Shown here piece after piece: positions 1-64,000 of a stretch of DNA of 64,000 nucleotides. The notes beneath the pieces are model-generated. The model was not told the DNA's origin. It saw only the letters and a list, made by a program, of their open reading frames with translations, and made no database searches. Both the position numbers and the translations under genes were made by a program. The stretch lies in NCBI GenBank assembly GCA_000165345.1, contig CM000434.1, forward strand, positions 1-64,000. Reading direction: 5' to 3'. Positions within the stretch are counted from its first letter, which is position 1. The number at the start of each line of letters is the position of its first letter.

Positions 1-846
1 TATCGGAATCGGGCTCGGTACCCCAAAACCGAAACCTAAACCTAAACCCGTAAACCTAAACCTAAAACCCTAAAAACCCCTAAACCTAAACCTAAGCCTA
101 AACCCTAAAACCTAAACCCTAAAACCCGAAACCTAAACCCTAAACCCCTAAACCCTAAACCTAACCTAAACCTAAACCTAAAACCCTAAACCCTAAACCT
201 AAAACCCTAAACCCCTAAACCTAAACCCTAAAACCCTAAACCTAAACCTAAACCCTAAAAACCTAAAACCCCCTAAACCCCTAAACCTAAACCTAAACGC
301 TAAACCCTAAACCCTAAACCTAAACCTAAACCTAAACGTAAAAACCTAAACGTAAACGTAAAAAGCGCTAGACCTAAAACCCGTAGAACCTAAAACCCCT
401 AAACCCCTAAACCTAAACCTAAACCTAAACCTAAACCTAAACCTAAACCCTAAACCTAAAAACCCTAAACCCTAAACCTAAACCTAAAACCTAAAACCTA
501 AAACCCTAAACCTAAACCTAAACCTAAAACCTAAAACCTAAACCTAAAACCTAAACCTAAACCTAAACCCTAAACCTAAACCTAAAACCTAAACCTAAAA
601 CCCTAAACCCCTAAAACCTAAACCCCTAAACCTAAACCTAAACCTAAAACCTAAACCCTAACCCTAAACCTAAACCTAAACCTAAAAAACCTAAAACCCT
701 AAAACCTAAACCCTAAAAACCTAAACCTAAACCTAAACCCTAAACCTAAACCCTAAACCCCTAAACCTAAACCTAAACCTAAAACCTAAACCTAAACCTA
801 AACCTAAAACCTAAACCCTAAACCTGAACCTAAACCTAAAACCCAA
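1..846. repeat. Telomeric repeat array with mixed CCTAAA and CCCTAAA units (G-strand TTTAGG/TTTAGGG), roughly 130 copies. The outermost 40 nt and the block at 295-400 contain degenerate variants (CGTAAA, CGCTAAA).
   Basis: Direct reading: the hexamer/heptamer repeats continuously from the first bases to 846. C-rich strand running 5'->3' from the end inward is the orientation expected at a left chromosome terminus. TTTAGG is the published Cryptosporidium telomere unit. Confidence 0.95.
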
Positions 847-850
847 TGCT

Positions 851-860
851 TTGGCGCGCA
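851..860. promoter_or_regulatory. TTGGCGCGCA, an E2F-like GC element immediately internal to the telomere array
   Basis: A GC-rich 10-mer in an otherwise AT-rich junction. Same family as the GGCGCC palindromes upstream of most genes in this window. Confidence 0.4.
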
Positions 861-1173
861 TAGGATGAAAATAGATCTAAAAAATTGGTTTTTAAAAAAA
901 CGGAAAAAAAACAAATGAAGCTATTTTTTATACTGGCTTTCTTTTTAACAATTTGCCTAAAAATATGGAAAATCAAAGGAAATAGATTACAAATACCATT
1001 CAAAAAAAAAGATTGACAAAAGGGCTAAAATGGAAAAAAATAAAAGATGGCAAAAAAAATGAAAATGAAGAAACTTACGAAGATCAAATTTATAATACAG
1101 GGCCACTTCTCCTAGTCTCTATCATTGCAAGAACAAATATTATTTATCCTTATGTGGGGAACGCTAGCAATAA

Positions 1174-1872
1174 AAAAAATGTAAAGAAATAAAAAATGGT
1201 GGCTTTTATGCATATACTACAGAACTGGTTTATGTTGCACAAGTTGAATGTAAAAAAGATGTTATTATTCATGGAGAAAATGGAGAACTCAGCTTTGATT
1301 TTGAAGATAAAGAAATTTTTGTTAATACAGATATAATTGTTACAAGAAAAACTATTAAACATCCAAGCCATGTTAAAGTAACATCATACAAAGTTGGAGA
1401 AGTTCCATTGCATTGCCCAAGTGTAAATAACTTAAATACTGTACTAATTGATCGGAGCTTTGATGTAAAAATTGATCAAAAATACACCAAACATTTGGAA
1501 CTGGTTTTTATTGGAATTGTTAAAAAAACAACCCTTGAAATAGAATTCCCGCTTGTAGATGTCGAAACTGGAAGTATAAAAAATTATCAATTTGATGAAT
1601 TTTCTTATATTATTTATGAAGGAAGCCAAATTTTTACTTCAATCCCAATTCTAGGTGGAAATATCTGTGATATTAAGGTTTCTAGTACAATTAAATGTAG
1701 TCCAGGAAGCCCAATCAACTTTATTTATGAATTAGAAAACGGAAACTTAGTGAACAATCAAGTTAAAGTACTGACAATTGATCTGTTTGGAAAACATGTT
1801 TATCAAGATCAAAATCTAAATAAACTATTAGAACGTGTAAAAAAAGCGCTTATTGATGATAATGATCAATAA
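1174..1872 (+). CDS. Subtelomeric hypothetical protein ORF of 232 codons, open from the stop at 1171-1173, with no in-frame ATG (the track start at 1408 is a TTG). Either a gene remnant or a gene whose 5' exon was not found.
   Basis: Frame-1 translation from 1174 reads KKCKEIKNGGFYAYTTELVYVAQVECKKDVIIHGENGELSFDFEDKEIF...LHCPSVNNL..., continuous with the track ORF and non-low-complexity. A candidate signal-peptide mini-exon (MKLFFILAFFLTICLK, ATG at 915) lies upstream in a different frame, but no clean GT donor was found. Confidence 0.35.
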   Translation, partial: KKCKEIKNGGFYAYTTELVYVAQVECKKDVIIHGENGELSFDFEDKEIFVNTDIIVTRKTIKHPSHVKVTSYKVGEVPLHCPSVNNLNTVLIDRSFDVKIDQKYTKHLELVFIGIVKKTTLEIEFPLVDVETGSIKNYQFDEFSYIIYEGSQIFTSIPILGGNICDIKVSSTIKCSPGSPINFIYELENGNLVNNQVKVLTIDLFGKHVYQDQNLNKLLERVKKALIDDNDQ

Positions 1873-4800
1873 ATAATTATTAGGCTGAATTATGAGAATA
1901 TCAACCAATTTTAAAATTATTTTGAATAGGCCGTGCAAAGCTCAACTATACTATTTGATTTAGATATTTCCCGAAAAAAAATACTTAGAAAAACTTAAAT
2001 AACTTAAATTTATTGGCTATACTAATCTTTGAAGAAATCAAATTAACATTTAATTGGCAATATTTTACTGGGCTAATTTTGAATTAAAATTAAATTAATC
2101 ATGATTAGTTACAAAACTGTATTTAAACATGTCTAATATTTAAGTAATATTAAAACAATAATAAAAATAATTTGGAAATAGAAGGTTTCAGAATTTATTC
2201 AATACTAAATTAAGTTTATACTTATTTAATTTGATTTTATATTTGATATTATTAATATAAAATCAAAGAAACTTTAATACCTACATGTACAAATTATTTT
2301 TGGAATTTGTTAATTTTCAACTCATCAAAGTCTAACATTTAATATTTCTAAGTTGTAAGCTTTAAAGAAATTATTATTCATTAGTTTCAAATTGTTTAAG
2401 AAATATTCGATTTTAGTTGTATAGTCAACAAAATAAATATTAGATTTTAATCTGTTTGAAACAAATATAAAACCAGGCTTTAACCATTTAGTCACTTAAT
2501 GATGAGTTTATTTTTTAGTAATAGGTTTTTAATATAAAAACATGCCTTGTAACTACAAAGAAAATTTTTAAAATAATTTACAATATAACAATTTACTATC
2601 GAACTTAGAAAAATACAATCACTTATAATTTCTTCTTGATATTTAATTTATTGCCTTCTTAATTCATTATTTATTATTAAATAGATCAAAATGTGATTTG
2701 CTTCATTTCATTTCTAATTTGTAAAAATCAGCTTTAGAATATCATGAAAAATATAAAATACAAGAAAAAACATTTTCTACTCTTAATTTTTGTTTTAATG
2801 GTCCAAATTACCATAATCTAAATTAAAGTGAAAAAATTTATATAGACAAAAAAATAAAAGTATTGAATAGCAAAATATTCAATCCAATAATTTTAATAAA
2901 TTCTTTTAAAAACATAACAACTAAATATTATTAAGAGAATTAGTTGAAACATAATATATATGTTGTTTTTGTTGAATAAACAAATTACAAATTATATCTT
3001 TAGAATTATAAATTAATTTATTTGAAATTATAATTTAATTTTGAAAAAAAAGTATATGAATTTATAATTTCTAAGTATGAACTTGTCTTACAATATTTCA
3101 ATGAAAATAAACGCATGAGACAAATTTAATACCAAACCAATCATCTTTAAATACTATTTACTATTGCTCAAAAAGTAATCAAAATTGTCTTTGAATAAAG
3201 TAACTCCATTTATAACAATTAAACAAGATCATTCAATGATGAAACAAATTATTGGAAATATAATCTTTAAATGAATTTACTCTATAAATTTATGCTTGAA
3301 ACTTTTTGTATAGAATATTTTTATAATAAATAAGAATTCATTTTGAAAAAAATAGAATTTTTTGTTTGAATAATAATTATTAATATTAATTCGAGTTAGT
3401 ATATTAGATCGCTTTAAATTATTAACTTTATTGTTTAACAAAAAATCTGAAAGTTTTAATTAAATTATTTTGTAGAACTTTAAATTCCCATGCAATATTG
3501 TACGGATTGTGGAATATATTCAATTATTTTTTCTTTTATCCAAATATTACAAAAAAAAAAAAGCTGATTTTTAGTCATTTTCTTAAATTTTACTTTTTAG
3601 AGAGAAATCTTAAATAAATAAAATGCATTTTGTAACTTATAGAAATAATTGTATTTATTATTCTACGAGGGTAAATAACTTTTAAAAAAAAATCATTTAA
3701 TAAATGTATGTTGTAGAAATACTGATTCCTGTAATTGTGAATTGAATTATATATTTACAAATAGTTTTTGAATTATTTGCTGAACTTCTAAAATGTATAA
3801 GTGAAAATTTTTTTTAAAGAATTCTCAAAATTACAAAATATTTAATAACTTTAAGATTTGATAACTATTATTAAAGAGTCAAATAGTATAGTATCAATTT
3901 AAGTACTTCATATAATAATTGCATGATATTGTTATATTTATATCAATTACAAGTTTTTTTTATTCGATACACCTAATTTTTTCTATTTATTAGAATTTTA
4001 GAGTACAAGACAACTTATAGTAAAATTATGCAGATATTTTACAAATAAACAATTGAAACCTAGATTATGTGAATAAAATTGATTAATTAGCAAAAAAAAG
4101 GTTATTCAAGAATAATTTAATTTTTCAAATTAATATTTAACTATTTTTTATATGAATTCTTAAGTTAGGTTTATATCTAGTTGAAATTGAAGTTGTTATT
4201 AATGATACATGAATTATTGATCTTAGATTTGTGCAATGTCTAAATAATGAATATTCACATTATCATGTGATAAACAAAGTTGATTAAAAAAGTTATTATC
4301 TAATTTACCATCTTTATTATTCACTTACTTAAAGAAAATCTTTGCTTTTGATTAATATATCTAAAGTAATAGACTAGACTCGTGCAAAGAAAAATCAATC
4401 AGCCTATTTATACAAAAAGAGTTTCTAGACTGATAAAAATTATTTTAAATTAAATAGAAGGAATATTTATTATGATTAGCTTATAAATAATACAATTGAA
4501 AGATGTTTAAGTAGATAAATCCTGACAAAAAAAAAGAATTCTTATTCAAAAAAAAAGTCAAAAATCTGTTTATTAGAAATACTATTATAAAGAAAAGAAT
4601 TGTTGAAAATTCTTAATACTTTTGAAAATCATTAACATGCATATGCTGATAATTAATTTAATGTTAAAATACATATATTTTAATATTAAATTAATATTGA
4701 TTTTTGTATCTCGCAAAAGTTCAGAATTAAAGTTTGTTCAATTGTGTAATTACTTTAATTCCGTAAAAAGTATGTACAATATACAATTATCTGTATTAAT

Positions 4801-5417
4801 AATTATCAGGTAAGAATTTCAAATTTTTTAAAAAATTTATAACTAAATTTGTAACAAAATAGTAGACCGGAATCATTTAGAAAATTCAAATAAGCACTCT
4901 AAATTAAACAAAGCTAAATAAATTCACTTGGGATTTACTCAATATCTAACAAAAAAGCAGTGCTAATTTTTTCAACGAACTTATTCAAAATATTGGTTTA
5001 ACTTTTATTCACTTTCTACAAAGGCATTTGCAGAATAGAATTTGCTTCGAGTTTGAGAATGAAATTAACATCTTTAAAGTCAGTCCAAACAAGATTCTGT
5101 TAAAAAACCCATTCTTGCAGCAAGAAATAAAGAATACTTAAAATTCAAGTCCAACTGAACATTCACAAACTCATTTCTTTATTTAACCGAACAACTTGTG
5201 AAAAAAATAGCAACCAGCTTTCAAATTTAACTGAATTTTTAAACGTATATTGTTTTAAATTATTGTGATAATTTAAAACAATTTTGATGAGCTTTCATGA
5301 GAAAATTTTTCAAAATTGATTCTCCTTCATTTTAACTTGATTAATATCCAGCTATCGAGAAATACAACACATACAGATAAAATTTAGAACTTGATCTTAC
5401 AGAGTTAAAGATCACTT

Positions 5418-6053
5418 TTAATCACAATATTTGCAATGTTGTCTTTTTCCAGCTCCTGGTTTTATAAAATGTTGGGCACTTGGGTTAGTAGGACAATTTG
5501 TAGAGAGACATCCCACAGGTTTAACAAGTGGACGACAATTAGGGTTATAACAAGGAGGTATTTTCCCATCTCCCGCAGAAGAACGATAACAACTTCGAGG
5601 CATACTAGTACTAAGCGGTTTAATACCACGAAAACCCGTTGAATTCCCACCAGTTTGTCCGGAAGATGAACCTGTAAATTGCGTACTAGAACTTGAGGAA
5701 GTCCCAATAGCTCTACTTAATAGCCGAGCAAGACCTAGTGAGGAGCCAATAGGAATAGGTCCTTTTTGCGGATTTTGAGGACCTTGTTTGAATGGAACAT
5801 GTTTCTGTTGTGGACCAGAAGGACCAGATACAGTATTACGTAATTGAATAGCTGTTTTAAGAATCCCTCGACCTCCAGTTCCAGCTAGGGGACGATAGAA
5901 ACCAGACTTCAATTTTATAAAGGAATACTTGGAGGCAAAATCTGGATTAATGGATGTATTTAAAAAATCATTAAAGAAAACCTGATCTGATAAAAGCAAT
6001 AAGAAATTGAATAGAACAGTGAAAAACGAAAACAACTTCAAATAATTAAACAT
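5418..6053 (-). CDS. Secreted Gly/Ser/Pro-rich protein (211 aa) with a Cys-rich C-terminal tail; hypothetical
   Basis: ATG verified at 6053. N-terminal signal peptide MFNYLKLFSFFTVLFNFLLLLS. Middle region is G/S/P/Q-rich (GSSSGQTGGNSTGFRG..., GPSGPQQ). C-terminus carries 8 Cys (PCYNPNCRPL...GCLSTNCPTNP...HCKYCD). The ORF is conspicuously GC-richer than its flanks. An E2F-like site lies 80 bp upstream. Confidence 0.6.
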   Translation of the reverse strand: MFNYLKLFSFFTVLFNFLLLLSDQVFFNDFLNTSINPDFASKYSFIKLKSGFYRPLAGTGGRGILKTAIQLRNTVSGPSGPQQKHVPFKQGPQNPQKGPIPIGSSLGLARLLSRAIGTSSSSSTQFTGSSSGQTGGNSTGFRGIKPLSTSMPRSCYRSSAGDGKIPPCYNPNCRPLVKPVGCLSTNCPTNPSAQHFIKPGAGKRQHCKYCD

Positions 6054-6128
6054 TCTTAATAATTGTAAACTTCTTTTATAAGTGGAAGAAAAGATATTGC
6101 CGGGGAGAAACAGTTAGAGGGGAAACGC

Positions 6129-6140
6129 TTTGGCGCCATA
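6129..6140. promoter_or_regulatory. TTTGGCGCCATA, E2F-like palindromic element
   Basis: About 80 bp upstream of the minus-strand gene starting at 6053. Confidence 0.5.
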
Positions 6141-8696
6141 TTACGTATCTTATCAAATTAAAGAGTGAAAAAATTTGATTGAAAACAGAACTCAATTTTT
6201 CTTAATATTTGCGTTCATCTTTCCTATGATATTGGAATTGCTTGCTTTGTGTTAATTTATGTCAAAACTTCATGAATGTTATATTTTTTTTCTAAAGAAA
6301 AAATGCTGTAATTAACTACCATTCGAATCATTTTTTTTTTAAATAAGTTTAAGTTGATGAAGAAAAATGATTTCACTAAGTGTTAAATGATTGTTACATG
6401 AAATGTTTGCTTATAATTTTTCTCATTACTTCAGAAACTAATAACCATATGTTTTTATCATAATGAGATGATATTTCTGTGAAAATTAATTTATTTTGAC
6501 TTAATTTATAATGGTTGATAAAATTTCTAATCACAAAATATTTGTACACTAACTTGCTATTTAGCCTATTATTTTTGTAACTTAATATTTCAAAATATTA
6601 TGTGGAAGAGATCGATCAACTTTGTTAATAATATATTGATAAATTGTAGCAAGTTCAATAATAAGTATTATAGCTGAAATAAGGAACGATATTCTGAGAA
6701 GATAATATTATTTATTAGATAATTATTAAATAGGTTGAAATTATTATGCTTAAATCTTGTTGTAATAATAAATTAAAGTGCTTTTTCTTATAATTATTAA
6801 AAAGGCTTGTTTAAATTACAAATTTTTTTTCGAAAAGCTAAGAATTTGTTTCCCAAAAATATCTAAATACAGAAAATATTAAATATTTTGAATTAAAAAA
6901 ATGGTTAATGATTTAAAATATAAATTATCTTTAAGGAGTCTATATTGAATAATAATGATTTAATTTATTAATATAAATTAAGATATTCATCAATTTGATC
7001 CGAAATCACAATTAAAAAAAAAGTGAAAATTTGGCAATATTTATTTTAATACAGGATTTTTTTTTCGAATTACAAAAATTACATTAAATATTTAGTACTT
7101 TTCTCATAAAGCAAATTAAATTATTTTTAATAGTTTATGTTTCTTTATCAAAATGATTAAATAGTAATTTAATTTGTTATTAAATAATCATTACATTTAC
7201 AAGTTTGAATTCATTTATTGTAATAAAGATTTATATCTATATTTTTACGTGTATAATAACTATTTTAAACATGTAAATTAGAATTAGTTAAATTTAAATG
7301 TAAAATATTAAACGAAAAAAAATATATCAAATTGATCCTTAATAAATCTAATAAATCGAGTTCAACAGATTTTGTTGAAAAAAGTGTGAGAACTATACTA
7401 TTTTCTTAACCTCTGTTTGCTGTGACATAATTCCTTTTTTTGAAATAAATTTTTTTAAAAAAAATATTATTCAACAAGAGATGAAACAAATTTTTCCATA
7501 TTGTTTTTGAATTAAATTACTTTTTGTGAATTTCAGTGAAGATTTTGTCTAATATGTTTGAGCATTTCAACAATGGGAAGTTTGTCAGTAAGACAACTTA
7601 TTCTTTTAATTAGATATTATTATTTGCAAATTTATGGATTGATACTAATCATCTAGCTACTTTAAGGCTTATAGTTAATATTTATATTATCTTTTGATTT
7701 ATTCAATTATTAAATCTTTCTTGACACTAATTTATTCTATTTATAAATATATTTATTGATATTGATGTAAATTTTTCATGAAAAAACAGAATAAAAGACA
7801 AATTCGTAAAGTATAAGATTACAAAATTTTCTATTCACTTATAGTTTTATTGAATTGTAAAATAAGTTATGAATAAATAGTTTGGAAGTTTTTTTACTCC
7901 TAAAGAAATGATGTTCAATTTTAATTATATATAATATTTAAAAGATAAATAGCTTCTTAATAGATTTTTTTAATGAGCTTAAAATTAAATGGTATTTTTA
8001 ATCATACATTATTCTCTAACATACTTCTAATAAATTCAATTGAACAATATATCCCAAAATAATTAATTAAATATATTTTTAATCCAAATAAAATTCATTA
8101 TTTATTTTGAAATAAATTTTTGAATTATATGAAGAAACAGTTATTAATTTACGAGCAAATATAATTAATTATTAATATTTGGATGGATATTTAATATATC
8201 AAATAATCATCTCTACCATACGTAAGATATGGCTTTCAAAGAAAAAAAAATATGTAAATAAATTTTCTTTGAAAATCAAGTATTTGTAATTCTAAGTTCA
8301 TCTTAAAATTGGATATTTAACTAAAATTGAAGAAAGTTGAATTTAAATTTTTTTTTTTTGCCTACATTATTAATTCAACATCAATAATAGATAAGATAAA
8401 TTCACTTAATATAATTATTTTTATCATAGGATATATTATTAATATTAAAATTGATCTTTTTTAATAAATATACTTTTTTTAGACAAAGGATAGTGATATT
8501 CAAACTGGTGACTATATTTGTTTAACAAACTTTAGTATTAATAAATCTTTATAAAAGAAATACAAATTTAATTTAGAGAAATATTAAAAATATTTAGCTC
8601 ATATGATTTAAATTTCAAAATGAAAAAACCAAAATAAATTTACAATTTAATATCACGGAAGGGGGGGAGAGAGAAAAAAAAAGTCATGAACAAAAT

Positions 8697-9899
8697 CTAT
8701 TTACTATAATTCATTACTTCTTTTACGATTTCAACATCATGAACATGACTTTCTCTTAATCCAGATGTTGTTATTTCAACATAGCTTGATTTCTTCCATA
8801 ATTCTTCAATTGAGGCAGAACCTAAATAGCCCATGCAGGATCTTAGTCCTCCAACAAGCTGATATACTACACCTTCCATTTCACCTTTATATTTAACTCT
8901 ACCTTCAATACCTTCTGGAACCATCTTGTTTTCAGGTCTTTTCTCTTGGAAATATCTATCCCCACTACCACTCTTCATTGCTCCAACACTTCCCATGCCT
9001 CTATAATACTTATAAACAGTATCGCCTATAAGTTCTTTTTCACCTGGACTTTCTTCAGTGCCAGCAAGGATTGAACCAATCATTACACTTGAAGCTCCAA
9101 CAGCTAATGCTTTTCCAATATCACCACTATATCTTATTCCTCCATCTGCAATGATCGGAATACCAAATTTACTGGCAACTGATGAACATTTCTCAATTGC
9201 AGTGATTTGAGGAACACCAACTCCTGCAACAATTCTTGTGGTACAAATACTTCCTGGACCAATTCCAACCTTTATCCCATCTGCACCATTCTCAATTAAT
9301 TCTTTTGTTGCTTCTTCTGTTACAACATTCCCAACAATTACATCAATATTCATTTTTGACTTAATTTCTTTCAAAGTTCTGATAATGTTAAGGGAATGGC
9401 CATGCGCTGAGTCTAATACAATCACATCTACTCCTGCTTCTACTAATAATTTTGCTCTTTCTATTTCATTTACACCTATTGCTGCTCCAACTCTTAATCT
9501 ACCTTTATTATCAAGATTTTCATTGCTATAAGCATCAATATTATTGTTAGACTTTGTATCTTTTCCATCTGTACTTTCTTTGTCTAAATTTTGATCTGGA
9601 GTACTTTCATTCTTTTCTAAATTAGATATCCAATTCTTGACTTTCAATACTTCATTCACCTGACTTTCCATATCCATATTTTTGTGAATAATTCCAATCC
9701 CTCCTAGTCTCGCCATTCCTACTGCCATTAAATGTTCTGTTACTGTATCCATTGCAGAGCTTATCAGAGGGATTTTTAGAGAAACATTTTTTGTTAATTT
9801 TGTTTCTAAGCTAACTTCTCTTGGTAGTACCTCTGAATAATTTGGAACCAACAAAATGTCTTCGAATGTTAAGCCTTTTCCTATGTTTTTTGTACCCAT
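8697..9899 (-). CDS. IMPDH: Inosine-5'-monophosphate dehydrogenase, bacterial-type, 400 aa, with the CBS subdomain largely absent
   Basis: ATG at 9899 verified. TIM-barrel IMPDH hallmarks are present: catalytic loop GIGPGSICTTRIVAGVGVPQ, IADGGIRYSGDIGKALAVGA, flap/C-terminal GGLRSCMGYLG. The short linker in place of a full CBS pair and the overall sequence are typical of the epsilon-proteobacterial-type enzyme used as a Cryptosporidium drug target (published locus cgd6_20, recalled from memory). Confidence 0.95.
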   Translation of the reverse strand: MGTKNIGKGLTFEDILLVPNYSEVLPREVSLETKLTKNVSLKIPLISSAMDTVTEHLMAVGMARLGGIGIIHKNMDMESQVNEVLKVKNWISNLEKNESTPDQNLDKESTDGKDTKSNNNIDAYSNENLDNKGRLRVGAAIGVNEIERAKLLVEAGVDVIVLDSAHGHSLNIIRTLKEIKSKMNIDVIVGNVVTEEATKELIENGADGIKVGIGPGSICTTRIVAGVGVPQITAIEKCSSVASKFGIPIIADGGIRYSGDIGKALAVGASSVMIGSILAGTEESPGEKELIGDTVYKYYRGMGSVGAMKSGSGDRYFQEKRPENKMVPEGIEGRVKYKGEMEGVVYQLVGGLRSCMGYLGSASIEELWKKSSYVEITTSGLRESHVHDVEIVKEVMNYSK

Positions 9900-9964
9900 G
9901 TTTGATTATTTTATCCTTAATTGAAATAGTCGATATCTAATTAATATTTATCATATAACAGGAA

Positions 9965-9972
9965 TTTGGCGC
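9965..9972. promoter_or_regulatory. TTTGGCGC, E2F-like half-palindrome about 70 bp upstream of IMPDH
   Basis: A GC island in an AT-rich 5' flank. Confidence 0.4.
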
Positions 9973-10160
9973 TTTTAACAAAGTGTCCAATTTGACATTT
10001 GTTTTATTTGGCTAACACTTTTATGTTAAAAAAAAAAATGTTAGGAATATAATTAGCTTTTAGTATATAACATTAAATATAGAATCACTTCACGTTGATT
10101 CTGTCTAAACTTTTTTACATGATCATTATTATAATTTTCACACTTGAATAAAATAATATG

Positions 10161-10170
10161 TTGGCGCCAA
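10161..10170. promoter_or_regulatory. TTGGCGCCAA, perfect 10-bp palindrome (E2F-like) about 260 bp upstream of IMPDH
   Basis: Direct reading. The identical palindrome recurs at 24211, 47491 and 57287. Confidence 0.55.
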
Positions 10171-10960
10171 TCCACTAAGCATTCAAATTATTTTTTTTTT
10201 TATAATGAAGATTATTTAACTCATTTAATTCTAGGTTGGTTAAACTAAATATTACTAGTATAATCAACTTTTAGGCTGTCTTGATTGATGTATTTCTGTT
10301 CATGATTATTAAAATTTTAGTAAAATCAACAAGAATTTTTTTTTTTTTTACAAGCAGTTAATAAAACCATTCAACTACCTTTCAGTCAATGATTAAAAAT
10401 TATTATTGAAAGACACTGCTTCACATTATATTTAATTTAAATAAAAATGCGATTCTTATTCATTTGATTAAATTACCGAAACAATGATTAATAAATTCTT
10501 TCAAATTATTTGATTTTTTCCTTCATTAATACAAGGGATAATATTTAAAAAAAACTAACAAAAATGATAAACTCATTATTTTTATTATTATTTTAAATGT
10601 ATTTAAATATCTTGATTTCAATAAATATGTTCAGTTCAATTTTTATAAAGTTTAAAAAAACGGGTTGAGTTTTGACTTATTCATTCAAATAATATGAAAT
10701 AAAGTTAATAATCAAGTCAAAATTTTGTAAAAAATAAGTCAATCAAATTTGTGATAAAGTAGAATATTTGTACAACCAAGCTTAAATAATAATTGAAATA
10801 CATATTCATTCATATTATTTCAACGATATTTAAAAAAAAAAATTAAAAATAATTACATTAACTACCCAGTTTAGAAATAAATATATTTATAATAAAGAGT
10901 AATATAATGCGGAGACTTATTATTCAAAGCAGAGATTTTGTATATTTGAATGAATAATAA

Positions 10961-11782
10961 TTAAATTATATCCTTCAACCTTTCAAACCTTGACATTCTT
11001 TTAAAGTATTCTTCTGAAATTAAAACAAGTTCTTGTTCTAAAATCCAGTTTTCCAATCTTAAGCGATAACAGTCAACTTCACCTTCTTCCTTATTTTCCA
11101 ATTTTGAAATACAGTGTAATTCATAAGAAATTGTTTTGCTTATGAGTAATTGCTCAAATTCTGACATAACTCTTCTCAAGAATGATTTTTCAACTAAAAC
11201 AAATTCTGATTCTACCAAAGCTTTACCAGCTCTTCCCACAAATCCAGTATGATTGTAAAACCTATATTGAGTTGAAACAATATTTGATTCAATTGTAAAA
11301 CATTTATTCTTTTTAAGATTCTTCTTTTCTTTCAATATTTCTGCTTTATTCTCCAATAAATCAACTAAATAAAGAATATCACCGCATTTTGTTCCATCAT
11401 GGTACTCGTTTCCATTTTCACATCTTAATCTGTAATAAACAGATAAGAAATATGAGTATTCTTTAACAAGACCAATAATTATTGAGTATTGTGGTAATTT
11501 CTGGTAACAATCTAATGCATAACTAGTATTTGAATATTTGAACAAATGGCTATTTCTTGATTCTTCTGAAGGGTTCATATCCAATATTAGTATATTTGTA
11601 AATAGAGTCGGGACTCTTTCTGTAATATTATACTTTGAATAATATTCTTTTGTTTCATTTTTTTCTTGTATGCCTTCTTTTAACGACAATAATGAAAAGT
11701 TAGAGATGCTTTCGGAATTTCTAAATCCAGTCTTTGTTAAAAAATATGTTGCAAAAAGAAATAAAATTTCAAAAATTTTCAT
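10961..11782 (-). CDS. Hypothetical secreted protein, about 273 aa
   Basis: The track start at 11800 is a TTG. The first ATG at 11782 gives MKIFEILFLFATYFLTKTGF, a clean signal peptide. The remainder has mixed composition with several Cys and no recognisable domain. Confidence 0.55.
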   Translation of the reverse strand: MKIFEILFLFATYFLTKTGFRNSESISNFSLLSLKEGIQEKNETKEYYSKYNITERVPTLFTNILILDMNPSEESRNSHLFKYSNTSYALDCYQKLPQYSIIIGLVKEYSYFLSVYYRLRCENGNEYHDGTKCGDILYLVDLLENKAEILKEKKNLKKNKCFTIESNIVSTQYRFYNHTGFVGRAGKALVESEFVLVEKSFLRRVMSEFEQLLISKTISYELHCISKLENKEEGEVDCYRLRLENWILEQELVLISEEYFKRMSRFERLKDII

Positions 11783-12446
11783 GTTATTATCGAAAAGCAA
11801 GTAATAAAGAATTCCACCTAAAATTTATTTTACTTAATTTATATTTTGTTTTTTTAATTAAATATTTGACTTAATGTTTGTTTGTCTATAAACCGGCATT
11901 ATTTTTTAATTAAATTCAATTTTGCCAATTTTGGCTCCAAACAATTTATTAAAAAAATTGTTTTCTCCCTAAAACTGTGTATTTTCCTGAATTCAATATT
12001 TTCATTTCAAATTATTCACTTTGAAATTTATTTATGTTGTGTTATACTATTGAAGTTTCTTTTTTCAATTAAGTTGATATGTTAATATTTTGACGAATTA
12101 AGTTTTCTTTAAGTCAATGCGTATTTATCAAATTCAAACCTTTTGTAACAAAGATTCCGTAAACAATAGATAAGTAGCAATTTGAGAGAATTGCCCAATA
12201 TTACATAAAAACAAAAAAGACAAATATTACACACTCATTAATATTTAGAGATAAATATAGTTTGAACTAAAAATATGTCGCTCATATAAATAATATATAA
12301 TAATCTCTTGCAATATTAAGATCAAGATCACAGAATAATTTTTATTCTCTAATACTTACTTCAAAGACCGGAATAATTATTGAACAAACGCCGCAAATGT
12401 ACAAAAGCTATTTGCTATCGTCTCACATAACTAACAAATAACACAT

Positions 12447-13025
12447 TTAAAGTTTTGTGTCATATTCATTTCCATTTACAGGAGGGGATGATGATGATGA
12501 TGAACCTGATGATGAGGAACCTGATGATGAGGAACCTGATGATGAGGAACCTGATGATGAGGAACTTGATGATGAGGAACTTGATGATGAGGAACTTGAT
12601 GATGATGAACTTGATGATGAACTTGATGATGTCACACTACTTGTGTCATCGTTGCCTTCATTGTTATCCTCATCTCCTGATTGATAGCCCTCATTACTAA
12701 AGTCAGGACCAGAAGTACCGAGAGATGGAATTCGAGAAGTAAGTCTTCCATCTGAGTCTCTCATCTGTAGACCACCTGAATGTAAGTGTTGGAAATCAGT
12801 TGGATTACCAATTACCATTTCTGGTTGCTCTTCTTCTTCACCGCCGGAGCAACAGCAAAGTGCCCTTCTAAGCCTCTTGCAAAATCCACCACCGCATTTA
12901 ACCTTGACAAAAGAAAGTTCGTAGTAACTACTTGATGCAAGATCAGATTCAGTAGAAGTAAAGCTGTAAAAGACAGCAATAACAGCCAATATTGAGATAA
13001 TCGACAAATTTGATAAAAATTTCAT
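12447..13025 (-). CDS. Mucin-like secreted Ser-rich glycoprotein, 192 aa
   Basis: ATG at 13025 verified. Signal peptide MKFLSNLSIISILAVIAVFYSFTST. A Cys cluster (CGGGFCKRLRRALCCCSGGEEEE). A C-terminal run of about 55 residues, a long poly-Ser tract followed by four SSSSG units, typical of O-glycosylated mucins, followed by PPVNGNEYDTKL. Confidence 0.7.
   Translation of the reverse strand: MKFLSNLSIISILAVIAVFYSFTSTESDLASSSYYELSFVKVKCGGGFCKRLRRALCCCSGGEEEEQPEMVIGNPTDFQHLHSGGLQMRDSDGRLTSRIPSLGTSGPDFSNEGYQSGDEDNNEGNDDTSSVTSSSSSSSSSSSSSSSSSSSSSSSSSSGSSSSGSSSSGSSSSGSSSSSSPPVNGNEYDTKL
12487..12630. repeat. 15-bp coding minisatellite (gaacctgatgatgag x4, then gaacttgatgatgag x about 4, plus GAT/GAA triplets), about 9 units
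   Basis: Direct reading of tandem 15-mers. On the coding (minus) strand the unit encodes GSSSS. Strong candidate for length polymorphism. Confidence 0.85.
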
Positions 13026-13186
13026 TTTTGGGAAAAAAATAAAAACAATGTAAAAAGTGATTGAACTGAGGAAATTCTTTTATTAAGTTTCATGTCAGTG
13101 AATATTACTTATAATTGATAATATATTGCTTGAAGTTAATGTAAATAGACCCATTGTTATAATAACAATAGATCAACGTCCAGTAT

Positions 13187-13245
13187 CGCCTCCCGCTTAT
13201 GCCTTTAAATGGTGGTATCGCAAAAAAAAACGTCATGGCGGCAAT
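13187..13245. promoter_or_regulatory. GC-rich promoter patch with CGCCTCCCGC and CATGGCGGCAAT (E2F-like GGCGG elements) 160-220 bp upstream of the mucin-like gene
   Basis: Direct reading. Confidence 0.4.
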
Positions 13246-14407
13246 GCAAAACAGGGTGGAGGGAAATGCAAATGCGTCCTATTTTGACAGTAGTTTAGGA
13301 ATAAAATTTGGCAAATGAAAATTCGCACTTAGTAATTTGACTGATTATTACTTTTTTTAATTCTTTTTATTTTTTGAAATTGATTTTGAAAAGATTGAAA
13401 TCGTAATTAGGCGAGGTACTCAAGATATCCATAATTCTAGAATTTAATTATTGAAAAAATAAAATATTAGAGCTAGATTGTCAGAAATATATTAGAAACA
13501 TGAAATAAAATTAGTGTCATTATTTAATCAATATTGTAAATTAGAGAGTTGAATAAGTGAGTTACTATTTCCAATTCTTGCTTCAAGTTCCTTTAGGAGC
13601 GAATAATTAGGATTTATGAAATTATCAAAAAAAAACACAATCAATGGTAATATTTAATTCGACTTTTTCCACAAAAATACAAGATCTTGAAAATTTTTGG
13701 GATCATATTTACACATTATTTCTTAAATTTGATAATTAAACATTATATGAAATTCCAAGTAATATTTCGTAATCTTTTATCTGAATTTCAAATGTTAGTA
13801 ATTACTTTTCTGAAACATATCTTTTGTAAAAACCGAAAGATATTATGATACTGTAATAACACATATATTTATCCACGCATAGATGAATGGACCAAAGCCA
13901 TAATTACTCTGAGATATTAGTTTAAACATTTGAAATAACTTCAGTATAAAACATATAATTAAAGCGAAATTTAATAAAAAAAAATATATCATTACACAAC
14001 TTTATTAATTTTTTTTTTAACAAATATAACCATAAAGTATAAAAAGTTTTCATCCATTCTCATATTCTGTATTAATTACTTTTCTAGATATTGGATTTGA
14101 AGTTGAAGATAGTGGTAGTATTTGAGATAGTAGAGTGCGATTAAACTTCAGAATAAGGATATATCCTACAATTATAATCCATTAAGTGTTTTTTGCAAAC
14201 TTTCTTTTATCTTACAAAGAAGTTCGATTTTTGTTTAGTTGATTTGGTTACTCTTTTAAGATTCAATAGACAATCTCAAAATAATTTGGTTTGAAATATA
14301 TATCTCTATATCTATTTCTTGACAAAGAACAAAAGATTGTATTTGGTTTTTAATTAATAATTTTTGCTTACTTTTTTTATAATTCAAATATTAATAATTC
14401 TTTTTAA

Positions 14408-15313
14408 TCAAAAAATCCTGTTTGTTACCGCTGATTTGATTGTTGAGGATGGTGGTGGTGGTGGTGGTGATAGTGGTGGCGGTGGAATTGCCGTTGATTG
14501 ATTCTCTCTCCTCTTTTCTACTGATTCAGGCTCGTTATTAGTCTCAAAGTGGCCTGATTGATTTGAAATTGATTTTGCTCTTGCAGAATTACCAACGAGG
14601 CCATATTTATTAAGATAAGGATTGAAAGTAGGCTTTTTCGGTATTTCAGGAGGCGTTTTTTCAAAAGAATATATTGATGAATTAGGTGGAAGAAATCTAG
14701 ATCCAGTTCTCCTAAGGGATCTTAATCCCAAAGTAATTTCTTCTTTATTAATGATTAGTGATGAACTTTTGAATCCTATTTGACTATTTGCAACTTTCTT
14801 TTGTGGGTTTTGTACAGTGCTTTGCTTAATTGTCGGATGTAGATTTGGAGCTTCATCAAAATGATGAATATTTGTTTTAAGAACTGGGGCAGGATAAGAA
14901 GGTGGAGGAGGAATGTCTGATAATTGTTCCATACTGCTAACATGACTTTGCTGTCCTGGTTCTTGTGGCTTCTGTCTTTGATAATCATTAAAACCATCAT
15001 ACCTATAGTTCAAGTATGGATTAATGATCTTTCCCTTCTTTTTTTTAGACGAGAAACAACAAGAGCAAGAACTATCAGATTCATATTCATCTTGAGTGGA
15101 TTGAAGATTTTCATCAATAATATTTTTTCCAGGATAAGAAGATTTAGATTTTTGATATTGAGTATTATCTGACCTATGATATTTTTCGTCTCCTGGATGG
15201 CCTCCATCTCGTTCAACAAATGTTACACTTAAATTTGATCTTTGTCCGTTTGTTTTTAAACAACTTTTAGTTGGAAGAGTTTGAGGGGTATTAGAATTTG
15301 ATATAAAATACAA
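14408..15313 (-). CDS. Pro-rich low-complexity hypothetical protein with PPPP and a C-terminal PPPPLSPPPPPP tract. The 5' end is unresolved.
   Basis: The track start at 15313 is a TTG. The reading frame stays open upstream to about 15423 with no ATG. The first in-frame ATG is at about codon 118 of the track ORF (SSMEQLSD). Either an upstream mini-exon exists (a speculative candidate is MASYY + GTAATG around 15557-15542) or the protein is shorter than drawn. Confidence 0.4.
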   Translation of the reverse strand: MYFISNSNTPQTLPTKSCLKTNGQRSNLSVTFVERDGGHPGDEKYHRSDNTQYQKSKSSYPGKNIIDENLQSTQDEYESDSSCSCCFSSKKKKGKIINPYLNYRYDGFNDYQRQKPQEPGQQSHVSSMEQLSDIPPPPSYPAPVLKTNIHHFDEAPNLHPTIKQSTVQNPQKKVANSQIGFKSSSLIINKEEITLGLRSLRRTGSRFLPPNSSIYSFEKTPPEIPKKPTFNPYLNKYGLVGNSARAKSISNQSGHFETNNEPESVEKRRENQSTAIPPPPLSPPPPPPSSTIKSAVTNRIF

Positions 15314-17416
15314 ATTTGAAGCTCTGTTTGTTGAATCTATCCCATTATTTTGAGTATGAAGTTCATCTTCTTCGTTGTCAGAGTTACAACAACATCCATT
15401 TTTAATATTACATTTTTAATGAAGTTTAATCTTAATTAAAGAATATTCTAAAATTTGATTTTGCAAGCAATAATTTTTCACACTATATTCATAAAACACT
15501 ACAATAGAAACAATTTGTGTGAAAAATAAGAATACATTACTGTAGTAACTCGCCATCTTAAATCATTTATTACATTAGTATTCCAGTTTTCTTTATTTCA
15601 ACCATTCAATAGCAGTAAATTTAAAATACAAATATTATAATAAGAATTATTGGCTCAACTGAATTCAGTGGGGCTTTATTTTAAATAATTGTGAATAAAA
15701 GACATATTTACAGTGCTAATCCAAAACCTAGTATCTTTAATTTTTATTTGTATCTTATTGGCGCAATTTCAGAAAAATTAAATGCAAATTCATCTCCTAA
15801 AAAGACTTTTTTTTCTGAAATATATTCCTTTTTGTTGAAAAAAACTCATTTGTTATCGTAATATATTTGATTAAGTTAATGTCTCTTTTTTGTTCTCATT
15901 AAATTTTGCAGTTTTTCCAGTTTTTTTTTCAATTTTTTCCACTTTTAATTTCTTTGATAACTATGATCTGTGTGTTACTTCACTACATAGAAAATTTTAT
16001 TTTAAATCTAATGAATACAAAAATGACCTTTTGTATATGTAACAAATTTAATTGTTTCATTATTTTAATTTTATATTTTTAATATTTAATTTTAAGTAAC
16101 TCATGTATAGTAGTTTGTAAATATGAAAATGTAAAGTTAACAAATTTAATAACTAAACAGTAGAAAAGAGAATTAACATTACAGAAATATTAACTTTGAA
16201 AAATTTTAAACTATTATATTTATACTTTGAAATTATCAATTAGAGTATATTTTTAGTTTATTTTTTCTTTTATTCAATTTATATGATCTAAAATCAAATA
16301 AAGATAATATATAAATTGCAATAATATTCTATTAATAAATTAATTAACTAGTAATACTATGGTTGAACTAAATTTTAGTTAAAATTATTAAGCATTATCT
16401 CCGCATTATACTATTTTAACGTTTATTTGGAATTAATAACAGTATTATTTAACAAAAACTAATTTTGTTGTTTTATAGGTAATATACTCAAAACGGTCCT
16501 TTTTCAATCAAAAAAAAATTATAGATTTTATTTGACATTTAAATTTAACGAAAATATAAAATTTTAATAATTTAAAAATATAACTTTTCATTGCGTTTAA
16601 TAATTGTTTGAAATTACTAACTACTCATATTTATATATATATAATTTAAATAGTGATATTCATTTATGATTTCAGATATTTATAATATTTTAATAAACAA
16701 TAATTCTAAAACAATTAGATCTTAAAGTTTTAATAAATTTAGAATAAGTAAAATGGAATCTATTGGATTGATTTTTGTTCATTTTAATATCTTTTTTTAA
16801 TAAAATGATCATTACTTTGTTTAAATATTATATTATGCTAGAGGTTTTTAAAAACGAATCAATATTATCATTTTTTTAATGATTTCTAGCAAAATTTATC
16901 TTAATCATCATTGAATTGTAAATAGTTAATGTAAAATTAAATTAATGCGTGATTTTTTTTTTCGTAAACAAATAAACAGAATTTAACTATTTTTTTTAAT
17001 TTACTATTTATAAATATTTCATTATAAATAATATCCTTGGTTATTTTTAAAACTTACCAAAATACATAAATATTTATATAAAAACACATCTCTGTTAAAT
17101 TTTAGTTACTACAAAATACAAAATCTACCCAAGAAAATAAAAGTTTTTGTTGCTAATATATATACGCAAATAGTTATACAATTCAAAGAGATATACATGA
17201 ATTTTAGTAAGAATTATTTTATTAGTAGTATTTAACAAGTATTTCCATCCTCAAACAACGCAAAATTTTAATTTTCATTTCTGAAGAAAAATATTCGTTT
17301 TTTCCAAAGAAAATAGTAGACAAATTTACTGGTTATATTACGAATTCTTTTTTCTTTCCCCATTTATACTTTACAAAAAAAAAACCGATTTCAAATAAAG
17401 CTTGTCTGGGAAGATG

Positions 17417-17426
17417 TTGGCGCCAG
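17417..17426. promoter_or_regulatory. TTGGCGCCAG, E2F-like element about 390 bp upstream of the 1562-aa gene
   Basis: Direct reading. Confidence 0.5.
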
Positions 17427-17814
17427 AACTGCTTAATAAAGATTCAATATTGTTGAAGAAATTCAAGTTAATATTAGTTATATTAAGTTAAAAACTACAA
17501 ATTTAGTATAGATTTTGGATACGTTTATTTAATTCATTTTTGTTTGATATTCTTAATTTAATGGACGTCAAATTTTTATTAATGTATTGTTTAAATTATC
17601 ACGAAATGTGGATACCGACATCTCAATATATGATCTAATAATGGGTATGAAGAATACATGGAAAAGAAAAAATAGTGGCGATACCGAGTATTACATAGTT
17701 TTGAAAAATATTAAATAAGATAGTATAAGATTTTTTTTTAGATTTAAGTTAATAAGTTGCTTTGGCCCATATATAAAGATAATGGTTTGATAGTAATTTC
17801 GTTCTGGAATTGAA

Positions 17815-20800
17815 ATGATTAATAAATATATTAGCAAAAAAAAGCTTACCATTCTAATACACCTGTTTATAATATATTTCCTTGTAATTTATAATAATGA
17901 ATGGAATTCTCTTGATTCCTATTATTTAAAGTTTTCACATAACAATAGCTTATTAAAAGTTAAACCAAAAAAACATCTTGGAAAGTATTTAGCTAAAATC
18001 AAAAAGGTAATTCCAACAAAAAAACCATCTAAGCCATGTTCATGGGAAACAGTTGGTCCTGCAGCTCGTGGTTTAACATGCAGTGGAAGTGTTCACATGA
18101 CTACTAGGATGGGAAAAGATTCTACAGTGAAGAAAAATGAATTAGTAGCTAAGATAGAGTATAATGGAAGCAAACAAAATTTAATTAAAGAGAGTATTCG
18201 TTCGCCATGCCTAGGAGTTGTTCAGGTGATAAATCCTAATTTTGGGTCTAACCACAAGATTGTAATTGTTTGTCAGGCTATAGTTAGTGTTAAAGAAACA
18301 GAATTGTCCTTTTCAGATGGAATTTTTACCTACACTTTTGATACTAGGCTGATGTTAGGTAAAACAGCTGTTACAATGTCAGGTTACCATCAATCTTCAG
18401 CGGTTTTACATTCTCAAGTTCAAGTAAAAAAGCCTGTTGGAGTTTACACTCCTGATACTGAATCACAAGCAAAGACTACAGAAAAAACATACACAGCTTG
18501 TACTGGATTATTGAAAGAATTAAAAACTCAAAGAATAACAGCGCCTGGAACTATAATAGTTACAGAAAATTGCAAGAAACCTTTTTGGGTCATGGTTCAT
18601 GAGAGAAATCAACCACATGCTGCTCAAGATATTGTTCCTAGTTACTCTCCTTTGTATCCTTCAGGAATTATTTATCCTCAATCGCCAATTACTTTACCAG
18701 GAATGGGCTCTTCTTCTTATGGAATTCCACCTTCTCAAGGAACACCTTTTCCAGGATCTCTTGTAACTGGACCTTTTTCTATTTCGATCAGACAAGTTTC
18801 ACATCTATCTATTGCAGAAATAAAGGTTAATGAAAAAGGAAATACACAATTCTCAAAGAAATCAGGATATGTTACTCAAGCAAATTTTGGGCATTATCAT
18901 TCTCAAGATTCTCAAACAGGTTTAATGAAAACTTACCTTGTTCCACTTCCATGTTTAGGTTTTTTAACCTCAGTATTTGAGGGAGAAGTCTCTCCTGAAT
19001 ATACTATTGCTCAAGTTATTTGTAATTTTCAAGACTTGGATGTCAATGCACCTGAATCAATTACTAGTGATTGGGTAACTCCAAAAGATAGAGACCTTGA
19101 TTGCATTTATTTAACTTCAACAGGTATGCAAACGGAAATCAGAGTAGCAGACGGTGCGAATGGTATTCCAACTATTGAAACAAGGTTTGTAAAATCAAAT
19201 TCAATGGCATTTGCAGGTGAAATAGTTGGAAAATTTAAATGTAATGTTGGATCAAAGAATGAAAAAGAAGTGGTATTATTTTCCCCTTGTACTGGCCCAG
19301 CAAATTCGGCTGAAAACTCAAAGACTCAAATGAAACAAGTTTCTTCTCATTCTCAAATATTTACAGTTGGCTGTACAATGCCTTTAGATCCTAAAGATAA
19401 GTTTGAAAAAATGGTTCTTGACCAAACCAATTTTAGACAATTATCAGCAGCCCTCAGCAAATGTATTTCATATAGATTTAGAGGCAAAAAAGTTTTTGTT
19501 GTCTCTAATTCAAAATCTACATTTATGGAACTTAATTCTAGAGTCAGGTCCGAAAAAAAAGTTACAAAAGGTGCGAGTATTGGTAAATTTACTTGTATTA
19601 TTGATGGCAGTGTGTTTAGTGAAGAACTTAAATCAGATATTTCTGGTGTTGTTGTTTATGCAATTGAAGATAAAACTCAAGTAGGCGAAGATGTTGTAAT
19701 GCTTGAAATTAAATCTGATGCAAAGTGGCAAATTGCTAAACCAACTGTTACTCTAGTTGGACAACTAGGTGATGTATTCACTACTAAGACTGATCCACAT
19801 AAATCAATTTCTCTTCAGATGTGGGAAAATGCTTACCTCTCTTGGAAAAGAAATGATTTCAAGTATCTAGTACCGCATGCTACTCAGTCTTTAGCTTCCG
19901 ATCCTAATTGGAAAAGTGGGGATCAAATTATTCAATTACCTCATTTACTTCAAAACCCTAACCCCCCTTCTCCAACACATGTATTTTTACAATCAGGTTA
20001 TTCCCAGAGTTATGGTGGTGTTTTTATTCAAGAAGAAAGTAGGGGAGGGCGTTATATTAGAAGGGTTGGAGTAACTAGAACAGCTCATGTTACTTTGACT
20101 GAAATCGAAGAATGTGTGAAAGATGCGCCGCTTGGAACAGTTTCTCTGCATTCCTACGGGGCCCCTACAATGATACAGGTTACTTGCCCATGTACTGGTG
20201 TAGTTACTTCATTACTTAAGCATAAAGTTGACGTTTCTTCCGGTCAACAGATCCAAGCTGGTCAAACATTTGCAGAAGTCACTTGCAGAAAGAGTACAAT
20301 CGCATGGATGGATAATCCAAAGCTTCTCATCAAAACTGGTCAGAAATCTCATACAACTAAAAAATTTACAGAAGTTCAAGGACTTGGTACGCCGCTATAT
20401 CCTGTAGAAAGTGGTGATGAGATTACCATCTACTCAAAGGTCCCTGGTATCTTCAGAATTACTTCTAAAGATCAGAGACTTGTACAAGAAGGACAAGCCA
20501 TCGGCGCATTCGTTTATTCATTAGGATTAGAATACAATGCCATGGTGTATGTTACATCGCCATGTACTGGAAAAATGACTTATCCCTCAAGTTCAATAGA
20601 AACAATGGATATTTCAGAAAGTTCTATTGGAGGATTGAAAATATGTTCTGTATTATGTAGTTTAGTTGCAAGAATTGAACAAGTCAGTTCCAATGAGCAG
20701 CAATTATATTTTAACTATGTTTATTCTTCTTTTGGGTTAGAAGGCCAGGAAAAATGTTACAAGGCTACAGCTCGTGCTGGAGTAAAAATTATTTATACTC

Positions 20801-22503
20801 CAACCATACTCTTATCTTCTTCTGAATCTTTGAATGTAGAAGCTGGAGATGAAATTGGATTTTTGGTTCTTGATGAAAATCGTTCTTCACAAGTCATTAT
20901 GAAAACTCCTTGCTCTGGCGTTATTAAAGGTCCTGCATCTCTCAAGATGAAATCAGGAAGTACATTTGCTGCAGGCGATATTATTTTCAAAGTTTACTGT
21001 AGCTCTATTAGTACTCCTGTAATTGGAGATTTGCCTTTGGCCCCTCCTTTAAGTGCTTTAAGTGCATCTCCTATCCAGTATTTACATAATGATGGGTATG
21101 ATTTTGTTATTACTTCCAACCACTGCAAAATTAGCTTCAAAAATGATGGTATAATCGGTACAGTTGGAGAAAAAGAAACTGTAGGAAAAGCATCATGCAC
21201 TAGTTCAACTAATACCCAAATTGATGTTGATATAGTCAACCAAAACCCTGGTAGTAATATCTTCTTTTTAACAATGGCTGCTCACGGCCAATTAGTATTA
21301 TCTGGAACTACGATCATGATGGTTAAAAAGGATACGGGGAAACAAATAATAGATAGGATCCCTCAAGGAACTCACACCGGCAGTTTAGTTACGAAGACTG
21401 GAGATTTGACAAAAAATGGTTATATTTGGGCAAATATGGCTGGTACTCCTATTTTCAAAGATAAACCAAAAATTGATCTCGTTACGGTAGGTGAATCAGT
21501 AGGAGTTTTTGTTACTCAAAATGGTGGAAATCCAGAAAATATTATTCCTCCCTGTTCAGGAGCAGTTCATGCTCCAAGCGTAGCCTTAGTTAATAATACT
21601 CTTACTTTGCCTGGAACTGAAATACTTAGGGTATTTTGTGGTTCACCTTCAGTCCCATCTCAAGCTATGGAAATGACTCCTCCAACTGTTCAACAACTTT
21701 CTGAAGAAGATAGAGATCCAATTATGACAAAAAATATGCTCGGGATATACACATTGTCTTGGCCGACGTATAATGGTATTGTTCAGTACTCTCCCAACTG
21801 GATTGTTTACACGCAAATTGTTCTTCAGGAAGGAACTTCATTTGGAACTTTTATTTACACTGATGATAATGGAAAGTCTAAATCTGCAAATTTGATTGCT
21901 TCCTGTAATGGAAGGCTGGACAAGAGTGTCGCTTCTAAAGTAGATGGAAAAATGGTTAAAGCAGGGGAGAGTGTTATTTCCAAAGTACACTGCGTAAATA
22001 TTCGCTATGTTGATAGCTCTTTGAGTGTATTTGATGATGCTAGCGCAATTTCTTCCCAATTATCATCTGGAAGTTCTTCAGGGTCATCTTCATCAGCACC
22101 ACCACCACCAACACCATCATCGCCTTCATCATCATCCTCATCACCTTCATCTAAACCCCAAAAACCTTCAAAAAAACCCGAAAAACCAAAAAAAAGCCCA
22201 AAGGCTTCATCTCCAAAAGTTAAAAAGAAAAAAGAGGAACCTGATTATACACAAGGTGATTCAGAGAGTTATTCGATGGAAGATGTTAAGAAAAGGCTAT
22301 TAAAAAAAACAGGCTTTTCTGGCTCTGGACCGAGAAGTGATAGTGCCAGTGCTGGGAGTGGATCAAACTCTTCACCACCACCACCACCACCACCACCACC
22401 GCCACCGTCATCATCATCTTCACCGTCGCCACCGCCTCCTCCACCTCCACCGCCACCACCACCACCACCACCTCCACCACCGCCACCTCCTCCACCTAAA
22501 TAA
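17815..22503 (+). CDS. Large secreted or type-II membrane repeat protein (1562 aa). It has an N-terminal hydrophobic anchor, at least 10 degenerate modules of about 100 aa each carrying a [ST]PC[STLN]G...C two-Cys 'hybrid-motif-like' core, and a C-terminal Ser/Pro/Lys-rich region ending in poly-Pro.
   Basis: ATG at 17815 verified. N-terminus KLTILIHLFIIYFLVIY. Recurrent motifs: RSPCLGVVQVINPNFGSNHKIVIVC, FSPCTGPANS...FTVGC, TCPCTGVVTSLLKHKVDVSSGQQIQAGQTFAEVTC, TSPCTGKMTYP...GGLKIC, KTPCSGVIKGPASLKMKSGSTFAAGDIIFKVYC, IPPCSGAVHAPSVALVNNTLTLPGTEILRVFC, ASCNGRLDKSVASKVDGKMVKAGESVISKVHC. The C-terminus has two poly-Pro runs (P11 and P25) bridged by SSSSSPS, about 45 residues in all. The continuous 4.7-kb ORF is far beyond chance in 30%-GC DNA. 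Confidence 0.75.
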   Translation: MINKYISKKKLTILIHLFIIYFLVIYNNEWNSLDSYYLKFSHNNSLLKVKPKKHLGKYLAKIKKVIPTKKPSKPCSWETVGPAARGLTCSGSVHMTTRMGKDSTVKKNELVAKIEYNGSKQNLIKESIRSPCLGVVQVINPNFGSNHKIVIVCQAIVSVKETELSFSDGIFTYTFDTRLMLGKTAVTMSGYHQSSAVLHSQVQVKKPVGVYTPDTESQAKTTEKTYTACTGLLKELKTQRITAPGTIIVTENCKKPFWVMVHERNQPHAAQDIVPSYSPLYPSGIIYPQSPITLPGMGSSSYGIPPSQGTPFPGSLVTGPFSISIRQVSHLSIAEIKVNEKGNTQFSKKSGYVTQANFGHYHSQDSQTGLMKTYLVPLPCLGFLTSVFEGEVSPEYTIAQVICNFQDLDVNAPESITSDWVTPKDRDLDCIYLTSTGMQTEIRVADGANGIPTIETRFVKSNSMAFAGEIVGKFKCNVGSKNEKEVVLFSPCTGPANSAENSKTQMKQVSSHSQIFTVGCTMPLDPKDKFEKMVLDQTNFRQLSAALSKCISYRFRGKKVFVVSNSKSTFMELNSRVRSEKKVTKGASIGKFTCIIDGSVFSEELKSDISGVVVYAIEDKTQVGEDVVMLEIKSDAKWQIAKPTVTLVGQLGDVFTTKTDPHKSISLQMWENAYLSWKRNDFKYLVPHATQSLASDPNWKSGDQIIQLPHLLQNPNPPSPTHVFLQSGYSQSYGGVFIQEESRGGRYIRRVGVTRTAHVTLTEIEECVKDAPLGTVSLHSYGAPTMIQVTCPCTGVVTSLLKHKVDVSSGQQIQAGQTFAEVTCRKSTIAWMDNPKLLIKTGQKSHTTKKFTEVQGLGTPLYPVESGDEITIYSKVPGIFRITSKDQRLVQEGQAIGAFVYSLGLEYNAMVYVTSPCTGKMTYPSSSIETMDISESSIGGLKICSVLCSLVARIEQVSSNEQQLYFNYVYSSFGLEGQEKCYKATARAGVKIIYTPTILLSSSESLNVEAGDEIGFLVLDENRSSQVIMKTPCSGVIKGPASLKMKSGSTFAAGDIIFKVYCSSISTPVIGDLPLAPPLSALSASPIQYLHNDGYDFVITSNHCKISFKNDGIIGTVGEKETVGKASCTSSTNTQIDVDIVNQNPGSNIFFLTMAAHGQLVLSGTTIMMVKKDTGKQIIDRIPQGTHTGSLVTKTGDLTKNGYIWANMAGTPIFKDKPKIDLVTVGESVGVFVTQNGGNPENIIPPCSGAVHAPSVALVNNTLTLPGTEILRVFCGSPSVPSQAMEMTPPTVQQLSEEDRDPIMTKNMLGIYTLSWPTYNGIVQYSPNWIVYTQIVLQEGTSFGTFIYTDDNGKSKSANLIASCNGRLDKSVASKVDGKMVKAGESVISKVHCVNIRYVDSSLSVFDDASAISSQLSSGSSSGSSSSAPPPPTPSSPSSSSSSPSSKPQKPSKKPEKPKKSPKASSPKVKKKKEEPDYTQGDSESYSMEDVKKRLLKKTGFSGSGPRSDSASAGSGSNSSPPPPPPPPPPPSSSSSPSPPPPPPPPPPPPPPPPPPPPPPPK
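22374..22497. repeat. (CCA/CCG/CCT)n trinucleotide tract encoding the terminal poly-Pro
   Basis: Direct reading: two blocks of nearly pure CCN codons. The same DNA read in other frames produces the spurious His-rich and Val-rich ORFs in the track. Confidence 0.8.
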
Positions 22504-22635
22504 TAGACAAGGAAAGTGTATAAGAAAAGGAAGATATTTAATAATTAGAACCGATTAGTGCTTTAAAACTTAGGTTGCCTAGTTTTGGTTACTATTTAGG
22601 AAATACCAAGGAATATTAACACAACTATATTTTTT

Positions 22636-23934
22636 TTAGTTTTTTTTATCTTTCAACTTCTTTAGGCTGACAATTCTGTCACATACAGTGGGATGAGATA
22701 AGTGGATAAAACTATAAATAGGGTCGAATATCATGCAAGAACTTGATTTCTTTGAAAGTCTAAACAGTGAATTTGCAAGAAAATCCCCAAATCCAAGATT
22801 AAATGAAAACTCATCAGCTTTATACTCAGCATGTTGAGACATGATAGAATGAAGAATTCCAACAATTGAGCTGAAAGGACCCAATACATAGGAGAAAACA
22901 AGGAGAGATAGAACTAAATTCCTACCTCCAAGTTTTGGATCTAAAGAGAAACCAAATGACAAGTAAAGTCCATTCCATGAAAACGTTAAGTGGAAAATGA
23001 AAAGAGTTACAAATGTTTGGATAAATGAAAAGAACAATAGTTTGTAGTTATCCCAGTTCTTCCAGTGGCCTATTTCATGCCCTATAATTGCAACTATCTC
23101 ATCTTGGGGGAAATCAAGAATGGTATCATATAAAATAATAGATTTAGATTTGAATGCACCTGAAAAGAATGCATTTCCATGATTCGATCTGAGAGAAGCA
23201 TCCATTTGATATAGATTCTTTAACGGGAAATTAACATCTTTGCAAAGTTTACTGATTTTTTCTGCAAGTTCTTGATTCTCAACTGGAGTGAGTTTGTTAA
23301 AAATAGGGACAATAATAATTGGATATATTATTGAAAAGATAAATATGAAACCAAATTGTACTAGAGCAATATATACATAAAAGTATTTACCTGTATTATT
23401 AGCAATGTATATCATTACAGAAAGCAGAATCGTTCCAAATACAGTAACAAGAAGTCCTGACTTGATCTGATCCATTATAAATATCTTTAATGTTGAGTTA
23501 TTAAAACCATATTTCTCTTCCAAAACAAACGTGTAGTAAAGATCGAAAGCAAGACTAATAGGATAATCTAATAACATCATTGCCCCACAAAATAATAAAG
23601 ATGAGACGTATTCATTCGAACTAATTCTTGTGTAAATAATTTCCCACATTAATGGATAAATTACATAAAAAACAAATAGCCAGTTAATAACAAAAGTGAC
23701 TGCTCTACTAATCAGTCCAAATACCATCTTTGAATTGCTGTATGATTGGGACTTCTTAAATTCTTCATTGGAAACTTCTCCACAGTCTTTGTAGGCATCT
23801 AATATATACTTAGGAATCTCTTTGATATCATAACATTTTTTTTGTCTAAGATCAACGTATAAGTAAAGTAAATATTTGATTAAGTTGATCAGAAAGATTC
23901 CCTGAACTAATTTATTTCCGATTATTGTTTGCAT
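22636..23934 (-). CDS. STE24: CAAX prenyl protease 1 (Ste24/ZMPSTE24, peptidase M48), 432 aa
   Basis: ATG at 23934 verified. Multiple TM helices. Zinc site IIGHEIGHWKNWDN (HExxH) followed by a downstream conserved acidic region. Length and topology fit the Ste24 family. Confidence 0.88.
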   Translation of the reverse strand: MQTIIGNKLVQGIFLINLIKYLLYLYVDLRQKKCYDIKEIPKYILDAYKDCGEVSNEEFKKSQSYSNSKMVFGLISRAVTFVINWLFVFYVIYPLMWEIIYTRISSNEYVSSLLFCGAMMLLDYPISLAFDLYYTFVLEEKYGFNNSTLKIFIMDQIKSGLLVTVFGTILLSVMIYIANNTGKYFYVYIALVQFGFIFIFSIIYPIIIVPIFNKLTPVENQELAEKISKLCKDVNFPLKNLYQMDASLRSNHGNAFFSGAFKSKSIILYDTILDFPQDEIVAIIGHEIGHWKNWDNYKLLFFSFIQTFVTLFIFHLTFSWNGLYLSFGFSLDPKLGGRNLVLSLLVFSYVLGPFSSIVGILHSIMSQHAEYKADEFSFNLGFGDFLANSLFRLSKKSSSCMIFDPIYSFIHLSHPTVCDRIVSLKKLKDKKN

Positions 23935-24210
23935 TCTAATGATAAAGAGTAATAATTATTTTGATGGTATTTACAAGTTAAATGTCAGACAGTCCTTGTT
24001 ATTGCTTTAATATCGAAAAAGTTAACTAATAGTTAAAGATATTTTATGTTGATCAGATGATGCTTTTTGAGACCTTTTCAATAACTTATTCAAACCTTAT
24101 ATGGAAACTTATTTTATTTGAGATTTGGACTTAACTATATTTGTCGCCCCTCGTAATACAACGTGAAAAGTGAAATATTAAAAAAAAAAAAACCAAATGG
24201 CACCCACAAC

Positions 24211-24220
24211 TTGGCGCCAA
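24211..24220. promoter_or_regulatory. TTGGCGCCAA palindrome about 280 bp upstream of STE24
   Basis: Direct reading. Confidence 0.55.
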
Positions 24221-24269
24221 AATATGAGAACTTTATTTAAGAAATACAAAGGGAATTTATAAAAAAAAA

Positions 24270-25604
24270 TTAATAAAATTCAGAAGCATGTTCTTTTTGT
24301 AGTTTTCTAGATGATTTAGGCTTTTCATTGTGATTACCTTGGGATTCAGTGCTACCTGCAGCTCTTCCTCCTCCTTGCCAAGATGAAAGCTCCTCTTCTC
24401 GCTCCTCATCTTCTTGTTTTTGAAGGTTTGAGGCCTCCCTATCAAAGAAATCTGATGGAACATAAGCAAATTCTACTCCTGGAGCGTGTTCCAAATATCT
24501 CAAATTATCAATAACTTTCGCTTTAATTTTTTCCAGATGTTCTGGTGAGTTCATATTAGGCAAATTAAGTGGAGGAATATGGAGTTTAAAGTCTGGTGCA
24601 AAGTAATCATAGTAGTCATTCAAAGGTATATTATCTGAAATCAAATCAGTTCTATCTAGAATTGTAGCAGTTTCATATGCCCAAGTTCTAGCAACATTTC
24701 TTATTGTATATCCTCCACCCCCAAGTATAAGTAGGGGAATATTAAATTTCTTGCAAAATTCGACGCATTCCGCATGCCCTTTAATTGATAGATTAAAACG
24801 ACCAAGTCTATCGCCTCTTACAGAATCAGCTCCACACTGAAGAACTATTGCACCCGGCCTATATACTTCAATACATTTACTAATAATAGGTTTAAATAAT
24901 GATAAGAAAGAGTCGTCATCAATACCATCATTTAATGGTACATTAACACTATAGTATTTACCTTGAGCAACTCCAATATCTGTGATATCACCAGTTCCTG
25001 GGAAAAACTCTCCAAACTTATGGAAGGAAACTGTTAATACCCTATGAGAAAGGTAGAAAGCCTCCTCTACACCGTCTCCATGGTGTACATCTATATCAAT
25101 ATACATAACTCTAGCATGATATTTAAGTAACTCCAAAATCCCTAAAACTATATCGTTAATGTAGCAGAATCCACTAGCCTCAGATCTTTTTGCATGGTGA
25201 AGTCCACCGCTCCAATTAATACAAATGTCAGATTGTTCATTATTTAATTTATAAGCACCATCGATACTACCACCAGCACATATTTGCTGGAATTCAAAAA
25301 GACCATCAAATACAGGGCAATCAGTTGTCTCTCCTAGATTAAATCTTTTAAGTTGTAGCCCAAAATCTTTAGAGTTATCAGGGTTAATACTTGAAAGGAA
25401 ATTGATATAGTCTTCCTCATGAAAATAAACTAACTCACTCTGTGGCGATTTGTGAGGCTTGTAAATTTCCATATGCTTATATAGGTCGTATGAAAGTATT
25501 AAGTTGTGAGCCATTCTAATTCTTTGAGGCTTCATTGGATGGCCTGGGCCATAATAATAACTTCCTATGTCTCCATCATAGAAATATGAAACTCTTTTTG
25601 CCAT
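24270..25604 (-). CDS. HDAC1: Class I histone deacetylase (Rpd3/HDAC1-like), 444 aa
   Basis: ATG at 25604 verified. N-terminus [50 protein letters not shown] matches the HDAC1/2 start almost motif for motif. Catalytic residues present: GGGLHHAKR...[14 protein letters not shown]...GGGGYT. Acidic/Ser-rich C-terminal tail. Confidence 0.92.
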
Positions 25605-25882
25605 CTTTAAAGATATTACTACAATGTTATTTAAATGGCTGACTAATAAAATTTATTAGTTTTAACTCATATAAATTACTATATTTGTTTTAGTAAAACT
25701 AATTAGCATTAAAGACACTTAGTGGAGATGCCACCTTTACAGCTTTGAATGATTCCTCCCTGTCAGATACTACACTCTTTGGAATAAACTATTTACTTAA
25801 ACTTTAATCCCTATTTTTTAATCCGTGTAATAGTAGTGAAACTTGAACTTCAGGTAATTATGACAATTTGTCAATTCTCAGT

Positions 25883-25892
25883 TTGGCGCCCA
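25883..25892. promoter_or_regulatory. TTTGGCGCCC, E2F-like element about 280 bp upstream of the HDAC gene
   Basis: Direct reading. Confidence 0.5.
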
Positions 25893-26307
25893 TTATTTTT
25901 TCCAAATGTAGATTAATATTTTAATTTTGAAATATAAGAAAAAATATTGATAATTTTGAACAAAAAATCATTACAAAATCCTACTATTAACCGTAATTCA
26001 ATTTCCTAGTTTGTTTAGGGATCATAGGCACAAAAAAAAATCATGTTTTCAGATTGAAAATTTTAACTTTATTTAAATACATTTTGCACTATTATATTTT
26101 AGGCTGAAAATTAAAAGTAATCATTATACATAAAATTATTCTAACCAAAAAAATAGTAGTTTAAGTACAATTTTAATGAAATATAAATTTATCAAATAAA
26201 TTATATGAAAAAAATCTGAATTAATTGCCTTGCAAATGGTATTTCGATAGCAATAGTATATGGGACAAACTCTAAATTCCATATCAAAATAATGGAAATG
26301 TGGCAAA

Positions 26308-28647
26308 CTAACTGCTAATAGAAAAATGATTATTGAATTCATTTTCTATTCTGACTCTACTAACTGGCAGAGTGTATTGAATTCCAAGTTGTCTCAAAGT
26401 ATGTAATATAAATAGTAGTAGTTTACTTTTGCTTATTAAAAGCTTTCTTCTGTTATGAAATGGGTCTGTATTAGTGATCCACATATAAACAGTAGCTGAA
26501 TGCCCTGGCTGAATTGCATTAATACCACACCAGAAATTTGATGCAACAAATTCTGAAGGTCTGACAGAAATATATTCTTGTACAGCTGTAGCCAATGCTT
26601 CTATCGAGAATGGAGACGTAGTATCAGAAATTAAAAATTGGATTTCAGAAGAACAGCATTTACTTCTACTCTCATTGTATATCATTTGTGAAGATAACCA
26701 AGAGTGAGGAATAAGTACTGGTGCTTCAAATACAGTATGAAACTCTGTGTAAAATGTTTCGATTTTCTTTACAATCATGGCACCACCATTGTTCACTCTA
26801 ATCCTATCACCAACATTATATGGATTGAGGAATATTACAAATATTACTGCAGAAAAGAAATTTGAGTATATATAAGAGAGACCAACAGAAAGGGATGAAA
26901 TAATAGCAGCTCCAGAAATAACCAATGTATTGACGTTAATTCCAACCATTAAAAGAATTACAATTCCCGTAAAGAACCATGAAAAGATAGAAATCATTCT
27001 CCTAAAAACTTGAACAATACCTTCCTGACTAGATGCAGCACGTAGGATCTTCTTTCTACTATCATATATGCCAACACAAAATCTAACCCACTCCTCCTCA
27101 GTAATTTGTCCACGCCTTGCGGTATCAATTTGTTTGATCAAGTCTCCAAGCGGTTTATCGTATAGAATATCAAGTACTGAGTTTGGAAGAGTAGTAGGAA
27201 GAGATTGGTTTTTATTTTTATTATCAGCTTGAGTTTGAGACCTTTCGTTACTTGAGTTGTTATTGTTAGTATTGGAATAATTATTATCAGTCTGTTGCTC
27301 CTCTACAATTTTTTGTTGATTATTGCTCTTTTGATGATTTGAACCACTTTTACTAAATAGGGTATCGGACGAACTTTTCTTTTCAAAATAATCTACATTT
27401 CTCAAATCTGTACCTTTGAAATCATGTCTTTCTTCAAAATCTATAAGTGCATGGCAGAATGTATCATCTCCTATTATTGAATATGTGTCGGACCTTAATG
27501 GAGGTTCTTTTTGAGGTTTAACATGATCTGTCCCTCCAATGTAGTGGTAGAGCATAATAGCATGTAGATGTTGCAGGATATCATAAAATATAATCTTTGC
27601 AAAGTCTCTTGCCTGTTGTTTGGTTCTAATTTCATATTTATCATGGTCAATGTAAATAGAGACATTATATTGTTTAATAAACTGAAGAGCTAACCAGTTT
27701 TCAGATGAGCTTTTTGCCGTATAATCAATGTTATAGTCCATAAGCATACTGGGTACATTGGGTATATTACCTGTTGTCACTCTATTTGGTGATTTTTGAT
27801 TGTCAATTTGAGGGAAATTGGACTTGTTGGGCAACTCCATTCCTGTTGAATATAAGAGAAAATCTTTCTTCTGAATATGAGGCTTAATTAAATAAAGTTT
27901 TGTATCTATTCTTCTCAAAAGTGAATATTGTCTTAAAAATTGGGAGACTTGTGGATTTATACTCATAATAAAATCCAACCTAAAATAAAATGTAATAATT
28001 GCAAGCAGGAGTCTTCTTACAGTCATAATCAAAATTGCAATATGACAACATTGAATTAGATCCCACGGTACCTTTGGTATCTTTAAAGAGGGTAGTATAT
28101 TGTCAAACCACTTTAAAGTATATGTATGAATTGGTTCAACACCTGATATGGGATCTATTGTTGCATTCATTTCTCCCATTGTTAATACTAAACATAATGT
28201 TGACCAAATACAATATACTAGTTCTGGATCGAGAGAACCAGACACCGCTGCAAAAAATCTTCCTTCACCAAACCTTGATAATGTATATAATGTGATAATA
28301 TGCCTCAAGCACATTATTATAATGTAAGTAAATACATCCAAAAGAAGAATAAAAAAGGGGTAAGTAAATGGGTTTTTATCACCAATCTTTTTCAAATACG
28401 TGATTGAGGCTCCAACAGAAACTATTACTAACAAAAACCCTCCTAAAGGAGACCAATCTGGTAGAAATAATTTCAACCATATATTACGTGGGTCTTCTTC
28501 TTCCTCCTCCTCCTCCTCTTCCTTCTTTATTTCTTGTCCAACAACTGAAGGGGACCTGAAGAACTCCTCTGAGCCCTTACTGGATACAGAGGTCCTCTTA
28601 CTTTCTCCATTACTTTCCGAATGTTTATTAGCAGTCTTTCTCAACAT
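26308..28647 (-). CDS. Mechanosensitive ion channel, MscS-like (MSL family), 779 aa
   Basis: ATG at 28647 verified. N-terminal poly-Glu, then TM helices. The C-terminal region NPYNVGDRIRVNNGGAMIVKKIETFYTEFHTVFEAPVLIPHSWLSSQMIYNESRS matches the MscS beta-domain signature P[FY]xVGDxI...G.V..I....T.......IPNS.....I.N.SR. Confidence 0.72.
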   Translation of the reverse strand: MLRKTANKHSESNGESKRTSVSSKGSEEFFRSPSVVGQEIKKEEEEEEEEEDPRNIWLKLFLPDWSPLGGFLLVIVSVGASITYLKKIGDKNPFTYPFFILLLDVFTYIIIMCLRHIITLYTLSRFGEGRFFAAVSGSLDPELVYCIWSTLCLVLTMGEMNATIDPISGVEPIHTYTLKWFDNILPSLKIPKVPWDLIQCCHIAILIMTVRRLLLAIITFYFRLDFIMSINPQVSQFLRQYSLLRRIDTKLYLIKPHIQKKDFLLYSTGMELPNKSNFPQIDNQKSPNRVTTGNIPNVPSMLMDYNIDYTAKSSSENWLALQFIKQYNVSIYIDHDKYEIRTKQQARDFAKIIFYDILQHLHAIMLYHYIGGTDHVKPQKEPPLRSDTYSIIGDDTFCHALIDFEERHDFKGTDLRNVDYFEKKSSSDTLFSKSGSNHQKSNNQQKIVEEQQTDNNYSNTNNNNSSNERSQTQADNKNKNQSLPTTLPNSVLDILYDKPLGDLIKQIDTARRGQITEEEWVRFCVGIYDSRKKILRAASSQEGIVQVFRRMISIFSWFFTGIVILLMVGINVNTLVISGAAIISSLSVGLSYIYSNFFSAVIFVIFLNPYNVGDRIRVNNGGAMIVKKIETFYTEFHTVFEAPVLIPHSWLSSQMIYNESRSKCCSSEIQFLISDTTSPFSIEALATAVQEYISVRPSEFVASNFWCGINAIQPGHSATVYMWITNTDPFHNRRKLLISKSKLLLFILHTLRQLGIQYTLPVSRVRIENEFNNHFSISS

Positions 28648-29221
28648 ATAATCTACTCGTAAACTAAATTTTATTTTGTGTTTATTGCACTATTTATGAT
28701 TTAAGCGCAGCTTCTACACTGATAAGCTTCTCTCTTTAATTCCTTCCTTTGTACTCCTATTCAATACAGGGAGCTCTCACCTTTCTTTTGTGAAATACTT
28801 TTTTTTTTTATATCCTATTTCGTTATTGTCATCCTATACCCAAAAAATTCAACGCGGCCACGTCTTGTCTATCGGTCTTTATGCATTACTGGCTGTAATT
28901 TGTAAATGTGAAAGAAAGATAGGGGAGTCAAGCAAATAGAAATAGGTTCAGAAGATAAGGTTTAGGTTTTAATTAGAGTTTAAGCTCATTTGAATTAGTG
29001 GATATTTTTATTTGTAAGAAATTTGGAATTTTAGTTGTGCAAGGATATCATTATAGAAGCAGAATCTTTGTACCAAAGAAACAAATATCCCTTTGAAACA
29101 ATTTTGGGTAAATAAAGTAAATTTATAATTTAAGTCTAATTCAGAGAAAGAGGTACAGATTTATTGAGATAAACATAAATATAAGGTATTTGTTGATTTC
29201 AGTAATTATTATTTCGAATTA

Positions 29222-30154
29222 ATGAGTAAAAATTTATCAATAGTTGAACTCTCAAAGTATGTCCCTAATGGAGATATATTAGGTTCTCAGGAATTAAAAT
29301 TGAGGGAACTAGAGATAACAGGTATTGATGAGCTTACACAAGCAAAGAATTTGAGAAAAATAGATGTTTCAAAAAATAAGTTGGAATCTGTTTCATTTCT
29401 TAAATATTGCTGGAACTTAACAGATATAAATCTTAGTAATAATAACTTAACTTCAGTAGATGAAATTTGTAATCTTGAGAATGTAAAAATCTTAAATATA
29501 AGTAATAATAGTATCAAGTCAATAGAAAATTTGTGTAGGAGCCCAGGACTTCAAAAATCTCTTAAGGTTTTAATCGCTAATCATAATAAAATAAGATATA
29601 TTCCAGATTTAAGCCATTTTAAGGAACTAGAAACGGTCATTTTATCCCATAATGAGGCTATTGAAATTGAGAATCCTAAGAATCATTGTCCAAAGCTTAA
29701 AAAGATGAGTTTATCGAATAACTGTCTTAAACAATTTCCATTTAGCTTAAATTTTAATATGGTCCAGGAGCTAAGGCTCAATAATAACAAAATTCTTTCA
29801 TTGCCTTCAGACATAACTTATATGGGTAATATAAAGATTCTTGAGCTTGGACATAACTTTATTACTGAAATTGATCCTCTATTAAGTTTGACAAAATTAA
29901 AGTCATTAAATATTTCTAAAAATCCATGCATTATAGCAGAAGGTACCGAGGGTGATAATTCAAATTCAATAAAGACTTTAAATTTGATTAAAGAAAAATT
30001 GCCATCTTTGGATTCGTTGAATGGTAGTTTTATTTCCAAATCAAATGATAAAAAAAGAATAAATAAAAAAAAAGGTATTAAGAACGAAAATAAGAAGAAG
30101 TTTAGCACAGGAAAACCTAACTCTTTAAATAAAAAGATTATTAAAAAAGTCTAA
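29222..30154 (+). CDS. Leucine-rich-repeat protein with SDS22-type 22-residue LRRs (PP1-regulatory-subunit-like) and a Lys-rich tail, 310 aa
   Basis: ATG verified. About 10 tandem LxxLxxLxLxxNxIxxIxxL repeats (LTDINLSNNNLTSVDEICNLENVKILNISNNSIKSIENL...) and an LRRcap-like end (LNISKNPC), then a KKRINKKKGIKNENKKK tail. Confidence 0.7.
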   Translation: MSKNLSIVELSKYVPNGDILGSQELKLRELEITGIDELTQAKNLRKIDVSKNKLESVSFLKYCWNLTDINLSNNNLTSVDEICNLENVKILNISNNSIKSIENLCRSPGLQKSLKVLIANHNKIRYIPDLSHFKELETVILSHNEAIEIENPKNHCPKLKKMSLSNNCLKQFPFSLNFNMVQELRLNNNKILSLPSDITYMGNIKILELGHNFITEIDPLLSLTKLKSLNISKNPCIIAEGTEGDNSNSIKTLNLIKEKLPSLDSLNGSFISKSNDKKRINKKKGIKNENKKKFSTGKPNSLNKKIIKKV

Positions 30155-30270
30155 ATATTAAATGATAATTAGTTTATATGATAAAAGGTTAAAATCTTTA
30201 GTCAAAATGTTTAATTCTTTATTCTTAAATTTTAATCAGTAAAAATTTTCGTTTGCTAACTTTAGAGTGA

Positions 30271-31140
30271 TTAATCAGATAGATGACTGGATAGTATTAC
30301 TCCTATTCTTAGAGTTGCTACTGAAATGATTAACGAAATAATTATTCCAGGAATAGTTGAAATTAAATTATAAAGAGAGTCAGTAACAGTTAATTCTTTA
30401 ACAGTGAAAAGAGGTTCATCTATAAGATATATTTGATTGTTAATAATATCAGGCTTCTGACCCTCCTTATTAATCTTTTGTAAGATACTTTCCACAGAAA
30501 GTTTTGGCTTTGGTCTTTGAATTTTTGGGATTTCGTCTTTACTGCCTTTGTAAACAACAATTGCATTAATTTTGGGATTGTCTTCCTGTTTAAACATTGC
30601 TAAAATCAGTAGCTTCTCCTCTTTTGAATATCCCTGGGTTATGTTCATTCCATTTAATGAAATATTTTCACCATCAAAAGTACACTCAATGTATTCCTCC
30701 ATTGGTACACCAAATCCTACTTCCTTATATATATCAAAAGACTGTTTAAATATAACATTACCAACAGCAATACTAAAGACTTTTTTTCCGGGCTCTTTAA
30801 AGTGGATTTCACTAAACTTTAATACTATTGTAAATACACCAGGCGTCAATTTATTTAAATTGAGCATATATTGCAATGTTCTATCTGTAGAATATCTTTC
30901 TGATAGATATACAAAATCATCTTCTACGTAAGGAAATGGAGATAATTGTTTTCCTGAATCTGTACTAATACCTCCATTATATCCATTGTCTTCTTCGTAT
31001 AAAATATTCTCTGACTTTGAAAAATACCTTGGACCCCCACAATTCACGGCGTAAATGACTTCCGCATGTAATTTATCTAGTTGATAAAAAAACAAACAAA
31101 ACAATAACACAAATGAAACTTGTTTCATCTGTACGAGCAT
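30271..31140 (-). CDS. Malectin, an ER carbohydrate-binding type I membrane protein, 289 aa
   Basis: Signal peptide MKQVSFVLLFCLFFYQLDKLHA. Malectin-domain matches: VIYAVNCGGPRYFSKSENILYEED..., LKFSEIHFKEPGKKVFSIAVGN..., DNPKINAIVVYKG. A single C-terminal TM (IPGIIISLIISVATLRIGVIL). Shares an 800-bp head-to-head promoter with PDI. Confidence 0.8.
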   Translation of the reverse strand: MLVQMKQVSFVLLFCLFFYQLDKLHAEVIYAVNCGGPRYFSKSENILYEEDNGYNGGISTDSGKQLSPFPYVEDDFVYLSERYSTDRTLQYMLNLNKLTPGVFTIVLKFSEIHFKEPGKKVFSIAVGNVIFKQSFDIYKEVGFGVPMEEYIECTFDGENISLNGMNITQGYSKEEKLLILAMFKQEDNPKINAIVVYKGSKDEIPKIQRPKPKLSVESILQKINKEGQKPDIINNQIYLIDEPLFTVKELTVTDSLYNLISTIPGIIISLIISVATLRIGVILSSHLSD

Positions 31141-31655
31141 ACAAAGGTTTAAATGAGATTAACAACTCTAGTACATTAATTTTATGATATACTTTCAGAA
31201 TAATAGTTTACCGCCATTTTAGTCAATTTGCACACTGTTAGGGAGATATCAGGGTTTTTATTTAAGGGGGAAACAAGTCTTTAACTAAGAAGGATAAGTA
31301 AAACAAGTAAATTTTCTTAGACCATTCGATATGTTTTCTTTTAAAGTTAGGGCACCCCCAGTGTTCTCAATAGAATTAGTTAGTGCACACAAAATTATTA
31401 AAATTCCAAAAATTAAGACAAATAGAGGAAACTATAAGATCTAAAATAAATTAGAAAACTAGAAAGATTTGATTTGTTACTGCATTAGATCAGTTCAGAA
31501 GAATGTTCACTTGAGAAGCGTTTATAGGAAAAGCGACTTGATTTAATTGCTTTGATATAACTATCCGAAATCAGAATAAATAATGAATGATATTTATTAA
31601 TAGTTATTTAGAATTTATTGTTTCATATAGCTTAATTTATATTATTAGAATATTG

Positions 31656-31700
31656 TTAATTCCTGGCCCGCCACAACAACACTCAGGTTTTGGCGGTAAC
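31656..31700. promoter_or_regulatory. GGCCCGCCA and TTTTGGCGGTAAC E2F-like elements in the malectin/PDI bidirectional promoter
   Basis: Direct reading. 240-290 bp upstream of PDI and about 520-560 bp upstream of malectin. Confidence 0.45.
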
Positions 31701-31939
31701 AATACTACGTGGGGAAATAATTAATAGAGTGAGGGGGTTAGTGATAAATTGACAAAGGAGACAAAGAGACATAATAAGTTATAGATATTGGTAAAATGGA
31801 AAGAAAGTAATATATATCATTGGCAGGATATCAAGATTCCGGTCAAAGTGCGTATTGAGGGGTATTGATATTTTTTTTAAAAAGTGGCATACGCCAGTTA
31901 GTTTATATTTAGTTTCGTTTAATTACAAAACAAAAAAAA

Positions 31940-33385
31940 ATGATCGGAATTAGAAGCTTGGTTTCAGCAGCATTTTTAGGTTTTTCTTGTCTCTCCAAGG
32001 TAGTCTTGGGTGGAGATGAAGCTCACTTCATTTCAGAACACATTACTTCCTTAACTTCCTCCAACTTCGAAGACTTCATTAAGAGCAAGGAACACGTAAT
32101 TGTTACTTTCTTTGCCCCATGGTGCGGCCATTGTACTGCTTTAGAGCCAGAATTCAAGGCAACATGCGCTGAAATCTCAAAGCTCTCTCCCCCAGTACAC
32201 TGTGGCAGTGTTGATGCAACTGAAAATATGGAGCTTGCACAACAATATGGTGTGAGCGGATACCCAACCATCAAATTCTTCAGTGGTATTGACAGTGTTC
32301 AGAACTATTCAGGAGCAAGAAGCAAGGATGCATTCATCAAGTATATTAAGAAGTTGACCGGACCAGCAGTCCAAGTTGCTGAATCAGAAGAAGCTATCAA
32401 GACAATCTTCGCTTCTTCTTCTTCAGCCTTTGTTGGAAGATTCACCTCTAAGGACTCAGCTGAGTATGCTGTCTTCGAGAAGGTTGCTAGTGGTCACCGC
32501 GAGCACAACTATGCTTTCATTGCTTTCTTCCAAGAAGGTGAACAAAAGCTCGAGGTATTACACAAGGACGAGGAGCCAGTTTCTCTCCCAATGCCAAAGA
32601 CTGTTGAAGAGTTGGAGGCCAAGATATCCATAATGAATGTACCATTGTTCTCTGCAATTAGTGCTGAGAACTACTCCCTCTATATGTCAAGAGAAGGTTA
32701 TACTGCCTGGTTCTGTGGTACTAACGAGGACTTCGCCAAGTATGCTTCAAACATTAGAAAGGTTGCAGCTGATTACAGAGAAAAGTATGCCTTTGTTTTC
32801 CTTGATACTGAGCAATTTGGTTCCCATGCTACTCAACATCTCTTAATTGAGAAATTCCCAGGTTTGGTTATCCAAAGTGTCAATGTTCCATCAATTAGAT
32901 ACATGTATGGTCCAGCTAAATTCGACTCTGTTGAGCCATTAAAGGAATTTATGAAGCAAGTTTCTGAAGGCAAGCACGAACTCAGCATTAAGTCTGAGCC
33001 AATCCCAGCTGAGCAATCTGGTCCAGTCACTGTTGTTGTTGGTAAGACCTTCGAAGAAATTGTTTTCAGAAGTGACAAGGATGTTCTTTTGGAAATCTAT
33101 GCCCAATGGTGTGGACACTGTAAGAACCTCGAGCCAATCTACAACCAACTCGGCGAAGAGTACAAGGACAACGACAAGGTTGTGATTGCAAAGATCAATG
33201 GACCACAAAACGATATCCCATATGAAGGTTTCAGTCCAAGAGCCTTCCCAACTATCTTGTTCGTCAAGGCCGGAACTAGAACCCCAATTCCTTATGATGG
33301 AAAGAGAACTGTTGAGGCCTTCAAGGAATTCATCAGTGAACATTCTTCCTTCCCTCAAGAAAAGGAATCTCGTGACGAACTCTAA
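31940..33385 (+). CDS. PDI: Protein disulfide isomerase (a-b-b'-a' architecture, two WCGHC active sites, C-terminal RDEL)
   Basis: ATG verified. Signal peptide. APWCGHCTALEPEF (a domain) and AQWCGHCKNLEPIY (a' domain). ER-retrieval RDEL immediately before the stop. Confidence 0.93.
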   Translation: MIGIRSLVSAAFLGFSCLSKVVLGGDEAHFISEHITSLTSSNFEDFIKSKEHVIVTFFAPWCGHCTALEPEFKATCAEISKLSPPVHCGSVDATENMELAQQYGVSGYPTIKFFSGIDSVQNYSGARSKDAFIKYIKKLTGPAVQVAESEEAIKTIFASSSSAFVGRFTSKDSAEYAVFEKVASGHREHNYAFIAFFQEGEQKLEVLHKDEEPVSLPMPKTVEELEAKISIMNVPLFSAISAENYSLYMSREGYTAWFCGTNEDFAKYASNIRKVAADYREKYAFVFLDTEQFGSHATQHLLIEKFPGLVIQSVNVPSIRYMYGPAKFDSVEPLKEFMKQVSEGKHELSIKSEPIPAEQSGPVTVVVGKTFEEIVFRSDKDVLLEIYAQWCGHCKNLEPIYNQLGEEYKDNDKVVIAKINGPQNDIPYEGFSPRAFPTILFVKAGTRTPIPYDGKRTVEAFKEFISEHSSFPQEKESRDEL

Positions 33386-33719
33386 ACTTTTTTTTTTGTC
33401 ATCTAAGTAGTTAGCAACTAGACAGGACAAGATACTATTGTAATTACTATTAATTGATCTCAAACTACTTGTTTCTATGATTAAAATTTTCTAACAATTT
33501 GCATCTTTTATACATCTGTCACCTAATTACATTACATATAAATTACTTGTATATACCTGAATACAATGAATATTTGGATAAACGTTGATGAAAAACCATT
33601 GGGTAAAATAATCATAAGTAATATTAGTAGTAATACTAATCATTGTTTGAGTTTGAAATATAATAAAATGTTTTTTTATCGATCAAATGAAAGTTGAATT
33701 ACAATTTATGGCAACATAA

Positions 33720-36335
33720 CTAGTTTTCTGGAGTATATTCATTAATAACTTCTCTAGAAAGAGAGGAACTGAAAATAAACCTCCTGTCTTCACACAAAGC
33801 TAGAAGTTTCTCTTCATCTTCTTCTAATAAAAGTCTAGATTTGACAAGTACCTTCATTGAATCTCTGAGAGCATTAAAGAGTATGTTAACTGAAATATGA
33901 GAAATAGCAATGCTGTATTGCTCTTGAGAGTAAGATAAAAGTAATTCGAGATATTGTTGTGCCTCAATTATTTGGTTTTGGAAAAGTTGAATACTAGAAG
34001 GGCCAAGGTAAGACTGAAGTTCCTGGAAATCATGTTCTAATAGATCAACTCTAGCTGTAATAAATGAAAAAAGAACTTCAATATCTAAAAAGAGATTTTT
34101 TGATTTTACCTTATTTCTATAATAATTAATAAAAGAAGGTAAACAAAAAGTACTTGAAATGTTCTTTTGATTGTATTCATTAAGCAACTCACTTGAAAGA
34201 GAGAGAGCTTTTGTATCAGTTAATAGATTTTCCTTACATATCCAAAGCTGACTTCGAATAGAATCCCATTCGCTTGAAAATGCAAAATGAATTGGCAAAT
34301 TAAGTTCCTCACAGGAATAGAAAACTTTTGAAATTGCTTTCTTAAGCACAACCAGAGCTGCACCTGAAATTACGTGATTCTTAAAAAGAAGATCATATGA
34401 TTGCCAGACAGTACTCAAAACCATCTGGCCAATGTAAACATGTCTACCAACTTTAATCTTAGAGTTGTCAGAAGTTATACTTTCTCTTTTCAAAGTTGAA
34501 ATAGAAGAGTTATCATTATTACTTTTATAATTTGAAACGGGTACTGAATTAATTAAAAGAATTGTTTGATTTTCTTCAGGCTTAGCATTTAATAAATTAT
34601 TTGGGCTATTTTTGAAAGAATTACTTTCGGTTTGAGTATTATTAATGTCCAATTCTTTGATAAACCTGTCTTCAAATTCCTCATCTCTAGTTAAACATGA
34701 TAAGGTTCTTTGATTCAAATACTTATTTGAATCATGCCCAATGGGAGCTGTTGGATCCTGCATTATTAATTGTATATTAGTTGATTTAATATTTTTAATA
34801 AATGTATATTGAGAAAGTTGACTAGAAAGTATGATTTCTCCAGTCTCTGTCATTTTAGCATCTATTACATTTGGTATAAAGGTATCGCAAAGTTCGAGTA
34901 ATCCTGGATGAGCATTAAAAAACCAATGCTTACGAATCTGGTCATTAATGACCAATCTATATTCCTCATTAATGGATTTCATTACTTTTTTAAAAAACAT
35001 TCTATGGAATTTTGGAGTCGTATATAACTGGAGCTTCTTATATATAAATTCTACAGTTGTACCATTTATTAATAATGTTAATAATACGGTACCTGCCACA
35101 TAAAATGCAATTTGTCCTTTTAGTTCTGGATCTATATAATCTTCAGACTCCAAGCTCATTGCAAGAGCAAGAGAGACTCCTCCTCTAAGTCCACCCCAAA
35201 TCAAAATTATGGCCTCTTTAATAGTTAGCCCGTATCCAATTCTAGTTAGTAGTGGGGATAATATAAATACCATAATTCCTCGAATGACACAAATGGCAGC
35301 AAATAACAAGAAAAGATTCATAAGCATGTTAGTGTCTTCAATGTAAGGTCTAAAAAGTCTTGCACTAACAATCCCAGCCAACATAAAGATCATATGGTTC
35401 CCAAGCTTTCCAACAAAGTGAATTATTGTGTTATGTATTTCCTGTGCTTTAGGCTTAAATAGAGCAGCTTTTCTGGAAGACATAAAAACCCCATAAGTAA
35501 CGACAGCTAAAACTCCTGATGAGTGGATTAATTCACTAAGGAAGAAAAGAGTATAAACTATCGAGATTGCAATAAAAACTTGAACATCATTTGTAGCTTG
35601 TGCAACTTTCAAGAATAGGTGTACTCCCCATCCAAAAAGAAATCCAAGTAAGGGACCTCCCAAAGCACATCTAATAAATATCCAACCGGAAGTCAAAATT
35701 AAAGAAGGTTCCAAAAACCTATTCAAAAGTATATTCTTGCAGAGTTGGAAAAAAACAACAGCAGCTCCATCGTTCAATAGTGATTCACCATCAACTAAAG
35801 AAGCAAGCTTATCAGGAGCATTAAGCTGGTGAAGAGACGCAATAACAGCGACAGGGTCAGTAGCCGAAAGAATTGAACTGATTAAAAGTGAACATGTCCA
35901 ATCAAAAATTCCTCCAACAAAATAATACATGAAAAATGTAGTCAGAATCATTGATACGATAACACCTGGAAGCGCTAATAAGACAGAAGAGATGAGGTTA
36001 CGCTTAAAAATATGGTAATTAAGCTGTGAAGATGACTCATAAAGGCATATCGGAAGCAGAACGGAGAATATAATATTGGGATGCATGGACTCTGCATGCT
36101 TGATTGCCATACTGAAAATACCAAAGTTGAAGGTTCTGAGTACATAATCCATCATAATTCCATACCCAAATAATACAACACTAAGTGGCAGACGAACTTT
36201 CCCATTAAATATCGTCCTATGACCAAAAAATGATTCCAAAAATGCTGAAGATGGTGCACATATTCCAAACAAGCATACCACCGTCATAACCTGCTCTCCT
36301 GTAATTTCAGGAGGAAAAATGTTATTATTCTCCAT
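33720..36335 (-). CDS. Na+/H+ exchanger (CPA1 family) with a long cytosolic C-terminal domain, 871 aa
   Basis: ATG at 36335 verified. 10-12 TM helices. Exchanger signature ILSATDPVAVIASLHQLNAPDKLASLVDGESLLNDGAAVVFF and IWGGLRGGVSLALAM. The C-terminal domain shares blocks (VWQSYDLLFKNHVISG, LLLEEDEEKL) with the gene at 37353. Confidence 0.85.
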   Translation of the reverse strand: MENNNIFPPEITGEQVMTVVCLFGICAPSSAFLESFFGHRTIFNGKVRLPLSVVLFGYGIMMDYVLRTFNFGIFSMAIKHAESMHPNIIFSVLLPICLYESSSQLNYHIFKRNLISSVLLALPGVIVSMILTTFFMYYFVGGIFDWTCSLLISSILSATDPVAVIASLHQLNAPDKLASLVDGESLLNDGAAVVFFQLCKNILLNRFLEPSLILTSGWIFIRCALGGPLLGFLFGWGVHLFLKVAQATNDVQVFIAISIVYTLFFLSELIHSSGVLAVVTYGVFMSSRKAALFKPKAQEIHNTIIHFVGKLGNHMIFMLAGIVSARLFRPYIEDTNMLMNLFLLFAAICVIRGIMVFILSPLLTRIGYGLTIKEAIILIWGGLRGGVSLALAMSLESEDYIDPELKGQIAFYVAGTVLLTLLINGTTVEFIYKKLQLYTTPKFHRMFFKKVMKSINEEYRLVINDQIRKHWFFNAHPGLLELCDTFIPNVIDAKMTETGEIILSSQLSQYTFIKNIKSTNIQLIMQDPTAPIGHDSNKYLNQRTLSCLTRDEEFEDRFIKELDINNTQTESNSFKNSPNNLLNAKPEENQTILLINSVPVSNYKSNNDNSSISTLKRESITSDNSKIKVGRHVYIGQMVLSTVWQSYDLLFKNHVISGAALVVLKKAISKVFYSCEELNLPIHFAFSSEWDSIRSQLWICKENLLTDTKALSLSSELLNEYNQKNISSTFCLPSFINYYRNKVKSKNLFLDIEVLFSFITARVDLLEHDFQELQSYLGPSSIQLFQNQIIEAQQYLELLLSYSQEQYSIAISHISVNILFNALRDSMKVLVKSRLLLEEDEEKLLALCEDRRFIFSSSLSREVINEYTPEN

Positions 36336-36757
36336 TTATTTAGATTGAAAAGTAGACAATTTAGAGAATGGAAATGGGTTAGAAAAAGCTCCAGCAAATA
36401 CAGCAAGGTTTTAGGAATGAAGTATAAGAGATTTCTTTGTACTTATGCTTTTGGCTCGTTTCAAAAATGTAGAATGTACATGTAAAACAATAATTTTTTT
36501 AATATTCCAGTAAGAAATCTATGTTTTCTTACTGTACCTTTGTTATAACAATAGTAATGTTAATAATAAAAACAATATTAATTTAACCAGAAAAAAGGTT
36601 AATGTTGTATAGTAATGCCTAAAAGATTTCCTTTAAAGCTTTTTAAATTAGTATATATTTTCTGGAATGTTTCTGAAAGATTTATATTCTGATTTTTTCC
36701 CAATTTTCTCCTTTTTCAGCTTAGCTTTTCTTTTTTGACAGTCCAAATAAAAATAGT

Positions 36758-37217
36758 TGTGGCGGGTTATTTTAAAAAGTAATTTATTATAGATAATATT
36801 TAAAAGAAACAAGATAAGAAAGGGGAAGAAGGATAATGGAAAGGATGATGATAAAATAGGTAATATAGAGTAATTTTTTGTGTTTTCAGAATCAATTCTG
36901 TGAGATTTTATTGTGGATATTCGGGCACATAAAAGAGGGAATAAGGCAAGATTAAACTCTAGTGGTTCTATAACAATTAATTAAAAAAAGCTTAAACTAA
37001 GAAAGTTTTTTGTGAGGGGGAACGTTCTAATATTTTACAAGACTTTCTTTATATTCAAAATTATACTTGAGATTATAAAATCTTCAGCAGCATGCAAACT
37101 TTCCAAAAACTATAATTTTTGCAAAGTGATTGCGGTAGCTGTAAGTAAATCAGGACAGGACGAGGATTGGCGGTAAAATAGGTGCAGGTGTCCCGCCATC
37201 CATTAATTGCGCGGCAT
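36758..37217. promoter_or_regulatory. Bidirectional promoter region between the two NHE genes carrying TGGCGGGTT, ATTGGCGGTAAAAT, TCCCGCCAT, TTGCGCGGCA and one GCATGCA
   Basis: Direct reading. This roughly 1-kb spacer is noticeably GC-richer than other intergenic DNA in the window. Confidence 0.45.
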
Positions 37218-37352
37218 TGTGAAGTAAGGCTTTTTATATGAGAATAAAGCAGATTTTTAGACAAAAAAAAAGATTAGAGTAAGTAAACAATAGGTAATAA
37301 ATTACAACTGGAATTAGAAGAACCATACATTATTGATAGTTGATTGGAGAGA

Positions 37353-40136
37353 ATGTCAGGTTTATCAGCTGTGGCAGATGTAATAATGTCGCATGAGGCA
37401 GGAGGAGTGCCGATACTTGTTGGATTTGTGAGTACATGTTTGCTCGGATCGGCACTCTTAGAATGGATATTGTCAGTAGTATTTGTTCGTCAACCCCCAA
37501 CAACAGTTGCTTTGTTTTGTTATGGGATGTTTCTAAGTTATATATGTGAATCATTTTCATTAGGCACATTGGCTGAGGGAGTACGAATTGTTGAGAGGAC
37601 AGATCCAAACGTTATATTTTATATATTACTGCCTATATTTTTATATGAATCTTCAGCAACATTAAACTTTCATGTCTTTAGTAGAAATCTCCCGTCAGCT
37701 CTACTTCTAGCAGGCCCCGGAGCAATTTTAACAATGGTATTATTGGCTTTTGCAATTAAGTTCATTACAAGTATGAATTTTGTTTTATGTTTCCTAGTCA
37801 GTTCAGTGCTCTCAGCTACAGATCCTGTTGCAGTTATAGCTTCTCTTCATCAACTTAATGCACCTGAAAAGTTAGCTTCTGTTGTAGATGGTGAATCATT
37901 ACTTAATGATGGTGCAGCTGTAGTTTTCTTTGAAGTTTTCAGAGAAGTTATTATATCTGGTATGTCATCTTATAGCCACTATATCTGGACATTTATTAGA
38001 CTAGCTATTGGAGGTCCTGCTGTTGGAGTTGTATTCGGATTCCTTATTTCCGTCTGGTTAAGAGCAGCTCAGGCACTTGGTGGAGTCCAGGTAATTGGTG
38101 TTACAGCTTCTGTATACTTTGTCTTTTTTATAGCTGATGAGCTCCGTACATCTGGTGTACTTGCTACTGTAGTTTTTGGACTATTTATGTCTGCTTGGGG
38201 CCCAACATGTTTCAGACCAAAGGCTCAGGAATCCCATTTTCATTTCGTTAAGATTTTTGCTCACTTAGCAAACCATCTCATTTTTGTTTTATCAGGAGTT
38301 GTAAGTATGAGAATCTTCAGACCTTATTGGTCAGATGGAAGAATGTGGATTAACTTAGTGTTGGTTTATATTGCTATGAATATTGTTAGAGGAATTATGG
38401 TAGCAACATTATTACCATTATTGAACAAGGTTGGATCAGACTTATCCTTCAAGGAGGCCGTAATTCTTATTTATGGAGGTTTAAGAGGTGGAGTTTCCAT
38501 GGCTTTAGCTATGGTCTTTGAAGGAGATACTTCAGTACCAGGTTCTACAAGATCTCAAGTAGCATTTTACGTTGCAGGAGCAGTTTCATTATCTCTTTTA
38601 GTTAATGGCACTACTGTGGAGACATTATATAAGAAGCTAAAGATCTATACTGTACAAAACTTTAGAAGAGCCTTTTTACTTAAGGTTATGGAAGGAATAG
38701 ATGATGAGTATATGAAAGCATTTGAGGAGCTTAAATGCCACTGGCTTTTTGGTAATCATACGAATGCTTTAGATGCAGCTAATTTACTAGTTCCAAGGCT
38801 TAAAGATGGATATCTTGATTTTTATGGCGATTTACACATACTATTAACCCCTCCACCACATGTATTTGCAAGATTGAATGTTAAGGGTATTGAATCACAA
38901 CTAGAGGACTACTCAAAATATCGTAGTATGGCAGTAGATGTTGAAAATGGTGAAGATGAATTTAACCACTTGAATAGTATGGGAGGTAGCATAGGAAGAG
39001 AAAGGTCCAGATCAGCTTTAGTTGGTGTAGATGGTTTGGATATTGATGAAAGGTGTTGGAATATTATTGCAACATCCGTTAAGATGGCAAAGAGTCAGCC
39101 ATCTGTGGATTCTAGTGCAAGAGGAAGCCTTCTTCCTTCATTAGATGATCATAATAATGGACTAGAACCTGATGAAAGTGCATCTATTATTAGCTTTAAG
39201 AATAAGAGGAAGCCAGAAAATAATCCAATTCCAGAACTTGAAAACTCGAGCTCAGGTAGCGCTGAGTGCTCAGCCTTGCTTGGAAATACTTCCTCGATGG
39301 TTAAAGAGGAGAGATCACATTCTGAATCTGCTCCTTTGGTTAAAACAGAACAGGAAGAGGAGATTGGACAAAATAAGAGACATACATACGACGATGCAAC
39401 TCAAGTTAATAATGTTTCTGGAAACTTATTATGCCATACGGAATCTGATGAAAATAAAGGTAGAAGTCCTACATTTGCTCCTTTACTTATGGCTACAGGA
39501 TCTTTACATACTTTTGCAGAGCAAGAGCTTTTAGTCTGTAATATGGTTTTCAATACTTGCTGGCAAAGCTATGACTTAATGTTCCGTAAACACGTAATTT
39601 CTGGTACATCGCTTTTAACTTTAAAGAAGGCAATAAATAAGGCAAATCACGCAAGCCCTGAAGAAAAGACTAGCCCATTCACAGTTGAATGGGAATCAAT
39701 TAGAAGTGATTTAAGATCAACAAAGAGACCTGGTTTCATCTTCAATATGTGGCAATCAGATTTTGAAAAGATACTTCATGATATGGAAGTTTTATTTGCT
39801 TTTATAAATGCTAACAAAGATCTTATGAAAGCAGGTGGATTTGAAGTAGAATGCCTTTTGGGTGCTTCTTTATTAGATTCATACAAAAGACGTATGATTC
39901 AAGCTAAACAAGAGCTACACAGACTACGTGACCAATTCACTAACTACTATGTTTTAGGCCTTGCAATAATTGCGACAAATATGCTCCTCAATGTTAAAGA
40001 GCAGATTGTTTCTGTTGAAGTTTCTAGAGGTGTGCTTTTAGAAGAAGATGAAGAGAAAATTACTGATATACTTGAACAACAAAGATTGGCCCTTGATGCA
40101 TTCATTTCACAAGGTGCTGAGACTCAATCAATTTAA
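37353..40136 (+). CDS. Na+/H+ exchanger paralog (CPA1 family), about 928 aa
   Basis: The track start at 37344 is a TTG. The first ATG at 37353 gives MSGLSAVADV. Signature VLSATDPVAVIASLHQLNAPEKLASVVDGESLLNDGAAVVFF, IYGGLRGGVSMALAM. C-terminal blocks CWQSYDLMFRKHVISG and VLLEEDEEKI are shared with 33720-36335. Confidence 0.85.
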   Translation: MSGLSAVADVIMSHEAGGVPILVGFVSTCLLGSALLEWILSVVFVRQPPTTVALFCYGMFLSYICESFSLGTLAEGVRIVERTDPNVIFYILLPIFLYESSATLNFHVFSRNLPSALLLAGPGAILTMVLLAFAIKFITSMNFVLCFLVSSVLSATDPVAVIASLHQLNAPEKLASVVDGESLLNDGAAVVFFEVFREVIISGMSSYSHYIWTFIRLAIGGPAVGVVFGFLISVWLRAAQALGGVQVIGVTASVYFVFFIADELRTSGVLATVVFGLFMSAWGPTCFRPKAQESHFHFVKIFAHLANHLIFVLSGVVSMRIFRPYWSDGRMWINLVLVYIAMNIVRGIMVATLLPLLNKVGSDLSFKEAVILIYGGLRGGVSMALAMVFEGDTSVPGSTRSQVAFYVAGAVSLSLLVNGTTVETLYKKLKIYTVQNFRRAFLLKVMEGIDDEYMKAFEELKCHWLFGNHTNALDAANLLVPRLKDGYLDFYGDLHILLTPPPHVFARLNVKGIESQLEDYSKYRSMAVDVENGEDEFNHLNSMGGSIGRERSRSALVGVDGLDIDERCWNIIATSVKMAKSQPSVDSSARGSLLPSLDDHNNGLEPDESASIISFKNKRKPENNPIPELENSSSGSAECSALLGNTSSMVKEERSHSESAPLVKTEQEEEIGQNKRHTYDDATQVNNVSGNLLCHTESDENKGRSPTFAPLLMATGSLHTFAEQELLVCNMVFNTCWQSYDLMFRKHVISGTSLLTLKKAINKANHASPEEKTSPFTVEWESIRSDLRSTKRPGFIFNMWQSDFEKILHDMEVLFAFINANKDLMKAGGFEVECLLGASLLDSYKRRMIQAKQELHRLRDQFTNYYVLGLAIIATNMLLNVKEQIVSVEVSRGVLLEEDEEKITDILEQQRLALDAFISQGAETQSI

Positions 40137-40406
40137 GAATACAATAAAAAAGTCAATTTTTATTCTAAACTATTTTTATAATACTTATATTAATTTGAAT
40201 GCATCCATATAGAGTATTGTATAATTAACAATGAAAATCTTAAGCGATGATTTTTAAATAAAAATCAAGTAGGAACTTTTTTTTTATTTAGTATTTTCTT
40301 AATTACATGTATAACTTTTTTTTTGTAAATTGCATTGAATTTTACCTTTAGATGGCTAAGCGCTAAAAGCGGTACCGAATTAATTCCTGGTAATATAATA
40401 GGGAAT

Positions 40407-40418
40407 TAGGCGGGAAGC
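40407..40418. promoter_or_regulatory. TTAGGCGGGAAG, a classic E2F-type GGCGGGAA site about 450 bp upstream of the gene at 40863
   Basis: Direct reading. Confidence 0.45.
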
Positions 40419-40862
40419 CTGCCAAAAATAAAAAAGTTTATTGAATAATATTTAATTCAATCAAAAAAATAATTAAAAATCTAAAAGAAAGGCAAGGAGA
40501 TAAATAAGGTTGAATTAGGATCAGAGAATTAAAAGGTAGGAATTTGATTAATTAGCTAAAGCAGTGAAAACCAAGACAGTTTGATACTTTTATCACTAAA
40601 GCTGAAAATAATTAATATTAGAGTTGCAACTGATTATTGTGTGGGCATTAGTGCTTGTATCAAAGAAAACTTTACTAACAAACTTTGTATATTTAGAAGA
40701 ATAGTTAAAAGAAGTCATCAAAATAAAAGAATATCCTGAGCGATCATTAGCTGAAGAATAGTTTGAAGAAATTTTGTTTGAATAATTAATTGTATATATA
40801 TAAATATAAAATTATCTATGTATATTTATATTTGTGGATTTCATTGGATGTTAACAATATAA

Positions 40863-41747
40863 ATGTCAGTTCAATCTAATGAATTAGATCAGGAGGCACA
40901 GCAATATAATCTCTATAAGGATTTGGAAGAATTTGAGAAGAAGCTGGCAACAGCAAGAAAAAGGACTAGGGATGCTGACTATTTGGATAGAAAATTAGTA
41001 ATTTCTGATTCCACAGAATTTGAAAGGCACTTTGATAATTTAAGTGAAGCAATTGCAAGATTGCTTCCTTATCATACATTTTATGTTGATGAGATTAAAT
41101 CTAATAGAATTTCAGAAGATCCTGATAAAATTTCAGAAAGAAACAAGAGAATTAAGAATCTTGAAGATTCTATTTTAAATATTAGTACAAGCAGCCCTTC
41201 ATTTATATTTAATACTTGTAAATATGGGTTTGTTAGGGTTATCCATTCTTCCATCTCAATGGATTTGGAAAGAAACAAGAAGGAACTTGCTCAGTTACAG
41301 GCTTTGGAACTTACTTGGAAGTATCCAATAGAAAATAGTTCAAATTTTCCAAATGACAAGAATATGATTGGTGGCTCATCAGTATTAACGGGTTCAACAT
41401 TAAATAACTCAAATCACTTGAGTACGACTCATTTTGACCATAGTAATGAACTCTTATACCGAAATATGGTCCCTAAGAATCAAGTTAACAGCCAGGTCTC
41501 TAACATGATTGGAAATTATAGTATGAATAAGCACTATTTTGACACTAATGAAATACTAGGACGCGAAAAAGACAAGGATTTACTTCCAAATTCCGTTCCT
41601 AATAGTAACCAAATTTCTCATAATCCTAACTTAGAGAGTGTTTACCTAACAAAAATTAATGGTAACGCCAACAAAAATCTTGACTTATATTCCCTACCAC
41701 CTGATATGCTAAAGACTGAGAGATTTTCTAATATTAGCAATAACTAA
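40863..41747 (+). CDS. Hypothetical protein with an N-terminal coiled-coil and an Asn/Ser-rich tail, 294 aa
   Basis: ATG verified. Non-repetitive N-terminal 150 aa with charged heptad-like segments. No domain recognised by eye. Confidence 0.5.
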   Translation: MSVQSNELDQEAQQYNLYKDLEEFEKKLATARKRTRDADYLDRKLVISDSTEFERHFDNLSEAIARLLPYHTFYVDEIKSNRISEDPDKISERNKRIKNLEDSILNISTSSPSFIFNTCKYGFVRVIHSSISMDLERNKKELAQLQALELTWKYPIENSSNFPNDKNMIGGSSVLTGSTLNNSNHLSTTHFDHSNELLYRNMVPKNQVNSQVSNMIGNYSMNKHYFDTNEILGREKDKDLLPNSVPNSNQISHNPNLESVYLTKINGNANKNLDLYSLPPDMLKTERFSNISNN

Positions 41748-42035
41748 ATATTCATTTCTATATTAAAGTTAAATAGACTTCTCAATCTGTAGTCTTAAAT
41801 TATCAAATTGTTTTATTTATATAATTTAATTGTTTGTTAATCTAGTAATAATTCCTCTTTTTTATTTTAATCTATTGTAAGCTACAATGTCAGCTTATTT
41901 ATATAACTTCTCACGGAAATATTTATTTCCTTTTAAAATTCTCTCTCGCTCTTCTCACCAATTCGAAAAATTGTAATTTGCTTCAGTAATTTATGTTCAC
42001 GTAGTAAATCATTAATATAAAAATTAAGATGCGTG

Positions 42036-42053
42036 CTGGCGCCGGCGCCACAC
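42036..42053. promoter_or_regulatory. CTGGCGCCGGCGCCACA, a tandem double GGCGCC element about 275 bp upstream of the gene at 42328
   Basis: Direct reading. This is the only duplicated copy of the motif in the window. Confidence 0.55.
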
Positions 42054-42327
42054 AATTATGGCAAGCCCGGACTAAGTACATCTGAAAATTCAAATTTTCC
42101 CAAAAAAGGAAAAGAATTTCAGGAGATTAAAGGAAGCAAGGATTGATATTAATGGATACAATATATGCAAACTCACTAATCCATTTCTAATTCTTTCTTT
42201 TCCAAAATAAGTTCAGATCAACCAGAACAAATTATTATATTTTATTAATTCTAATTTATGTGTGGAAATAAAACAAGAAATTAAGGTATAAGAGGCAGGA
42301 AAGATTAATTTGTGGACGGTAAAACAT

Positions 42328-44400
42328 ATGTCGGATATTTCGTGTATATTATATTCTGGAATTTATGAGGTACTGGTAGAATACTTAGATTATGAAGATG
42401 TTTATGAGTTAGCACTTTTAAGTGTGGAGTGGGGTAATTACTTAGGAGGTACTTTTATAAGATACTGGAAAAGAGCTTCAACTCATATTTTTGGACTCAG
42501 ATTTGACTTAATTCGAGTTTTGACTGATAAAATGTTTATGGATACCAAAGACAAAGAGTTTGAGAATATCATTCATTCACGAAATATAAAAAGTTGGTTT
42601 GAATATTTCGAGTTTTTGACTACTTCTGAGCTTAGAACATTATTAATTAATCAAAAAAAAATGAATAAAGTTCTACATGATCTGCTAGTTAAGCTAAAGG
42701 TTGAGTTAAATCCTACTAATTCTTATTTTTCAATCCAGAACTCATCCAATTTCGAAGGAAATATTGGCTTTAACAAATTCATTCAAGATTATACTAGGAA
42801 TATTTCTGAAGCTTTGACATATCCTTTCAGGCCTATAAATAAGCAAAATTCTAAAGATCATATTAATAGTAAGGATACAAATTCTACAGAGTTCACAAGT
42901 TTTAATAGAATTGAGTTAGATTTCGGAGGATTAGGCAAGGGGTATTTATGGGATATGGAAATTACTTCAATAACATCTCAAAATATCATCTTAAAATCAG
43001 AATTTCAGATAGAAGATATACCTTATTGGGATATAGGCCAATTAATGATAGAATATATTGCAGTTTGGGGAATAATCAATGAAGATGATCATTTATTATT
43101 ATATCATCATAAAAATCCATTTCATAAAACTGATGATAGAATTCACCAAAATTCCAATAATTATCAGACTTTAATACTTGAACATGGTACCAAGATTTCA
43201 AATCTAAATGGAATTAATTACTTCCTATCCAGTTTGAGTAGTTTTGCTGGAATTGAAATGAGTATTAATGAACAATTGTCTAGAATTACTATTTATATTA
43301 CTTTACAAGTAGTGTTCATCTTAGAAAATCTCAAGAATCACTTTTCATCAAATACAAAAAGTTTCTTATATTCAAATAAGCAAACAAAGAGTATTCAGGA
43401 CTCGGAGAGATGTAATATTATTGATAATTTTCAATTCAAAGAAAACATTCATACATGTAGTAATACTGTTGAATATATAGAAGAAAATTATATGCATTTA
43501 GAAGATTATCATTTATCAACAGAAAAATATAATTCAAAAGAAGATTCAGACTTTAATTTGCTTGATATTGAGTGTGAATATGATAATATATCAACTCAAG
43601 AATCATTGTTTCTCTCTGAAGATGAATTTGATCCTTTCGAAGGCAATCTTACATTATTACCATCATCATCAGTATCATCCTATAAAGATCATCTTGAATC
43701 AAATCCATCAATAGAGAAACAAACAAAATATTGGGTACCTTCATTTCTAAGTTTTAAACCAAAATTTATGTATTCGATACCTTTTAAATGCAACGAAAAT
43801 AAATATTCTAGATCATATTATAATATTGAGCTACAATTAATGGATACAAGAGCAAGTATTCCTTTATATTTATATGGAGATTTGGAACCATTTATTGAAA
43901 GTAAAAGCATGGACTTTGTTGAATTAAGAGTATATTTTGGACGAAATTATCCAAATTCTAGTTTTATCAAAACAAATTGTTTATATCAAGCAGGAATTTC
44001 TGTTATAGACAAAACTAATGGCGAAATAGTATTTAGTTTAGTTTTCCCAAAATCCAAATCATTTTATGATAGAAGAGTAGTTTCTTCAAAATCTAAGCGA
44101 TTATTGAAATTATGTTCATATTCTAGAGTATATAGTACTCAAGTTCCAGTTGTGGATCCTCCTTCACAATTAACTAATATGCCAGAATCAGTATTTAGTA
44201 AGCTTGAAATACTTATCCATCCTCAGAAGAGTACTGTAGGTAAAGTTTCAGAACTTAGTATATCTTTGAATGTTAAAGAATGTTTAGCTTTATTTCCTAT
44301 TAAAAAGTTTAAAAGGTTTCTCAGATTACAAGGATTTCAATCTCAGGATCAGTATAAAAGAAAGATTAATTCTCCAATAAAAAATATTCACAAGTACTAA
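42328..44400 (+). CDS. Hypothetical protein, about 690 aa, with a possible N-terminal F-box-like helix-turn (ISCILYSGIYEVLVEYLDYEDVYELALLSVEW)
   Basis: The track start at 42310 is a TTG. The first ATG at 42328 gives MSDISCILY. The rest is Asn/Ser/Ile-rich with no recognisable domain. The F-box call is pattern-level only. Confidence 0.45.
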   Translation: MSDISCILYSGIYEVLVEYLDYEDVYELALLSVEWGNYLGGTFIRYWKRASTHIFGLRFDLIRVLTDKMFMDTKDKEFENIIHSRNIKSWFEYFEFLTTSELRTLLINQKKMNKVLHDLLVKLKVELNPTNSYFSIQNSSNFEGNIGFNKFIQDYTRNISEALTYPFRPINKQNSKDHINSKDTNSTEFTSFNRIELDFGGLGKGYLWDMEITSITSQNIILKSEFQIEDIPYWDIGQLMIEYIAVWGIINEDDHLLLYHHKNPFHKTDDRIHQNSNNYQTLILEHGTKISNLNGINYFLSSLSSFAGIEMSINEQLSRITIYITLQVVFILENLKNHFSSNTKSFLYSNKQTKSIQDSERCNIIDNFQFKENIHTCSNTVEYIEENYMHLEDYHLSTEKYNSKEDSDFNLLDIECEYDNISTQESLFLSEDEFDPFEGNLTLLPSSSVSSYKDHLESNPSIEKQTKYWVPSFLSFKPKFMYSIPFKCNENKYSRSYYNIELQLMDTRASIPLYLYGDLEPFIESKSMDFVELRVYFGRNYPNSSFIKTNCLYQAGISVIDKTNGEIVFSLVFPKSKSFYDRRVVSSKSKRLLKLCSYSRVYSTQVPVVDPPSQLTNMPESVFSKLEILIHPQKSTVGKVSELSISLNVKECLALFPIKKFKRFLRLQGFQSQDQYKRKINSPIKNIHKY

Positions 44401-44451
44401 TTATATTAGGGAATATAGCAAATTTAGTTTTGATTCTATATTATAAATATC

Positions 44452-44476
44452 ATATATATATATATATATATATATA
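44452..44476. repeat. (AT)12 dinucleotide microsatellite
   Basis: Direct reading, in the 3' intergenic region between two convergent genes. Confidence 0.9.
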
Positions 44477-44542
44477 TTGGTTGTGAAAGTAGTATTTAAG
44501 TTATATCTATATCATCTTTCAAATAGATCTTTTTGTATATTT

Positions 44543-45486
44543 TCAAGTTTCATTTGGCTTTTTTTTAGTGTTTAATTCATTAATAAATTCATCTACTTCT
44601 CTAAAAGCTGGTTCGTTGAATTTATCGTCATCGTTATTATTAATAAAAGGTTCAGGAATGTAATTATTTGGGAATTTATGAATACAGTTATTAAGAAATA
44701 ATCCTCCACAATTGAATGCAAGGATAATGTAAATACTCAATATAAACGTTCCTGCTAAAAATAACATTATAATTCTCTTAATAGGAAGCCATTCAGCACT
44801 TTGTTGTAATCTATAAGACTGTCTTCTGAATGTATTGGATTCCATTGTCAAGTTTTTTGCTTGAGAAACCAGTAAATCTAACTTTTCACCTCTTTCCAAT
44901 AGAATATCTATATTTTCAATCAGAACATTTTGAATTGTGGAAATTTGGTTTGCTAACATATCATATTCTGTATTTTCTGGACAATTCCAATAAATCTAAG
45001 TTATATTTAAATAATAATTTGTAATTTCATATATTATTAATGTTACTTACCATTCTTTCTTTGATTATTGGAGCAACAACCCCATTTAATATTAAAGTTA
45101 TTGGATTTGTAAGCATTTCAACAAACGGTAAAGTCTTTGATCTAATATCTAATAAATATTCATAAGGTATAGTTAGACCAAAAGATCTATCTGTCATTGC
45201 CATATATATAACTCCTGGCTCATAAATTAAGAAGTGAAAGCAATATATATCATATGTATAAGATTGTTTATTTAAGCTTTTATTTATTTTTTTCAAGAGA
45301 AATCTTGCAATTGATGGAAAATTTCCTGTGTTTTCTGTATATTCTGCCAATACCACATTATCTGAATACGTAATTAATTTGAATTAATTATATTTTTAAA
45401 AAAATAATAAATTTAGTTCAAAATTGACTTTCAAGCTTATTTGACCTTAACGTACCTTTAGCTACAAGACTGTAAATAATTGACAT
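44543..45486 (-). CDS. Longin-type R-SNARE (VAMP7/Sec22-like), 3 exons: 45486..45456, 45361..45051, 44995..44543 (about 264 aa)
   Basis: Exon 1 encodes MSIIYSLVAK(g) followed by a GTACGT donor, matching the VAMP7 start MAILFAVVARG. Exon 2 is the longin domain (DNVVLAEYTENTGNFPSIARFLLKKI...YCFHFLIYEPGVIYMAMTD...KERM) ending at a GTAAGT donor. The 55-nt intron ends in TTAG. Exon 3 (IYWNCPENTEYDMLANQISTIQNVLIENIDILLERGEKLDLLVSQAKNLTMESNTFRRQ) is an R-SNARE heptad motif with the conserved Arg, then a TM helix. Both track ORFs (a GTG start and the internal Met) are pieces of this gene. Confidence 0.75.
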
Positions 45487-46051
45487 TTTTTACATAATAA
45501 ACAAAATGAGAAAAAAACTAATTTATATATTCAAAAGGTTCAAAATTTTTTTTCAATATATTTCATTATTAAATTGTCAAATTAATTAAATATTAAATCG
45601 AGTGATGGCTCGTCAGCGTTGAATTTTTTTTTTTTTTTAATTAAAATATAATAAATCAATGCATAAATAAAATGAGTAATAATTATTTAATTAATTTAAT
45701 TTTGTTTTAATTAGTAATCAAAACAAGTTTATTAAATATTTTCAAACATAATTCAAAGTAAAAAGGTAGCACTGCATTTAATATAAAAGATATATTTAAT
45801 TTATTAGGTACTTGGCATTATTCAAGCCTAATTCATTGAATTGATGCCATGTACAGTAAGGACAAATAGTCAATGCTTTAAACTGAAATAGCTACAAAAG
45901 AAATATTTACATGATATATTTTTTGCGATAATTTAACACAATTTTTTCTTGTTTGAATTGTGAAATAGTTTAGATTTAACACTTTGTCATATGGGTCATT
46001 TCCACACAGTGCCCCGCCTAAACACTTGAGAAATAATAAATATGGAGGAAA

Positions 46052-47224
46052 TTAAAATTCGAATTCGCCAATTAAAGTATCAAAGGGGATTTCTTGATTT
46101 GCAATTTGAGCGATTCCATTTCTCAGTTTGACTCTCCATTTTCCTTTTTGGTTTTTTTTTCTGGTATATGGTCTGATAACTTTTTCAAAATGTCCAATAA
46201 TGACGTCACTGCATTCAGGTTCTTCATCGTCTAAGTCAGATACATTCTCAAGATCTGATCCAGGGTCAGATAAAATTTCTTCATCAAAATGATCATTGTT
46301 TCCACTGATCTGACCATTTGTTGTACTATTTTGGTTGTTTGACTTTGATTTATTTTGTTCCTGAAAATTATCTGTTAGGTTATCTTTAGTACTTTCGCTT
46401 TCGCTTGGTGCAACTACATCCCAAGATGCGTCTCCAAACTCATCATCCTCGAATTCATCATTATTATTATTTTCATTTCCATTAGAGTTTTGACATTTTT
46501 CAGTATTGAATTGTTCACAAGTTGTATTTTGTTTTTCTTCTAAAAAAGCATTTCTTTCTTTACCTTCTTCTTCTTCCTTTTCTATGTCTTTTTCATCTTC
46601 ATTTCCAACATATTTTGAATCTGAATCATCTAACTTTGATTTCTTAGAAACCATCTTACAAAAATCATATTCAATATTTAACTCGTTAACATTTCTCATT
46701 TCTTTAGAAGATATTATTGGAGTTGGAATACTTTGAAGTGATCCCTCACTAAATCTTTTATTATTAATTCGATTGTCACAAACTATGATTTCATTACTGT
46801 TAAACTCGCTAATACTATCATTATGATGATTATTAATATTGCCATAATTAATATTATTACTAATTTCACTAATATCGGATTTTTTCGGAACTGATTCAAT
46901 TTTAACAGGTAAAACCCCATCCAATTTAGGAGCAATAACTTCCATCTCTGTCGGTACCCATTCTTGATTACGATCAGATTTCTCATCTTTTGTTACACCC
47001 AAACACAAATCATTTAACTTTGAAATCCACCTGAGTTTTAATTGTTCAAGCATCTCAGGGGTTTGCAATCCTCTTGATTTCTCAATTGTGCCTATTTAAT
47101 AGAAAAAAAAAAAAATTGCGAATTATTAATATAATTACATTATTCAAAATAAAATCAATTCAGTTTATATCAACTTACGGTCAATTATCTTTAAATATAT
47201 ATTTAAAGAGTCTACGGAACTCAT
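46052..47224 (-). CDS. Transcription factor IIA large subunit (TFIIA-L/TOA1-like), 2 exons: 47224..47179 and 47091..46052 (about 361 aa)
   Basis: The C-terminus RPYTRKKNQKGKWRVKLRNGIAQIANQEIPFDTLIGEFEF matches the TFIIA-L beta-barrel (KDKWKFHLKDGIMNLNGRDYIF...W). A long acidic middle. The track start is a TTG. Reading upstream gives an in-frame AATAG acceptor at 47093-47092 and a 46-nt exon 1 (MSSVDSLNIYLKIID) ending in a GTAAGT donor at 47178. The spliced N-terminus IYLKIIDRTIEKSRGLQTPEMLEQLKLRWISKL parallels human LYRSVIEDVINDVRD...VLMELKTLWENKL. Confidence 0.6.
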
Positions 47225-47490
47225 TCTGCTTTCCCTTATTTCTTACTATTCCCCTATTTTCCTTTTTCAATATTGTTTGTTTCTATTCACACAACAAAAT
47301 TATTTGTAAGCTTATTAATTATCCTTTTTTTTACAATAGTGTATTCACTTCTACCCTAAATATAATTCAATATTCCATTCCCTTCCTTCCAACTCCCAGC
47401 CCTCTTTAATTTCCGTTAAATTAAAAAAAAATTAAAAACTTAATAATACACGTAATTATTTAATATAATTACTAAGAAAATAATATTTCA

Positions 47491-47500
47491 TTTGGCGCCA
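47491..47500. promoter_or_regulatory. TTTGGCGCCAAAA palindrome about 270 bp upstream of TFIIA-L exon 1
   Basis: Direct reading. Confidence 0.5.
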
Positions 47501-48414
47501 AAACAAACTCCATTAAATTCTATAAATTAATCACATTTAAAAACTAGAGAAAATATTGAATTTGAAGTAAAATCAGCCTAAACTGCTTTGTAGAAAATTT
47601 TATAGGAAATAAAGATGATATGAAGGTTGCTATTATTATTACTATTATAATCATTGCTACTGTTTCTAAAAAAAAATTTTAAAAAACATCTTTTCTTCAA
47701 TTTTACTAAACTTGTATCATTTCTTAATCTTAAACTTCATTGAATTATTTATTATTCAAATTCTTATCATCAAATTTGAGTTTATAAATTCATTATTTAG
47801 AAATTACTTCTAAAAAACAAGTTCCCAAAATTTGCACTTTTGCACTTTTTTAAATTAGCCCCCACTGCCCCCCACTATAATTGACTGGTAGGCTTACCAC
47901 ACAAATAATTTGGCATGCAATATTAAATATTTATAATAGTTAAACTTAGAATATGAAAATATAACCATTTCTGAGAATTTTATAAATATCATTAATAGAA
48001 AGAAAATTTTGAATTATTTTAATAAATTCAAGTATTATTTAAATAATAAAAAAACATACATTTACCTTATTTTATATTAAATTTAAGTTCAGTTGAGTTA
48101 ATTGGAATTGAAATCATTAATTAATATCAAGCAATAAAAAATAATAAGAGCTCATCTTTATTTCTTGGAGCTAATACTATAAATACTGAATATTAAAATT
48201 ATTAAATAGGTATTTTGTTTTACATTAAAGTCTGATAATATATATAAATATTATATTATAAATATATTTATATTATATATAATATATTCCCAGTAGATTC
48301 TAAAATTCAATTAATAAAGATAAACATTTCCAACCTTAATTTAAAACCAACCCCTTTATTAATATAAATATTATTATGTAAACACATCATTTATATTAAT
48401 TGAAATCAATAAAA

Positions 48415-50244
48415 ATGAACTTTGAAAAATCTTCGAACTCATTAGAAACTATCAACTACAATACTGAAGAAATCAATAATTCCAATTCATATAGTCAAAG
48501 TTGTAATACTATAGCAGAAGAACAGTTGGCAATTTTAGATTCAAATCTCTCAAAATATTCGGATATATTTAAAATCCAATCAAAAAGTGTTTCTCAATCA
48601 GAAAGTGAACATGAAGATATCTTCCAAAAATTCACAAATGATGAAAAAAATAAAAAGTTTCTTGAAATTAAAGTTTGGGAAGAAACTAGAATTGAAAAAT
48701 ACCAACATTTTATTAGTGCTATTGATCCAATTTTTACTGAACTTTCAAATTCTATCTCTCAAGCAATGCAAACTAATAAAGATTTGGCTACAATTCTACA
48801 ACAAAAAACCAAGTACTGGAATAGTTACTCAAAGAATCTGGAACTAATTTCTCAATATGGATCAAAAAATGGACATAGTAATACTCATATTCATAGTTCA
48901 AGTAATCCATGTCCATCTTGCTCTTCTTCTGCAAAGTCTTGCTCTTGCTCGTGTCCATTAGTTACTTTTTCATCATCAAATAGCTTCCTAATACAATTAA
49001 AATCAGGAGAACTAAAGAACCAATATAATCAAGATGAAACTAATAATGAGAGTTTACATGAAATTATTATGAACCAGGAACTTAAAGATTCGAATAATAA
49101 TAATAATAATAATAATAATAGTAATAATAATGAGTATTCAATTTCAAGTAATTTACTGAGTTCTATTTCAAGTCAGAAAGTCTGGCCAAATTTACTTGTA
49201 AACTTTGGAAGATACGAATCAACTTTTCTTAAAAAACTTTGTCAAAGTATTGAAACTGATGTAGTAAATGGACATCTTTCATGGATATCTAAAAGATATC
49301 TAAATAATGCTCAATCATACTTAAAGGCATTACGTATTGCCAGAAAAGAATTTGAAACATTTATTAATAATGCACAACAATCTTGGAATAAATATGATGA
49401 CGCATTTAAAAAATCACAAAGACTTAGTTTAGATGTAAATTATTCAATGAAAAATAGTAAACCATGTGATACTTGGTATTTTGATCAAATCTATAGACAT
49501 AATATTAATAAGTTTATTCAAGCCCAAACAAAATTTTTTGAAACAATACTATTAACTATTGATAATCTGATGGAGCTTGAAAATTGGAGAGCAACTTCTG
49601 TTAAACTTACATTTAATTACTTCTTGGTTAAACAAAATGAACTTTTTGAATTTCTTCAAAAACTTGGAAACTCTATGATTGATTATATCAATGATCAAAA
49701 CAAACAAAACTCTTTATTTCAAGACCACTATGCAAACTTTGATATTATTACTTCAATTCCTGGTCTAAGACCACCCCCAATACCTATTTCTAATGAAGCA
49801 AATTTCTCAAAAATTTCTCAATCGCTCTCAAAATGTCCTATTTTACAACAAATTTCAACTCTAATGAATTATAATAATCTTCCAAAATCTTCACTAATTA
49901 TTTATCACGGGCATGTTGAAATTTTTAAAAGAAAGATCTTCCTTGGGCAATGGCAATCTGCTTATATAATACTCACAAAAGATAAATTCCTTTATCTTCT
50001 TAATCCAAGAGATGATATTGAAATGGAGGAGCTTCTAAAGCATGATGAAAAACCTATCTGGTCTTTTTTTATTGGATCTCAAGATATATCTATAGAACTT
50101 AATGAAAAGAGAGGAAAAAGATGCCTTAGTATTAGATTTAAAAAACAGAAATTCTTCACCAAGAAAATGACCATTAGATGTTCAAATGAAGAAGAGTGTA
50201 GTAAATGGATGAATTATCTTAATTCGGTAATCCCTCCATATTAA
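48415..50244 (+). CDS. Hypothetical protein with a C-terminal PH-like domain and an internal poly-Asn tract, about 609 aa
   Basis: The track start at 48400 is a TTG. The first ATG at 48415 gives MNFEKSS. The C-terminus IIYHGHVEIFKRKIFLGQWQSAYIILTKDKFLYLLNP...RCLSIRFKKQKFFTKKMTIRCSNEEECSKWMNYLNSV has the PH-fold pattern, including a terminal amphipathic helix with the conserved Trp. Confidence 0.55.
   Translation: MNFEKSSNSLETINYNTEEINNSNSYSQSCNTIAEEQLAILDSNLSKYSDIFKIQSKSVSQSESEHEDIFQKFTNDEKNKKFLEIKVWEETRIEKYQHFISAIDPIFTELSNSISQAMQTNKDLATILQQKTKYWNSYSKNLELISQYGSKNGHSNTHIHSSSNPCPSCSSSAKSCSCSCPLVTFSSSNSFLIQLKSGELKNQYNQDETNNESLHEIIMNQELKDSNNNNNNNNNSNNNEYSISSNLLSSISSQKVWPNLLVNFGRYESTFLKKLCQSIETDVVNGHLSWISKRYLNNAQSYLKALRIARKEFETFINNAQQSWNKYDDAFKKSQRLSLDVNYSMKNSKPCDTWYFDQIYRHNINKFIQAQTKFFETILLTIDNLMELENWRATSVKLTFNYFLVKQNELFEFLQKLGNSMIDYINDQNKQNSLFQDHYANFDIITSIPGLRPPPIPISNEANFSKISQSLSKCPILQQISTLMNYNNLPKSSLIIYHGHVEIFKRKIFLGQWQSAYIILTKDKFLYLLNPRDDIEMEELLKHDEKPIWSFFIGSQDISIELNEKRGKRCLSIRFKKQKFFTKKMTIRCSNEEECSKWMNYLNSVIPPY
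49093..49131. repeat. (AAT)n trinucleotide microsatellite, about 12 units with one AGT interruption, encoding poly-Asn
   Basis: Direct reading. Confidence 0.85.
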
Positions 50245-50473
50245 TTCATACTTTTGAGATTTGTATCAAGAATTTGAAGTAGTAAAAATAATAACATCAA
50301 CATTAAATTATTATCAAAGTTGAAATAAACTGAATAAATACATAAATTAATACATTTATATATATTTATATATCTCATCTCATTTAGAATAAGATATATT
50401 ATAATCTCATTTACTAGATATATCTATCTATATCTGAAATTTCTTTGATAACATTAATAATTGTTTAAAATTC

Positions 50474-51847
50474 TTAATGATGATGATGACGTCCACCAGT
50501 TATTGTAGTTTGAATAATTTCTTGTTGTTGTGAAGCCATTGTTGGTTGTACAACAACATTTCTTATGCAAGTACCATTAGCGTTAAGAGTTGTTCCAGAT
50601 GGGCAATTCAATGTTGATGGAACGATTGATTTACATAATCCTTTATCACCATCAGTATATCCAACTGGACATCCTAATTCACCAGGAACAGTTTGGGTAT
50701 CAAAGCATTTCTTTCTTGGGACTTCCTGAATAACTGGAATTGGTTGTACATATGTTTGTTGAACATATGTTTGAATTGGATAGTATGCATTATGATGATG
50801 ATGATGTGAAACACCTCTCTTTCCTAATCTTCTAGTAATAATTCCAGCTGGCTGATTGAAATTCTGAGATCCTTGTTCATATACATATTGGCTTCCATAA
50901 CCAAGACTCTTAACAGATTGTTGTGGTGAGTTTCTGAGTGAATAGTATTTACCATCATAGAATTCATTTGTTGGCTTTGGGGTTGGGTTTGGACATTCCA
51001 ATTCTGCTGGAACTGTAATAACTTCAACACACTCTCCATTTGCGACCATTGAGCCATTAGCACATCCTAAAGTTGGTTCAGTTGTTGATGTATATAAACA
51101 TCCAAATCCTGTCAAACTTTTTACTGCTCCTTCTGGGCATATCATTTGTGCTGGAACTGACTCACTTCTTGAGCATGTTCTTGAAACAACAGCCTGTGGA
51201 ACAACATAGCTTGTTTGATGATGATGATGTCCATGTCCATGTCCATGATGTGAAGTTGTTGTATATCTAACTGCAGTTGCAGCTGGAGTGCAATCATATA
51301 AAACTTCTCTTACACATCTTTCATTACTAACTAAAGTGAAATCAGGTGATGGACAGGTACTAATTGGGGATACACTCTTTTGTAAGATACATTCATTTTG
51401 CATTTCATTTAAAACTCCTTGCATACATTTCTTGATTGGTGCAACAGTCTTTGAGCCACTGCACATTTGACCGTCAGTTAAAGTAAATCCTGATGGGCAT
51501 ACAGCAACTGGGTCGATCTCAACATTCTTTTGACACATATTTTCACCTACCAATGTATATTCCACTGGACATTTCATGATTGGGTTTGTTGTCTTCATAC
51601 AATTAAAATCGCTCATTAATTCTCCTCCATTCAAGCAGACTCTTTCTGGCATTATCTCCTCTCTAGCAACGCATTGTCTATTTGAATCCAAAGTATATCC
51701 TGTTGGACACACCATTGTTGGAACGTTGACTACGGAGACTGTTGAAACTGCTTGTTGTTGATGATGATGATGATGATCTCCAGCATAACAACTTAGTGGC
51801 AACATTGCCATCATAATAATTGTATTTATCTTTCTTAACGATATCAT
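50474..51847 (-). CDS. Cryptosporidium oocyst wall protein (COWP) family member, about 457 aa, with 8 type-I-like CPxG[YF]TL...C repeats and four His-rich tracts
   Basis: The track start at 51862 is a TTG. ATG at 51847 gives MISLRKINTIIMMAMLPLSCYA (signal peptide). Repeats: CPTGYTLDSNRQCV, CPVEYTLVGENMCQ, CPSGFTLTDGQMCS, CPSPDFTLVSNERCV, CPEGAVKSLTGFGCL, CANGSMVANGECV, CPVGYTDGDKGLCK, CPSGTTLNANGTCIR. His tracts: GDHHHHHQQQ, HHGHGHGHHHHQ, SHHHHHN, GGRHHHH at the end. Published chr6 annotation has two small COWP genes (COWP8/9) side by side in this neighbourhood (recalled from memory). Confidence 0.8.
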   Translation of the reverse strand: MISLRKINTIIMMAMLPLSCYAGDHHHHHQQQAVSTVSVVNVPTMVCPTGYTLDSNRQCVAREEIMPERVCLNGGELMSDFNCMKTTNPIMKCPVEYTLVGENMCQKNVEIDPVAVCPSGFTLTDGQMCSGSKTVAPIKKCMQGVLNEMQNECILQKSVSPISTCPSPDFTLVSNERCVREVLYDCTPAATAVRYTTTSHHGHGHGHHHHQTSYVVPQAVVSRTCSRSESVPAQMICPEGAVKSLTGFGCLYTSTTEPTLGCANGSMVANGECVEVITVPAELECPNPTPKPTNEFYDGKYYSLRNSPQQSVKSLGYGSQYVYEQGSQNFNQPAGIITRRLGKRGVSHHHHHNAYYPIQTYVQQTYVQPIPVIQEVPRKKCFDTQTVPGELGCPVGYTDGDKGLCKSIVPSTLNCPSGTTLNANGTCIRNVVVQPTMASQQQEIIQTTITGGRHHHH

Positions 51848-52140
51848 TTTTCTTTTAAACAAAAATTTTAAAAAAATTTTTCTTTATTGTGAATTCTTTC
51901 TTTATAACTAGATTTTATTAACAAATTAATTTAATTAAGACTGTTTAATACTAGTCAAAATTAAATTTATTTTAAAAATTAAATAAAAAAAAATTATTTT
52001 TATTTTTTTATTATTGTTATTTTATTTATTTAAGAAAATAATCAATAATAAAAAAAGTGACATAAATTTGTTTTATAACTACCATGTATCTGGTGTACTT
52101 CCTCTTATGACTAATTTCACATCATTTTTATCCACATGAA

Positions 52141-52150
52141 TGCATGCATG
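52141..52150. promoter_or_regulatory. TGCATGCATG, a GCATGCA-family apicomplexan promoter element about 290 bp upstream of the COWP gene. It is flanked by two copies of TCCACATGAAT (52131-52141 and 52224-52234).
   Basis: Direct reading. This motif family is known from Cryptosporidium, Toxoplasma and Plasmodium promoter surveys. Confidence 0.5.
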
Positions 52151-52447
52151 TAACGTGCACATCAAAATTTGCATACCGGTATTATGTTTTTTTTTGTTTA
52201 ATATTACTAATAATTACTAATTTGTCCACATGAATATTAATTATTATTGTTATTTAAATTAATAGTTACTAATATGAAATAATATACAAATGACGAATAA
52301 AAATTAATAGTAAAATTTGTAATTATTAGTAATGAATTAGTAATTATAATTAATTAAAAATAAAAAAAAAAAAAATACAAATTGAAATTTAAAGAGGAAA
52401 ATAAATACTGATAATGAGATTATATATATATCAATACAAATTTATTT

Positions 52448-55400
52448 TTAATTATTTTCCTTTTGAGGGTTATTCTTATCTAAATTAATGTTATTTAAAA
52501 ATATTCTTAATAACAATGGCATAGTCCATAAAGGTTTAATTAAATCTACTTCATGACACATTTTTTGTGAATAAGAAGGAACCACAGTTCTTCCAAATGA
52601 TTTCATTGAAAATATTCTTGTATTTGTAATGTTATATTTATCAATATTTTCAATTTTAAAATTACTAGTATTAAAGTAATCAAAATCAGGATATAAGTTA
52701 TCTTCAGTTGTGTTTTTAATTTCTAAATTCTCATCTTTCACATTATGTTCGGTAGATTCATGATTTATTGTATTATTTAATTCATTTATGAAAATTTCAT
52801 TATTAGATTGGTCCAACAATATTGAATTATTTTGATATTTTTCATCAATTTGTTGAACTTCTGGATTAGAATTATTTTTCATCTTTTCAGAAATTAATGA
52901 ATATAACTTAGTAATATTATATTCAAAAGGTCTGAATACATTTTCTGGAAATTTTGGAGGGCAATAGTAGTGAGTAAAAACTGTCTGCTTTGAAACACAA
53001 CGTGGGGGAGCCTTTCTAAAATGCTCTGGTGGCAAGAGTAATAAGGCTTCCTCATCTAACTTATAGCCTTTTGGACATTCAATGGTAAAATCTGTATAAC
53101 CCTTCATTTTACACGTATTAGTTGCTACTAATACGGTATTTTCAGGGCAAGATAGATATGGTTTTGCTGTAATGACCTTCAAACAAATAATTTTAATAAC
53201 ATAATCTGTTTTACCAATTATTGCATCATATAAACTTATTGGTGAAATAGGTAACTTTTTTTTCCCCTCTACATTTCGATTTATTAAATTAATTGATTCC
53301 AAATCTTCTATTAGTTGACGCCTTATAACTTCTTCAGAATTATTCTCATTACTTGTTTCATTTTTGATATTTGAATGCTCAATATTTGGAACTTGATTCA
53401 AAGTAATGAATTCAGTTATTACATTCTTTTTTGTACTTCCAAATGAAGGAATAATCGTTTCATTTTTCTCTAAATTTGTTTCCGTTTCATTCAACATACT
53501 AATATCAATGTTTTCCGAATCCATATCCTGAATATATTCAGGAAATAATGTATTCGAGATAGCAAGAGAATTATCAATTACTTCACTTGGATTAAATAAA
53601 GATTCTTTATCAATATTATCTATATCTTCCTTTGTTACAATATGAATTCCAGTTTTCTCAAAGTAATTTAATGGTTCTCTTAATGATATGAATGGAATCT
53701 CTTCTTTTGTTGTACACTTTGGTTGTAATGGCACTTTCATTACTTGTATACAAGTATCAAAAGGATTAATGAATTCGTGCCGGTATACTATAGGAGGATC
53801 ATTACCATTTGAAATATAAGCGTCATAAGAAACCGTACCTTTTGGGCATTTATAATCTACTACTACAACATCTTTGTACTCACAATAAGGTCTTGGACCT
53901 TTTTCAAACATCCATGAATGATTATAATCATATTTAAGGCTAAATGTACTATTTTGACAGAATGGAGCACCAATACCATTGTACTTAACCTCATCAGTTT
54001 CTTTCTTAAAGCATTTTATTTTTGTTTTAAAGTTTTGGAATTTTTTTGTAATTGATTTGCTTTGTATTCCCGATTCTGAATCATTCACTTTCCTTGTCAT
54101 TATTGGTTCTTCTTGGATAATCGGAGCATAATATTTATTAAAGTTTTCACTTGCTTCATTTAATTTTTCTTTTCTGTGTTCAACATCAGAAATATCCTTT
54201 TGGAAAAAATCCTCTTCTAATTGTGCTGTATATCCTTCCGGGCATTCATATTCTTTCACTACTTGATAAGCCATAATACATGTTTGCAAGTCATAGTAAA
54301 CACTTCCTTCAGCACATCCTGGAAATCCAGGTGCAAAAGTTTCGATTACACAAGTCTTTCTTGGTTCATTAAATACGAATGGCTCGTCACATTTTGGCAC
54401 TGAAGGCAAATACTTTCTTTGTTTAACATGGCAGCCTCCTCCACCTCTATGTGAACCCCATAACTTTGAGTGGGAATAGCTTAAAGGGCAAAATGCGACA
54501 GAGTCTGCATAAGTAATTGAAACACAACTTTTTATTTCATGGTCATACACTGAATTCAGGCCATTTGAAGGACAAATACCAATAATATCTAGTTCTGCTC
54601 CTGTTGGTCTGCTACAATAGGTTGCATTGTATGGCTGAATATTCAATAATGAGAATGTAGGTAGCATATAATCTTCCCTAGATATATTCAAATTTTTAAT
54701 AAGCTCATCTATTAGCATCAATTCTGCACTATCTCTTTCATTTGCGCATAGATTATATGTATTCTCATCCTTAGTATTCAAATTACTTAATACCATTTTT
54801 GGTATTAAAGTTATCAAGCTCCAAAATCCTTCAATTGAAAATCTTACCTTATTTTTCAGATTAATGTTATAATCATTGATTTTACTATTATTCCCACTAA
54901 AGTCTATTTCTTTCCAAGAATCTGAGTTTAATGCAGTATAATTCAACCAAAATTCACTATTATTCGACAATTTCTGATAATCGTATTCTGGGATTGATTT
55001 CCTCCATGGAGTAATATCCATTGGAACTCTATAAATACATTGTAATAAGCCATTCAAGGACCTGATTACTACATTACTTAATTGAGGAGCCAATTTTTCC
55101 AATAAATTATCGTCATCTGTATTTTCTTTTGTCTGATTTAATAATTTGGTTTCATTCAAATTACTTGTCGCATTACTTAAGTTTTCTTCATTCTCATTTT
55201 CTTTAATTTTTAATTCATTAGTACTTTCCACGTCATCTTTTTTATCCACATCAAATTCTTGTAATGCATGCATATTATCGAGAGGGGTCTGTAGATTCAA
55301 ATTTTGAAGCTCATTAATAGAGTTTGAATCATTTAAAAAAATTGAATTATTGTTAAATTGATAGGTTTCTGTGTTATTAATATTTATATCAGTATTAGTT

Positions 55401-55999
55401 TCATTTCCAAATAGTTTATCAAGTATTTTTAAAGTAGATATTGACCAATCACAGTTTGGAGGCAAATCAGGGATTGAAAAATTTGAATAATAAACAAACT
55501 CATATGAATCGTTATCTTTAGATGTTTCTGTCAAATCATTATTATCCATGTACTTCTTTTTAATTTTTTTAAAATCTATTCTACATTGGCAAGAACTTAT
55601 ATTTTTGTATTCTATTTCAAAGGGATATAAAATTGGGTTGCTTTGAATTATTTTGTTTGCAAGTATTAATCTTAGAGTATGAGTTAATGAAAATGGAGCA
55701 TTTTCAAATGAAGCTTTTGATCTTTGAATGATATTTCCATTATTCTCAACCAGATTAGAGAGACTGTTTTTCCCTTCTTGATTATTTATTGAATTTGCAA
55801 AAGAAGCTGGAAGCTTTTGTGCAGAGTAAATATTTGAATTGGAAATTGGTTTAAATGAAGGTATTGAACCTCCATCCGTATATGATGTACCACCAACCTG
55901 AATTGAAAGTCTGCGTAAGTTACTACTTATATTACATTGAGAAATATTTATTGAATTAAGAACAAATAATATTAGAATTATAAGTATTAACCCATTCAT
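52448..55999 (-). CDS. Large secreted Cys-motif protein (1183 aa), COWP-like, with Asn-rich low-complexity spacers
   Basis: ATG at 55999 verified. Signal peptide MNGLILIILILFVLNSINISQC. Scattered CP-x-G-type modules: CPSNGLNSVYDHEIKSC, CDEPFVFNEPRKTC, CAEGSVYYDLQTC, ECPEGYTAQLEED, KCPKGTVSYDAY, SCPENTVLVATNTCKMKGYTDFTIECPKGYKLDEE, YCPPKFPENVF. The call rests on motif class only. Confidence 0.6.
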   Translation of the reverse strand: MNGLILIILILFVLNSINISQCNISSNLRRLSIQVGGTSYTDGGSIPSFKPISNSNIYSAQKLPASFANSINNQEGKNSLSNLVENNGNIIQRSKASFENAPFSLTHTLRLILANKIIQSNPILYPFEIEYKNISSCQCRIDFKKIKKKYMDNNDLTETSKDNDSYEFVYYSNFSIPDLPPNCDWSISTLKILDKLFGNETNTDININNTETYQFNNNSIFLNDSNSINELQNLNLQTPLDNMHALQEFDVDKKDDVESTNELKIKENENEENLSNATSNLNETKLLNQTKENTDDDNLLEKLAPQLSNVVIRSLNGLLQCIYRVPMDITPWRKSIPEYDYQKLSNNSEFWLNYTALNSDSWKEIDFSGNNSKINDYNINLKNKVRFSIEGFWSLITLIPKMVLSNLNTKDENTYNLCANERDSAELMLIDELIKNLNISREDYMLPTFSLLNIQPYNATYCSRPTGAELDIIGICPSNGLNSVYDHEIKSCVSITYADSVAFCPLSYSHSKLWGSHRGGGGCHVKQRKYLPSVPKCDEPFVFNEPRKTCVIETFAPGFPGCAEGSVYYDLQTCIMAYQVVKEYECPEGYTAQLEEDFFQKDISDVEHRKEKLNEASENFNKYYAPIIQEEPIMTRKVNDSESGIQSKSITKKFQNFKTKIKCFKKETDEVKYNGIGAPFCQNSTFSLKYDYNHSWMFEKGPRPYCEYKDVVVVDYKCPKGTVSYDAYISNGNDPPIVYRHEFINPFDTCIQVMKVPLQPKCTTKEEIPFISLREPLNYFEKTGIHIVTKEDIDNIDKESLFNPSEVIDNSLAISNTLFPEYIQDMDSENIDISMLNETETNLEKNETIIPSFGSTKKNVITEFITLNQVPNIEHSNIKNETSNENNSEEVIRRQLIEDLESINLINRNVEGKKKLPISPISLYDAIIGKTDYVIKIICLKVITAKPYLSCPENTVLVATNTCKMKGYTDFTIECPKGYKLDEEALLLLPPEHFRKAPPRCVSKQTVFTHYYCPPKFPENVFRPFEYNITKLYSLISEKMKNNSNPEVQQIDEKYQNNSILLDQSNNEIFINELNNTINHESTEHNVKDENLEIKNTTEDNLYPDFDYFNTSNFKIENIDKYNITNTRIFSMKSFGRTVVPSYSQKMCHEVDLIKPLWTMPLLLRIFLNNINLDKNNPQKENN

Positions 56000-56417
56000 A
56001 AAAGCTCATTTAATTTGTTAAAAAAAAAAAAATAAAATAAAATAATACCTTAAAAAACCTTAAACATAAATATATTAAACAAACAAATATCTTTAAATTT
56101 CCTCAAATATTTTAGGAAATAATTATAATAAATTTTTTAATGATAAATAATTCCTTTGTTTACTTTTTATTATATATAAATACATATATTAAGATAATTT
56201 TTACTTGCAAAAAAAAAAATAATTCAACGAATTCTATAAAATTTTCATCTTTAATTCATATCAAAAATAAATTTTAATTATAATATTATTTGACAATTTT
56301 TATTGAGTATTTTCTTCTTAATACAATTTTTAATAAAGGTTAATTTTTATTCTGTGTGCATTAAAAGTTGTTTTATATGCTCGGATTATAGTCGAAATTA
56401 TAAAAAAAATAATGAGT

Positions 56418-56951
56418 TTATTTCTTAGAAATGCTTCCAATTTCCTTATCGGCTCCAAGTCCTGACTGATTATAGTTCCTTTTCTTGAATATTTTTGGCT
56501 TTGTATTGTGTATTTCTGGATTGTATCCCATACCTCTTAACATTGCAATACCAAACTTATCTACAGGGATTCGAAAATTATCTTTATTAGTTGAAGAATC
56601 TAGATCATCCTCATTAGTATCGTTGGATGAATTTTTCTTATTTAAAAGTATCTCAATATTATTAACATTCTTGGATGATTTTAATGGGTTTTTGCATTCT
56701 ATTATTAATTCGTCATGTTCATCACCAGATTGTTGTTCGATTTCAGATTGTGTATTTGAAAAAGAAGTAATCAGAGTTCTTTTACATGGGATTGAATCTT
56801 TTTTGTAAGCTCCTTTATTATCAACTCCTGCTGATGTTCCTGTACTTGAATCATTTTCTTCAAAACCCATAATTGAAGAATTACTTTTTGCAACCGAGTT
56901 ATTTTTCTCTGATGGCTTTTTAATTGAAAAACTAAACTTTGAGTTATTCAT
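56418..56951 (-). CDS. Spp2/GPKOW-like G-patch protein, 177 aa
   Basis: ATG verified. N-terminal KFSFSIKK motif. C-terminal DKFGIAMLRGMGYNPE...SGLGADKEIG resembles the Spp2-type G-patch (FG.ALLRGMGW...GLG), with a spacer between the GMG and GLG halves. Confidence 0.45.
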   Translation of the reverse strand: MNNSKFSFSIKKPSEKNNSVAKSNSSIMGFEENDSSTGTSAGVDNKGAYKKDSIPCKRTLITSFSNTQSEIEQQSGDEHDELIIECKNPLKSSKNVNNIEILLNKKNSSNDTNEDDLDSSTNKDNFRIPVDKFGIAMLRGMGYNPEIHNTKPKIFKKRNYNQSGLGADKEIGSISKK

Positions 56952-57283
56952 ATTTGATTATATTCGAATAGAAATTTTAATTCTATTTTTATTTCTTTTT
57001 TCTTGGTATTATTTATAGTAAATTATGACAGTATATATATATATATAATACAAAATGATTAAAATAGTACTGTTCTTTAAGCTAGTTATTTGCAATTATG
57101 ATTTTATTAAAAAAAAAGAAAAAACTGAAAGAAATTCCAAGTATTAAACTTTAATCAATATTAGTGGTTCTTAAATTATTTTTCACATTAAATTCCATGA
57201 ATTCCATATCTTAGCAGTTTTTTTAATTCATTTAAGAAATCACAAATTCTTCCTACTAGTCTTAAATTCATGAATAAATAAAA

Positions 57284-57297
57284 GATGGCGCCAAAAC
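57284..57297. promoter_or_regulatory. GATGGCGCCAAAAC palindrome shared by the divergent G-patch gene (340 bp upstream) and the Beclin gene (170 bp upstream)
   Basis: Direct reading. Confidence 0.5.
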
Positions 57298-57462
57298 ACG
57301 TACATTAATAATTAAAGGTATCGTGAATAATGTAAATAAGTCTAAATTTAAAGTAAAAAAAAAAAAAAAGAATACAATCATTTAATTTGAACACGAATAA
57401 TGAATGAAATTATGAGTAAAGAAAATATTTGATTGCAAGCTTGTGTTATATTGTGATTTAAG

Positions 57463-58794
57463 ATGTTTTTATTAGGACTGGGAAGTAAGAAGATTGAAAA
57501 GCTGGAGGATGATCCGAAAGTAGAAGAAAACATGATTAGATCTTGTTCAAGGTGTGGGAGTTTCTTTGAGGTAGTAAATGATTCAGATGATGAATTAGAT
57601 CCTTCTGAGATTATAAATACTGTTGAATCTGTACATGATATGTTTATAGATTATTTAAGTTTAGAAAAAAGGAATCCTAATAATTTTGAAGACTTTATTT
57701 TACAATTTATGGAAGTTTCTTTGGAGAAGGATAATATGACTCTGAGTAATAAAACTAATGTTGAAGAATCACTTTGTGTGGATTGCATGAATTGTTCAAT
57801 TTCCCAATTTTCTATGGCTTTAAACAAGGAGATAAGTTTATTAGACAAATATAAGGAAATATCAGATTCATTAATTTCATCGGAATGCTATGATGAAGAT
57901 CAAATGGAAGATTCTGAGGTAAATTTTGAACCAACCAGCAAAGAATACTTGGAAATTATGAATATTTACAATGAATTCATAAAGATGGAACAATATAACC
58001 AAGAAAAGACGATAATTAATGACGAAAATGATAATGACGAAATAGATTGTACTGAAACAGATAAAGACATTAAAGAAGGATATGGGAAATGCAGGTTTCA
58101 AGTGATTAATACAATAGAAGTGGATGATATTGTTGAACTCAGACAAAACCAGAATCTCGAATCAAATTTAAAACATGAGTTAATTCAATATGAACTAAAG
58201 AGAGAAGGAATGAAAAACCATCTAGATTTTTTAAGAGGATACCTAGAAAGGTTAAAAAGATCGGATTTTCTGAACTTATCTTTTTATATACAAGTTATAG
58301 AAGGGGGAGCATGTATTAATGGACTTCGTCCTGCACTATTTGAAGCAGATTTTGATAATTGGAATGAGGTGAATGCAGCTCTTGGTGTCTCTGCTATGCT
58401 TTTGTATACTATTTTAGAACGTCACAAACTTCCTTTAAGTATTTACCCAAATGGGAGTTACTCTACTATTAAAGATTCAGAATCTTCAATATGGCCACTT
58501 CATGGTAATACTCTCTGTAATTCAGATTATAACGAATGTACTAACTTTGATAAGGGGATATTATCATTTGTATTTCTTATTGATACAGTATATAATATAA
58601 TTCCAGGAACTAATGAAACTTTACCTTATTCTGTTGATCAAAGAAATGGTACAATTGGAGGTATCAGTCTAAATTTGCTTTTTAATGAAAGAGAATCATG
58701 GAATAGAGCTATGAGTATGAATCTAATTAACCTCAAATGGTTATTAGTTAGATCATCTGAAAGTATTAGGAACAAATTAAACAATGAATCTTAA
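57463..58794 (+). CDS. Beclin-1/Atg6/Vps30 homolog, 443 aa
   Basis: ATG verified. N-terminal CSRCGSFFEV (the CxxC pattern also found at the Vps30 start). Central coiled-coil region. The C-terminal BARA domain (WNEVNAALGVSAMLLYTILERHKLPL...LINLKWLLV) parallels human WNEINAAWGQTVLLL...LTNLKWGLAW. Confidence 0.78.
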   Translation: MFLLGLGSKKIEKLEDDPKVEENMIRSCSRCGSFFEVVNDSDDELDPSEIINTVESVHDMFIDYLSLEKRNPNNFEDFILQFMEVSLEKDNMTLSNKTNVEESLCVDCMNCSISQFSMALNKEISLLDKYKEISDSLISSECYDEDQMEDSEVNFEPTSKEYLEIMNIYNEFIKMEQYNQEKTIINDENDNDEIDCTETDKDIKEGYGKCRFQVINTIEVDDIVELRQNQNLESNLKHELIQYELKREGMKNHLDFLRGYLERLKRSDFLNLSFYIQVIEGGACINGLRPALFEADFDNWNEVNAALGVSAMLLYTILERHKLPLSIYPNGSYSTIKDSESSIWPLHGNTLCNSDYNECTNFDKGILSFVFLIDTVYNIIPGTNETLPYSVDQRNGTIGGISLNLLFNERESWNRAMSMNLINLKWLLVRSSESIRNKLNNES

Positions 58795-58892
58795 TTTCAT
58801 TTTAAATTATATCAATATTATAAGAAATGTTAAGAGAATTCTTTTCATTCTTGTTTATTCCTCTAAAATTTCTCTTTAAGTTAATAATACAA

Positions 58893-59030
58893 TTAGTAAT
58901 AATACTAATAGTATTAATAGTAATAATAATAACAATATGATATTAATAATTATAATAATAGTTATAATATTAATAGCAATAATAATAATAATATTAATAT
59001 TAATAATAGTAATGCTAATAAATCTATTAT
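58893..59030. repeat. Imperfect (TAA/TAT)n low-complexity tract in the convergent Beclin/MCM6 3' intergenic region
   Basis: Direct reading (taataatactaatagtattaatagtaataataataacaat...). Confidence 0.7.
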
Positions 59031-59086
59031 TAGAAAAGTATGAGTAATAGTCTAAAAGTTTGAAATCTAATTAATTTAGCCAAAGC

Positions 59087-62000
59087 TTAGACTCTACTGG
59101 ATGCTCCATCATCTACTTCCTCATCAACCATTTCGTCATCGTCATCCTCATCATCATCATCCTCTTCCCCTTCTTGCAAAATTGTATTAATTTGATAATC
59201 TTTAAGCTCAGAATTCTTCATTTCTGGTAAAAAGTCTTCAGGTTCGAGATTCTCGTCCAAATTCAAAATATCGTTTTCACTCTCAACATTTTGTGAATCT
59301 CTGGATGATTCGTTGACTTCTTTTACATTTTGGAATGTACGGTAGCCAAAGTCTGCATGCCTTGTTAAAGGTTTATTTCCTGATGATGGTTGAGGTAATG
59401 TAATAGTATCATTTACATTGTAATTAGGATGTACCTTAACGTAAGTAATTAAGATAGCCTCACTTTCCTCTTCTTGATCATTCTCTGATTGGTTCCTTTG
59501 GCTCATAATCTCCTCCTGGAATGATATATACAAAATCATATCTCTGTGAATCATTCTTTGGATTGCCCTGTGGTACTTTTCTTCCAATTCTCCAAGTTCT
59601 TCTTCACTTTCTGGGTGGTCATACTCCGAAATATGCCATGTTATTAAATCTGTTATCGAGATTTCTGAATCCTTGTTACTTTGGAGCTTATCTACAAATC
59701 TTCTAGCTATTTGGAAATATTCATTGTATCCTATCGTAACATTTGCCTTCTTTTTACTCTTAGATGAAGATTTTATATTCTTTGAAACCCGTGATTCTTG
59801 CGACATTTCAGTATCTTCTCCTTCATCAGAGTCTTGATCATTTTTATCTCCTACTTTCTTAAGTCTATGACTCTTTCCATCCTTGTCTATTCCTGCAAAA
59901 TCTTTCACATTCTCTTCTTCTTCTTCTTCTTCTTCATCCCCATCTTCATCATACTCATCTAAATCACCCAAGTCTATATCATTATATCTAATCTTACTCA
60001 GAGAACTCTTAAAGATTTGACAAGCTTCTTCTACATGCTCTGGAGTAACTAAATAAGAGAATCTAAGCTTTGCAACGGCTTCAGAAAGTCGAATCAGACT
60101 TTCAAGTTGTCTTACAGTAATCCTCATTGCTTTAGCTCCAGAAGTAGCATCTCCCATTCTGAGAGCTTTGTAAGTTCTGACAAGTATAGTCTTTGCAGCT
60201 GGAGTAATGCAAGGCTTAAATGTTTTTGCATAGGCTATATACTGGTTTAGCTCATCCTTGGTGAGTTGAAGGTTATTAGAATCTGAAAAATTAAGATTAT
60301 CAGCAAATTGCTTTTGATTAAATGAACAATCATTATCCGTATTAGAATTAGATGCTTCATCCTGGGTAACTTCTCTTCCTGATACTTCAGTTGCTTTTGA
60401 ATGCAAGCCAACAATGAATGATGCAAGTACCTCATCATAAACATCTTCTGGATCATCAATCATTACAAAGAAAAGATCAAACCTGGATAAGATAGGGGCA
60501 GAAATCCTAACATTCTGTGAAAGAGTCTTAGATGGATTGTATCTACCACCCACTGGGCTACAAGCTGCCAAAACTGAAGCTCTAGCATTTAATGTAGCTA
60601 ATACTCCTGCTTTAGTTATTGATATAGTCTGCTGTTCCATAGCTTCATGTATTGCTACAACATCTTTATCATCCATCTTATCAAACTCATCAATACAACA
60701 GATACCCTTATCAGCAAGCATTAAAGCTCCAGCTTCTATTACAAAGTCACCCTGATCAGGATCTCTATGAATAGATGCTGTTAAACCAGCAGCAGTTGAG
60801 CTTTTTCCTGATGTATATACAGTTCTGGTAGAAAATTCATTAACAAATCTTAAAATTTGACTCTTCGCAGTGGATGGATCTCCAACAATACAAACATTAA
60901 TGTCTCCTCTCAACTTAATATTATCTTTAGTTCTCTTCTCTACTCCACCAACTAATAAAAGCAATATTCCTTTCTTTAACTGCGAGTAACCATATACATG
61001 TGGCGCAACATATTTAGCAAGCATATTAATTCCATTTGGATGTTGAGAAATTTCCAAAAACTTTCTAAATGAAGTTTCTTGTACATTTAAATCTTTCAAA
61101 TGATCAATCATACCACCTGTATTTGCTTCCAATTCTTGATTTACTTCAATTTCACTATTATTTAATTCATTATTATTTACGATACCTTGGACACCTTGAT
61201 TATGTTGATGATTAATTTGTTCAATAATACGTCCATCATCAGCTGATGCAATAGCATTAACAACTTCAATATGACATGCAAGGAAACAGAGACGATAAGC
61301 TAAATCTCTTACTCCTAAAGATTTAAGTCCACTAATTCCAGAATTATAATATTCATTCTGACTTCTACTTCTGTCTTTATAGACACTTGATGGTATTTCA
61401 CCAGGCTTCATTAGAGAAGGAACGTCAGGGGCAACAATTAACATTCCAGTAAAGATTACTTTATCTCCTGGTTTACATTTATCAACAAAATCACCTCTTA
61501 ATATCACATTCATAGACCTTGGCATTGATCCTGGTGGAATTTCAGTTGCATGTTCTTGAATTCTAAGTTTTTGCCAATCCCCAAAATCACAATTTTCGAG
61601 TCTAAGTTGCCAAGCTGTTCTATTTCCACATCCTTTAGTAGGACATACTGAAGGTAAAGAATATACAAATTGTTGTACTACATTATCTACAATACATCCA
61701 CATATTTCACATTCAAAACATGCTTTAATTAGTTCAGGTCGTACATCAGAAGTTCTTGTAATGGTTCCTCTTAAACTACAAAGTTTTCCAAGTTTTTCAC
61801 ATCTTAAAGTTCTTAAACTTTCTATCCATCTTAATCCATAGAAAGAAGCAGTATAGCCTCCTAATCCTGGATCTAATCTTCCATCCCCTCTTTCATCACC
61901 TATAGTAAAACTTTTGCAGAAACTGGTTACTAAGTTATCTATTGCTTGTTTATATTCACCATATTGTTCAGTTAAAGCAAGTAACATGGTTTGTCCGCTA

Positions 62001-62248
62001 ATTAGTCCATTATTATTTCTCTCTTCTTCTATATTTGAATTATCTCCTGAATTATTATTATCAATCGAAAAATTTAGCATATCATTTACATCAATATAAA
62101 CAGTTTTTGTTAATCTGGATGATAATAATTGTTCAACTTGTCTCACATACTTAGGTATACCTTCTTCATTCTTAAATGTTCTTAGAAAGTGTAGAAATGA
62201 TCGCTCCAAAGCAGGAGGAAATGAATTAAATGTTACATTATTAGACAT
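59087..62248 (-). CDS. MCM6: DNA replication licensing factor MCM6 with a C-terminal acidic extension of about 300 aa, 1053 aa
   Basis: ATG at 62248 verified. Zn finger CFECEICGC...CPTKGC. Walker A GDPSTAKSQ. The MCM box CCIDEFDKMDDKDVVAIHEAMEQQTISITKAGVLATLNARASVLAA and the SRFDLFF arginine finger are near-identical to the metazoan MCM6 block. Poly-Glu and poly-Asp tail. Confidence 0.85.
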   Translation of the reverse strand: MSNNVTFNSFPPALERSFLHFLRTFKNEEGIPKYVRQVEQLLSSRLTKTVYIDVNDMLNFSIDNNNSGDNSNIEEERNNNGLISGQTMLLALTEQYGEYKQAIDNLVTSFCKSFTIGDERGDGRLDPGLGGYTASFYGLRWIESLRTLRCEKLGKLCSLRGTITRTSDVRPELIKACFECEICGCIVDNVVQQFVYSLPSVCPTKGCGNRTAWQLRLENCDFGDWQKLRIQEHATEIPPGSMPRSMNVILRGDFVDKCKPGDKVIFTGMLIVAPDVPSLMKPGEIPSSVYKDRSRSQNEYYNSGISGLKSLGVRDLAYRLCFLACHIEVVNAIASADDGRIIEQINHQHNQGVQGIVNNNELNNSEIEVNQELEANTGGMIDHLKDLNVQETSFRKFLEISQHPNGINMLAKYVAPHVYGYSQLKKGILLLLVGGVEKRTKDNIKLRGDINVCIVGDPSTAKSQILRFVNEFSTRTVYTSGKSSTAAGLTASIHRDPDQGDFVIEAGALMLADKGICCIDEFDKMDDKDVVAIHEAMEQQTISITKAGVLATLNARASVLAACSPVGGRYNPSKTLSQNVRISAPILSRFDLFFVMIDDPEDVYDEVLASFIVGLHSKATEVSGREVTQDEASNSNTDNDCSFNQKQFADNLNFSDSNNLQLTKDELNQYIAYAKTFKPCITPAAKTILVRTYKALRMGDATSGAKAMRITVRQLESLIRLSEAVAKLRFSYLVTPEHVEEACQIFKSSLSKIRYNDIDLGDLDEYDEDGDEEEEEEEENVKDFAGIDKDGKSHRLKKVGDKNDQDSDEGEDTEMSQESRVSKNIKSSSKSKKKANVTIGYNEYFQIARRFVDKLQSNKDSEISITDLITWHISEYDHPESEEELGELEEKYHRAIQRMIHRDMILYISFQEEIMSQRNQSENDQEEESEAILITYVKVHPNYNVNDTITLPQPSSGNKPLTRHADFGYRTFQNVKEVNESSRDSQNVESENDILNLDENLEPEDFLPEMKNSELKDYQINTILQEGEEDDDDEDDDDEMVDEEVDDGASSRV

Positions 62249-62550
62249 CTTTTTCTATTTCCTTTCAGTTGAGGAGAAATAGCAGTAATAACAGAAAAAA
62301 AACAAGATTTCTTTTTGATCTTTCAATATTTTTCTCACTAAGCTTTGTTTTCACGTTTCTTCTAGTTTGATTTCCCACCTTTCTATTATTCAAATCTTTT
62401 TCTTTATGCTTTGATTCTCGAATTTATTTACAATATTTTTCGCAAGCTATTCTCACAATTATACCTATATGCACTAATACTTGCCTTTGCAAATATTTAT
62501 CTCAGCATTAATTTAAATTTAATTTATTTTACCGATACCTTTTTCCCCAC

Positions 62551-62560
62551 ATTTGGCGCC
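62551..62560. promoter_or_regulatory. TTTGGCGCCA in the MCM6/TatD divergent promoter (about 300 bp from each start)
   Basis: Direct reading. MCM genes are canonical E2F targets in other eukaryotes. Confidence 0.55.
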
Positions 62561-62863
62561 ATATTAGTAATTTAAGATTCTATTTAATGAGGTAGATATA
62601 TAATTTTGATTTTAATTAAAAATAGGTGTGAACTCATTTTTCTTTTTTTTTTTGAATAAATTTGATTTTTTTTTTCTGGGATGAATTTTGAGTTTTACAA
62701 TTCTTTTTTAGTTGATTTTGTTTAGAACTGAATAAATTCTTATTTTTATAAATTTGATAATATAATATTAAACCGGGATATTGATATGATTTAACAAAAT
62801 AATTTCAATTAAAATAAAAATTATTAGTAGAAAATTTTTAATTTTTTTTTGATGATTAAATCA

Positions 62864-64000
62864 ATGAAAGAGTTAAAATTTATAGATATTGGATCAAATT
62901 TGACAGATTTGATGTTTCAAGGTATTTATAATGACAAGAAACAACATGATTCAGATTTAGAAATGTAAGTATAAGAGTATTTTCAATAAATAGCTTCTTT
63001 TTTAATTAAAAAACAACTTATTCATTTGAAAATTTCTGATATTGGATGAATTACATTATTAATTTTCTTTTTTTTTTCTTTCCTTTCCTTTCTTTTCCTT
63101 TCTCATAGTGTAATTAAAAGAGCAATTAAAGGAGGTTTGGATAAAATTTTAATAACTGCAGGAAGTTATCAAGAAACTGTAGAAGCATTGAAAATTTGTG
63201 AGGAATTGGATCCAAAATGCGAATTATTATTTACTACAGTTGGTGTACATCCAACAAGAACAAAAGTAAGTTGAAATGTATGAATTTCAATAATAAATAA
63301 TTAAAACTTTAACAGGAATTTCTATGTAATGATTGTAATAAAAAGACTGATGAAGAATTGGATATAAATTGTAAGGACTGTAAAGTACATTCTGATGATT
63401 ATTTAAAAAGAATGAAGGATTTGATAAGAATGAATTCATGTAGAATTAAAGCAATAGGTGAATTTGGATTGGATTCTGATAGATTACATTTTTCAAGTAT
63501 GAAAATTCAAGAAAAATACTTTGAAAAACAATTTGAATTGCTTGAGGAATTTTGTTTACCAATGTTTCTTCATATTAGAGGTGACCAAGATTGTTATTCA
63601 AAATTTGTTAGAATAATTAACGAAAAAAAAAGTCTTTGGATTAAAAGAGGTGGAGTAGCACATTCATTTAATGGTAATTTGGAACAACTTAAGATGATTT
63701 TAGAGATGGATCTTGAAATTGGAGTGAATGGTTGTTCTTTAAAAACTCAAGATAACTTAAATATAGTAGAAAATATACCATTGGATAAATTACACATTGA
63801 AACAGGTAATGTTTTTTTATTATTAATTTTAATAACAAAAACAATTAATTTTCTTGATATTTTTATTAATGTTATTATATATATTATTTTTTATTTAAAT
63901 TAATTTGACTTATAATAGATTCACCTTGGTGCGATATTAAACCAACACATTCCAGTTATCATTTGATTGAAACACATTTTCCTCAAGTAAATAAACCCTC
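62864..64000 (+). CDS. TatD-family Mg-dependent DNase (TATDN1-like), with at least 4 exons: 62864..62964, 63109..63265, 63316..63805, 63919..>64000. The 3' end lies outside the window.
   Basis: Exon 1 MKELKFIDIGSNLTDLMFQGIYNDKKQHDSDLE(at) + GTAAGT. Exon 2 IVIKRAIKGGLDKILITAGS...FTTVGVHPTRTK + GTAAGT, after a long CTTTC-type polypyrimidine tract and CATAG acceptor. Exon 3 ...AIGEFGLDSDRLHFSSMKIQEKYFEKQFELLEEFCLPMFLHIRGD...AHSFNGNLEQL...GVNGCSLKT...LHIET(g) + GTAATG. Exon 4 (D)SPWCDIKPTH... Each block aligns with human TATDN1 (FIDIGINLTDPMF, ITGG, TVGCHPT, GECGLDFDRL, LPMFLHCR, VHSFDG, FNGCSLKT, IETDAPWCGVK). Confidence 0.8.

Follow-up and report, generated by a model that had tools for sequence, protein, structure and literature searches.

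The frameshifted gene cgd6_5, a putative NFDQ-family member, beside the left telomere of Cryptosporidium parvum chromosome 6

At its start, the stretch of DNA analysed here (64,000 nucleotides in all, referred to as the window) carries the genuine left telomere of chromosome 6 of IOWA-type Cryptosporidium parvum, and the coding sequence that lies closest to this telomere differs from its intact counterparts in that two poly(A) tracts have each lost a single A. The explanation which we regard as probable overall combines a left telomere with a frameshifted NFDQ-family gene, cgd6_5. A TTTAGG array of about 0.8 kb ends 8 bases short of an E2F-like box and 73 bases short of the ATG of the first gene on the chromosome, and this gene, cgd6_5, comprises about 320 codons in a single exon and would encode an all-beta protein bearing a signal peptide. 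Tract 1 (1002-1010) has A9 in place of A10, and tract 2 (1172-1179) A8 in place of A9, presumably by replication slippage. Translation therefore halts after 33 codons, and 232 codons persist as a startless open frame, the ORF at 1174-1872. Most likely, to judge from the sequence comparisons described below, the locus is a young pseudogene, that is, a recently inactivated and dispensable telomere-adjacent gene. The features to which we refer are as follows.

1-25, no strand: TATCGGAATCGGGCTCGGTACCCCA, the outermost bases of the assembly, which are not telomeric
26-841, + strand: telomere array in which the C-rich strand, (CCTAAA)n, is read inward, supported by TRF, pattern scan and unit census
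295-400, + strand: G-containing degenerate patch of the array (core 338-386), from G count and sister-assembly comparison
745-841, + strand: proximal part of the telomere, stably inherited, in which the variant units CCCCTAAA, CCCTAAA, CCTAAAA and CCTGAA (823-828) are fixed, from assembly comparison
850-859, + strand: E2F-like box TTTGGCGCGC, candidate core promoter element, from motif scan and conservation
915-1016, + strand: segment 1 of the ancestral coding sequence, start codon and predicted signal peptide (MKLFFILAFFLTICLKIW...), aligning to residues 1-32 of C. hominis P0001
1002-1010, + strand: poly(A) tract 1, A9 where HLJ and all intact alleles have A10, the first -1 frameshift
1011-1171, + strand: segment 2 of the ancestral coding sequence, a Lys/Glu-rich linker and then the conserved YNTGPLLLVSIIARTNIIYPYVGNAS, read in the second frame
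1172-1179, + strand: poly(A) tract 2, A8 (A9 in the intact alleles, i.e. C. hominis and L013; A10 in HLJ/DRR729220), the second -1 frameshift
1180-1872, + strand: segment 3 of the ancestral coding sequence, a predicted all-beta body with a C-terminal helix and a ...DDNDQ end, stop codon TAA at 1870-1872
1199-1228, + strand: three window-private T to G substitutions (1199, 1202, 1228), all nonsynonymous, from alignments
1456-1479, + strand: SFDVKIDQ, a degenerate form of the family signature, which lines up with the NF....DQ motif found in NFDQ-family proteins (IPENFNVETDQKY and similar)

That the window begins at a true chromosome terminus, as the sequence-only reading had proposed, was confirmed by contig comparison. 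Ten other contigs, namely three from Iowa-type C. parvum, one from C. parvum HLJ, four from C. hominis, one from chipmunk genotype I and one from a Logan run (L001-L005, L007-L010 and L013), terminate in telomere repeats at the homologous place, with the array abutting the homologous junction. The junction sequence is conserved in all of them except chipmunk genotype I, where it is only loosely alignable, and the homologous contig ends show the position of the array to be terminal rather than interstitial. Between 842 and 19899, the window differs from the sister C. parvum assembly CP044417.1 (L008) by 7 mismatches and no indels, and CP029785.1 and one Logan contig match it equally well; its differences from CP044417.1 and CP029785.1 comprise telomere length and 7-8 substitutions. 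The IMPDH gene (cgd6_20) lies at 8697-9899 of the window, and the same IMPDH is also present on two further chromosome-scale contigs. This telomere is already known. Its repeat was published as TTTAGG (PMC12179316, PMC8848321), and the public assemblies IOWA-ATCC (GCA_015245375.1), CpBCM-BGF (GCA_019844115) and CpBGF T2T (GCA_035232765.1) have the repeat, the chromosome end and the junction in common with the window.

The array was detected by TRF as a period-6 repeat at 26-840 (123.5 copies, 80% matches, 16% indels), and CCTAAACCTAAACC, with at most one mismatch allowed, gave 54 matches at 29-842, all on the + strand, against 0.02 expected. The TTTAGG of the G-strand runs 5' to 3' toward the end, the orientation of the C-strand being the right one for a left end. 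The array is indeed heterogeneous: its 127 units include 51 of CCTAAA (40%), 19 of CCTAAAA, 18 of CCCTAAA, 8 of CCCCTAAA and others, and they vary in the length of the C run (2-5) and of the A run (3-6). Mixtures of 6-, 7- and 8-mers were seen in non-nanopore assemblies as well. Outward from the junction, the proximal array is identical to that of L009 over 97 bp of the window and to that of L008 over 64 bp (778-841), and contig L010 agrees with the window over all 48 bp of array which it holds; the public assemblies that share these innermost 64-97 bp are CP044417.1 and CP029785.1. Independent assemblies agree in the variants of the innermost 64-97 bp, and for this reason the differences in length among the units (T3-4AG2-4) seem to be a genuine feature of this telomere. 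Beyond these innermost bases the array differs between assemblies, as expected from turnover, consensus noise or both.

A separate problem is posed by the less regular parts of the array. The degenerate patch noticed previously does exist: apart from the shared CCTGAA, the array contains 12 positions with G, and nine of these fall within the 49 bp of the core at 338-386 (CGTAAA, AGCGCTAGA, CCCGTAGAA). However, the view that it is older, mutated telomere fixed internally had to be abandoned, because the patch is absent from CP044417.1, where clean CCTAAA, with 1 G in 641 bp, is found at the same distance from the junction. It is thus assembly-specific, and is to be attributed either to an artefact of nanopore repeat calling or of the consensus, or to private variation in the dynamic distal telomere; miscalling of telomere repeats by nanopore sequencing, including 6-mer to 7-mer changes, has been documented (PMC9414165). 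The leading bases 1-25, missed in the sequence-only reading, have no counterpart at the telomere ends of the other assemblies and hold 7 of the 21 G's present in the first 841 bases; they are probably read-end or consensus noise, not biology. Compared with the public assemblies named above, the telomere of the window is noisier in its 40% of canonical units, its 338-386 patch and its 25 leading bases, features which were found in none of the sister assemblies. A lesson for long-read chromosome ends is that, of this array, no more than the innermost 64-97 bp are reproducible, and that odd patches farther out call for read-level support before they are taken as evolutionary relics.

The gene beside the telomere is the first on the chromosome, its ATG lying 73 bases after the array end at 841. 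As described before, the ORF at 1174-1872 consists of 232 codons and a TAA and contains no methionine, and the ATG at 915 encodes MKLFFILAFFLTICLK... in a frame other than that of the ORF. This ATG was found to be the start of a protein with a predicted signal peptide that belongs to the same gene, and the ORF represents the last three-quarters of this single-exon gene. Nothing but the loss of one A in each of the two poly(A) tracts separates the two frames. In the window strain, translation from the ATG at 915 meets a TGA at 1014-1016, giving a product of 33 aa. Its N-terminus, MKLFFILAFFLTICL, is hydrophobic (mean Kyte-Doolittle hydropathy of 3.0 for residues 3-15), and the AF2 model (pLDDT 83.7) places a helix at residues 2-21. 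Segment 3 is 94% identical to its C. hominis counterpart, and in the family alignment the conserved LLLV.I...P.LG motifs occur in the region of segment 2. A Pfam scan of the frame-corrected protein returned no family, tblastn found no paralogs within the window, and a scan for bacterial promoters and terminators was uninformative, the organism being a eukaryote. The three window-private changes (0 synonymous, 3 nonsynonymous) fall at sites that are T in L008, L009, L010, HLJ, C. hominis, chipmunk and L013, and that at 1228 replaces a family-invariant Phe (F110); they reflect either errors of the consensus close to where the assembly ends or the decay of a gene already dead.

When corrected for frame, the 318-aa product is 90% identical to C. 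hominis ChUKH1_09595 over 100% of its length (E 2e-185) and 65% identical to chipmunk ELE39_000001. Window positions 915-1872 are colinear, residue for residue, with a single uninterrupted C. hominis ORF of 322 codons (322 aa). In a DNA alignment with four intact C. hominis copies, the gaps that change the frame number exactly two, each of 1 bp and within an A run; one further gap, of 12 bp, is in frame. Relative to the intact orthologs, the window copy is thus disabled by two -1 frameshifts, and its reading from the ATG ends after 33 codons. The same A9/A8 tract pair is present in L008, L009 and L010, which align with 0 gaps over 11,160-19,058 bp. Since they recur in three other C. parvum datasets, both deletions are real; the four Iowa-type datasets, whose tract lengths are identical, derive from closely related isolates, and the conclusion covers that lineage. 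C. parvum HLJ and DRR729220, on the other hand, carry A10/A10, a single +1 shift relative to the intact state, and the lesions in IIa-type and IId-type C. parvum are independent and opposite in sign. An intact allele was found in the Logan run ERR14760746 (97.4% identical, A10/A9), with an ORF call of 339 codons, 321 of them counted from the conserved ATG.

Over the whole coding sequence, dN/dS amounted to 0.24-0.32 in every pair with measurable divergence, rather than approaching 1 as relaxed constraint in a pseudogene would have it, and comparison of the two broken alleles with each other gave a value in the same range at a dS of 0.22. The Iowa branch has accumulated 6 synonymous and 7 nonsynonymous changes. 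For a pseudogene, such figures would agree only with an inactivation that is very recent. A ratio of about 0.3 suggests long constraint followed by recent breakage, although, together with the open frame of 232 codons, it would fit a gene still in use too.

The E2F-like box might serve as the promoter of this gene. Eight bases (842-849) lie between the end of the array and its start, 57 bases separate the last base of TTTGGCGC from the ATG, and it is conserved in C. hominis, HLJ and L013. The pattern TTTSSCGC occurs 9 times in the window against 1.06 expected, always between long ORFs, and the copies that were checked precede a start codon by 66-423 bp. It was reported previously that the most abundant upstream motif in C. 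parvum is E2F-like (PMC3734150).

Contrary to the earlier suggestion that it is unannotated, the gene has been annotated already as CPCDC_6g5 (partial) and CPHLJ_6g5, and is cited as cgd6_5. The CDC annotation describes CPCDC_6g5 as 'partial' (5'-partial) with 215 aa, and its product corresponds to window 1225-1872 apart from two window-private substitutions and one strain SNP. The public models cover the 3' open frame only, with 215 aa or, from an internal ATG, 237 aa. None of the papers we consulted describes the C. parvum copies as full-length but disrupted at poly(A) tracts, or mentions that IIa-type and IId-type lineages carry different lesions. We infer that C. hominis Chro.60010 (ChUKH1_09595, XP_666254.1) is the ortholog of cgd6_5 because of gene order and numbering, the identity of Chro.60016 with cgd6_60 giving a seven-gene register from cgd6_5. 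The wording 'Chro.60010 homolog' was used for the gene in PMC9317183, and in equine C. hominis the gene has been deleted outright (PMC11685829).

With respect to its protein product, the gene reads as a divergent member of NFDQ, a small subtelomeric family, and the statement that large subtelomeric repeat families are lacking here needs to be amended in this regard. A profile HMMER search of 1.84 billion proteins yielded 16 matches at E<=1e-3 (E 5e-35 to 1e-4), Cryptosporidium-type proteins of about 300-350 aa which share a signal peptide, NF....DQ and other motifs. Homology to named members comes through C. bovis FG379_000739 (E 3e-9), which by its matching gene number would be C_bov_16.739, a named NFDQ ortholog of cgd6_5500 (PMC7371110), and through the published grouping of Chro.60010 and Cch_1.1 in one OrthoMCL family with cgd6_5500 and cgd8_10 (Xu et al. 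2019, PMC6532270). The placement relative to cgd8_10 and cgd6_5500 thus runs via intermediates and grouping, and a second, word-indexed search with the 16-member alignment, limited to 8000 candidates, gave no link to either of them among the matches listed, four proteins all found before. The NFDQ motif is defined by an NF at its start and a DQ at its end (PMC11514877). SFDVKIDQ aligns to NF....DQ; its F and Q are invariant across the 16 proteins, while N is replaced by S in the branch of this gene. The hydropathy of the N-terminus indicates a signal peptide, most sequences of the family alignment have a hydrophobic N-terminus as well, and secretion is predicted; the position as first gene on the chromosome is subtelomeric.

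Several other explanations of the locus have to be weighed against a recent inactivation. The 232-codon ORF without an ATG, and the signal-peptide-like ORF upstream of it in another frame, had given rise to two proposals, that of a remnant truncated by telomere healing and that of a spliced gene with an upstream signal-peptide mini-exon, and we consider both extremely improbable. The full ancestral coding sequence, the 5' spacer of 72 bp and the E2F-like box all lie inside the junction, itself conserved in C. parvum and C. hominis, which speaks against truncation. As to splicing, the region is colinear with the intact C. hominis ORF, the residues between the supposed mini-exon and the ORF all align to coding sequence of the intact ortholog, family motifs included, and an exhaustive search for GT-AG introns joining the frames into a continuous ORF gave 0 solutions. 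At the DNA level, the spliced and truncation models were both refuted. Another explanation would regard the missing A's as long-read homopolymer errors, the gene being intact and ordinary in C. parvum IOWA. Undercalling of homopolymers is a classic nanopore error and counts in favour of this possibility, as does the seemingly lower quality of the terminal 1.2 kb, with its 25 junk bases, 40% of canonical units against 83% in L008, the G-rich patch and three private T to G changes within 30 bp. However, A9 and A8 recur in three more datasets, which show no indels over 11-19 kb, including an Illumina-polished hybrid assembly (PMC8744675) and a Logan contig (from SRR5007564, presumably short-read, in view of Logan's usual content); an independent annotation calls the gene 5'-partial, and another lineage differs in its non-triplet length, which is A10 in an assembly and in a Logan contig alike. 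Because four datasets agree, the assembly-error model was rejected, and we consider it very unlikely.

It is also conceivable that the gene is still used, either with its tracts acting as a slippage switch, as in a contingency locus, or with the frameshifts bypassed by transcriptional slippage or ribosomal frameshifting; part of the parasites would then make some full-length NFDQ-like protein. Such a mechanism of contingency has, to our knowledge, not been demonstrated in Cryptosporidium. Three length states of tract 2 (A8, A9, A10) and two of tract 1 (A9, A10) among closely related alleles would be consistent with it, and so would the independent lesions of opposite sign in the IIa-type and IId-type lineages, the lack of any other stop codon in the gene, the dN/dS of about 0.3 even between two broken alleles, the existence of an intact allele with 97% identity, the conserved candidate promoter box and the richness in A runs (runs of 8 or more A's number 3 in the 958 bp of the gene, whereas the other long ORFs of the window have 0.30 per kb). 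Moreover, contingency genes near Cryptosporidium telomeres have been mentioned (PMC8848321). On the other hand, reading through the Iowa allele would take two separate corrections, A8-A10 is short for efficient slippage, the signal of purifying selection is fully explicable by recent inactivation of long-diverged alleles, and the outright deletion in equine C. hominis implies that the gene is dispensable. Continued use therefore appears unlikely to us, and the further proposal that the poly(A) tracts of this gene work as a slippage ON/OFF switch, or permit bypass by transcriptional slippage, and that Cryptosporidium populations in this way vary the expression of a secreted subtelomeric protein, is perhaps more speculative still.

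The published NFDQ counts (three in C. parvum, six in C. hominis) partly reflect a frameshifted full-length copy in C. parvum, not its absence, and copy-number comparisons invoked for host range should allow for it. The current gene models (the 215-aa 'partial' and that of 237 aa) misrepresent the locus. Otherwise, the telomere repeat, the chromosome end and the gene are already public, and our results change little for the field.

In comparison with the known NFDQ proteins (cgd8_10, NFDQ1; cgd6_5500, NFDQ2; cgd5/6_5500, NFDQ3), the gene shares the telomere-adjacent position, the predicted signal peptide, the length of about 300-350 aa and motifs including, in degenerate form, (I/F)P.NF....DQ.Y, but its branch is a very divergent one, about 20-27% identical to other members of the family, its motif starts with SF, and its copy in the window is frameshifted. 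NFDQ1 was shown to be cytoplasmic and to support growth (PMC11514877).

The state of the two tracts may also be compared with systems outside this family. In AT-rich microbial genomes, as in bacterial phase-variable genes and in the poly(A) slippage of Buchnera, changes of +/-1 in a homopolymer inactivate coding sequences. The occurrence of several tract length states among close relatives is common to cgd6_5, to pseudogenes frameshifted at poly(A) and to contingency loci; in contrast to contingency loci, the tract-length states observed here (A8/A9/A10) were seen between lineages only.

Sequence comparison places the window at the left end of chromosome 6 of IOWA-type Cryptosporidium parvum. 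IMPDH (8697-9899), a CAAX protease and a histone deacetylase are products of its downstream open reading frames (ORFs), and chromosome-scale C. parvum contigs carry the exact IMPDH protein of the window. Positions 842-19899 differ from CP044417.1 (GCA_015245375.1, IOWA-ATCC) by 7 mismatches and 0 indels, and from CP029785.1 (GCA_031892065.1), which bears CPCDC locus tags, by 8 mismatches; the Logan contig from SRR5007564 shows 4 mismatches across 11.7 kb. The window itself belongs to a different assembly than CP044417.1 and CP029785.1. Over 19 kb, the differences from CP044417.1 are confined to two tight clusters, namely three T to G changes at 1199, 1202 and 1228 (within 30 bp, inside cgd6_5, the first gene of the chromosome) and four substitutions at 17452, 17489, 17618 and 17785 (within 334 bp, just upstream of a 1562-aa ORF). 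Both clusters may stem from faulty polishing, or else from hypermutation or conversion acting locally. The SNP at position 1288 is a genuine strain difference, with C in the window and CP044417.1, and T in CP029785.1 and the SRR5007564 contig. The features discussed are:

26-840, C-strand: telomere array (Tandem Repeats Finder: period 6, 123.5 copies, 80% matches, 16% indels)
850-859, between the array and ATG 915: E2F-like element TTTGGCGCGC, a motif match
915 onward, + strand: ORF from ATG 915, starting MKLFFILAFFLTICLKIW..., in a frame different from that of the long ORF
1174-1872, + strand: long ORF, 232 codons plus TAA, with no methionine
5418-6053, - strand: second gene, a 211-aa Gly/Ser/Pro-rich protein with a hydrophobic N-terminus

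The sequence-only reading was accurate in describing a heterogeneous array with a degenerate patch, a 232-codon ORF lacking an ATG, and an out-of-frame ATG at 915; it took the ORF for either a telomere-truncated remnant or part of a spliced gene. Three-frame translation of 841-1890 gives the signal-peptide frame, a middle frame and the long ORF in succession, with the switches located at two poly(A) runs, A9 at 1002-1010 (tract 1) and A8 at 1172-1179 (tract 2). Joined, the three frames make a 318-aa protein that is 90% identical over the whole length to ChUKH1_09595 of C. hominis (322 aa; E 2e-185), 65% identical to ELE39_000001 of chipmunk genotype I (320 aa), and 88% identical to the truncated model CPHLJ_6g5. 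The DNA aligns colinearly with four C. hominis copies, which carry A10 at tract 1 and A9 at tract 2, from 5' of the ATG to past the stop, and the coding gaps comprise one in-frame 12-bp gap and exactly two of 1 bp, one per A run. An exhaustive search found no GT-AG intron linking the ATG-915 frame to the long ORF. Judged from these alignments, cgd6_5 is complete in the window and an intron is unnecessary. Truncation is contradicted by the presence of the full coding sequence, with 842-914 lying between the array and the ATG, and splicing by the colinearity and the lack of any GT-AG intron that would join the frames; the signal peptide proposed at ATG 915 was correctly recognized, as it opens the first frame of the gene and is continuous with the long ORF once the frames are joined. 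There are no other stop codons in cgd6_5, and, with the DNA as it stands, translation starting at ATG 915 stops after 33 codons.

The frameshifts are real in the IOWA lineage. A9/A8 is common to all four IOWA-type datasets, with no indels across 11-19 kb; the four include a hybrid assembly of PacBio, Illumina and Nanopore data (PMC8744675) and a Logan contig. In the CDC annotation the 215-aa product is labelled 'partial'. Both tracts are A10 in C. parvum HLJ (IId type) and in a Logan contig from DRR729220, so that these alleles are shifted once, by +1 at tract 2; the HLJ gene model begins at an internal ATG by the annotators' choice. The allele in Logan ERR14760746, 97.4% identical to that of IOWA, is A10/A9 and intact (the ORF call has 339 codons, 321 of them from the conserved ATG). 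Among the compared alleles, tract 2 thus has three lengths (A8, A9, A10) and tract 1 two (A9, A10). Breakage occurred independently in the two C. parvum lineages.

Selection was estimated by the Nei-Gojobori method on frame-corrected codon alignments of the whole coding sequence, for pairs with measurable divergence. In every such pair dN/dS was 0.24-0.32, including the two broken alleles against each other (dS 0.22, dN/dS 0.30). Outgroup-polarised codon changes numbered 6 synonymous and 7 nonsynonymous on the IOWA branch, and 7 and 3, respectively, on that of the intact sister allele. This is the pattern of a long-constrained gene disabled recently, and IOWA cgd6_5 is probably a young pseudogene. 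The main live alternative is that the poly(A) runs act as a slippage-based contingency switch, or that the shifts are read through; a gene still functioning would fit the dN/dS values too, and we nevertheless consider such a mechanism rather improbable. The ortholog is deleted outright in equine C. hominis isolates (PMC11685829), which shows that the parasite can do without the gene in at least one setting.

Pfam assigned no family to the cgd6_5 protein. A HMMER search with a profile of four orthologs against 1.84 billion representatives (E<=1e-3) yielded 16 proteins, most of 300-350 aa; all named matches are from Cryptosporidium (C. felis, C. bovis, C. ryanae, C. tyzzeri/parvum 2g10, C. canis, C. 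ubiquitum). Their alignment shows an N-terminal hydrophobic segment and the elements LLLV.I, P.LG.F...KC, (I/F)P.NF....DQ.Y, YAVPI..GC.C and LT.NI.G.RVI. The suggestion that subtelomeric families are missing here is wrong, since cgd6_5 is a divergent member of a small one, the NFDQ family. The NFDQ family is named after the NF....DQ element (PMC11514877), which in cgd6_5 reads SFDVKIDQ (1456-1479). Chro.60010, Cch_1.1, cgd6_5500, cgd5/6_5500 and cgd8_10 were placed in one family by Xu et al. 2019, who counted six C. hominis and three C. parvum members (PMC6532270); Xu et al. 2020 called it NFDQ, its C. bovis member being C_bov_16.739 (PMC7371110), to which our match FG379_000739 corresponds by gene number. 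We infer that Chro.60010 is the cgd6_5 ortholog because it is the first gene of chromosome 6, the numbering is in register (Chro.60016 is cgd6_60), and a 'Chro.60010 homolog' and 'cgd6_5' are named as polymorphic genes at this chromosome end (PMC9317183). A further member, CPHLJ_2g10/CPATCC_0030850, has the canonical IPGNFNVETDQKY motif and, judged by locus number, is the first gene of C. parvum chromosome 2, also a chromosome start. C. parvum is usually credited with three NFDQ genes, and this is not one of them, so the family may exceed published counts. An 807-aa ENA metagenome protein gave eight matches to profile positions 226-268 (E 2e-14), and seems to consist of repeated copies of a single family segment.

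Positions 1-2400 consist of 25 non-repetitive bases, the C-strand telomere array and unique AT-rich DNA. The sequence CCTAAACCTAAACC (at most 1 mismatch) has 54 matches, all on the + strand at 29-842, against 0.02 expected, and none elsewhere in the 64 kb. The array abuts an identical junction (...CCTAAAACCCAATGCTTTGGCGCGCATAGG) in three other IOWA-type sources, and a close variant of it in C. parvum HLJ, four C. hominis assemblies (among them TU502, whose Sanger-era contig has 2.36 kb of repeats) and the ERR14760746 contig; a chipmunk genotype I contig also terminates in an array, its junction alignable only loosely. Since the array forms the contig end in every compared source and its strand polarity is correct, a true chromosome terminus, as originally proposed, is the only reasonable reading. 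Bases 1-25 (TATCGGAATCGGGCTCGGTACCCCA) are non-telomeric, have no counterpart in other assemblies, and are probably read-end noise left in the assembly.

Among 127 units, 51 (40%) are CCTAAA, 19 CCTAAAA, 18 CCCTAAA and 8 CCCCTAAA, with a few others, and almost all differences between the variants come from how long the C and A runs are. The share of canonical CCTAAA units is 36-61% in TU502, a further two C. hominis assemblies, HLJ, chipmunk genotype I and CP029785.1; heterogeneity is not peculiar to the window assembly. Counted from the junction towards the chromosome end, the first 97 bp of the window are the same in CP029785.1 and the first 64 bp in CP044417.1, stretches that contain CCTGAA, CCCTAAA, CCCCTAAA and CCTAAAA units, and the SRR5007564 short-read contig matches over its available 48 bp. 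Variant units in the proximal part are therefore real and heritable; distal to it, the arrays differ in every assembly. Besides one shared variant, 12 positions in the array contain G, 9 of them within 338-386. This patch had been taken for old telomere fixed internally, a view refuted by CP044417.1, which at the same distance has clean CCTAAA (1 G in 641 bp vs 21 in the 841 of the window). The 25 junk bases, the three private T to G changes (1199-1228) and the documented nanopore miscalling of telomere repeats, 6-mer to 7-mer included (PMC9414165), also suggest that the consensus is of low quality at the extreme end. It is still conceivable that the patch is a private variant of the dynamic distal telomere.

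No upstream motif is more common in C. parvum than the E2F-like element (PMC3734150). The window has 9 copies of TTTSSCGC where 1.06 would be expected; all copies fall between long ORFs, those with spacing checked lie 66-423 bp 5' of a start codon, and this distribution fits the published motif (PMC3734150). The exact octamer TTTGGCGC is found at 850, 6129, 9965, 24214, 25882, 47491/47495, 57288 and 62552.

Between the first and second genes lie 3.5 kb (1873-5417) of 18-20% GC with no ORF of at least 60 aa, an unusually long gap for a compact genome and poorly conserved (86-88% identity, many gaps) against both C. hominis and C. parvum HLJ. The second gene is probably cgd6_10; its orthologs vary in length, from 237 aa in C. 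hominis through 273 in chipmunk genotype I to 289 in C. parvum HLJ. When 841-12000 was compared with HLJ and a C. hominis contig, divergence within C. parvum was far above the genome average. Identity between IOWA and HLJ is about 88% across the initial 4 kb and 95.5% near IMPDH, and the IOWA cgd6_5 allele is nearer C. hominis (94.8%) than HLJ (91.2%). This fits the SNP hot spot reported at cgd6_5, cgd6_10 and cgd6_20 (PMC9317183), and may point to old haplotypes or to introgression at this chromosome end.

Everything large at this locus is already known or annotated, the telomere repeat and the left end of chromosome 6 having been published (PMC8848321, PMC12179316, PMC8744675). What is added is incremental: C. 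parvum cgd6_5 copies span the full gene length and are disrupted at poly(A) tracts within the coding sequence, with lesions that differ by lineage and a near-identical intact allele in existence. Published NFDQ copy-number differences in part reflect these frameshifted cgd6_5 copies.

What the first reader, a model, noticed from the sequence alone, without database searches (positions are those of the whole stretch)
17815..22503. 1562-aa surface-type protein built from more than 10 degenerate lipoyl/biotinyl-like 'hybrid-motif' Cys modules and ending in a poly-Pro tract of about 45 residues
The ORF has an N-terminal signal/anchor. It then repeats a roughly 100-aa module whose core reads [ST]P-C-[ST]-G-(V/A)(V/I)... 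Gly/Val-rich ...(V/F)xC. Examples: TPCSGVIKGPASLKMKSGSTFAAGDIIFKVYC and CPCTGVVTSLLKHKVDVSSGQQIQAGQTFAEVTC. That spacing (xPxxGxV ... V..G..V..G(D/Q).(L/I)..(V/I)) is the single-hybrid-motif signature of lipoyl/biotinyl-carrier and barrel-sandwich-hybrid domains. Here a Cys pair replaces the lipoyl-Lys/AMK context. The protein then switches to a Ser/Pro/Lys-rich linker and terminates in two poly-Pro runs (P11 and P25). I cannot place this architecture in any described apicomplexan adhesin family (TSP1, EGF, Apple, Kazal, COWP or mucin). A secreted multi-module scaffold with a long polyproline tail (a profilin/SH3/EVH1-binding type sequence) beside the telomere is the most novel-looking object in the window.
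Basis: partly seen in the sequence, partly recalled or inferred. Interest (0 to 1): 0.78.

Follow-up and report, generated by a model that had tools for sequence, protein, structure and literature searches.

The report
Secreted chain of eleven lipoyl-like domains
This Cryptosporidium gene (cgd6_60), listed in databases as a "protease", instead encodes a secreted protein made of eleven lipoyl-like beta-domains, which carry cysteine pairs instead of a cofactor lysine, followed by a hypervariable serine/lysine/proline tail; what it does is still unknown.

Summary
ORF 17815-22503 (+) encodes 1562 aa: an N-terminal hydrophobic signal segment, 11 degenerate ~85-aa modules, and a 166-aa Ser/Pro/Lys tail. 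The tail ends in P11 and P23 runs (not P25).

The repeat is statistically real: 10 of 11 modules beat all 500 shuffles in a leave-one-out HMM test.

The modules lack the cofactor lysine and any conserved His/Asp, so the protein is neither a cofactor carrier nor an M23 protease. Two cysteines co-occur in a pattern that fits a disulfide.

The gene is not unknown. It is cgd6_60 on chromosome 6 of C. parvum, called a "secretory protease" in the literature and among the most polymorphic genes of the genus. Its poly-Pro tract is the microsatellite of the C6-60 typing marker. Orthologues were found only in Cryptosporidium.

My best reading is a non-enzymatic secreted scaffold or adhesin of the invasive stages. 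The fold, repeat and gene identity are shown; the function is inferred.

The parts
17815..22503 (+). Complete ORF of cgd6_60 (1562 aa plus stop codon), with no intron needed
   Evidence: ORF listing. The cgd6_60 qPCR primers of Mauzy 2012 match exactly at 21905-21926 (+) and 22074-22095 (-). Primers for the flanking genes place cgd6_50, cgd6_70 and cgd6_80 in order around it.
17815..17895 (+). N-terminal signal peptide or signal anchor (MINKYISKKK-LTILIHLFIIYFLVIY-NNEW)
   Evidence: This is the only Kyte-Doolittle 19-aa window above 1.6 in the protein. The C. bovis and C. muris orthologues have equivalent hydrophobic N-termini. The C. canis fragment is named a signal peptide-containing protein. 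Cleavage was not tested.
18061..18297 (+). Hybrid-motif module 1 (aa 83-161)
   Evidence: HMM domain, i-E 4e-19. Leave-one-out score 16.6 bits, 0 of 500 shuffles reach it.
18346..18582 (+). Module 2 (aa 178-256)
   Evidence: 15.1 bits, 0/500.
18787..19032 (+). Module 3 (aa 325-406)
   Evidence: 7.7 bits, 0/500.
19114..19383 (+). Module 4 (aa 434-523), with an extra Cys pair (C430/C476) in its first half
   Evidence: 30.1 bits, 0/500. Cys positions.
19492..19725 (+). Module 5 (aa 560-637). It lacks both Cys1 and Cys2 and has C550/C594 instead
   Evidence: (12.6 bits, 0/500).
20035..20295 (+). Module 6 (aa 741-827). It contains the sub-threshold Pfam Biotin_lipoyl and Peptidase_M23 matches
   Evidence: 20.7 bits, 0/500.
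20407..20667 (+). Module 7 (aa 865-951)
   Evidence: 27.7 bits, 0/500.
20746..21009 (+). Module 8 (aa 978-1065), the target of the first AlphaFold model
21109..21339 (+). Module 9 (aa 1099-1175), the weakest member. It lacks Cys1 and Cys2
   Evidence: (5.9 bits, 7/500 shuffles reach it).
21394..21648 (+). Module 10 (aa 1194-1278), the target of the high-confidence AlphaFold model
   Evidence: 32.5 bits; pLDDT 88.8.
21733..22002 (+). Module 11 (aa 1307-1396)
   Evidence: 21.2 bits, 0/500.
18583..18786 (+). Conserved Pro/Gly/Tyr-rich insert between modules 2 and 3 (aa 257-324), of unknown structure
   Evidence: 47% identity to C. bovis, as high as the modules themselves.
19726..20034 (+). Conserved Trp-rich insert between modules 5 and 6 (aa 638-740), of unknown structure
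   Evidence: 48% identity to C. bovis and 35% to C. muris. No Pfam match.
22003..22374 (+). Low-complexity tail, part 1: a Ser-rich mucin-like stretch (aa ~1411-1445), a Lys/Pro-rich basic stretch (aa 1446-1476), then a short charged segment and a Ser/Gly stretch
   Evidence: Composition: 47 Ser, 50 Pro and 18 Lys in the 166-aa tail. TCA and AAACCC tandem repeats.
22375..22497 (+). Poly-Pro tract, P11-SSSSSPS-P23, encoded by a CCN trinucleotide microsatellite
   Evidence: TRF finds a period-3 array at 22373-22496 with 41 copies. This is the 'CAC' microsatellite of typing marker C6-60, whose nested primers match at 21979-22001 (+) and 22823-22844 (-).

Best explanation
cgd6_60 encodes a secreted, non-enzymatic multi-domain glycoprotein of the invasive stages (sporozoites and merozoites). 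Only Cryptosporidium orthologues were found.

After a signal sequence, the chain consists of 11 small beta-domains of the barrel-sandwich-hybrid (lipoyl/biotinyl-like) fold. These domains have lost the cofactor lysine. Nine of the eleven instead carry a Cys at the start of the 'PC[ST]G' strand and a Cys at the end of the last strand. These probably form a disulfide staple.

I propose that the array acts as an extended, protease-resistant stalk or binding scaffold in the oxidising secretory or extracellular space. This would be analogous to Ig, FN3, Sushi or TSR arrays in other adhesins, and to the non-cofactor lipoyl domains of bacterial periplasmic adaptor proteins. The variable beta-hairpin tips, where the lipoyl lysine would sit, are the likeliest contact surfaces.

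The C-terminal Ser-rich, Lys-rich and poly-Pro tail is a low-complexity spacer, probably O-glycosylated and partly a polyproline-II helix. It changes length by microsatellite slippage and contributes to the gene's extreme polymorphism.

What is shown: the repeat, the predicted fold, the absence of catalytic and cofactor residues, the gene identity, the transcript timing and the protein's presence in excysted oocysts.

What is inferred: signal-peptide cleavage, the disulfides, glycosylation, localisation and the scaffold/adhesin role.
For: Repeat.

Fold:
- AF2 model of module 10: pLDDT 88.8, pTM 0.80.
- An independent, lower-confidence model of module 8 gives a hit list of almost the same fold class.
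- Foldseek probability 0.99-1.0, target-normalised TM 0.72 to BCCP.
- All 7 PDB profile hits are hybrid-motif proteins, the best being the adaptor protein BesA at E 0.0055.
- hhalign is in register at P 7e-4.

Not a cofactor carrier and not a protease:
- No lysine exceeds 7/35 in the hairpin-tip columns, and no His or Asp column is conserved.
- The protein has a single HxxxD and a single HxH. Neither is conserved in orthologues.
- Only 2 of 27 His are conserved across three species, against 25 of 30 Cys.

Disulfide inference: among 35 modules, Cys1 and Cys2 are both present in 29, both absent in 5 and unpaired in 1.

Secretory: N-terminal hydrophobic segment and no other TM-like segment. It is called 'secretory' in the literature.

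Stage: transcripts are low at 2-6 h, peak at 12 h and 36 h, and are low by 72 h. The protein is quantified by TMT-MS in excysted oocysts.

Host exposure: the gene is among the most polymorphic in the genus and sits in a recombination block in C. hominis. The tail marker shows 21 haplotypes in 53 isolates.

Distribution: orthologues were found only in Cryptosporidium, in a profile search of 1.84 billion proteins.
Against: - No localisation, binding partner or phenotype is available; the function is inferred from architecture.
- Sequence similarity to lipoyl/biotinyl families is below every curated threshold. The fold assignment therefore depends on AlphaFold models built from a paralogue/orthologue alignment of 35 modules.
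- Model coordinates could not be inspected, so the Cys-Cys distance was not measured.
- Orthologous modules are not independent observations, so the Cys co-occurrence statistic is inflated.
- Two conserved inserts (aa 257-324 and 638-740) remain unexplained and could carry the real activity.
- The 12 h / 36 h transcript pattern comes from one qPCR data set with noisy replicates.
Confidence: 0.6

Rival explanations
1. It is a secreted protease, as currently annotated for the C. bovis orthologue and stated in comparative-genomics papers, of the M23/LytM zinc-metallopeptidase type.
For: Product name 'protease' for XP_067182954. 'Protease' and 'secretory protease' are used in PMC4407392 and PMC7034008. 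There is a sub-threshold Pfam Peptidase_M23 hit, E 0.013, at aa 803-827.
Against: The M23 match covers only 25 residues of the shared hybrid-motif hairpin and scores 16.2 bits against a cut-off of 28.7. There is one HxxxD and one HxH in the whole protein, neither conserved in C. bovis or C. muris. Only 2 of 27 His are conserved. No His or Asp column is conserved across the 35 modules. A recent proteomics table lists the product as 'Uncharacterized protein'.
Confidence: 0.03
2. It is an effector delivered to the host side of the interface or into the host cytosol. Its poly-Pro tail would act like a formin FH1 or ActA-type proline-rich region, recruiting profilin, Ena/VASP or SH3 proteins to remodel host actin.
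For: P11 and P23 runs at the very C-terminus. The C. muris orthologue also has four IPPPPP(L)IPSP-type runs. The gene sits 5 kb from cgd6_40/MVP1, an exported microvillus effector. Polymorphism is high.
Against: About 1,300 aa of folded domains with 25 conserved Cys implies an oxidising, extracytosolic location. No transmembrane segment could put only the tail across a membrane. The tract length varies freely among isolates: 98 indel-inclusive polymorphic sites against only 3 segregating (SNP) sites. The tail is flanked by Ser-rich mucin-like sequence typical of extracellular Cryptosporidium glycoproteins (the comparison is from general knowledge).
Confidence: 0.08
3. It is a structural component of the oocyst wall: a Cys-rich, extensin-like Ser/Pro-rich protein cross-linked into the wall.
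For: It is detected in excysted-oocyst material, which contains walls. It is cysteine-paired and modular like the COWPs. The Ser-Pro(n) tail resembles plant and algal wall glycoproteins (from general knowledge).
Against: Transcripts peak at 12 h and 36 h and fall by 72 h. From general knowledge, not checked in these data, oocyst wall proteins are made late, by female stages. The gene ID is absent from the held supplementary tables of an oocyst-wall-enriched proteome, which is a weak negative. The excysted sample also contains sporozoites.
Confidence: 0.12
4. The modules are genuine cofactor (lipoyl or biotinyl) carrier domains of a metabolic complex.
For: The fold match is best to BCCP, E2 lipoyl domains and GcvH.
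Against: There is no conserved Lys at the hairpin tip and no (E/D)xDKA or AMKM context. In the hhalign alignment the carrier Lys falls in a region of the module with no consensus. The protein has a signal sequence and paired cysteines, eleven tandem copies and no catalytic partner domain.
Confidence: 0.01

Closest known systems
Lipoyl/biotinyl carrier domains (Pfam Biotin_lipoyl PF00364; SCOP 'single hybrid motif': BCCP, E2 lipoyl domains, GcvH)
   Different: No modifiable Lys. Conserved Cys pair instead. Secretory context, 11 tandem copies and no associated enzyme domains. Sequence scores are below the family cut-offs.
Lipoyl-like domain of bacterial periplasmic adaptor / membrane-fusion proteins (BesA, MacA, MexA, AcrA, CusB, HlyD, EmrA)
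   Different: In adaptor proteins a single lipoyl domain is split by an alpha-hairpin and sits beside beta-barrel and membrane-proximal domains. Here the domain is uninterrupted, repeated eleven times, carries paired cysteines and is eukaryotic.
Sandwich-barrel hybrid motif (SBHM) arrays in lineage-specific inserts of bacterial RNA polymerase beta' (cyanobacterial Si3, E. coli beta' G/G')
   Different: These are cytoplasmic, lack disulfides and are inserted within an enzyme subunit. There is no sequence similarity.
Peptidase M23 / LytM (source of the 'protease' label)
   Same: It shares the hybrid-motif hairpin; a 25-residue sub-threshold Pfam match.
Modular apicomplexan secreted adhesins and wall proteins (TSP/TRAP family, COWPs, mucins gp900 and gp40/15)
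   Same: Signal peptide, arrays of small modules with paired cysteines, Ser/Thr/Pro-rich mucin-like stretch, expression timed with invasive-stage formation, high polymorphism.
   Different: The repeated module is none of TSR, EGF, Apple, Kazal or COWP type I/II. Pfam finds none of these. No TM or GPI signal is present.

Membership tests
Barrel-sandwich hybrid / single hybrid motif fold (structural class) | Flattened beta-barrel of ~70-85 aa, superimposable on lipoyl/biotinyl domains with the same strand order | tested here: met
Pfam Biotin_lipoyl (PF00364), sequence family | Score above the gathering threshold (22.1 bits) | tested here: not met
   7.9 bits, E 3.7 for the whole protein. Only 2 of 35 isolated modules reach E <= 10, best 0.034. 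Profile against PDB sequences gives E 0.07-0.9 to lipoyl/BCCP domains. hhalign probability is 26%.
Lipoyl/biotinyl carrier proteins (functional class) | Conserved modifiable Lys at the tip of the beta4-beta5 hairpin (DKA or AMKM context) | tested here: not met
   Hairpin-tip columns 64-73 of alignment A2 have Lys in at most 7 of 35 modules and no flanking motif.
Peptidase M23 (PF01551) | Zinc-binding HxxxD and HxH motifs; score above 28.7 bits | tested here: not met
   16.2 bits over 25 residues. One HxxxD and one HxH in 1562 aa, neither conserved in orthologues.
Periplasmic adaptor (membrane-fusion) proteins | Lipoyl domain interrupted by an alpha-helical hairpin and followed by beta-barrel and membrane-proximal domains | tested here: not met
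   The models contain at most one short 7-residue helix and no alpha-helical hairpin. No HlyD-type Pfam match was found.
Disulfide-stabilised extracellular repeat module (generic class) | Paired, co-varying cysteines close enough in space to bond; oxidising compartment | tested here: inconclusive
   Co-occurrence: 29 both, 5 neither, 1 single. 25 of 30 Cys are conserved in three species. The Cys-Cys distance could not be measured because no coordinates are returned. That the two strands are neighbours is inferred from lipoyl-domain topology, recalled from general knowledge.
Secretory protein with cleaved signal peptide | N-terminal n/h/c regions and a cleavage site | not testable with these tools
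   A hydrophobic 16-aa core follows KKK. No signal-peptide predictor was available, so a type II anchor is not excluded.
FH1/ActA-type proline-rich actin-regulator ligands | Cytosol-exposed poly-Pro that binds profilin, EVH1 or SH3 domains | not tested
   Only the sequence feature (P11, P23) is present. Topology argues against cytosolic exposure.

The most novel reading that the evidence does not exclude
The cysteine-bearing, cofactor-less lipoyl-like module is a new extracellular domain family found so far only in Cryptosporidium. The 11-module chain would then be a structural or adhesive element of the unique host-parasite interface, or of the sporozoite/merozoite surface. Its hypervariable poly-Pro/mucin tail would be exposed to, and diversified by, host immunity. 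As far as I know, and as two literature searches suggest, that would make it the first eukaryotic adhesin class built from the hybrid-motif fold. A bolder sub-reading, at about 0.08, is that the poly-Pro tail engages host profilin, Ena/VASP or SH3 proteins at the actin pedestal.
Probability: 0.3. Interest if true: 0.7.

Novelty: new variant of a known kind. Interest (0 to 1): 0.55.

Why it matters
cgd6_60 is one of the most polymorphic Cryptosporidium genes. It marks a recombination block linked in the literature to virulent C. hominis subtypes, yet it is carried in databases and papers as a "protease" or "uncharacterized protein".

This analysis replaces that label with a concrete, testable architecture: eleven non-catalytic lipoyl-fold modules with probable disulfides, plus a slippage-prone tail. 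It shows that the C6-60 typing marker reads length changes in the protein's poly-Pro/Ser tail.

It also adds a secreted eukaryotic tandem array to the known uses of the hybrid-motif fold.

The modules are conserved across the Cryptosporidium orthologues compared, and the protein is present in excysted oocysts. That makes it a reasonable candidate for tagging, knockout and antigen studies.

Tried and rejected
- The search for homologous proteins, run three times (full protein, protein without its tail, module alignment A2), returned nothing. Yet the orthologues are in the collection. I treat this as a tool limitation, not absence of relatives.
- Plain self-BLAST gave only the identity hit. Windowed BLAST with masking was needed.
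- The profile of the 11 modules alone against PDB sequences gave only a chance hit to Cif, E 1.3. The 35-module profile was needed.
- Single modules scanned against Pfam and NCBIfam gave noise, apart from 2 Biotin_lipoyl, 2 Peptidase_M23 and 1 RnfC_N weak hits.
- P0005 (bacterial Ig-like repeat protein) and P0006 (Sushi-repeat protein) from the representative search were rejected as repeat-driven chance matches.
- I suspected the gene was the 'DZ-HRGP' typing locus because of its Pro-rich tail. It is not: that marker lies at ~917 kb on chromosome 6.
- I first noted that the C. bovis and C. andersoni orthologues lack the tail. I withdrew this because both entries are 'partial' and the full-length C. 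muris protein has a Pro-rich tail.
- No paralogue of the module exists elsewhere in the window.
- The afdb50 fold library was unavailable.
- The hyperLOPIT localisation paper (Guerin 2023) is not held.
- Literature searches for orthologue IDs, the new-style gene ID and 'hybrid motif' with Cryptosporidium found nothing.
Full report
**1. What is in the sequence**

The ORF 17815-22503 (+) is real and encodes 1562 aa. The window starts with irregular CCTAAA telomere repeats at 1-845. It is AT-rich, with the ORF standing out at 35-38% GC.

The only strongly hydrophobic 19-aa window in the protein is at the N-terminus, after KKK. There is no other TM-like segment and no hydrophobic C-terminus.

The protein has 30 cysteines.

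The last 166 aa are 30% Pro, 28% Ser and 11% Lys.

**2. Is the repeat more than chance?**

Yes.
- Windowed self-BLAST with masking gives consistent, in-register pairs. The best is E 2e-6.
- An HMM seeded from five segments and iterated converges on 11 modules. MAFFT aligns all 11 over an ~84-column core (A1).
- Leave-one-out scoring against 500 composition-matched shuffles gives 0/500 for ten modules and 7/500 for module 9.
- The HMM built only from this protein finds 11 modules in the C. bovis orthologue and 10 each in C. muris and C. andersoni, at i-E 1e-5 to 1e-16.
- No other ORF in the window carries the module.

**3. Which gene it is**

Neighbouring ORFs include IMPDH, an M48 CAAX protease and an RPD3-type HDAC. 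HDAC1 is cgd6_80 (PMC12246861).

The published qPCR primers for cgd6_60 match exactly inside the ORF. Primers for cgd6_30, 40, 50, 70, 80 and 90 map in order around it. The ORF is therefore cgd6_60, whose C. hominis orthologue is Chro.60016.

What the literature says about it:
- It is called a "protease" or "secretory protease".
- It is listed among the most polymorphic genes of the genus.
- It marks a biallelic recombination block at the 5' end of chromosome 6 in C. hominis (PMC4407392, PMC7034008).

The nested primers of typing marker C6-60 match at 21979-22001 (+) and 22823-22844 (-). That gives the published ~866-bp product. The marker's "CAC" microsatellite is the CCN array 22373-22496 that encodes the poly-Pro tract.

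This marker had 21 haplotypes in 53 C. hominis isolates, the most of any chromosome 6 locus. It showed 98 indel-inclusive polymorphic sites but only 3 segregating (SNP) sites. The tail length is therefore isolate-specific.

**4. Relatives**

A profile search of 1.84 billion representative proteins found only Cryptosporidium proteins, plus two repeat-driven chance hits:

| Species | Entry | Length | Identity / note |
|---|---|---|---|
| C. bovis | "protease, partial" | 1389 aa | 43% identity |
| C. andersoni | cand_024910 | 1361 aa | 32% identity |
| C. muris | CMU_028170 | 1589 aa | full length |
| C. canis | fragment | 207 aa | — |
| unnamed | fragment | 311 aa | — |

The full-length C. muris protein also ends in a Pro/Ser-rich tail, with four IPPPPP-type runs. 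A Pro-rich tail is thus shared by two distant species, although its sequence is not conserved.

The modules and the segments between them are similarly conserved. 25 of 30 Cys but only 2 of 27 His are conserved across three species.

**5. Fold**

Sequence methods alone are marginal.
- Pfam gives Peptidase_M23 at E 0.013 and Biotin_lipoyl at E 3.7 on the same hairpin, aa 788-827.
- With a 35-module alignment (A2), all seven PDB sequences reaching E <= 10 are hybrid-motif proteins: the adaptor protein BesA (E 0.0055), E2 lipoyl domains and a BCCP.
- hhalign of A2 against seven canonical lipoyl/biotinyl domains gives P 7e-4 (probability 26%), in register. An FN3 control gives P 0.73.

Structure prediction is clearer.
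- Module 8 with the 11-row alignment gave pLDDT 65.
- Module 10 with A2 gave pLDDT 88.8 and pTM 0.80.
- Below these come GcvH, periplasmic adaptor proteins, NqrA/RnfC, RNA polymerase SBHM inserts and EIIA-Glc.
- Foldseek agrees: probability 0.99-1.0 and target-normalised TM 0.72 to BCCP, although its E-values are weak.

**6. What the modules are not**

Across A2 the invariant or near-invariant positions are glycines and the two cysteines: Gly82 in 35/35, Cys80 in 30/35 and Cys112 in 29/35.
- The hairpin-tip columns, where the lipoyl or biotinyl lysine would lie, have Lys in at most 7/35 and no DKA or AMKM context.
- No His or Asp column is conserved.
- The whole protein has one HxxxD and one HxH, and neither is conserved.

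So both the cofactor-carrier reading and the M23-protease reading fail on their defining residues.

Cys80 and Cys112 are both present in 29 modules, both absent in 5 and unpaired in 1. This is the pattern expected of a disulfide. From my recollection of lipoyl-domain topology, the strand after P-C-x-G and the last strand are antiparallel neighbours, so the bond is geometrically plausible. I could not measure the distance because the tool returns no coordinates.

**7. Expression**
- qPCR (Mauzy 2012) shows low transcript at 2-6 h, roughly 10-100-fold more at 12 h and 36 h, and a decline by 72 h.
- From general knowledge, that timing fits production during merozoite formation rather than the late, female-stage timing of oocyst wall proteins.
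- The protein is quantified by TMT-MS in excysted oocyst material, where its product name is "Uncharacterized protein".
- The gene ID was not found in the held tables of an oocyst-wall-enriched proteome. This is a weak negative.

**8. Interpretation**

The best-supported reading is a secreted, non-enzymatic chain of eleven lipoyl-fold beta-modules with probable disulfides, serving as a stalk or binding scaffold of the invasive stages. It ends in a mucin-like, basic and polyproline tail that evolves by slippage.

The fold, repeat, missing catalytic and cofactor residues, gene identity and expression data are shown. Cleavage, disulfides, glycosylation, localisation and the adhesin/scaffold role are inferred.

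Rivals:
- Host-cytosolic FH1-like effector: unlikely, given the folded array with conserved cysteines and the absence of a TM segment.
- Oocyst-wall protein: the transcript timing argues against it.
- Protease and cofactor carrier: both fail on defining residues.

**9. Novelty**

The gene and its polymorphism are known, and the fold is known. I found no description of the domain architecture. Searches for 'hybrid motif' with Cryptosporidium and for the gene's various IDs returned nothing relevant.

What appears new is a secreted eukaryotic tandem array of cofactor-less hybrid-motif domains with paired cysteines, and the finding that the "protease" label lacks support. I rate it a new variant of a known kind, of moderate interest.

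Noticed in passing
window 1-845: Telomere-type CCTAAA repeats with many irregular units (CCCTAAA, CCTAAAA, CGTAAA and others). The window is therefore a chromosome end, and the irregularity may reflect long-read assembly noise.
   Followed up: no
window ~12415-12945 (- strand): The cgd6_40 qPCR primers map at 12708-12842. This is MVP1, a recently described effector exported into host microvilli, and it coincides with the chromosome-6 coordinates (12415-12945) published for the older MSC6-7 typing marker. It lies only ~5 kb from the target gene.
   Followed up: partly
window 14408-15313 (-): This ORF (cgd6_50 by primer mapping) is a 301-aa protein with its own proline runs (PPPPSYP, PPPPLSPPPPPPSS). 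PMC6532270 lists cgd6_50 as a predicted secreted protein with dN/dS 0.97. A second Pro-rich secreted protein therefore sits next door.
   Followed up: partly
window 5418-22503: The subtelomeric stretch holds several secreted and/or polymorphic genes in a row: the CP56 marker region (published chromosome-6 coordinates 5451-6129, overlapping ORF 5418-6053), cgd6_40, cgd6_50 and cgd6_60. They are interleaved with the bacterial-type IMPDH (cgd6_20, 8697-9899).
   Followed up: no
window 18583-18786 and 19726-20034 (aa 257-324 and 638-740): Two inter-module inserts are as conserved between species as the modules themselves (47-48% identity to C. bovis) but match no family. One is Pro/Gly/Tyr-rich and the other Trp-rich. 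They could be additional domains.
   Followed up: partly
window 22255-22320 (aa ~1481-1502); C. muris P0007 C-terminus: A short basic, possibly amphipathic segment in the tail (SMEDVKKRLLKKTG) has a counterpart at the C. muris C-terminus (SAIKLRKEIMSLKKSVKFE). It may be the only sequence-specific element of the tail.
   Followed up: no
C. muris P0007 aa 1130-1223 (module 9): In C. muris and C. andersoni, module 9 has a Cys at the Cys1 position but none at Cys2. This is the single exception to the paired pattern, and it may pair with another nearby Cys.
   Followed up: no
tool behaviour (against 28, 31): the search for homologous proteins returned no hits for the protein, its tail-less form or the module alignment. 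Yet the C. bovis, C. muris and C. andersoni orthologues are in the same collection and were found by the exhaustive representative search.
   Followed up: yes
window 11219, 14819, 23065 (primer sites): One primer of each of the Iowa II-based pairs for cgd6_30, cgd6_50 and cgd6_70 has no exact match in the window. The isolate therefore differs from the reference used in 2012 at these subtelomeric genes.
   Followed up: no

Follow-up and report, generated by a model that had tools for sequence, protein, structure and literature searches.

Two tandem Cryptosporidium parvum genes with very short first exons code for a putative VAMP7-type longin R-SNARE and a probable TFIIA large subunit

Chromosome 6 of C. 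parvum carries on its minus strand two tandem protein-coding genes, a SNARE gene and a gene for the large subunit of TFIIA (TFIIA-L), each of which starts with a very short exon 1 (Table 1). They lie within the window, the 64,000 nucleotides of DNA that were analysed. It is very likely that the region consists of two ordinary genes of this kind, one for a VAMP7-type longin R-SNARE and one for TFIIA-L, with mini first exons and already present in existing annotation. The SNARE gene presumably bears the tag cgd6_190. Its product has a long, conserved and lineage-specific tail after the transmembrane (TM) helix, a modest curiosity and the only mildly unusual feature of the two genes.

Gene organization and existing annotation

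The spliced SNARE coding sequence has 795 nt and yields a protein of 264 amino acids, while that of TFIIA-L has 1086 nt and yields 361 amino acids. The ORF list of the window splits the SNARE into two entries (44543-44959, starting at ATG, 138 aa; 45027-45356, starting at GTG, 109 aa) and starts TFIIA-L at a TTG (46052-47068, 338 aa), as the preliminary description had pointed out. The first exons are so short that they are invisible to a prokaryote-style ORF finder, and bacterial-style ORF tracks systematically cut Cryptosporidium genes short. The mini-exons proposed in the preliminary description, with the peptide MSIIYSLVAK and a GTACGT donor for the SNARE and a GTAAGT donor for TFIIA-L, match to the base in the length of both exons and of the introns that follow them. 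Translation through any of the three introns meets in-frame stop codons, which are also present 5' of the ATG in both genes.

Table 1. Features of the SNARE and TFIIA-L genes (positions in the window)
Feature	Position	Strand	Description
SNARE exon 1	45456..45486	-	31 nt; MSIIYSLVAK and first base of codon 11; longin beta-strand 1
SNARE intron 1	45362..45455	-	94 nt, GTACGT...CAG, phase 1
SNARE exon 2	45051..45361	-	311 nt; remainder of longin domain
SNARE intron 2	44996..45050	-	55 nt, GTAAGT...TAG, phase 0
SNARE exon 3	44543..44995	-	R-SNARE motif, TM helix, luminal tail, stop codon
SNARE TM helix	44714-44773	-	residues 189-208
SNARE post-TM luminal region	44546..44713	-	residues 209-264
SNARE Cys-loop NCGGLFLNNCIHK	residues 209-221	-	conserved VAMP7 feature
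SNARE Cryptosporidium-specific extension	44546-44674	-	residues 222-264
A8 homopolymer	44559..44566	-	within last SNARE codons
SNARE stop codon	44543-44545	-	
TFIIA-L exon 1	47179..47224	-	46 nt; MSSVDSLNIYLKIID and first base of Arg codon; most of predicted helix 1
TFIIA-L intron	47092..47178	-	87 nt, GTAAGT...TAG, phase 1
TFIIA-L exon 2	46052..47091	-	helix 2, long low-complexity acidic middle, C-terminal beta-domain

Both gene models are already known in current public annotations. The two spliced products are identical, residue for residue, to the deposited C. parvum models QOY40897.1 (SNARE) and QOY40898.1 (TFIIA-L) of the IOWA-ATCC re-annotation, whose introns are stated to be 100% supported by RNA-seq (PMC8744675). 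The same exact identity of both products is found in three other C. parvum assemblies, four in all, and among C. parvum models only those of the 2004 Iowa II annotation depart from it; even there, SNARE exon 1 is included. The mini-exons had been described as unannotated, which is true for the mechanical ORF track but not for GenBank, where the models hold both of them. Reading of the raw sequence alone had nevertheless recovered the two eukaryotic models exactly, including their first exons of 31 and 46 nt. Identity to the curated C. parvum models and the comparative evidence behind each splice site support the reconstructed models as correct, and their junctions indirectly.

Conservation of the mini-exons and splice sites

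The C. parvum genes were compared with those of C. tyzzeri, C. ubiquitum, C. canis, C. felis, C. ryanae, C. serpentis (TFIIA-L only) and a Logan Cryptosporidium. Six or seven further Cryptosporidium species share the two mini-exons with C. parvum, together with the phase-1 donor of each and the GTAAGT with which SNARE intron 2 begins. In 7 species SNARE exon 1 codes for a conserved peptide and ends at a phase-1 GT donor, and 96 of the 154 substitutions are at third codon positions. For TFIIA-L, 8 species have a conserved exon 1 and, immediately 3' of it, GTAAGT; the Arg codon split by the intron reads C|GN or A|GA across species, and third positions account for 147 of 213 pairwise differences. 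Peptides kept across species with changes mainly at third positions are not expected by chance.

The introns diverge faster than the coding sequence and vary in length without keeping the frame. SNARE intron 1 measures 69-135 nt elsewhere, does not preserve the frame and has an identity of 50-62%, compared to 72-82% for the coding sequence (C. tyzzeri excepted), and the TFIIA-L intron spans 53-140 nt in other species. The GT...AG boundaries restore the frame in all three introns, whose position and phase are shared between species.

A different structure was given to the SNARE gene in the older Iowa II annotation, where intron 2 begins at 45077 (GTTGCT) and the 27 nt coding for VAPIIKERM are lost, leaving a protein of 255 aa. 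This junction preserves the reading frame; it is found in the Iowa II entries of C. parvum (XP_001388294.1, EAZ51205.1 and CAD98619.1), and one C. hominis model (CUV06450.1) has the same junction. It is nonetheless highly improbable that it represents the real structure or a significant isoform. GTTGCT is a non-consensus donor, whereas the GTAAGT at 45050 is invariant in 7/7 species and is used by the four newer C. parvum assemblies, C. tyzzeri, C. meleagridis and most C. hominis models. Furthermore, all species conserve the amino acid sequence of the nine residues that would be lost, which form the peptide V-A/S-P-I/M-I/L-x-E-R/K-M/A just before the 45050 donor and align inside the linker between the longin and SNARE segments of VAMP7.

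The structures with the conserved splice sites allow correction of several wrong public models. For the SNARE these are the ones of C. parvum Iowa II, C. hominis (CUV06450), C. ubiquitum, C. canis and C. felis; for TFIIA-L they are those of Iowa II (XP_625357), C. ubiquitum, chipmunk genotype I, C. ryanae, C. xiaoi and C. canis.

A predicted SNARE of the VAMP7 subfamily

The spliced SNARE has Pfam matches to Longin (PF13774; 46.6 bits, cut-off 26.2) and to Synaptobrevin (PF00957; 75.6 bits, cut-off 26.4). Its best match in the PDB is VAMP7 (4b93; residues 1-178, E 1.8e-18), ahead of Sec22b (E 2.7e-09), the two families with which a comparison had been suggested, and the protein is nearer to VAMP7 than to Sec22 or Ykt6. 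The alignment to human VAMP7 begins at residue 1 and places exon 1 opposite human residues 2-11. Arg 149, the zero-layer Arg of the R-SNARE motif, is aligned with the Arg of VAMP7 'QRGERL' and is invariant in 13 sequences. Further downstream, the hydrophobic helix IIMLFLAGTFILSIYIILAF coincides with the TM segment in an alignment of 132 family members, and C210, G212 and C218 of the VAMP7-specific CGG...C loop are invariant. This luminal Cys-loop of VAMP7 is described as pan-eukaryotic and probably disulfide-bonded (bioRxiv 10.64898/2026.03.24.713902). The Pfam domains, the alignment to human VAMP7 from its first residue and the CGG...C loop identify the predicted protein as a VAMP7-type longin R-SNARE.

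The AlphaFold2 (AF2) model agrees with this organization. The longin domain has a beta-beta-alpha-beta-beta-beta-alpha layout (pLDDT 83-89), whose first strand (residues 3-10, pLDDT about 86) is encoded by exon 1, and a helix runs continuously from residue 125 to 209. The expectation that the mini-exons restore the N-termini conserved in their families is thereby borne out for the SNARE, which gains beta-strand 1 and the counterpart of human VAMP7 residue 1. The protein would be composed of a cytosolic longin domain, an R-SNARE motif with the zero-layer Arg, one C-terminal TM helix, the Cys-loop and a luminal extension.

VAMP7A and a myzozoan paralogue, VAMP7B, have been described (bioRxiv 10.1101/2022.12.12.520010), and the Cryptosporidium protein may belong to either.

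The luminal tail of the SNARE

The TM helix is followed by 56 amino acids, of which about 13 form the VAMP7 Cys-loop and 43 are a true extension. The preliminary description had reported an atypically long luminal extension of about 60 residues. The tail is indeed long when compared to the median of 12 aa found in the VAMP7 family, but it is not unprecedented, since 12 of 132 family representatives (about 9%) have at least 50 aa after the TM helix. As a rule of thumb, no more than about 30 residues separate the TM helix of a classical tail-anchored protein from its C-terminus, a distance exceeded in the C. parvum SNARE. From the sequences compared, a long tail appears uncommon among the VAMP7 family and not unique to Cryptosporidium.

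Human VAMP7 (4b93) and the putative 221-aa VAMP7/TI-VAMP of Toxoplasma share with the Cryptosporidium SNARE the longin domain, the R-SNARE motif and the single C-terminal TM segment. The Cryptosporidium SNARE carries in addition about 43 luminal residues beyond the Cys-loop, which the Toxoplasma ortholog lacks. The tail is likewise absent from the Ancora and gregarine-like orthologs, which stop, as the Toxoplasma one does, just past CGGxTFxxC. Long luminal tails are a recurrent variation among single-TM SNAREs. Sec20 of plants and fungi has more than 100 luminal residues and a K/HDEL signal, whereas the Cryptosporidium tail has no retrieval signal of this type. Myobrevin is also a single-TM SNARE whose C-terminus projects past the membrane, by about 22 luminal residues. 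Protist VAMP7 homologs can carry Ser/Thr/Pro-rich tails of 50-130 aa, unlike the Cryptosporidium tail which is acidic, Asn-rich and not mucin-like.

The tail is conserved in other Cryptosporidium species, a point on which the preliminary description had called for a check: its frame is maintained across 7 species, with a post-TM region of 42-66 residues in those other than C. parvum. A hidden third intron that would remove the tail was rejected because of this in-frame position and of the protein-level conservation in the 7 species. The extension starts with an acidic, Asn-rich and probably disordered linker, followed by a conserved end block (F/L/I)(R/K)(E/Q/H)V(D/E)EFI(N/S)EL. AF2 predicts disorder for residues 221-244 (pLDDT <50) and a low-confidence helix for residues 244-257 (pLDDT about 50-54).

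It is possible, though short of probable, that the extension is a functionless appendage, a neutral read-through of a former 3'UTR that is tolerated by the parasite. The extreme C-terminus of the SNARE is in fact unconstrained. Relatives carry A7 where C. parvum has A8, which shifts the frame to a longer and different C-terminus; the last 7 residues of the C. parvum tail result from this frameshift, and the last 7-24 residues are altered by it among C. parvum, a near-identical Logan isolate, C. tyzzeri and C. hominis. The tails of C. ryanae and C. xiaoi are shorter and largely unalignable, the linker has the low pLDDT mentioned above, and no credible Pfam match was found for the tail: the C. 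parvum tail alone gave none, and that of the Logan Cryptosporidium ortholog gave just a sub-threshold SecD-TM1 match (E 0.015). The unrelated Ser/Thr/Pro-rich tails on other protist VAMP7s also suggest that tails arise easily.

The substitution pattern argues against neutrality. Between species pairs the tail has a pN of 0.17-0.25 against a pS of 0.69-1.1, and its dN/dS is 0.10 between C. parvum and C. ubiquitum. For residues 222-257 pN/pS is about 0.2-0.3 and the C. parvum-C. ubiquitum dN/dS is 0.08, comparable to the TM helix. The blocks Y(I/V)xEP(F/Y)I and V(D/E)EFIxEL are kept from C. parvum to C. canis, the second one being found also in C. felis (VDDFIDEL), and all indels in the tail are multiples of three. 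The luminal tail is a real part of the protein and under purifying selection.

The tail is likely to be luminal and would become extracellular after fusion, where it might provide a handle for luminal interaction or sorting. A more specific proposal, which we consider unlikely though worth stating, is that the extension is a constrained Cryptosporidium-specific luminal module, made of the acidic disordered linker and of a V-D-E-F-I-x-E-L helix. It might then act as a handle for sorting or cargo binding, be an epitope at the parasite surface after exocytic fusion and take the SNARE off the GET insertion route of short-tail proteins. In the searchable literature on Cryptosporidium SNARE, longin and synaptobrevin proteins, no paper on the SNARE gene and no description of the extension were found. 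Profile search for SNARE orthologs in the gastric clade (C. muris, C. andersoni and C. serpentis), which would serve to date the tail, gave none; the C. serpentis contig stops 1.35 kb past TFIIA-L and that stretch has no SNARE sequence.

The probable TFIIA large subunit

The 361-aa protein is very divergent from known TFIIA large subunits. At full length it has no Pfam match at E<=1, and phmmer gave no match in the PDB. A comparison with TOA1 profiles had been proposed: the C-terminal fragment matches PF03153 with E 1.6e-05 and 25.5 bits, under the gathering score of 36.2, while the profile of the N-terminus gave no HMMER match in Pfam or, at E<=10, in the PDB. PF03153 is found at E<=1 in 7 of 11 orthologs, the best with 26.5 bits and also under the cut-off, and a profile of the orthologs matches only 1nvp_C and 5fur_C in the PDB (E 0.12-0.23).

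The AF2 model, which has a low mean pLDDT of 46.7, begins with two helices at the extreme N-terminus (residues 3-20 and 27-46, pLDDT 67-81) and has three strands (312-321, 333-345 and 348-360) at its opposite end, with an acidic stretch between them. A Foldseek search of the PDB returned TFIIA chains as all of its top 22 matches, led by large-subunit C-terminal domains (1ytf_C with TM 0.82 and rmsd 1.8 A, 1nvp_C with TM 0.79 and 1nh2_C with TM 0.72). The fold, and more weakly the sequence, support the assignment of the protein as the TFIIA large subunit.

Several older records call the orthologs 'DNA-directed RNA polymerase II largest subunit', and the sub-threshold scores, the modest E-values of the ortholog profile against TFIIA chains and an N-terminal homology that is not demonstrable by sequence could suggest another acidic nuclear protein instead. 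We consider this scarcely credible. TFIIA is the sole family to emerge in every test (Pfam, PDB profile search and Foldseek), the order of helices, acidic stretch and strands is that of TFIIA-L, and nothing in the 361-aa protein resembles Rpb1.

For TFIIA-L, restoration of the conserved family N-terminus by exon 1 is plausible, and so the expectation from the preliminary description stands less firmly here than for the SNARE. The TFIIA-L N-terminus was aligned by hhalign with the verified human and yeast N-termini in the expected register, with P 0.005; the score was reached by 2 of 300 column shuffles, but a reversed-column control scored higher (22.1 versus 17.4), and the N-terminal similarity cannot be told apart statistically from that control. 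In this alignment the conserved Y10, R16, W37 and K40-L41 are opposite human Y14, R26, W46 and K49-L50.

[quoted passage not shown] The C-terminal domain of three beta-strands would complete the beta-barrel that contacts TBP, and the disordered acidic middle is predicted to separate it from the helices. The human GTF2A1 and yeast TOA1 subunits (1nvp, 1ytf, 1nh2 and 5iy6) have the same tripartite layout of two N-terminal helices, a poorly conserved acidic middle and a terminal beta-domain. Compared to them, the loop between helix 1 and helix 2 of the Cryptosporidium TFIIA-L is about 5 residues shorter.

Spliced structure of the two genes

The VAMP7-type longin R-SNARE gene and the gene coding for the large subunit of TFIIA (TFIIA-L) are both split by introns that a mechanical, prokaryote-style ORF list does not take into account. 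The ORF pieces are as the preliminary description had them, and all of its exon and intron numbers were reproduced by reading and by scripted assembly of the DNA, confirming its observation and supporting its interpretation. The spliced coding sequences have 795 nt (SNARE, 264 aa) and 1086 nt (TFIIA-L, 361 aa). Read-through of each of the three introns leads to in-frame stops, which are also found upstream of both ATGs. Both spliced products are identical to C. parvum proteins, which establishes the origin of this AT-rich stretch (29% G+C), and locus tags such as CPHLJ_6g180 assign both genes to chromosome 6.

Coordinates of the SNARE and TFIIA-L genes and of neighbouring features
Feature	Position	Strand	Remarks
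Mechanical ORF	44543-44959	minus	ATG start, 138 aa
Mechanical ORF	45027-45356	minus	GTG start, 109 aa
Mechanical ORF	46052-47068	minus	TTG start, 338 aa
SNARE exon 1	45486-45456	minus	31 nt
SNARE intron 1	45455-45362	minus	94 nt, GTACGT...CAG
SNARE exon 2	45361-45051	minus	311 nt
SNARE intron 2	45050-44996	minus	55 nt, GTAAGT...TAG
SNARE exon 3	44995-44543	minus	453 nt with stop
TFIIA-L exon 1	47224-47179	minus	46 nt
TFIIA-L intron	47178-47092	minus	87 nt, GTAAGT...TAG
TFIIA-L exon 2	47091-46052	minus	1040 nt with stop
696-aa ORF	42310-44400	plus	no Pfam match on record for orthologs
614-aa protein gene	48400-50244	plus	orthologs with PH domain
Palindrome TTGGCGCCAA sites	47492-47501; also 6130, 10161, 11931, 17417, 24211, 25883, 57285, 62553		at most 1 mismatch

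Splice sites were judged by comparison of syntenic loci fetched from C. ubiquitum, C. felis, C. ryanae, C. serpentis, C. tyzzeri, C. canis and a Logan-assembly Cryptosporidium. The order PH-domain gene, TFIIA-L, SNARE and convergent large ORF is conserved, the 696-aa ORF and the PH-domain gene being syntenic in all loci fetched. SNARE exon 1 is found in each of the seven species whose DNA was usable, as five peptide variants (M[SP][IL]IYSL[VI][AS][KR]), and is followed in the seven by G|GT at the identical phase-1 position. TFIIA-L exon 1 was found in eight species, and GTAAGT comes directly after it in every one; the Arg codon split by the intron reads A|GA in C. ryanae and C. serpentis and C|GN in most species. 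Third positions account for 96 of 154 (SNARE) and 147 of 213 (TFIIA-L) differences in the mini-exons, where synonymous codon changes outnumber non-synonymous ones. The introns vary in length (69-135 and 55-77 nt for SNARE introns 1 and 2, 53-140 nt for TFIIA-L) and do not keep frame, and identity of the SNARE introns is 50-73% versus 71-82% for the coding sequence, the near-identical C. tyzzeri being left out. The GTAAGT donor of SNARE intron 2 is invariant and the preceding peptide (VAPIIKERM and variants) is conserved; the donor at 45077 of the 2004 Iowa II model is the non-consensus GTTGCT.

The SNARE starts 565 nt downstream of TFIIA-L in C. parvum. No SNARE coding sequence was found in C. 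serpentis within the 1.35 kb that separate TFIIA-L from the contig end (contig L004, 4878-6226), pointing to either a much longer intergenic spacer or broken synteny in the gastric clade.

Public gene models

The mini-exons had been described as unannotated, which holds for the ORF list but not for GenBank, where both gene models are already known. The 264-aa SNARE is deposited, identical residue for residue, as QOY40897.1 (CPATCC_002512), WKS78128.1, WRK32616.1 and KAL5367892.1, and the 361-aa TFIIA-L as QOY40898.1 (CPATCC_002513), WKS78129.1, WRK32617.1 and KAL5367893.1, under the name "Transcription factor IIA beta-barrel". Manual, gene-by-gene curation went into the IOWA-ATCC re-annotation, whose authors report RNA-seq support for 100% of its introns (PMC8744675). 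Differences are confined to older models: XP_001388294.1 (255 aa) includes SNARE exon 1 with a wrong intron-2 donor, and XP_625357.1 (333 aa) lacks TFIIA-L exon 1, starting at Met29.

Several public gene models at both loci look wrong. SNARE models of C. parvum Iowa II and C. hominis (CUV06450) lack VAPIIKERM through the alternative donor 45077, those of C. ubiquitum and C. canis miss the N-terminal exons 1-2, and that of C. felis omits 22 aa at the start of exon 3. TFIIA-L exon 1 is absent from the models of Iowa II (333 aa), C. ubiquitum, whose N-terminus is translated intron, chipmunk genotype I, C. ryanae, C. xiaoi and C. canis; it is present in the DNA of C. ubiquitum, C. ryanae and C. 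canis, the three of these species for which the locus was read. In older records, TFIIA-L orthologs (P0013, P0018, P0040, P0041) are called "DNA-directed RNA polymerase II largest subunit". This name finds no support in the TFIIA-L sequence or fold and appears to be a propagated misannotation.

Identity of the proteins and role of their first exons

The SNARE passes the Pfam cut-offs with 46.6 bits for Longin and 75.6 bits for Synaptobrevin. Its closest solved structure is human VAMP7 (4b93, E 1.8e-18), the match to Sec22b being much weaker. The VAMP7 alignment begins at residue 1 (MSIIYSLVAKD versus MAILFAVVARG) and therefore exon 1 restores the family N-terminus, as had been proposed. The AlphaFold2 (AF2) model (mean pLDDT 71) places beta-strand 1 of the longin fold at residues 3-10 (pLDDT ~86). 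No variation is seen at R149 or in the C210-G212-C218 loop; according to a 2026 preprint, this "curled", probably disulfide-bonded CGG...C C-terminus is a VAMP7 hallmark across eukaryotes (bioRxiv 10.64898/2026.03.24.713902).

Full-length TFIIA-L matches neither Pfam nor PDB entries. The assignment is accepted on fold and weaker sequence evidence because 7 of 11 orthologs match PF03153 (best E 8.3e-06), a PDB search with the ortholog profile retrieves TFIIA chains only (E 0.12-0.23), the AF2 model has the layout expected for a TFIIA large subunit, and the top 22 Foldseek hits in the PDB are all TFIIA chains (TM 0.72-0.82 for large-subunit C-terminal domains). In that model, of low overall confidence (mean pLDDT 46.7), helices 3-20 and 27-46 are followed by a disordered middle and then by strands 312-321, 333-345 and 348-360. 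The C. parvum C-terminus alone gives 25.5 bits against PF03153 (E 1.6e-05), short of the gathering score of 36.2 bits.

The TFIIA-L N-terminus gave no HMMER match. In hhalign it aligned to the human and yeast N-termini, checked against PDB chains, in the expected register with P 0.005, a score reached by only 2 of 300 column shuffles and exceeded by the reversed-column control. Restoration of the family N-terminus, claimed for this exon too, is thus not demonstrable by sequence, and exon 1 is best described as coding for most of predicted helix 1. TFIIA-L without it would lose half of the N-terminal helical hairpin.

The luminal tail of the SNARE

The transmembrane helix (residues 189-208) is followed by 56 residues: ~13 form the conserved VAMP7 Cys-loop and the other 43 (222-264) are the true extension, with 9 Asn, 10 Asp/Glu and 5 Lys/Arg. 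AF2 predicts disorder at 221-244 and a low-confidence helix at 244-257. Among 1.84 billion cluster representatives searched exhaustively with HMMER, 132 family members had an aligned transmembrane helix. Their median post-helix length is 12 residues; 19 have at least 30 and 12, including the C. felis ortholog, at least 50. The tail, initially described as atypically long at about 60 aa, is uncommon yet has precedents, and represents a mild, lineage-specific variation on a recurrent theme. Long tails in the family are mostly Ser/Thr/Pro-rich. Plant and fungal Sec20 too have a long luminal end (bioRxiv 10.64898/2026.03.24.713902). Mucin-like, Ser/Thr/Pro-rich luminal tails of 55-130 aa occur in protist VAMP7 homologs from metagenomes (P0068, P0053, P0106, P0066, P0105, P0157), which suggests that luminal extensions were gained repeatedly and independently among VAMP7 SNAREs.

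Within the genus, a post-helix region of 42-66 aa in a common frame is present in all seven reconstructed orthologs. C. parvum through C. canis have the blocks Y(I/V)xEP(F/Y)I and V(D/E)EFIxEL in common, VDDFIDEL is kept in C. felis, and the tail is shorter and divergent in C. ryanae and C. xiaoi. The nearest outgroups, Toxoplasma and the gregarine Ancora (221 aa each) and a gregarine-like Logan protein (226 aa), stop 2-6 residues past the Cys-loop.

Tail pN is 0.17-0.25 versus a saturated pS of 0.69-1.1, with a C. parvum-C. ubiquitum dN/dS of 0.10; constraint is similar to that on the transmembrane helix and weaker than on the longin or SNARE domains. Because of this constraint the most likely role of the tail would be that of a lineage-specific handle for luminal interaction or sorting, although a neutral appendage keeps substantial probability. 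Standard R-SNARE topology would place the tail in the lumen and, after plasma-membrane fusion, outside the cell. Tail-anchored proteins classically have a short luminal tail. With 56 partly acidic luminal residues the SNARE falls outside this definition and may for that reason need another insertion route than short-tail proteins.

The constrained part of the tail stops at ...FINELNT. Beyond it, an A8 run in the last codons (44559-44566, minus strand) leads to the C. parvum end ...NTKKKPNET. C. tyzzeri, C. hominis and Logan contig L009 (ERR14760746), the latter 99.8% identical to the window (3216/3223 nt), have A7, a frame shift that swaps the last 7 residues (KKKPNET) for a 17-24-residue alternative end (KKSQMKLENIQKDLFER...), terminating in ...NTKKSQMKLENIQKDLFER or, in C. 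hominis, in a longer end. A8 is probably real in the C. parvum lineage since it is common to at least five C. parvum records.

Flanking region

A (TA)n microsatellite of ~25 nt (~44452-44476), much shorter in C. tyzzeri (L005), lies in the 143 nt that separate the SNARE gene from the 696-aa ORF at their convergent 3' ends. The palindrome TTGGCGCCAA, an E2F-type sequence which presumably is the known Cryptosporidium E2F-like promoter motif, occurs 9 times with at most one mismatch, where shuffling predicts 0.46. An exact copy (47492-47501) sits between TFIIA-L and the divergent PH-domain gene, in their common intergenic region and 268 nt upstream of the TFIIA-L ATG.

What the first reader, a model, noticed from the sequence alone, without database searches (positions are those of the whole stretch)
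50474..55999. Tandem pair of oocyst-wall-protein-like genes, with His-rich tracts in the smaller one and a TGCATGCATG element in its promoter
The 457-aa protein carries eight clean CPxG[YF]TL…C type-I COWP repeats plus four histidine tracts (H5, H2GHGHGH4, H5, C-terminal H4). His clusters in a wall structural protein suggest metal- or pH-dependent cross-linking. The upstream 1183-aa protein uses looser versions of the same Cys module between Asn-rich spacers. The only TGCATGCATG in the window, flanked by two TCCACATGAAT copies, lies about 290 bp upstream of the smaller gene. It may be a late (oocyst-stage) promoter code distinct from the E2F-like element used elsewhere.
Basis: partly seen in the sequence, partly recalled or inferred. 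Interest (0 to 1): 0.55.

Follow-up and report, generated by a model that had tools for sequence, protein, structure and literature searches.

The report
Known Cryptosporidium oocyst-wall genes COWP8 and COWP9
The two genes are the already named and studied oocyst wall proteins 8 and 9 of Cryptosporidium parvum, and the DNA motifs upstream of the smaller gene belong to a largely published promoter signature of female-gamete genes, so the finding is correct in outline but not new.

Summary
The window is Cryptosporidium parvum chromosome 6. The 457-aa and 1183-aa proteins are letter-for-letter identical to "oocyst wall protein 8" (cgd6_200) and "oocyst wall protein 9" (cgd6_210) of C. parvum Iowa II.

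The four His tracts, the Asn-rich COWP9 with looser Cys modules, the single TGCATGCATG and the two TCCACATGAAT copies are all present. "Eight clean CPxG[YF]TL repeats" is overstated. Only two are strict and five relaxed. There are ten two-Cys modules with about 12-residue Cys spacing.

The promoter idea is right but mostly published. TGCATGCA is the AP2_1 site. The other motif read on the gene strand, ATGTGGA(C/T)A, matches the "unknown" motif reported upstream of late COWPs in 2013. In 2024, TGCATGYR was reported enriched in 65 macrogamont promoters, a set that includes this one.

I add three points. TGCATGCA is the only 8-mer shared by all six orthologous promoters. ATGTGGA follows it at fixed spacing in five species. 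ATGTGGA and a third motif, CCGGTAT, are strongly enriched in the published 65-promoter set.

The His tracts are conserved in position across the genus and lie only in predicted disordered linkers. Their function is untested, and a cowp8 knockout has no wall phenotype.

Verdict: already known, low interest.

The parts
50474..51847 (-). COWP8 (cgd6_200) coding sequence: 457 aa plus stop, no intron.
   Evidence: ORF. The protein is an exact match to EAK87345.1 / Q5CPJ0, 'oocyst wall protein 8 [C. parvum Iowa II]'. G452 is the position quoted for C. parvum in PMC12548878.
52448..55999 (-). COWP9 (cgd6_210) coding sequence: 1183 aa plus stop.
   Evidence: ORF. The protein is an exact match to EAK87346.1 / Q5CPI9, 'oocyst wall protein 9'. 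K1180 is the position quoted in PMC12548878. Orthologues sit at the same syntenic place in 4 species, with 28 of 29 Cys invariant.
51848..52447 (-). Intergenic region between COWP9 and COWP8 (600 nt), which is the COWP8 promoter.
   Evidence: The visible part of the 599-nt 'cgd6_200 promoter' listed in S6 of PMC11078545 matches it. Six-species alignment is A1.
52141..52148 (.). TGCATGCA palindrome, the AP2_1 / TGCATGYR site.
   Evidence: It is unique among the window's noncoding sequence. It is the only 8-mer shared by all six orthologous intergenic regions, and chance presence per region is 0.0007-0.0026. It forms the longest invariant block of alignment A1.
52131..52138 (-). Proximal CATGTGGA. 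ATGTGGATA on the gene strand matches A[T/A]G[T/A]GGA.A. It lies 3 nt downstream of TGCATGCA.
   Evidence: The start-to-start spacing of 11 nt is kept in the window, C. canis, the Logan contig, C. felis and C. xiaoi. C. muris has ATATAGA instead.
52225..52232 (-). Distal CATGTGGA (ATGTGGACA on the gene strand).
   Evidence: A distal ATGTGGACA is also present 85-101 nt upstream of the proximal copy in C. canis, the Logan contig and C. felis.
52173..52182 (.). ATACCGGTAT palindrome, a possible third promoter element.
   Evidence: It is the only copy in the window's 24.7 kb of noncoding sequence. ACCGGTA is conserved in the window, C. canis, the Logan contig and C. felis. CCGGTAT occurs 12 times in the 65 macrogamont promoters, against 0 for four control 7-mers of the same composition.
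52018..52061 (-). A 44-nt block, GTCACTTTTTTTATTATTGATTATTTTCTTAAATAAATAAAATA, nearly identical in four species. It is a candidate core promoter or 5'UTR.
   Evidence: Alignment A1, columns about 433-478. Function not tested.
51761..51775 (-). His tract 1 (aa 25-29, H5), directly after the predicted signal peptide.
   Evidence: Conserved in position in 11 orthologues. AF2 pLDDT is below 50.
51218..51250 (-). His tract 2 (aa 200-210, HHGHGHGHHHH), in the linker between Cys blocks 1 and 2.
   Evidence: Its position is conserved, but its length and composition vary, even among C. hominis isolates. pLDDT is below 50.
50792..50806 (-). His tract 3 (aa 348-352, H5), in the Tyr/Gln/Pro-rich linker 2, next to the conserved RRLGKRG.
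50477..50488 (-). His tract 4 (aa 454-457, H4), at the extreme C-terminus.
   Evidence: H455-H457 are invariant in 11 orthologues.
54242..54616 (-). COWP9 Cys cluster 1 (aa 462-586).
   Evidence: Cys spacing is 12-19 residues. The Cys are invariant in 5 species and per-column conservation is 0.73-0.81.
53714..53884 (-). COWP9 Cys cluster 2 (aa 706-762).
52961..53185 (-). COWP9 Cys cluster 3 (aa 939-1013), the segment most similar to COWP8.
   Evidence: BLASTP of COWP8 aa 83-128 against COWP9 aa 939-986 gives 31% identity and E = 7e-4.

Best explanation
The locus is cgd6_210-cgd6_200 of Cryptosporidium parvum chromosome 6. It encodes oocyst wall proteins 9 and 8.

SHOWN here:
- Both proteins match the named proteins exactly.
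- Both carry the family hallmark, a Cys about every 12 residues.
- The order MCM6 / Beclin / G-patch / COWP9 / COWP8 / PH-protein is kept across the genus.
- COWP8 and COWP9 are old, distant paralogues, not a recent duplication.

REPORTED by others: both proteins localise to the oocyst wall. COWP8 is made only in macrogamonts, stored in wall-forming bodies and secreted after fertilisation. COWP8 is dispensable for wall shape, strength and transmission.

COWP8 anatomy. It has a signal peptide followed by three all-beta, disulfide-rich blocks of two-Cys modules. These are separated and capped by four Cys-free, predicted-disordered segments, which hold all 22 histidines.

INFERRED for the protein. 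The Cys blocks are rigid bricks cross-linked by disulfides. The His tracts, with a side-chain pKa near 6, act as pH- or metal-sensitive contacts. They would keep the protein unassembled in the wall-forming body and promote association after secretion. They may be redundant with His-rich parts of other COWPs.

Promoter, SHOWN here. About 290-330 nt upstream of the COWP8 ATG lies a compact module: ATACCGGTAT, then 24 nt, then TGCATGCA, then 3 nt, then ATGTGGATA. A second ATGTGGACA lies 94 nt further upstream. TGCATGCA is conserved in six species. ATGTGGA is conserved at fixed spacing in five. All three motifs are enriched in the published set of 65 co-regulated macrogamont promoters.

INFERRED for the promoter. 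A female-specific ApiAP2 that binds TGCATGCA in vitro switches the gene on. cgd2_3490 is the published candidate. It would act together with one or two unidentified factors that read CATGTGGA and CCGGTAT. This would explain why COWP8 is the most female-enriched transcript. COWP9 lacks these sites and is female-specific but weakly expressed.
For: Identity: exact matches to EAK87345.1 and EAK87346.1. The residue numbers G452 and K1180 agree with PMC12548878. Synteny holds in C. canis, C. felis, C. xiaoi and C. muris.

Family hallmark: COWP8 has 25 Cys, most spaced 12 apart, and COWP9 has 29 Cys. All 25 COWP8 Cys are invariant in 11 orthologues. 28 of 29 COWP9 Cys are invariant in five species. 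COWP8 against COWP9 gives only 29 bits, E = 7e-4.

Structure: the AF2 model has beta blocks at about aa 39-190, 220-288 and 378-440 with pLDDT 65-80. All four His tracts fall in segments with pLDDT below 50. All 22 His lie outside the Cys blocks.

His tracts: conserved in position down to C. muris, which is 50% identical.

Promoter conservation:
- TGCATGCA is the only 8-mer shared by all six intergenic regions.
- It is the longest invariant block in alignment A1.
- ATGTGGA starts 11 nt after it in five species.

Promoter enrichment: counts are over the visible 22.3 kb of the 65 macrogamont promoters of PMC11078545 S6.
- ATGTGGA occurs 18 times against 0.68 expected.
- CCGGTAT occurs 12 times against 0.21 expected.
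- TGCATGCA occurs 30 times against 0.08 expected.
- Ten control 7-mers of the same composition each gave 0.
- The same order and orientation, with a 3- or 5-nt gap, occurs in cgd7_5050, cgd2_3970, cgd8_4290 and cgd6_3280.

Literature:
- AP2_1-like sites plus A[T/A]G[T/A]GGA.A lie upstream of late 'Class II' COWPs, including COWP8 (PMC3734150).
- TGCATG(T/C)(G/A) is enriched in macrogamont promoters, with cgd2_3490 as the proposed regulator (PMC11078545).
- Female-versus-asexual log2 fold change is 13.47 for cgd6_200 and 5.81 for cgd6_210.
- Wall localisation and the knockout phenotype are in PMC12548878.
Against: - No binding, reporter or mutagenesis data exist for this promoter.
- AP2-F, another TGCAT-binding female factor, does not control oocyst-wall genes (PMC10233709). 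The responsible factor is therefore not settled.
- At least four C. parvum AP2 domains bind TGCAT (PMC4117751).
- C. muris lacks ATGTGGA and CCGGTAT at the aligned positions. C. xiaoi lacks CCGGTAT and the distal ATGTGGA.
- My enrichment counts use promoter cells cut at about 389 nt. The background is base composition plus this one window, not all C. parvum promoters.
- For the His tracts, the cowp8 knockout shows normal morphology and mechanical strength (PMC12548878). All His codons are CAT, and the tract length varies within C. hominis. Both facts fit slippage-prone low complexity.
- The AF2 model is shallow: 6 sequences, mean pLDDT 58.5, pTM 0.26.
Confidence: 0.85

Rival explanations
1. 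The His tracts are functionally neutral low-complexity runs. They would be created and resized by slippage of (CAT)n in an AT-rich genome, and tolerated because they sit in disordered linkers.
For: - All 22 His codons are CAT, in uninterrupted runs.
- Tract length and composition vary between species and between C. hominis isolates, for example 455 versus 457 aa.
- The tracts lie in segments with pLDDT below 50.
- The cowp8 knockout has no wall phenotype (PMC12548878).
Against: - All four tracts are kept at the same four positions in 11 orthologues, down to C. muris at 50% identity.
- Individual His columns are invariant (H26, H28, H200, H208, H210, H349, H350, H455-457), while the surrounding linker sequence diverges.
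- No His occurs anywhere else in the protein.
- His-richness is a recognised trait of the family: 'Cys- and His-rich OWPs' (PMC3760245), and His runs between type II repeats (PMC4514997).
Confidence: 0.25
2. ATGTGGA is not an independent site. It would be a variant or extension of the AP2 site, TGCATGTG(GA), read by the same TGCAT-binding AP2 protein. On this view the 'code' is a cluster of AP2_1 sites of different strength.
For: - The published degenerate motif TGCATG(T/C)(G/A) includes TGCATGTG.
- 6 of the 18 ATGTGGA copies in the 65 promoters are GCATGTGGA, and 14 of 18 are preceded by C.
- No AP2 domain with a TGTGG specificity is reported in PMC4117751.
Against: - 7 of 18 copies are TCATGTGGA, without the G of the AP2 core. 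Both COWP8 copies are of this kind.
- The GGA(C/T)A extension is conserved.
- There is a strand bias of 18 forward to 7 reverse, although the AP2_1 core is palindromic.
- The 2013 authors judged the motif unrelated to any of their 25 motifs, which include the AP2_1 family.
Confidence: 0.3
3. The TGCATGCATG element is a chance occurrence, or it belongs to the COWP9 3' end as a UGCAUG-type RNA element in the 3'UTR rather than to the COWP8 promoter.
For: - It lies 300 nt downstream of the COWP9 stop codon, and the 3' end of that mRNA is not mapped here.
- A second TGCATGCA, with a TCCACAT 20 nt away, sits inside the COWP9 coding sequence at 55245-55272. This shows that chance co-occurrence is possible.
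Against: - It is conserved in all six species, while the rest of the spacer is barely alignable.
- The same motif is enriched upstream of 65 co-regulated female genes, whatever the neighbouring gene is.
- AP2 domains bind it as DNA in vitro.
- Its distance to the COWP9 stop varies from 145 to 312 nt.
Confidence: 0.04

Closest known systems
Cryptosporidium oocyst wall protein family COWP1-9 (Spano 1997; Templeton 2004), specifically COWP8 / cgd6_200 and COWP9 / cgd6_210
   Same: The sequences are identical to the named proteins. Shared features:
- a signal peptide
- a Cys every 10-12 residues
- female-specific expression
- wall localisation (PMC12548878)
   Different: Nothing differs; these are the same genes. 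COWP8 has no COWP1-style type II repeats. Its His runs sit in Cys-free linkers and at both mature termini instead.
AP2_1 / TGCATGCA ApiAP2 site. It is bound in vitro by cgd2_3490, cgd1_3520, cgd8_3230 and cgd5_4250, and by Plasmodium AP2-Sp. The macrogamont motif TGCATG(T/C)(G/A) is from Hasan 2024.
   Same: The octamer matches exactly and lies upstream of a macrogamont-specific gene. This very promoter was part of the published 65-gene discovery set.
   Different: New here are its conservation across six Cryptosporidium species and its fixed pairing with ATGTGGA. Which AP2 acts in vivo is unknown. AP2-F appears not to.
The 'unknown motif' 5'-A[T/A]G[T/A]GGA.A-3', reported upstream of Class II (late) COWP genes (Oberstaller 2013, PMC3734150)
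   Same: Both copies in the COWP8 promoter (ATGTGGACA and ATGTGGATA) fit the consensus exactly. COWP8 is a Class II gene.
   Different: It was published only for the handful of late COWPs. My counts suggest it is a general macrogamont-promoter motif: 18 forward-strand copies in 65 promoters. Most copies are CATGTGGA(C/T)A, often 3-5 nt downstream of TGCATGCA.
His-rich structural proteins that assemble by pH or metal switching, such as the His-rich flanks of mussel byssal preCols and the Nereis jaw protein Nvjp-1. This is an analogy drawn from general knowledge.
   Same: His clusters sit in flexible segments of a secreted structural protein. The protein is stored in a secretory granule before it is deposited outside the cell.
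   Different: There is no sequence relationship. No metal or pH data exist for COWP8. The resemblance is a lead only.
Pfam PF15888 FOG_N (Folded gastrulation N-terminus) and cEGF
   Same: COWP8 aa 406-445 scores 35.3 bits against FOG_N (cut-off 27). The cEGF match is weak. The orthologues carry the same precomputed FOG_N hit.
   Different: The match covers about 40 of 111 profile positions and reflects Cys spacing. COWP9 has no Pfam hit. No solved structure is related by sequence or fold.

Membership tests
COWP family (Cryptosporidium oocyst wall proteins) | Sequence identity or orthology to a named COWP | tested here: met
   Exact matches to 'oocyst wall protein 8' (EAK87345.1) and 'oocyst wall protein 9' (EAK87346.1) of C. 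parvum Iowa II. Orthologues are named OWP8 and OWP9 in C. canis, C. xiaoi, C. hominis and C. tyzzeri.
COWP family (Cryptosporidium oocyst wall proteins) | A Cys at every 10th-12th residue (type I repeat pattern) | tested here: met
   In COWP8, 20 of the 24 gaps between successive Cys are 10-13 residues. In COWP9 the 12-residue spacing holds within three clusters. The Cys are invariant across orthologues.
COWP family (Cryptosporidium oocyst wall proteins) | N-terminal signal peptide and no transmembrane domain | tested here: inconclusive
   The N-termini are hydrophobic by inspection: MISLRKINTIIMMAMLPLSCYAG|D in COWP8 and MNGLILIILILFVLNSINISQC in COWP9. No signal-peptide predictor was available. 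PMC12548878 states that all COWPs have one.
COWP family (Cryptosporidium oocyst wall proteins) | Expression in macrogamonts and localisation to the oocyst wall | not testable with these tools
   Reported in the literature. COWP8 and COWP9 fusion proteins localise to the wall, and COWP8 is expressed only in macrogamonts (PMC12548878). Female-versus-asexual log2 fold change is 13.47 and 5.81 (PMC11078545 S3).
COWP1-type 'type II' His-rich repeats | Shorter six-Cys repeats alternating with His runs | tested here: not met
   COWP8's His runs lie in Cys-free linkers of 26-95 residues and at the termini, not between short six-Cys repeats. COWP9 has no His run.
AP2_1 (TGCATGCA) cis-element of macrogamont promoters | Exact core sequence upstream of the gene | tested here: met
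   TGCATGCA lies at 52141-52148, starting 301 nt upstream of the ATG.
AP2_1 (TGCATGCA) cis-element of macrogamont promoters | Evolutionary conservation in orthologous promoters | tested here: met
   It is present in six of six species. It is the only shared 8-mer and forms the longest invariant block.
AP2_1 (TGCATGCA) cis-element of macrogamont promoters | The gene is co-regulated with the macrogamont programme | not testable with these tools
   Reported in the literature. cgd6_200 is one of the 65 genes that the differentiation inhibitors lower and the inducer raises (PMC11078545 S6).
AP2_1 (TGCATGCA) cis-element of macrogamont promoters | Occupancy by an ApiAP2 in vivo, and a requirement for expression | not testable with these tools
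   Only in-vitro protein-binding microarray data exist, for cgd2_3490, cgd1_3520 and others (PMC4117751).
Oberstaller 2013 'unknown' Class II COWP motif A[T/A]G[T/A]GGA.A | Match to the consensus upstream of a Class II COWP | tested here: met
   ATGTGGACA at -384 and ATGTGGATA at -290 both fit the consensus. COWP8 is named as Class II.

The most novel reading that the evidence does not exclude
The COWP8 promoter may be the clearest example of a three-part cis-regulatory grammar for Cryptosporidium female gametes: ATACCGGTAT, TGCATGCA and CATGTGGA(C/T)A.

- The last two form a composite with fixed order, orientation and spacing (a 3-5 nt gap), conserved across intestinal Cryptosporidium species.
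- Only TGCATGCA has a known binder.
- CATGTGGA was noted once, in 2013, as an unexplained motif of a few COWP genes.
- I did not find CCGGTAT in the motif catalogues I could read.
- If true, two unidentified DNA-binding factors would cooperate with a female ApiAP2 to set the very high, strictly female expression of genes such as COWP8.
Probability: 0.4. Interest if true: 0.4.

Novelty: already known. Interest (0 to 1): 0.2.

Why it matters
The oocyst wall is what makes Cryptosporidium resistant to chlorine and lets it spread through water. COWP8 is one of the wall's most abundant proteins and the most female-specific transcript in the published table.

The genes, their adjacency, their expression, their localisation and a knockout are already in the literature. 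So is the main promoter motif. The finding therefore adds no new biology.

Two small things could still be useful to specialists.
- The compact, genus-conserved promoter module at 52131-52182 is a ready target for reporter mutagenesis and for finding the factors that read CATGTGGA and CCGGTAT.
- The strictly positional conservation of His tracts in disordered linkers is a specific, testable handle on how the wall assembles. The recent COWP papers I read do not discuss it.

Tried and rejected
1. I tried to fetch COWP paralogue loci from other species, to test the motifs upstream of other COWPs.
- A sliding two-unit alignment misaligned.
- A clean two-unit profile, A6, found only 15 word-sharing candidates and no hit. 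That used one protein search for nothing.
- I used the published promoter set of PMC11078545 S6 instead.

2. Foldseek of the COWP8 AF2 model against the PDB gave no match with E <= 0.001 (best E = 0.7). A profile search of PDB sequences gave nothing better than E = 0.99. No solved relative exists. The model's global geometry is poor (pTM 0.26).

3. Templeton 2004 (PMC321576), the paper that defines COWP2-9, is not held. Its content is cited only second-hand, through other papers.

4. A literature search for the motif strings with match='anywhere' returned thousands of irrelevant primer-containing papers. 'Not described elsewhere' for CCGGTAT therefore rests only on the papers I read.

5. The COWP9 upstream region (56000-56417) has no conserved footprint and none of the three motifs. 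I rejected the idea that the tandem genes share one promoter code.

6. I considered and rejected a recent tandem duplication. COWP8 and COWP9 share only 29 bits, and both are conserved as separate genes down to C. muris.

7. The second TGCATGCA/TCCACAT pair, inside the COWP9 coding sequence, is most likely chance. It lies in the least conserved part of the protein and has a different spacing.

Full report
WHAT IS THERE

The region holds two intron-less ORFs on the minus strand. One runs 50474-51847 and encodes 457 aa from its ATG. The other runs 52448-55999 and encodes 1183 aa. A 600-nt spacer separates them.

An exact-sequence look-up shows that both proteins are already in public databases. 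The smaller is 'oocyst wall protein 8 [Cryptosporidium parvum Iowa II]' (EAK87345.1, UniProt Q5CPJ0). The larger is 'oocyst wall protein 9' (EAK87346.1, Q5CPI9). The residue numbers that a 2025 CRISPR study quotes for C. parvum, G452 in COWP8 and K1180 in COWP9, fit this sequence (PMC12548878). That paper also states that cowp9 is the gene directly upstream of cowp8.

The window is therefore C. parvum chromosome 6, and the 'tandem pair' is cgd6_210 / cgd6_200. The gene order MCM6 - Beclin/APG6 - G-patch - COWP9 - COWP8 - PH-domain protein is the same in C. canis, C. felis, C. xiaoi and C. muris.

CHECK OF THE OBSERVATION

The His tracts are exactly as described: H5 at aa 25-29, HHGHGHGHHHH at 200-210, H5 at 348-352 and a C-terminal H4.

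The repeat count is overstated.
- The strict pattern CPxG[YF]TL occurs twice.
- A relaxed CPxx[YFT]T[LD] occurs five times.
- The real regularity is 25 cysteines, most spaced 12 residues apart, forming ten C-x(10-12)-C modules.

COWP9 has 29 Cys and 134 Asn. Its 12-residue spacing is limited to three clusters, at aa 462-586, 706-762 and 939-1013. Those clusters are the conserved parts of the protein, and the Asn-rich spacers are not.

COWP8 and COWP9 are only distantly similar. The best local alignment scores 29 bits with E = 7e-4. This is an old paralogue pair, not a recent duplication.

TGCATGCATG occurs once in the window, at 52141-52150, against 0.05 copies expected. The two exact TCCACATGAAT copies are at 52131-52141 and 52225-52235. 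On the gene strand the arrangement reads: ATTCATGTGGAC, then 83 nt, then CATGCATGCA-TTCATGTGGATA.

THE PROTEINS

A COWP8 alignment of 11 orthologues, down to 50% identity, keeps all 25 Cys invariant. It also keeps all four His tracts at the same four positions, although their exact length and composition drift, even among C. hominis isolates.

An AlphaFold2 model built on a shallow alignment has mean pLDDT 58.5. It gives three all-beta blocks, at about aa 39-190, 220-288 and 378-440, with pLDDT 65-80. Every His tract falls in a segment with pLDDT below 50.

All 22 histidines lie outside the Cys blocks, and all are encoded by CAT.

No solved structure is related by fold or by sequence. Pfam gives only a short FOG_N match, driven by Cys spacing, and nothing for COWP9.

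Published work describes the family as 'Cys- and His-rich' (PMC3760245). It describes His runs between the type II repeats of COWP1 (PMC4514997). The 2025 COWP paper does not mention histidine at all.

That paper shows the following.
- All COWPs localise to the wall.
- COWP8 is made only in macrogamonts and is stored in puncta consistent with wall-forming bodies.
- Parasites lacking cowp8 make oocysts of normal shape and mechanical strength that transmit in mice.

The structural role is therefore established. A specific role for the His tracts is not. The most likely reading is pH- or metal-sensitive contacts in flexible linkers, by analogy with other His-rich secreted structural proteins. That is inference. 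Neutral (CAT)n slippage is a real rival.

THE PROMOTER

I aligned the COWP9-COWP8 spacer from six species. Most of it is barely alignable; mean column identity is 52%. The longest invariant run is ATGCATGCA.

TGCATGCA is the only 8-mer present in all six spacers. The chance of finding it in any one spacer is 0.0007-0.0026 by shuffling.

ATGTGGA starts exactly 11 nt after TGCATGCA in the window, C. canis, a Logan contig, C. felis and C. xiaoi. C. muris has ATATAGA at that place. A second ATGTGGACA lies 85-101 nt further upstream in four of the six. ACCGGTATGCAAA is conserved in four.

By contrast, the COWP9 upstream region has no conserved footprint and none of these motifs.

Neither COWP upstream region has an E2F site. 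All seven TGGCGCCA sites in the window lie in other intergenic regions.

WHAT WAS ALREADY KNOWN ABOUT THESE MOTIFS

- TGCATGCA is the AP2_1 site. It is bound in vitro by cgd2_3490 and three other C. parvum AP2 domains.
- Oberstaller et al. 2013 split the COWPs into an early class with E2F motifs and a late 'Class II' that includes COWP8. Class II upstream regions carry AP2_1-like motifs and an 'unknown motif' A[T/A]G[T/A]GGA.A. Both COWP8 copies (ATGTGGACA, ATGTGGATA) fit that consensus.
- Hasan et al. 2024 found TGCATG(T/C)(G/A) enriched in the promoters of 65 genes. Macrogamont-differentiation inhibitors lower these genes and an inducer raises them. The authors proposed cgd2_3490 as the regulator.
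- Their S6 file lists cgd6_200 with a 599-nt promoter whose visible part matches this window.
- Their S3 table is sorted by female-versus-asexual log2 fold change. It ends its 'female specific' block with cgd6_200 at 13.47. cgd6_210 has 5.81.
- Ablation of AP2-F, another TGCAT binder, leaves oocyst-wall genes unchanged.

Its own refutation criteria are not met. Expression is not restricted to asexual stages; it is female-specific. The motifs are reported upstream of other late COWPs.

WHAT I CAN ADD

I used the promoter sequences printed in S6 of Hasan et al. That is 65 promoters, each cut at about 389 nt, 22,324 nt in all. The text-search tool gave the following counts.

- ATGTGGA: 18 copies on the gene strand and 7 on the opposite strand. 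14 of the 18 are CATGTGGA.
- Six 7-mers with the same base composition: 0 copies each.
- Four near-variants: 0 to 2 copies.
- CCGGTAT and ATACCGG: 12 copies each, against 0 for four controls.
- Composition-based expectations: 0.68, 0.21 and 0.08 for ATGTGGA, CCGGTAT and TGCATGCA. The observed counts are 18, 12 and 30.

In the window's own 24.7 kb of noncoding DNA, TGCATGCA and ATACCGGTAT occur only in the COWP8 promoter.

Several other macrogamont promoters show TGCATGCA followed by ATGTGGA in the same order and orientation. The gap is 3 nt in cgd7_5050, as in COWP8. It is 5 nt in cgd2_3970, cgd8_4290 and cgd6_3280. CCGGTAT is often nearby.

So the element is not COWP-specific. It looks like part of a general female-gamete promoter grammar.

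CCGG-containing motifs are absent from the 25-motif catalogue of 2013. They are also absent from the 2014 AP2 binding survey.

There are caveats. The promoter cells are truncated. My background is base composition plus one window, not all promoters. I could not search the literature for these strings effectively.

VERDICT

The genes are the well-known COWP8 and COWP9. Their stage of expression, their localisation and a knockout are published, and the core of the promoter idea is published too.

The residual novelty is modest. It consists of genus-wide conservation, the fixed spacing of the TGCATGCA-ATGTGGA composite, a possible third motif (CCGGTAT), and the strictly linker-confined, positionally conserved His tracts.

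Novelty class: already known. Interest: low.

Noticed in passing
window 52173-52182: The palindrome ATACCGGTAT in the COWP8 promoter is the only copy in the window's noncoding DNA. CCGGTAT occurs 12 times in the 65 published macrogamont promoters, against 0 for four control 7-mers of the same composition. It is often followed by A/T-rich sequence such as TGCAAA or ATA. It is not in the 2013 list of 25 C. parvum motifs.
   Followed up: partly
window 55245-55272 (inside the COWP9 CDS, about aa 243-252): A second TGCATGCA (55265-55272) has a TCCACAT 20 nt away (55245-55251). The order and orientation match the promoter composite, but the spacing is 21 nt instead of 11. It lies in the least conserved part of COWP9 and is probably chance.
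   Followed up: partly
window 52018-52061 (minus strand): A 44-nt block, GTCACTTTTTTTATTATTGATTATTTTCTTAAATAAATAAAATA, lies about 170-215 nt upstream of the COWP8 ATG. It is almost identical in C. parvum, C. canis, the Logan contig and C. felis. It could be the core promoter, the transcription start or the 5'UTR.
   Followed up: no
window 50720-50990 (COWP8 aa 286-380): Linker 2 of COWP8 is rich in Tyr (10), Gln (11) and Pro (10). It holds a conserved dibasic stretch, TRRLGKRG, right before the third His tract. That looks like a possible proprotein-convertase site. A female-specific S8 subtilisin (cgd6_3730) is in the same co-regulated gene set. Tyr-rich wall proteins are processed and cross-linked in Eimeria. 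This is pure speculation here.
   Followed up: no
window 6131, 10162, 17418, 24212, 47493, 57286, 62554: There are seven exact copies of the E2F-type palindrome TGGCGCCA. All are intergenic, and none lies upstream of COWP8 or COWP9. This fits the known over-representation of this site in C. parvum noncoding DNA.
   Followed up: partly
window 50474-55999: An early chromosome-6 annotation, CAD98622.1 ('oocyst wall protein precursor, possible', 1761 aa), is placed in the same 90% cluster as both COWP8 and COWP9. It apparently fused the two genes into one model.
   Followed up: no
window 50477-51847 (COWP8 aa 406-445): Pfam FOG_N (Folded gastrulation N-terminus, PF15888) matches COWP8 above its gathering threshold (35.3 bits against 27). 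The orthologues carry the same precomputed hit. The match probably reflects Cys spacing, but it is the only Pfam family that this protein passes.
   Followed up: no
window 51218-51250 (COWP8 aa 200-210): The (CAT/GGA)n His-Gly tract varies in length between C. hominis isolates (455 versus 457 aa) and between species. It could serve as a small typing marker.
   Followed up: partly
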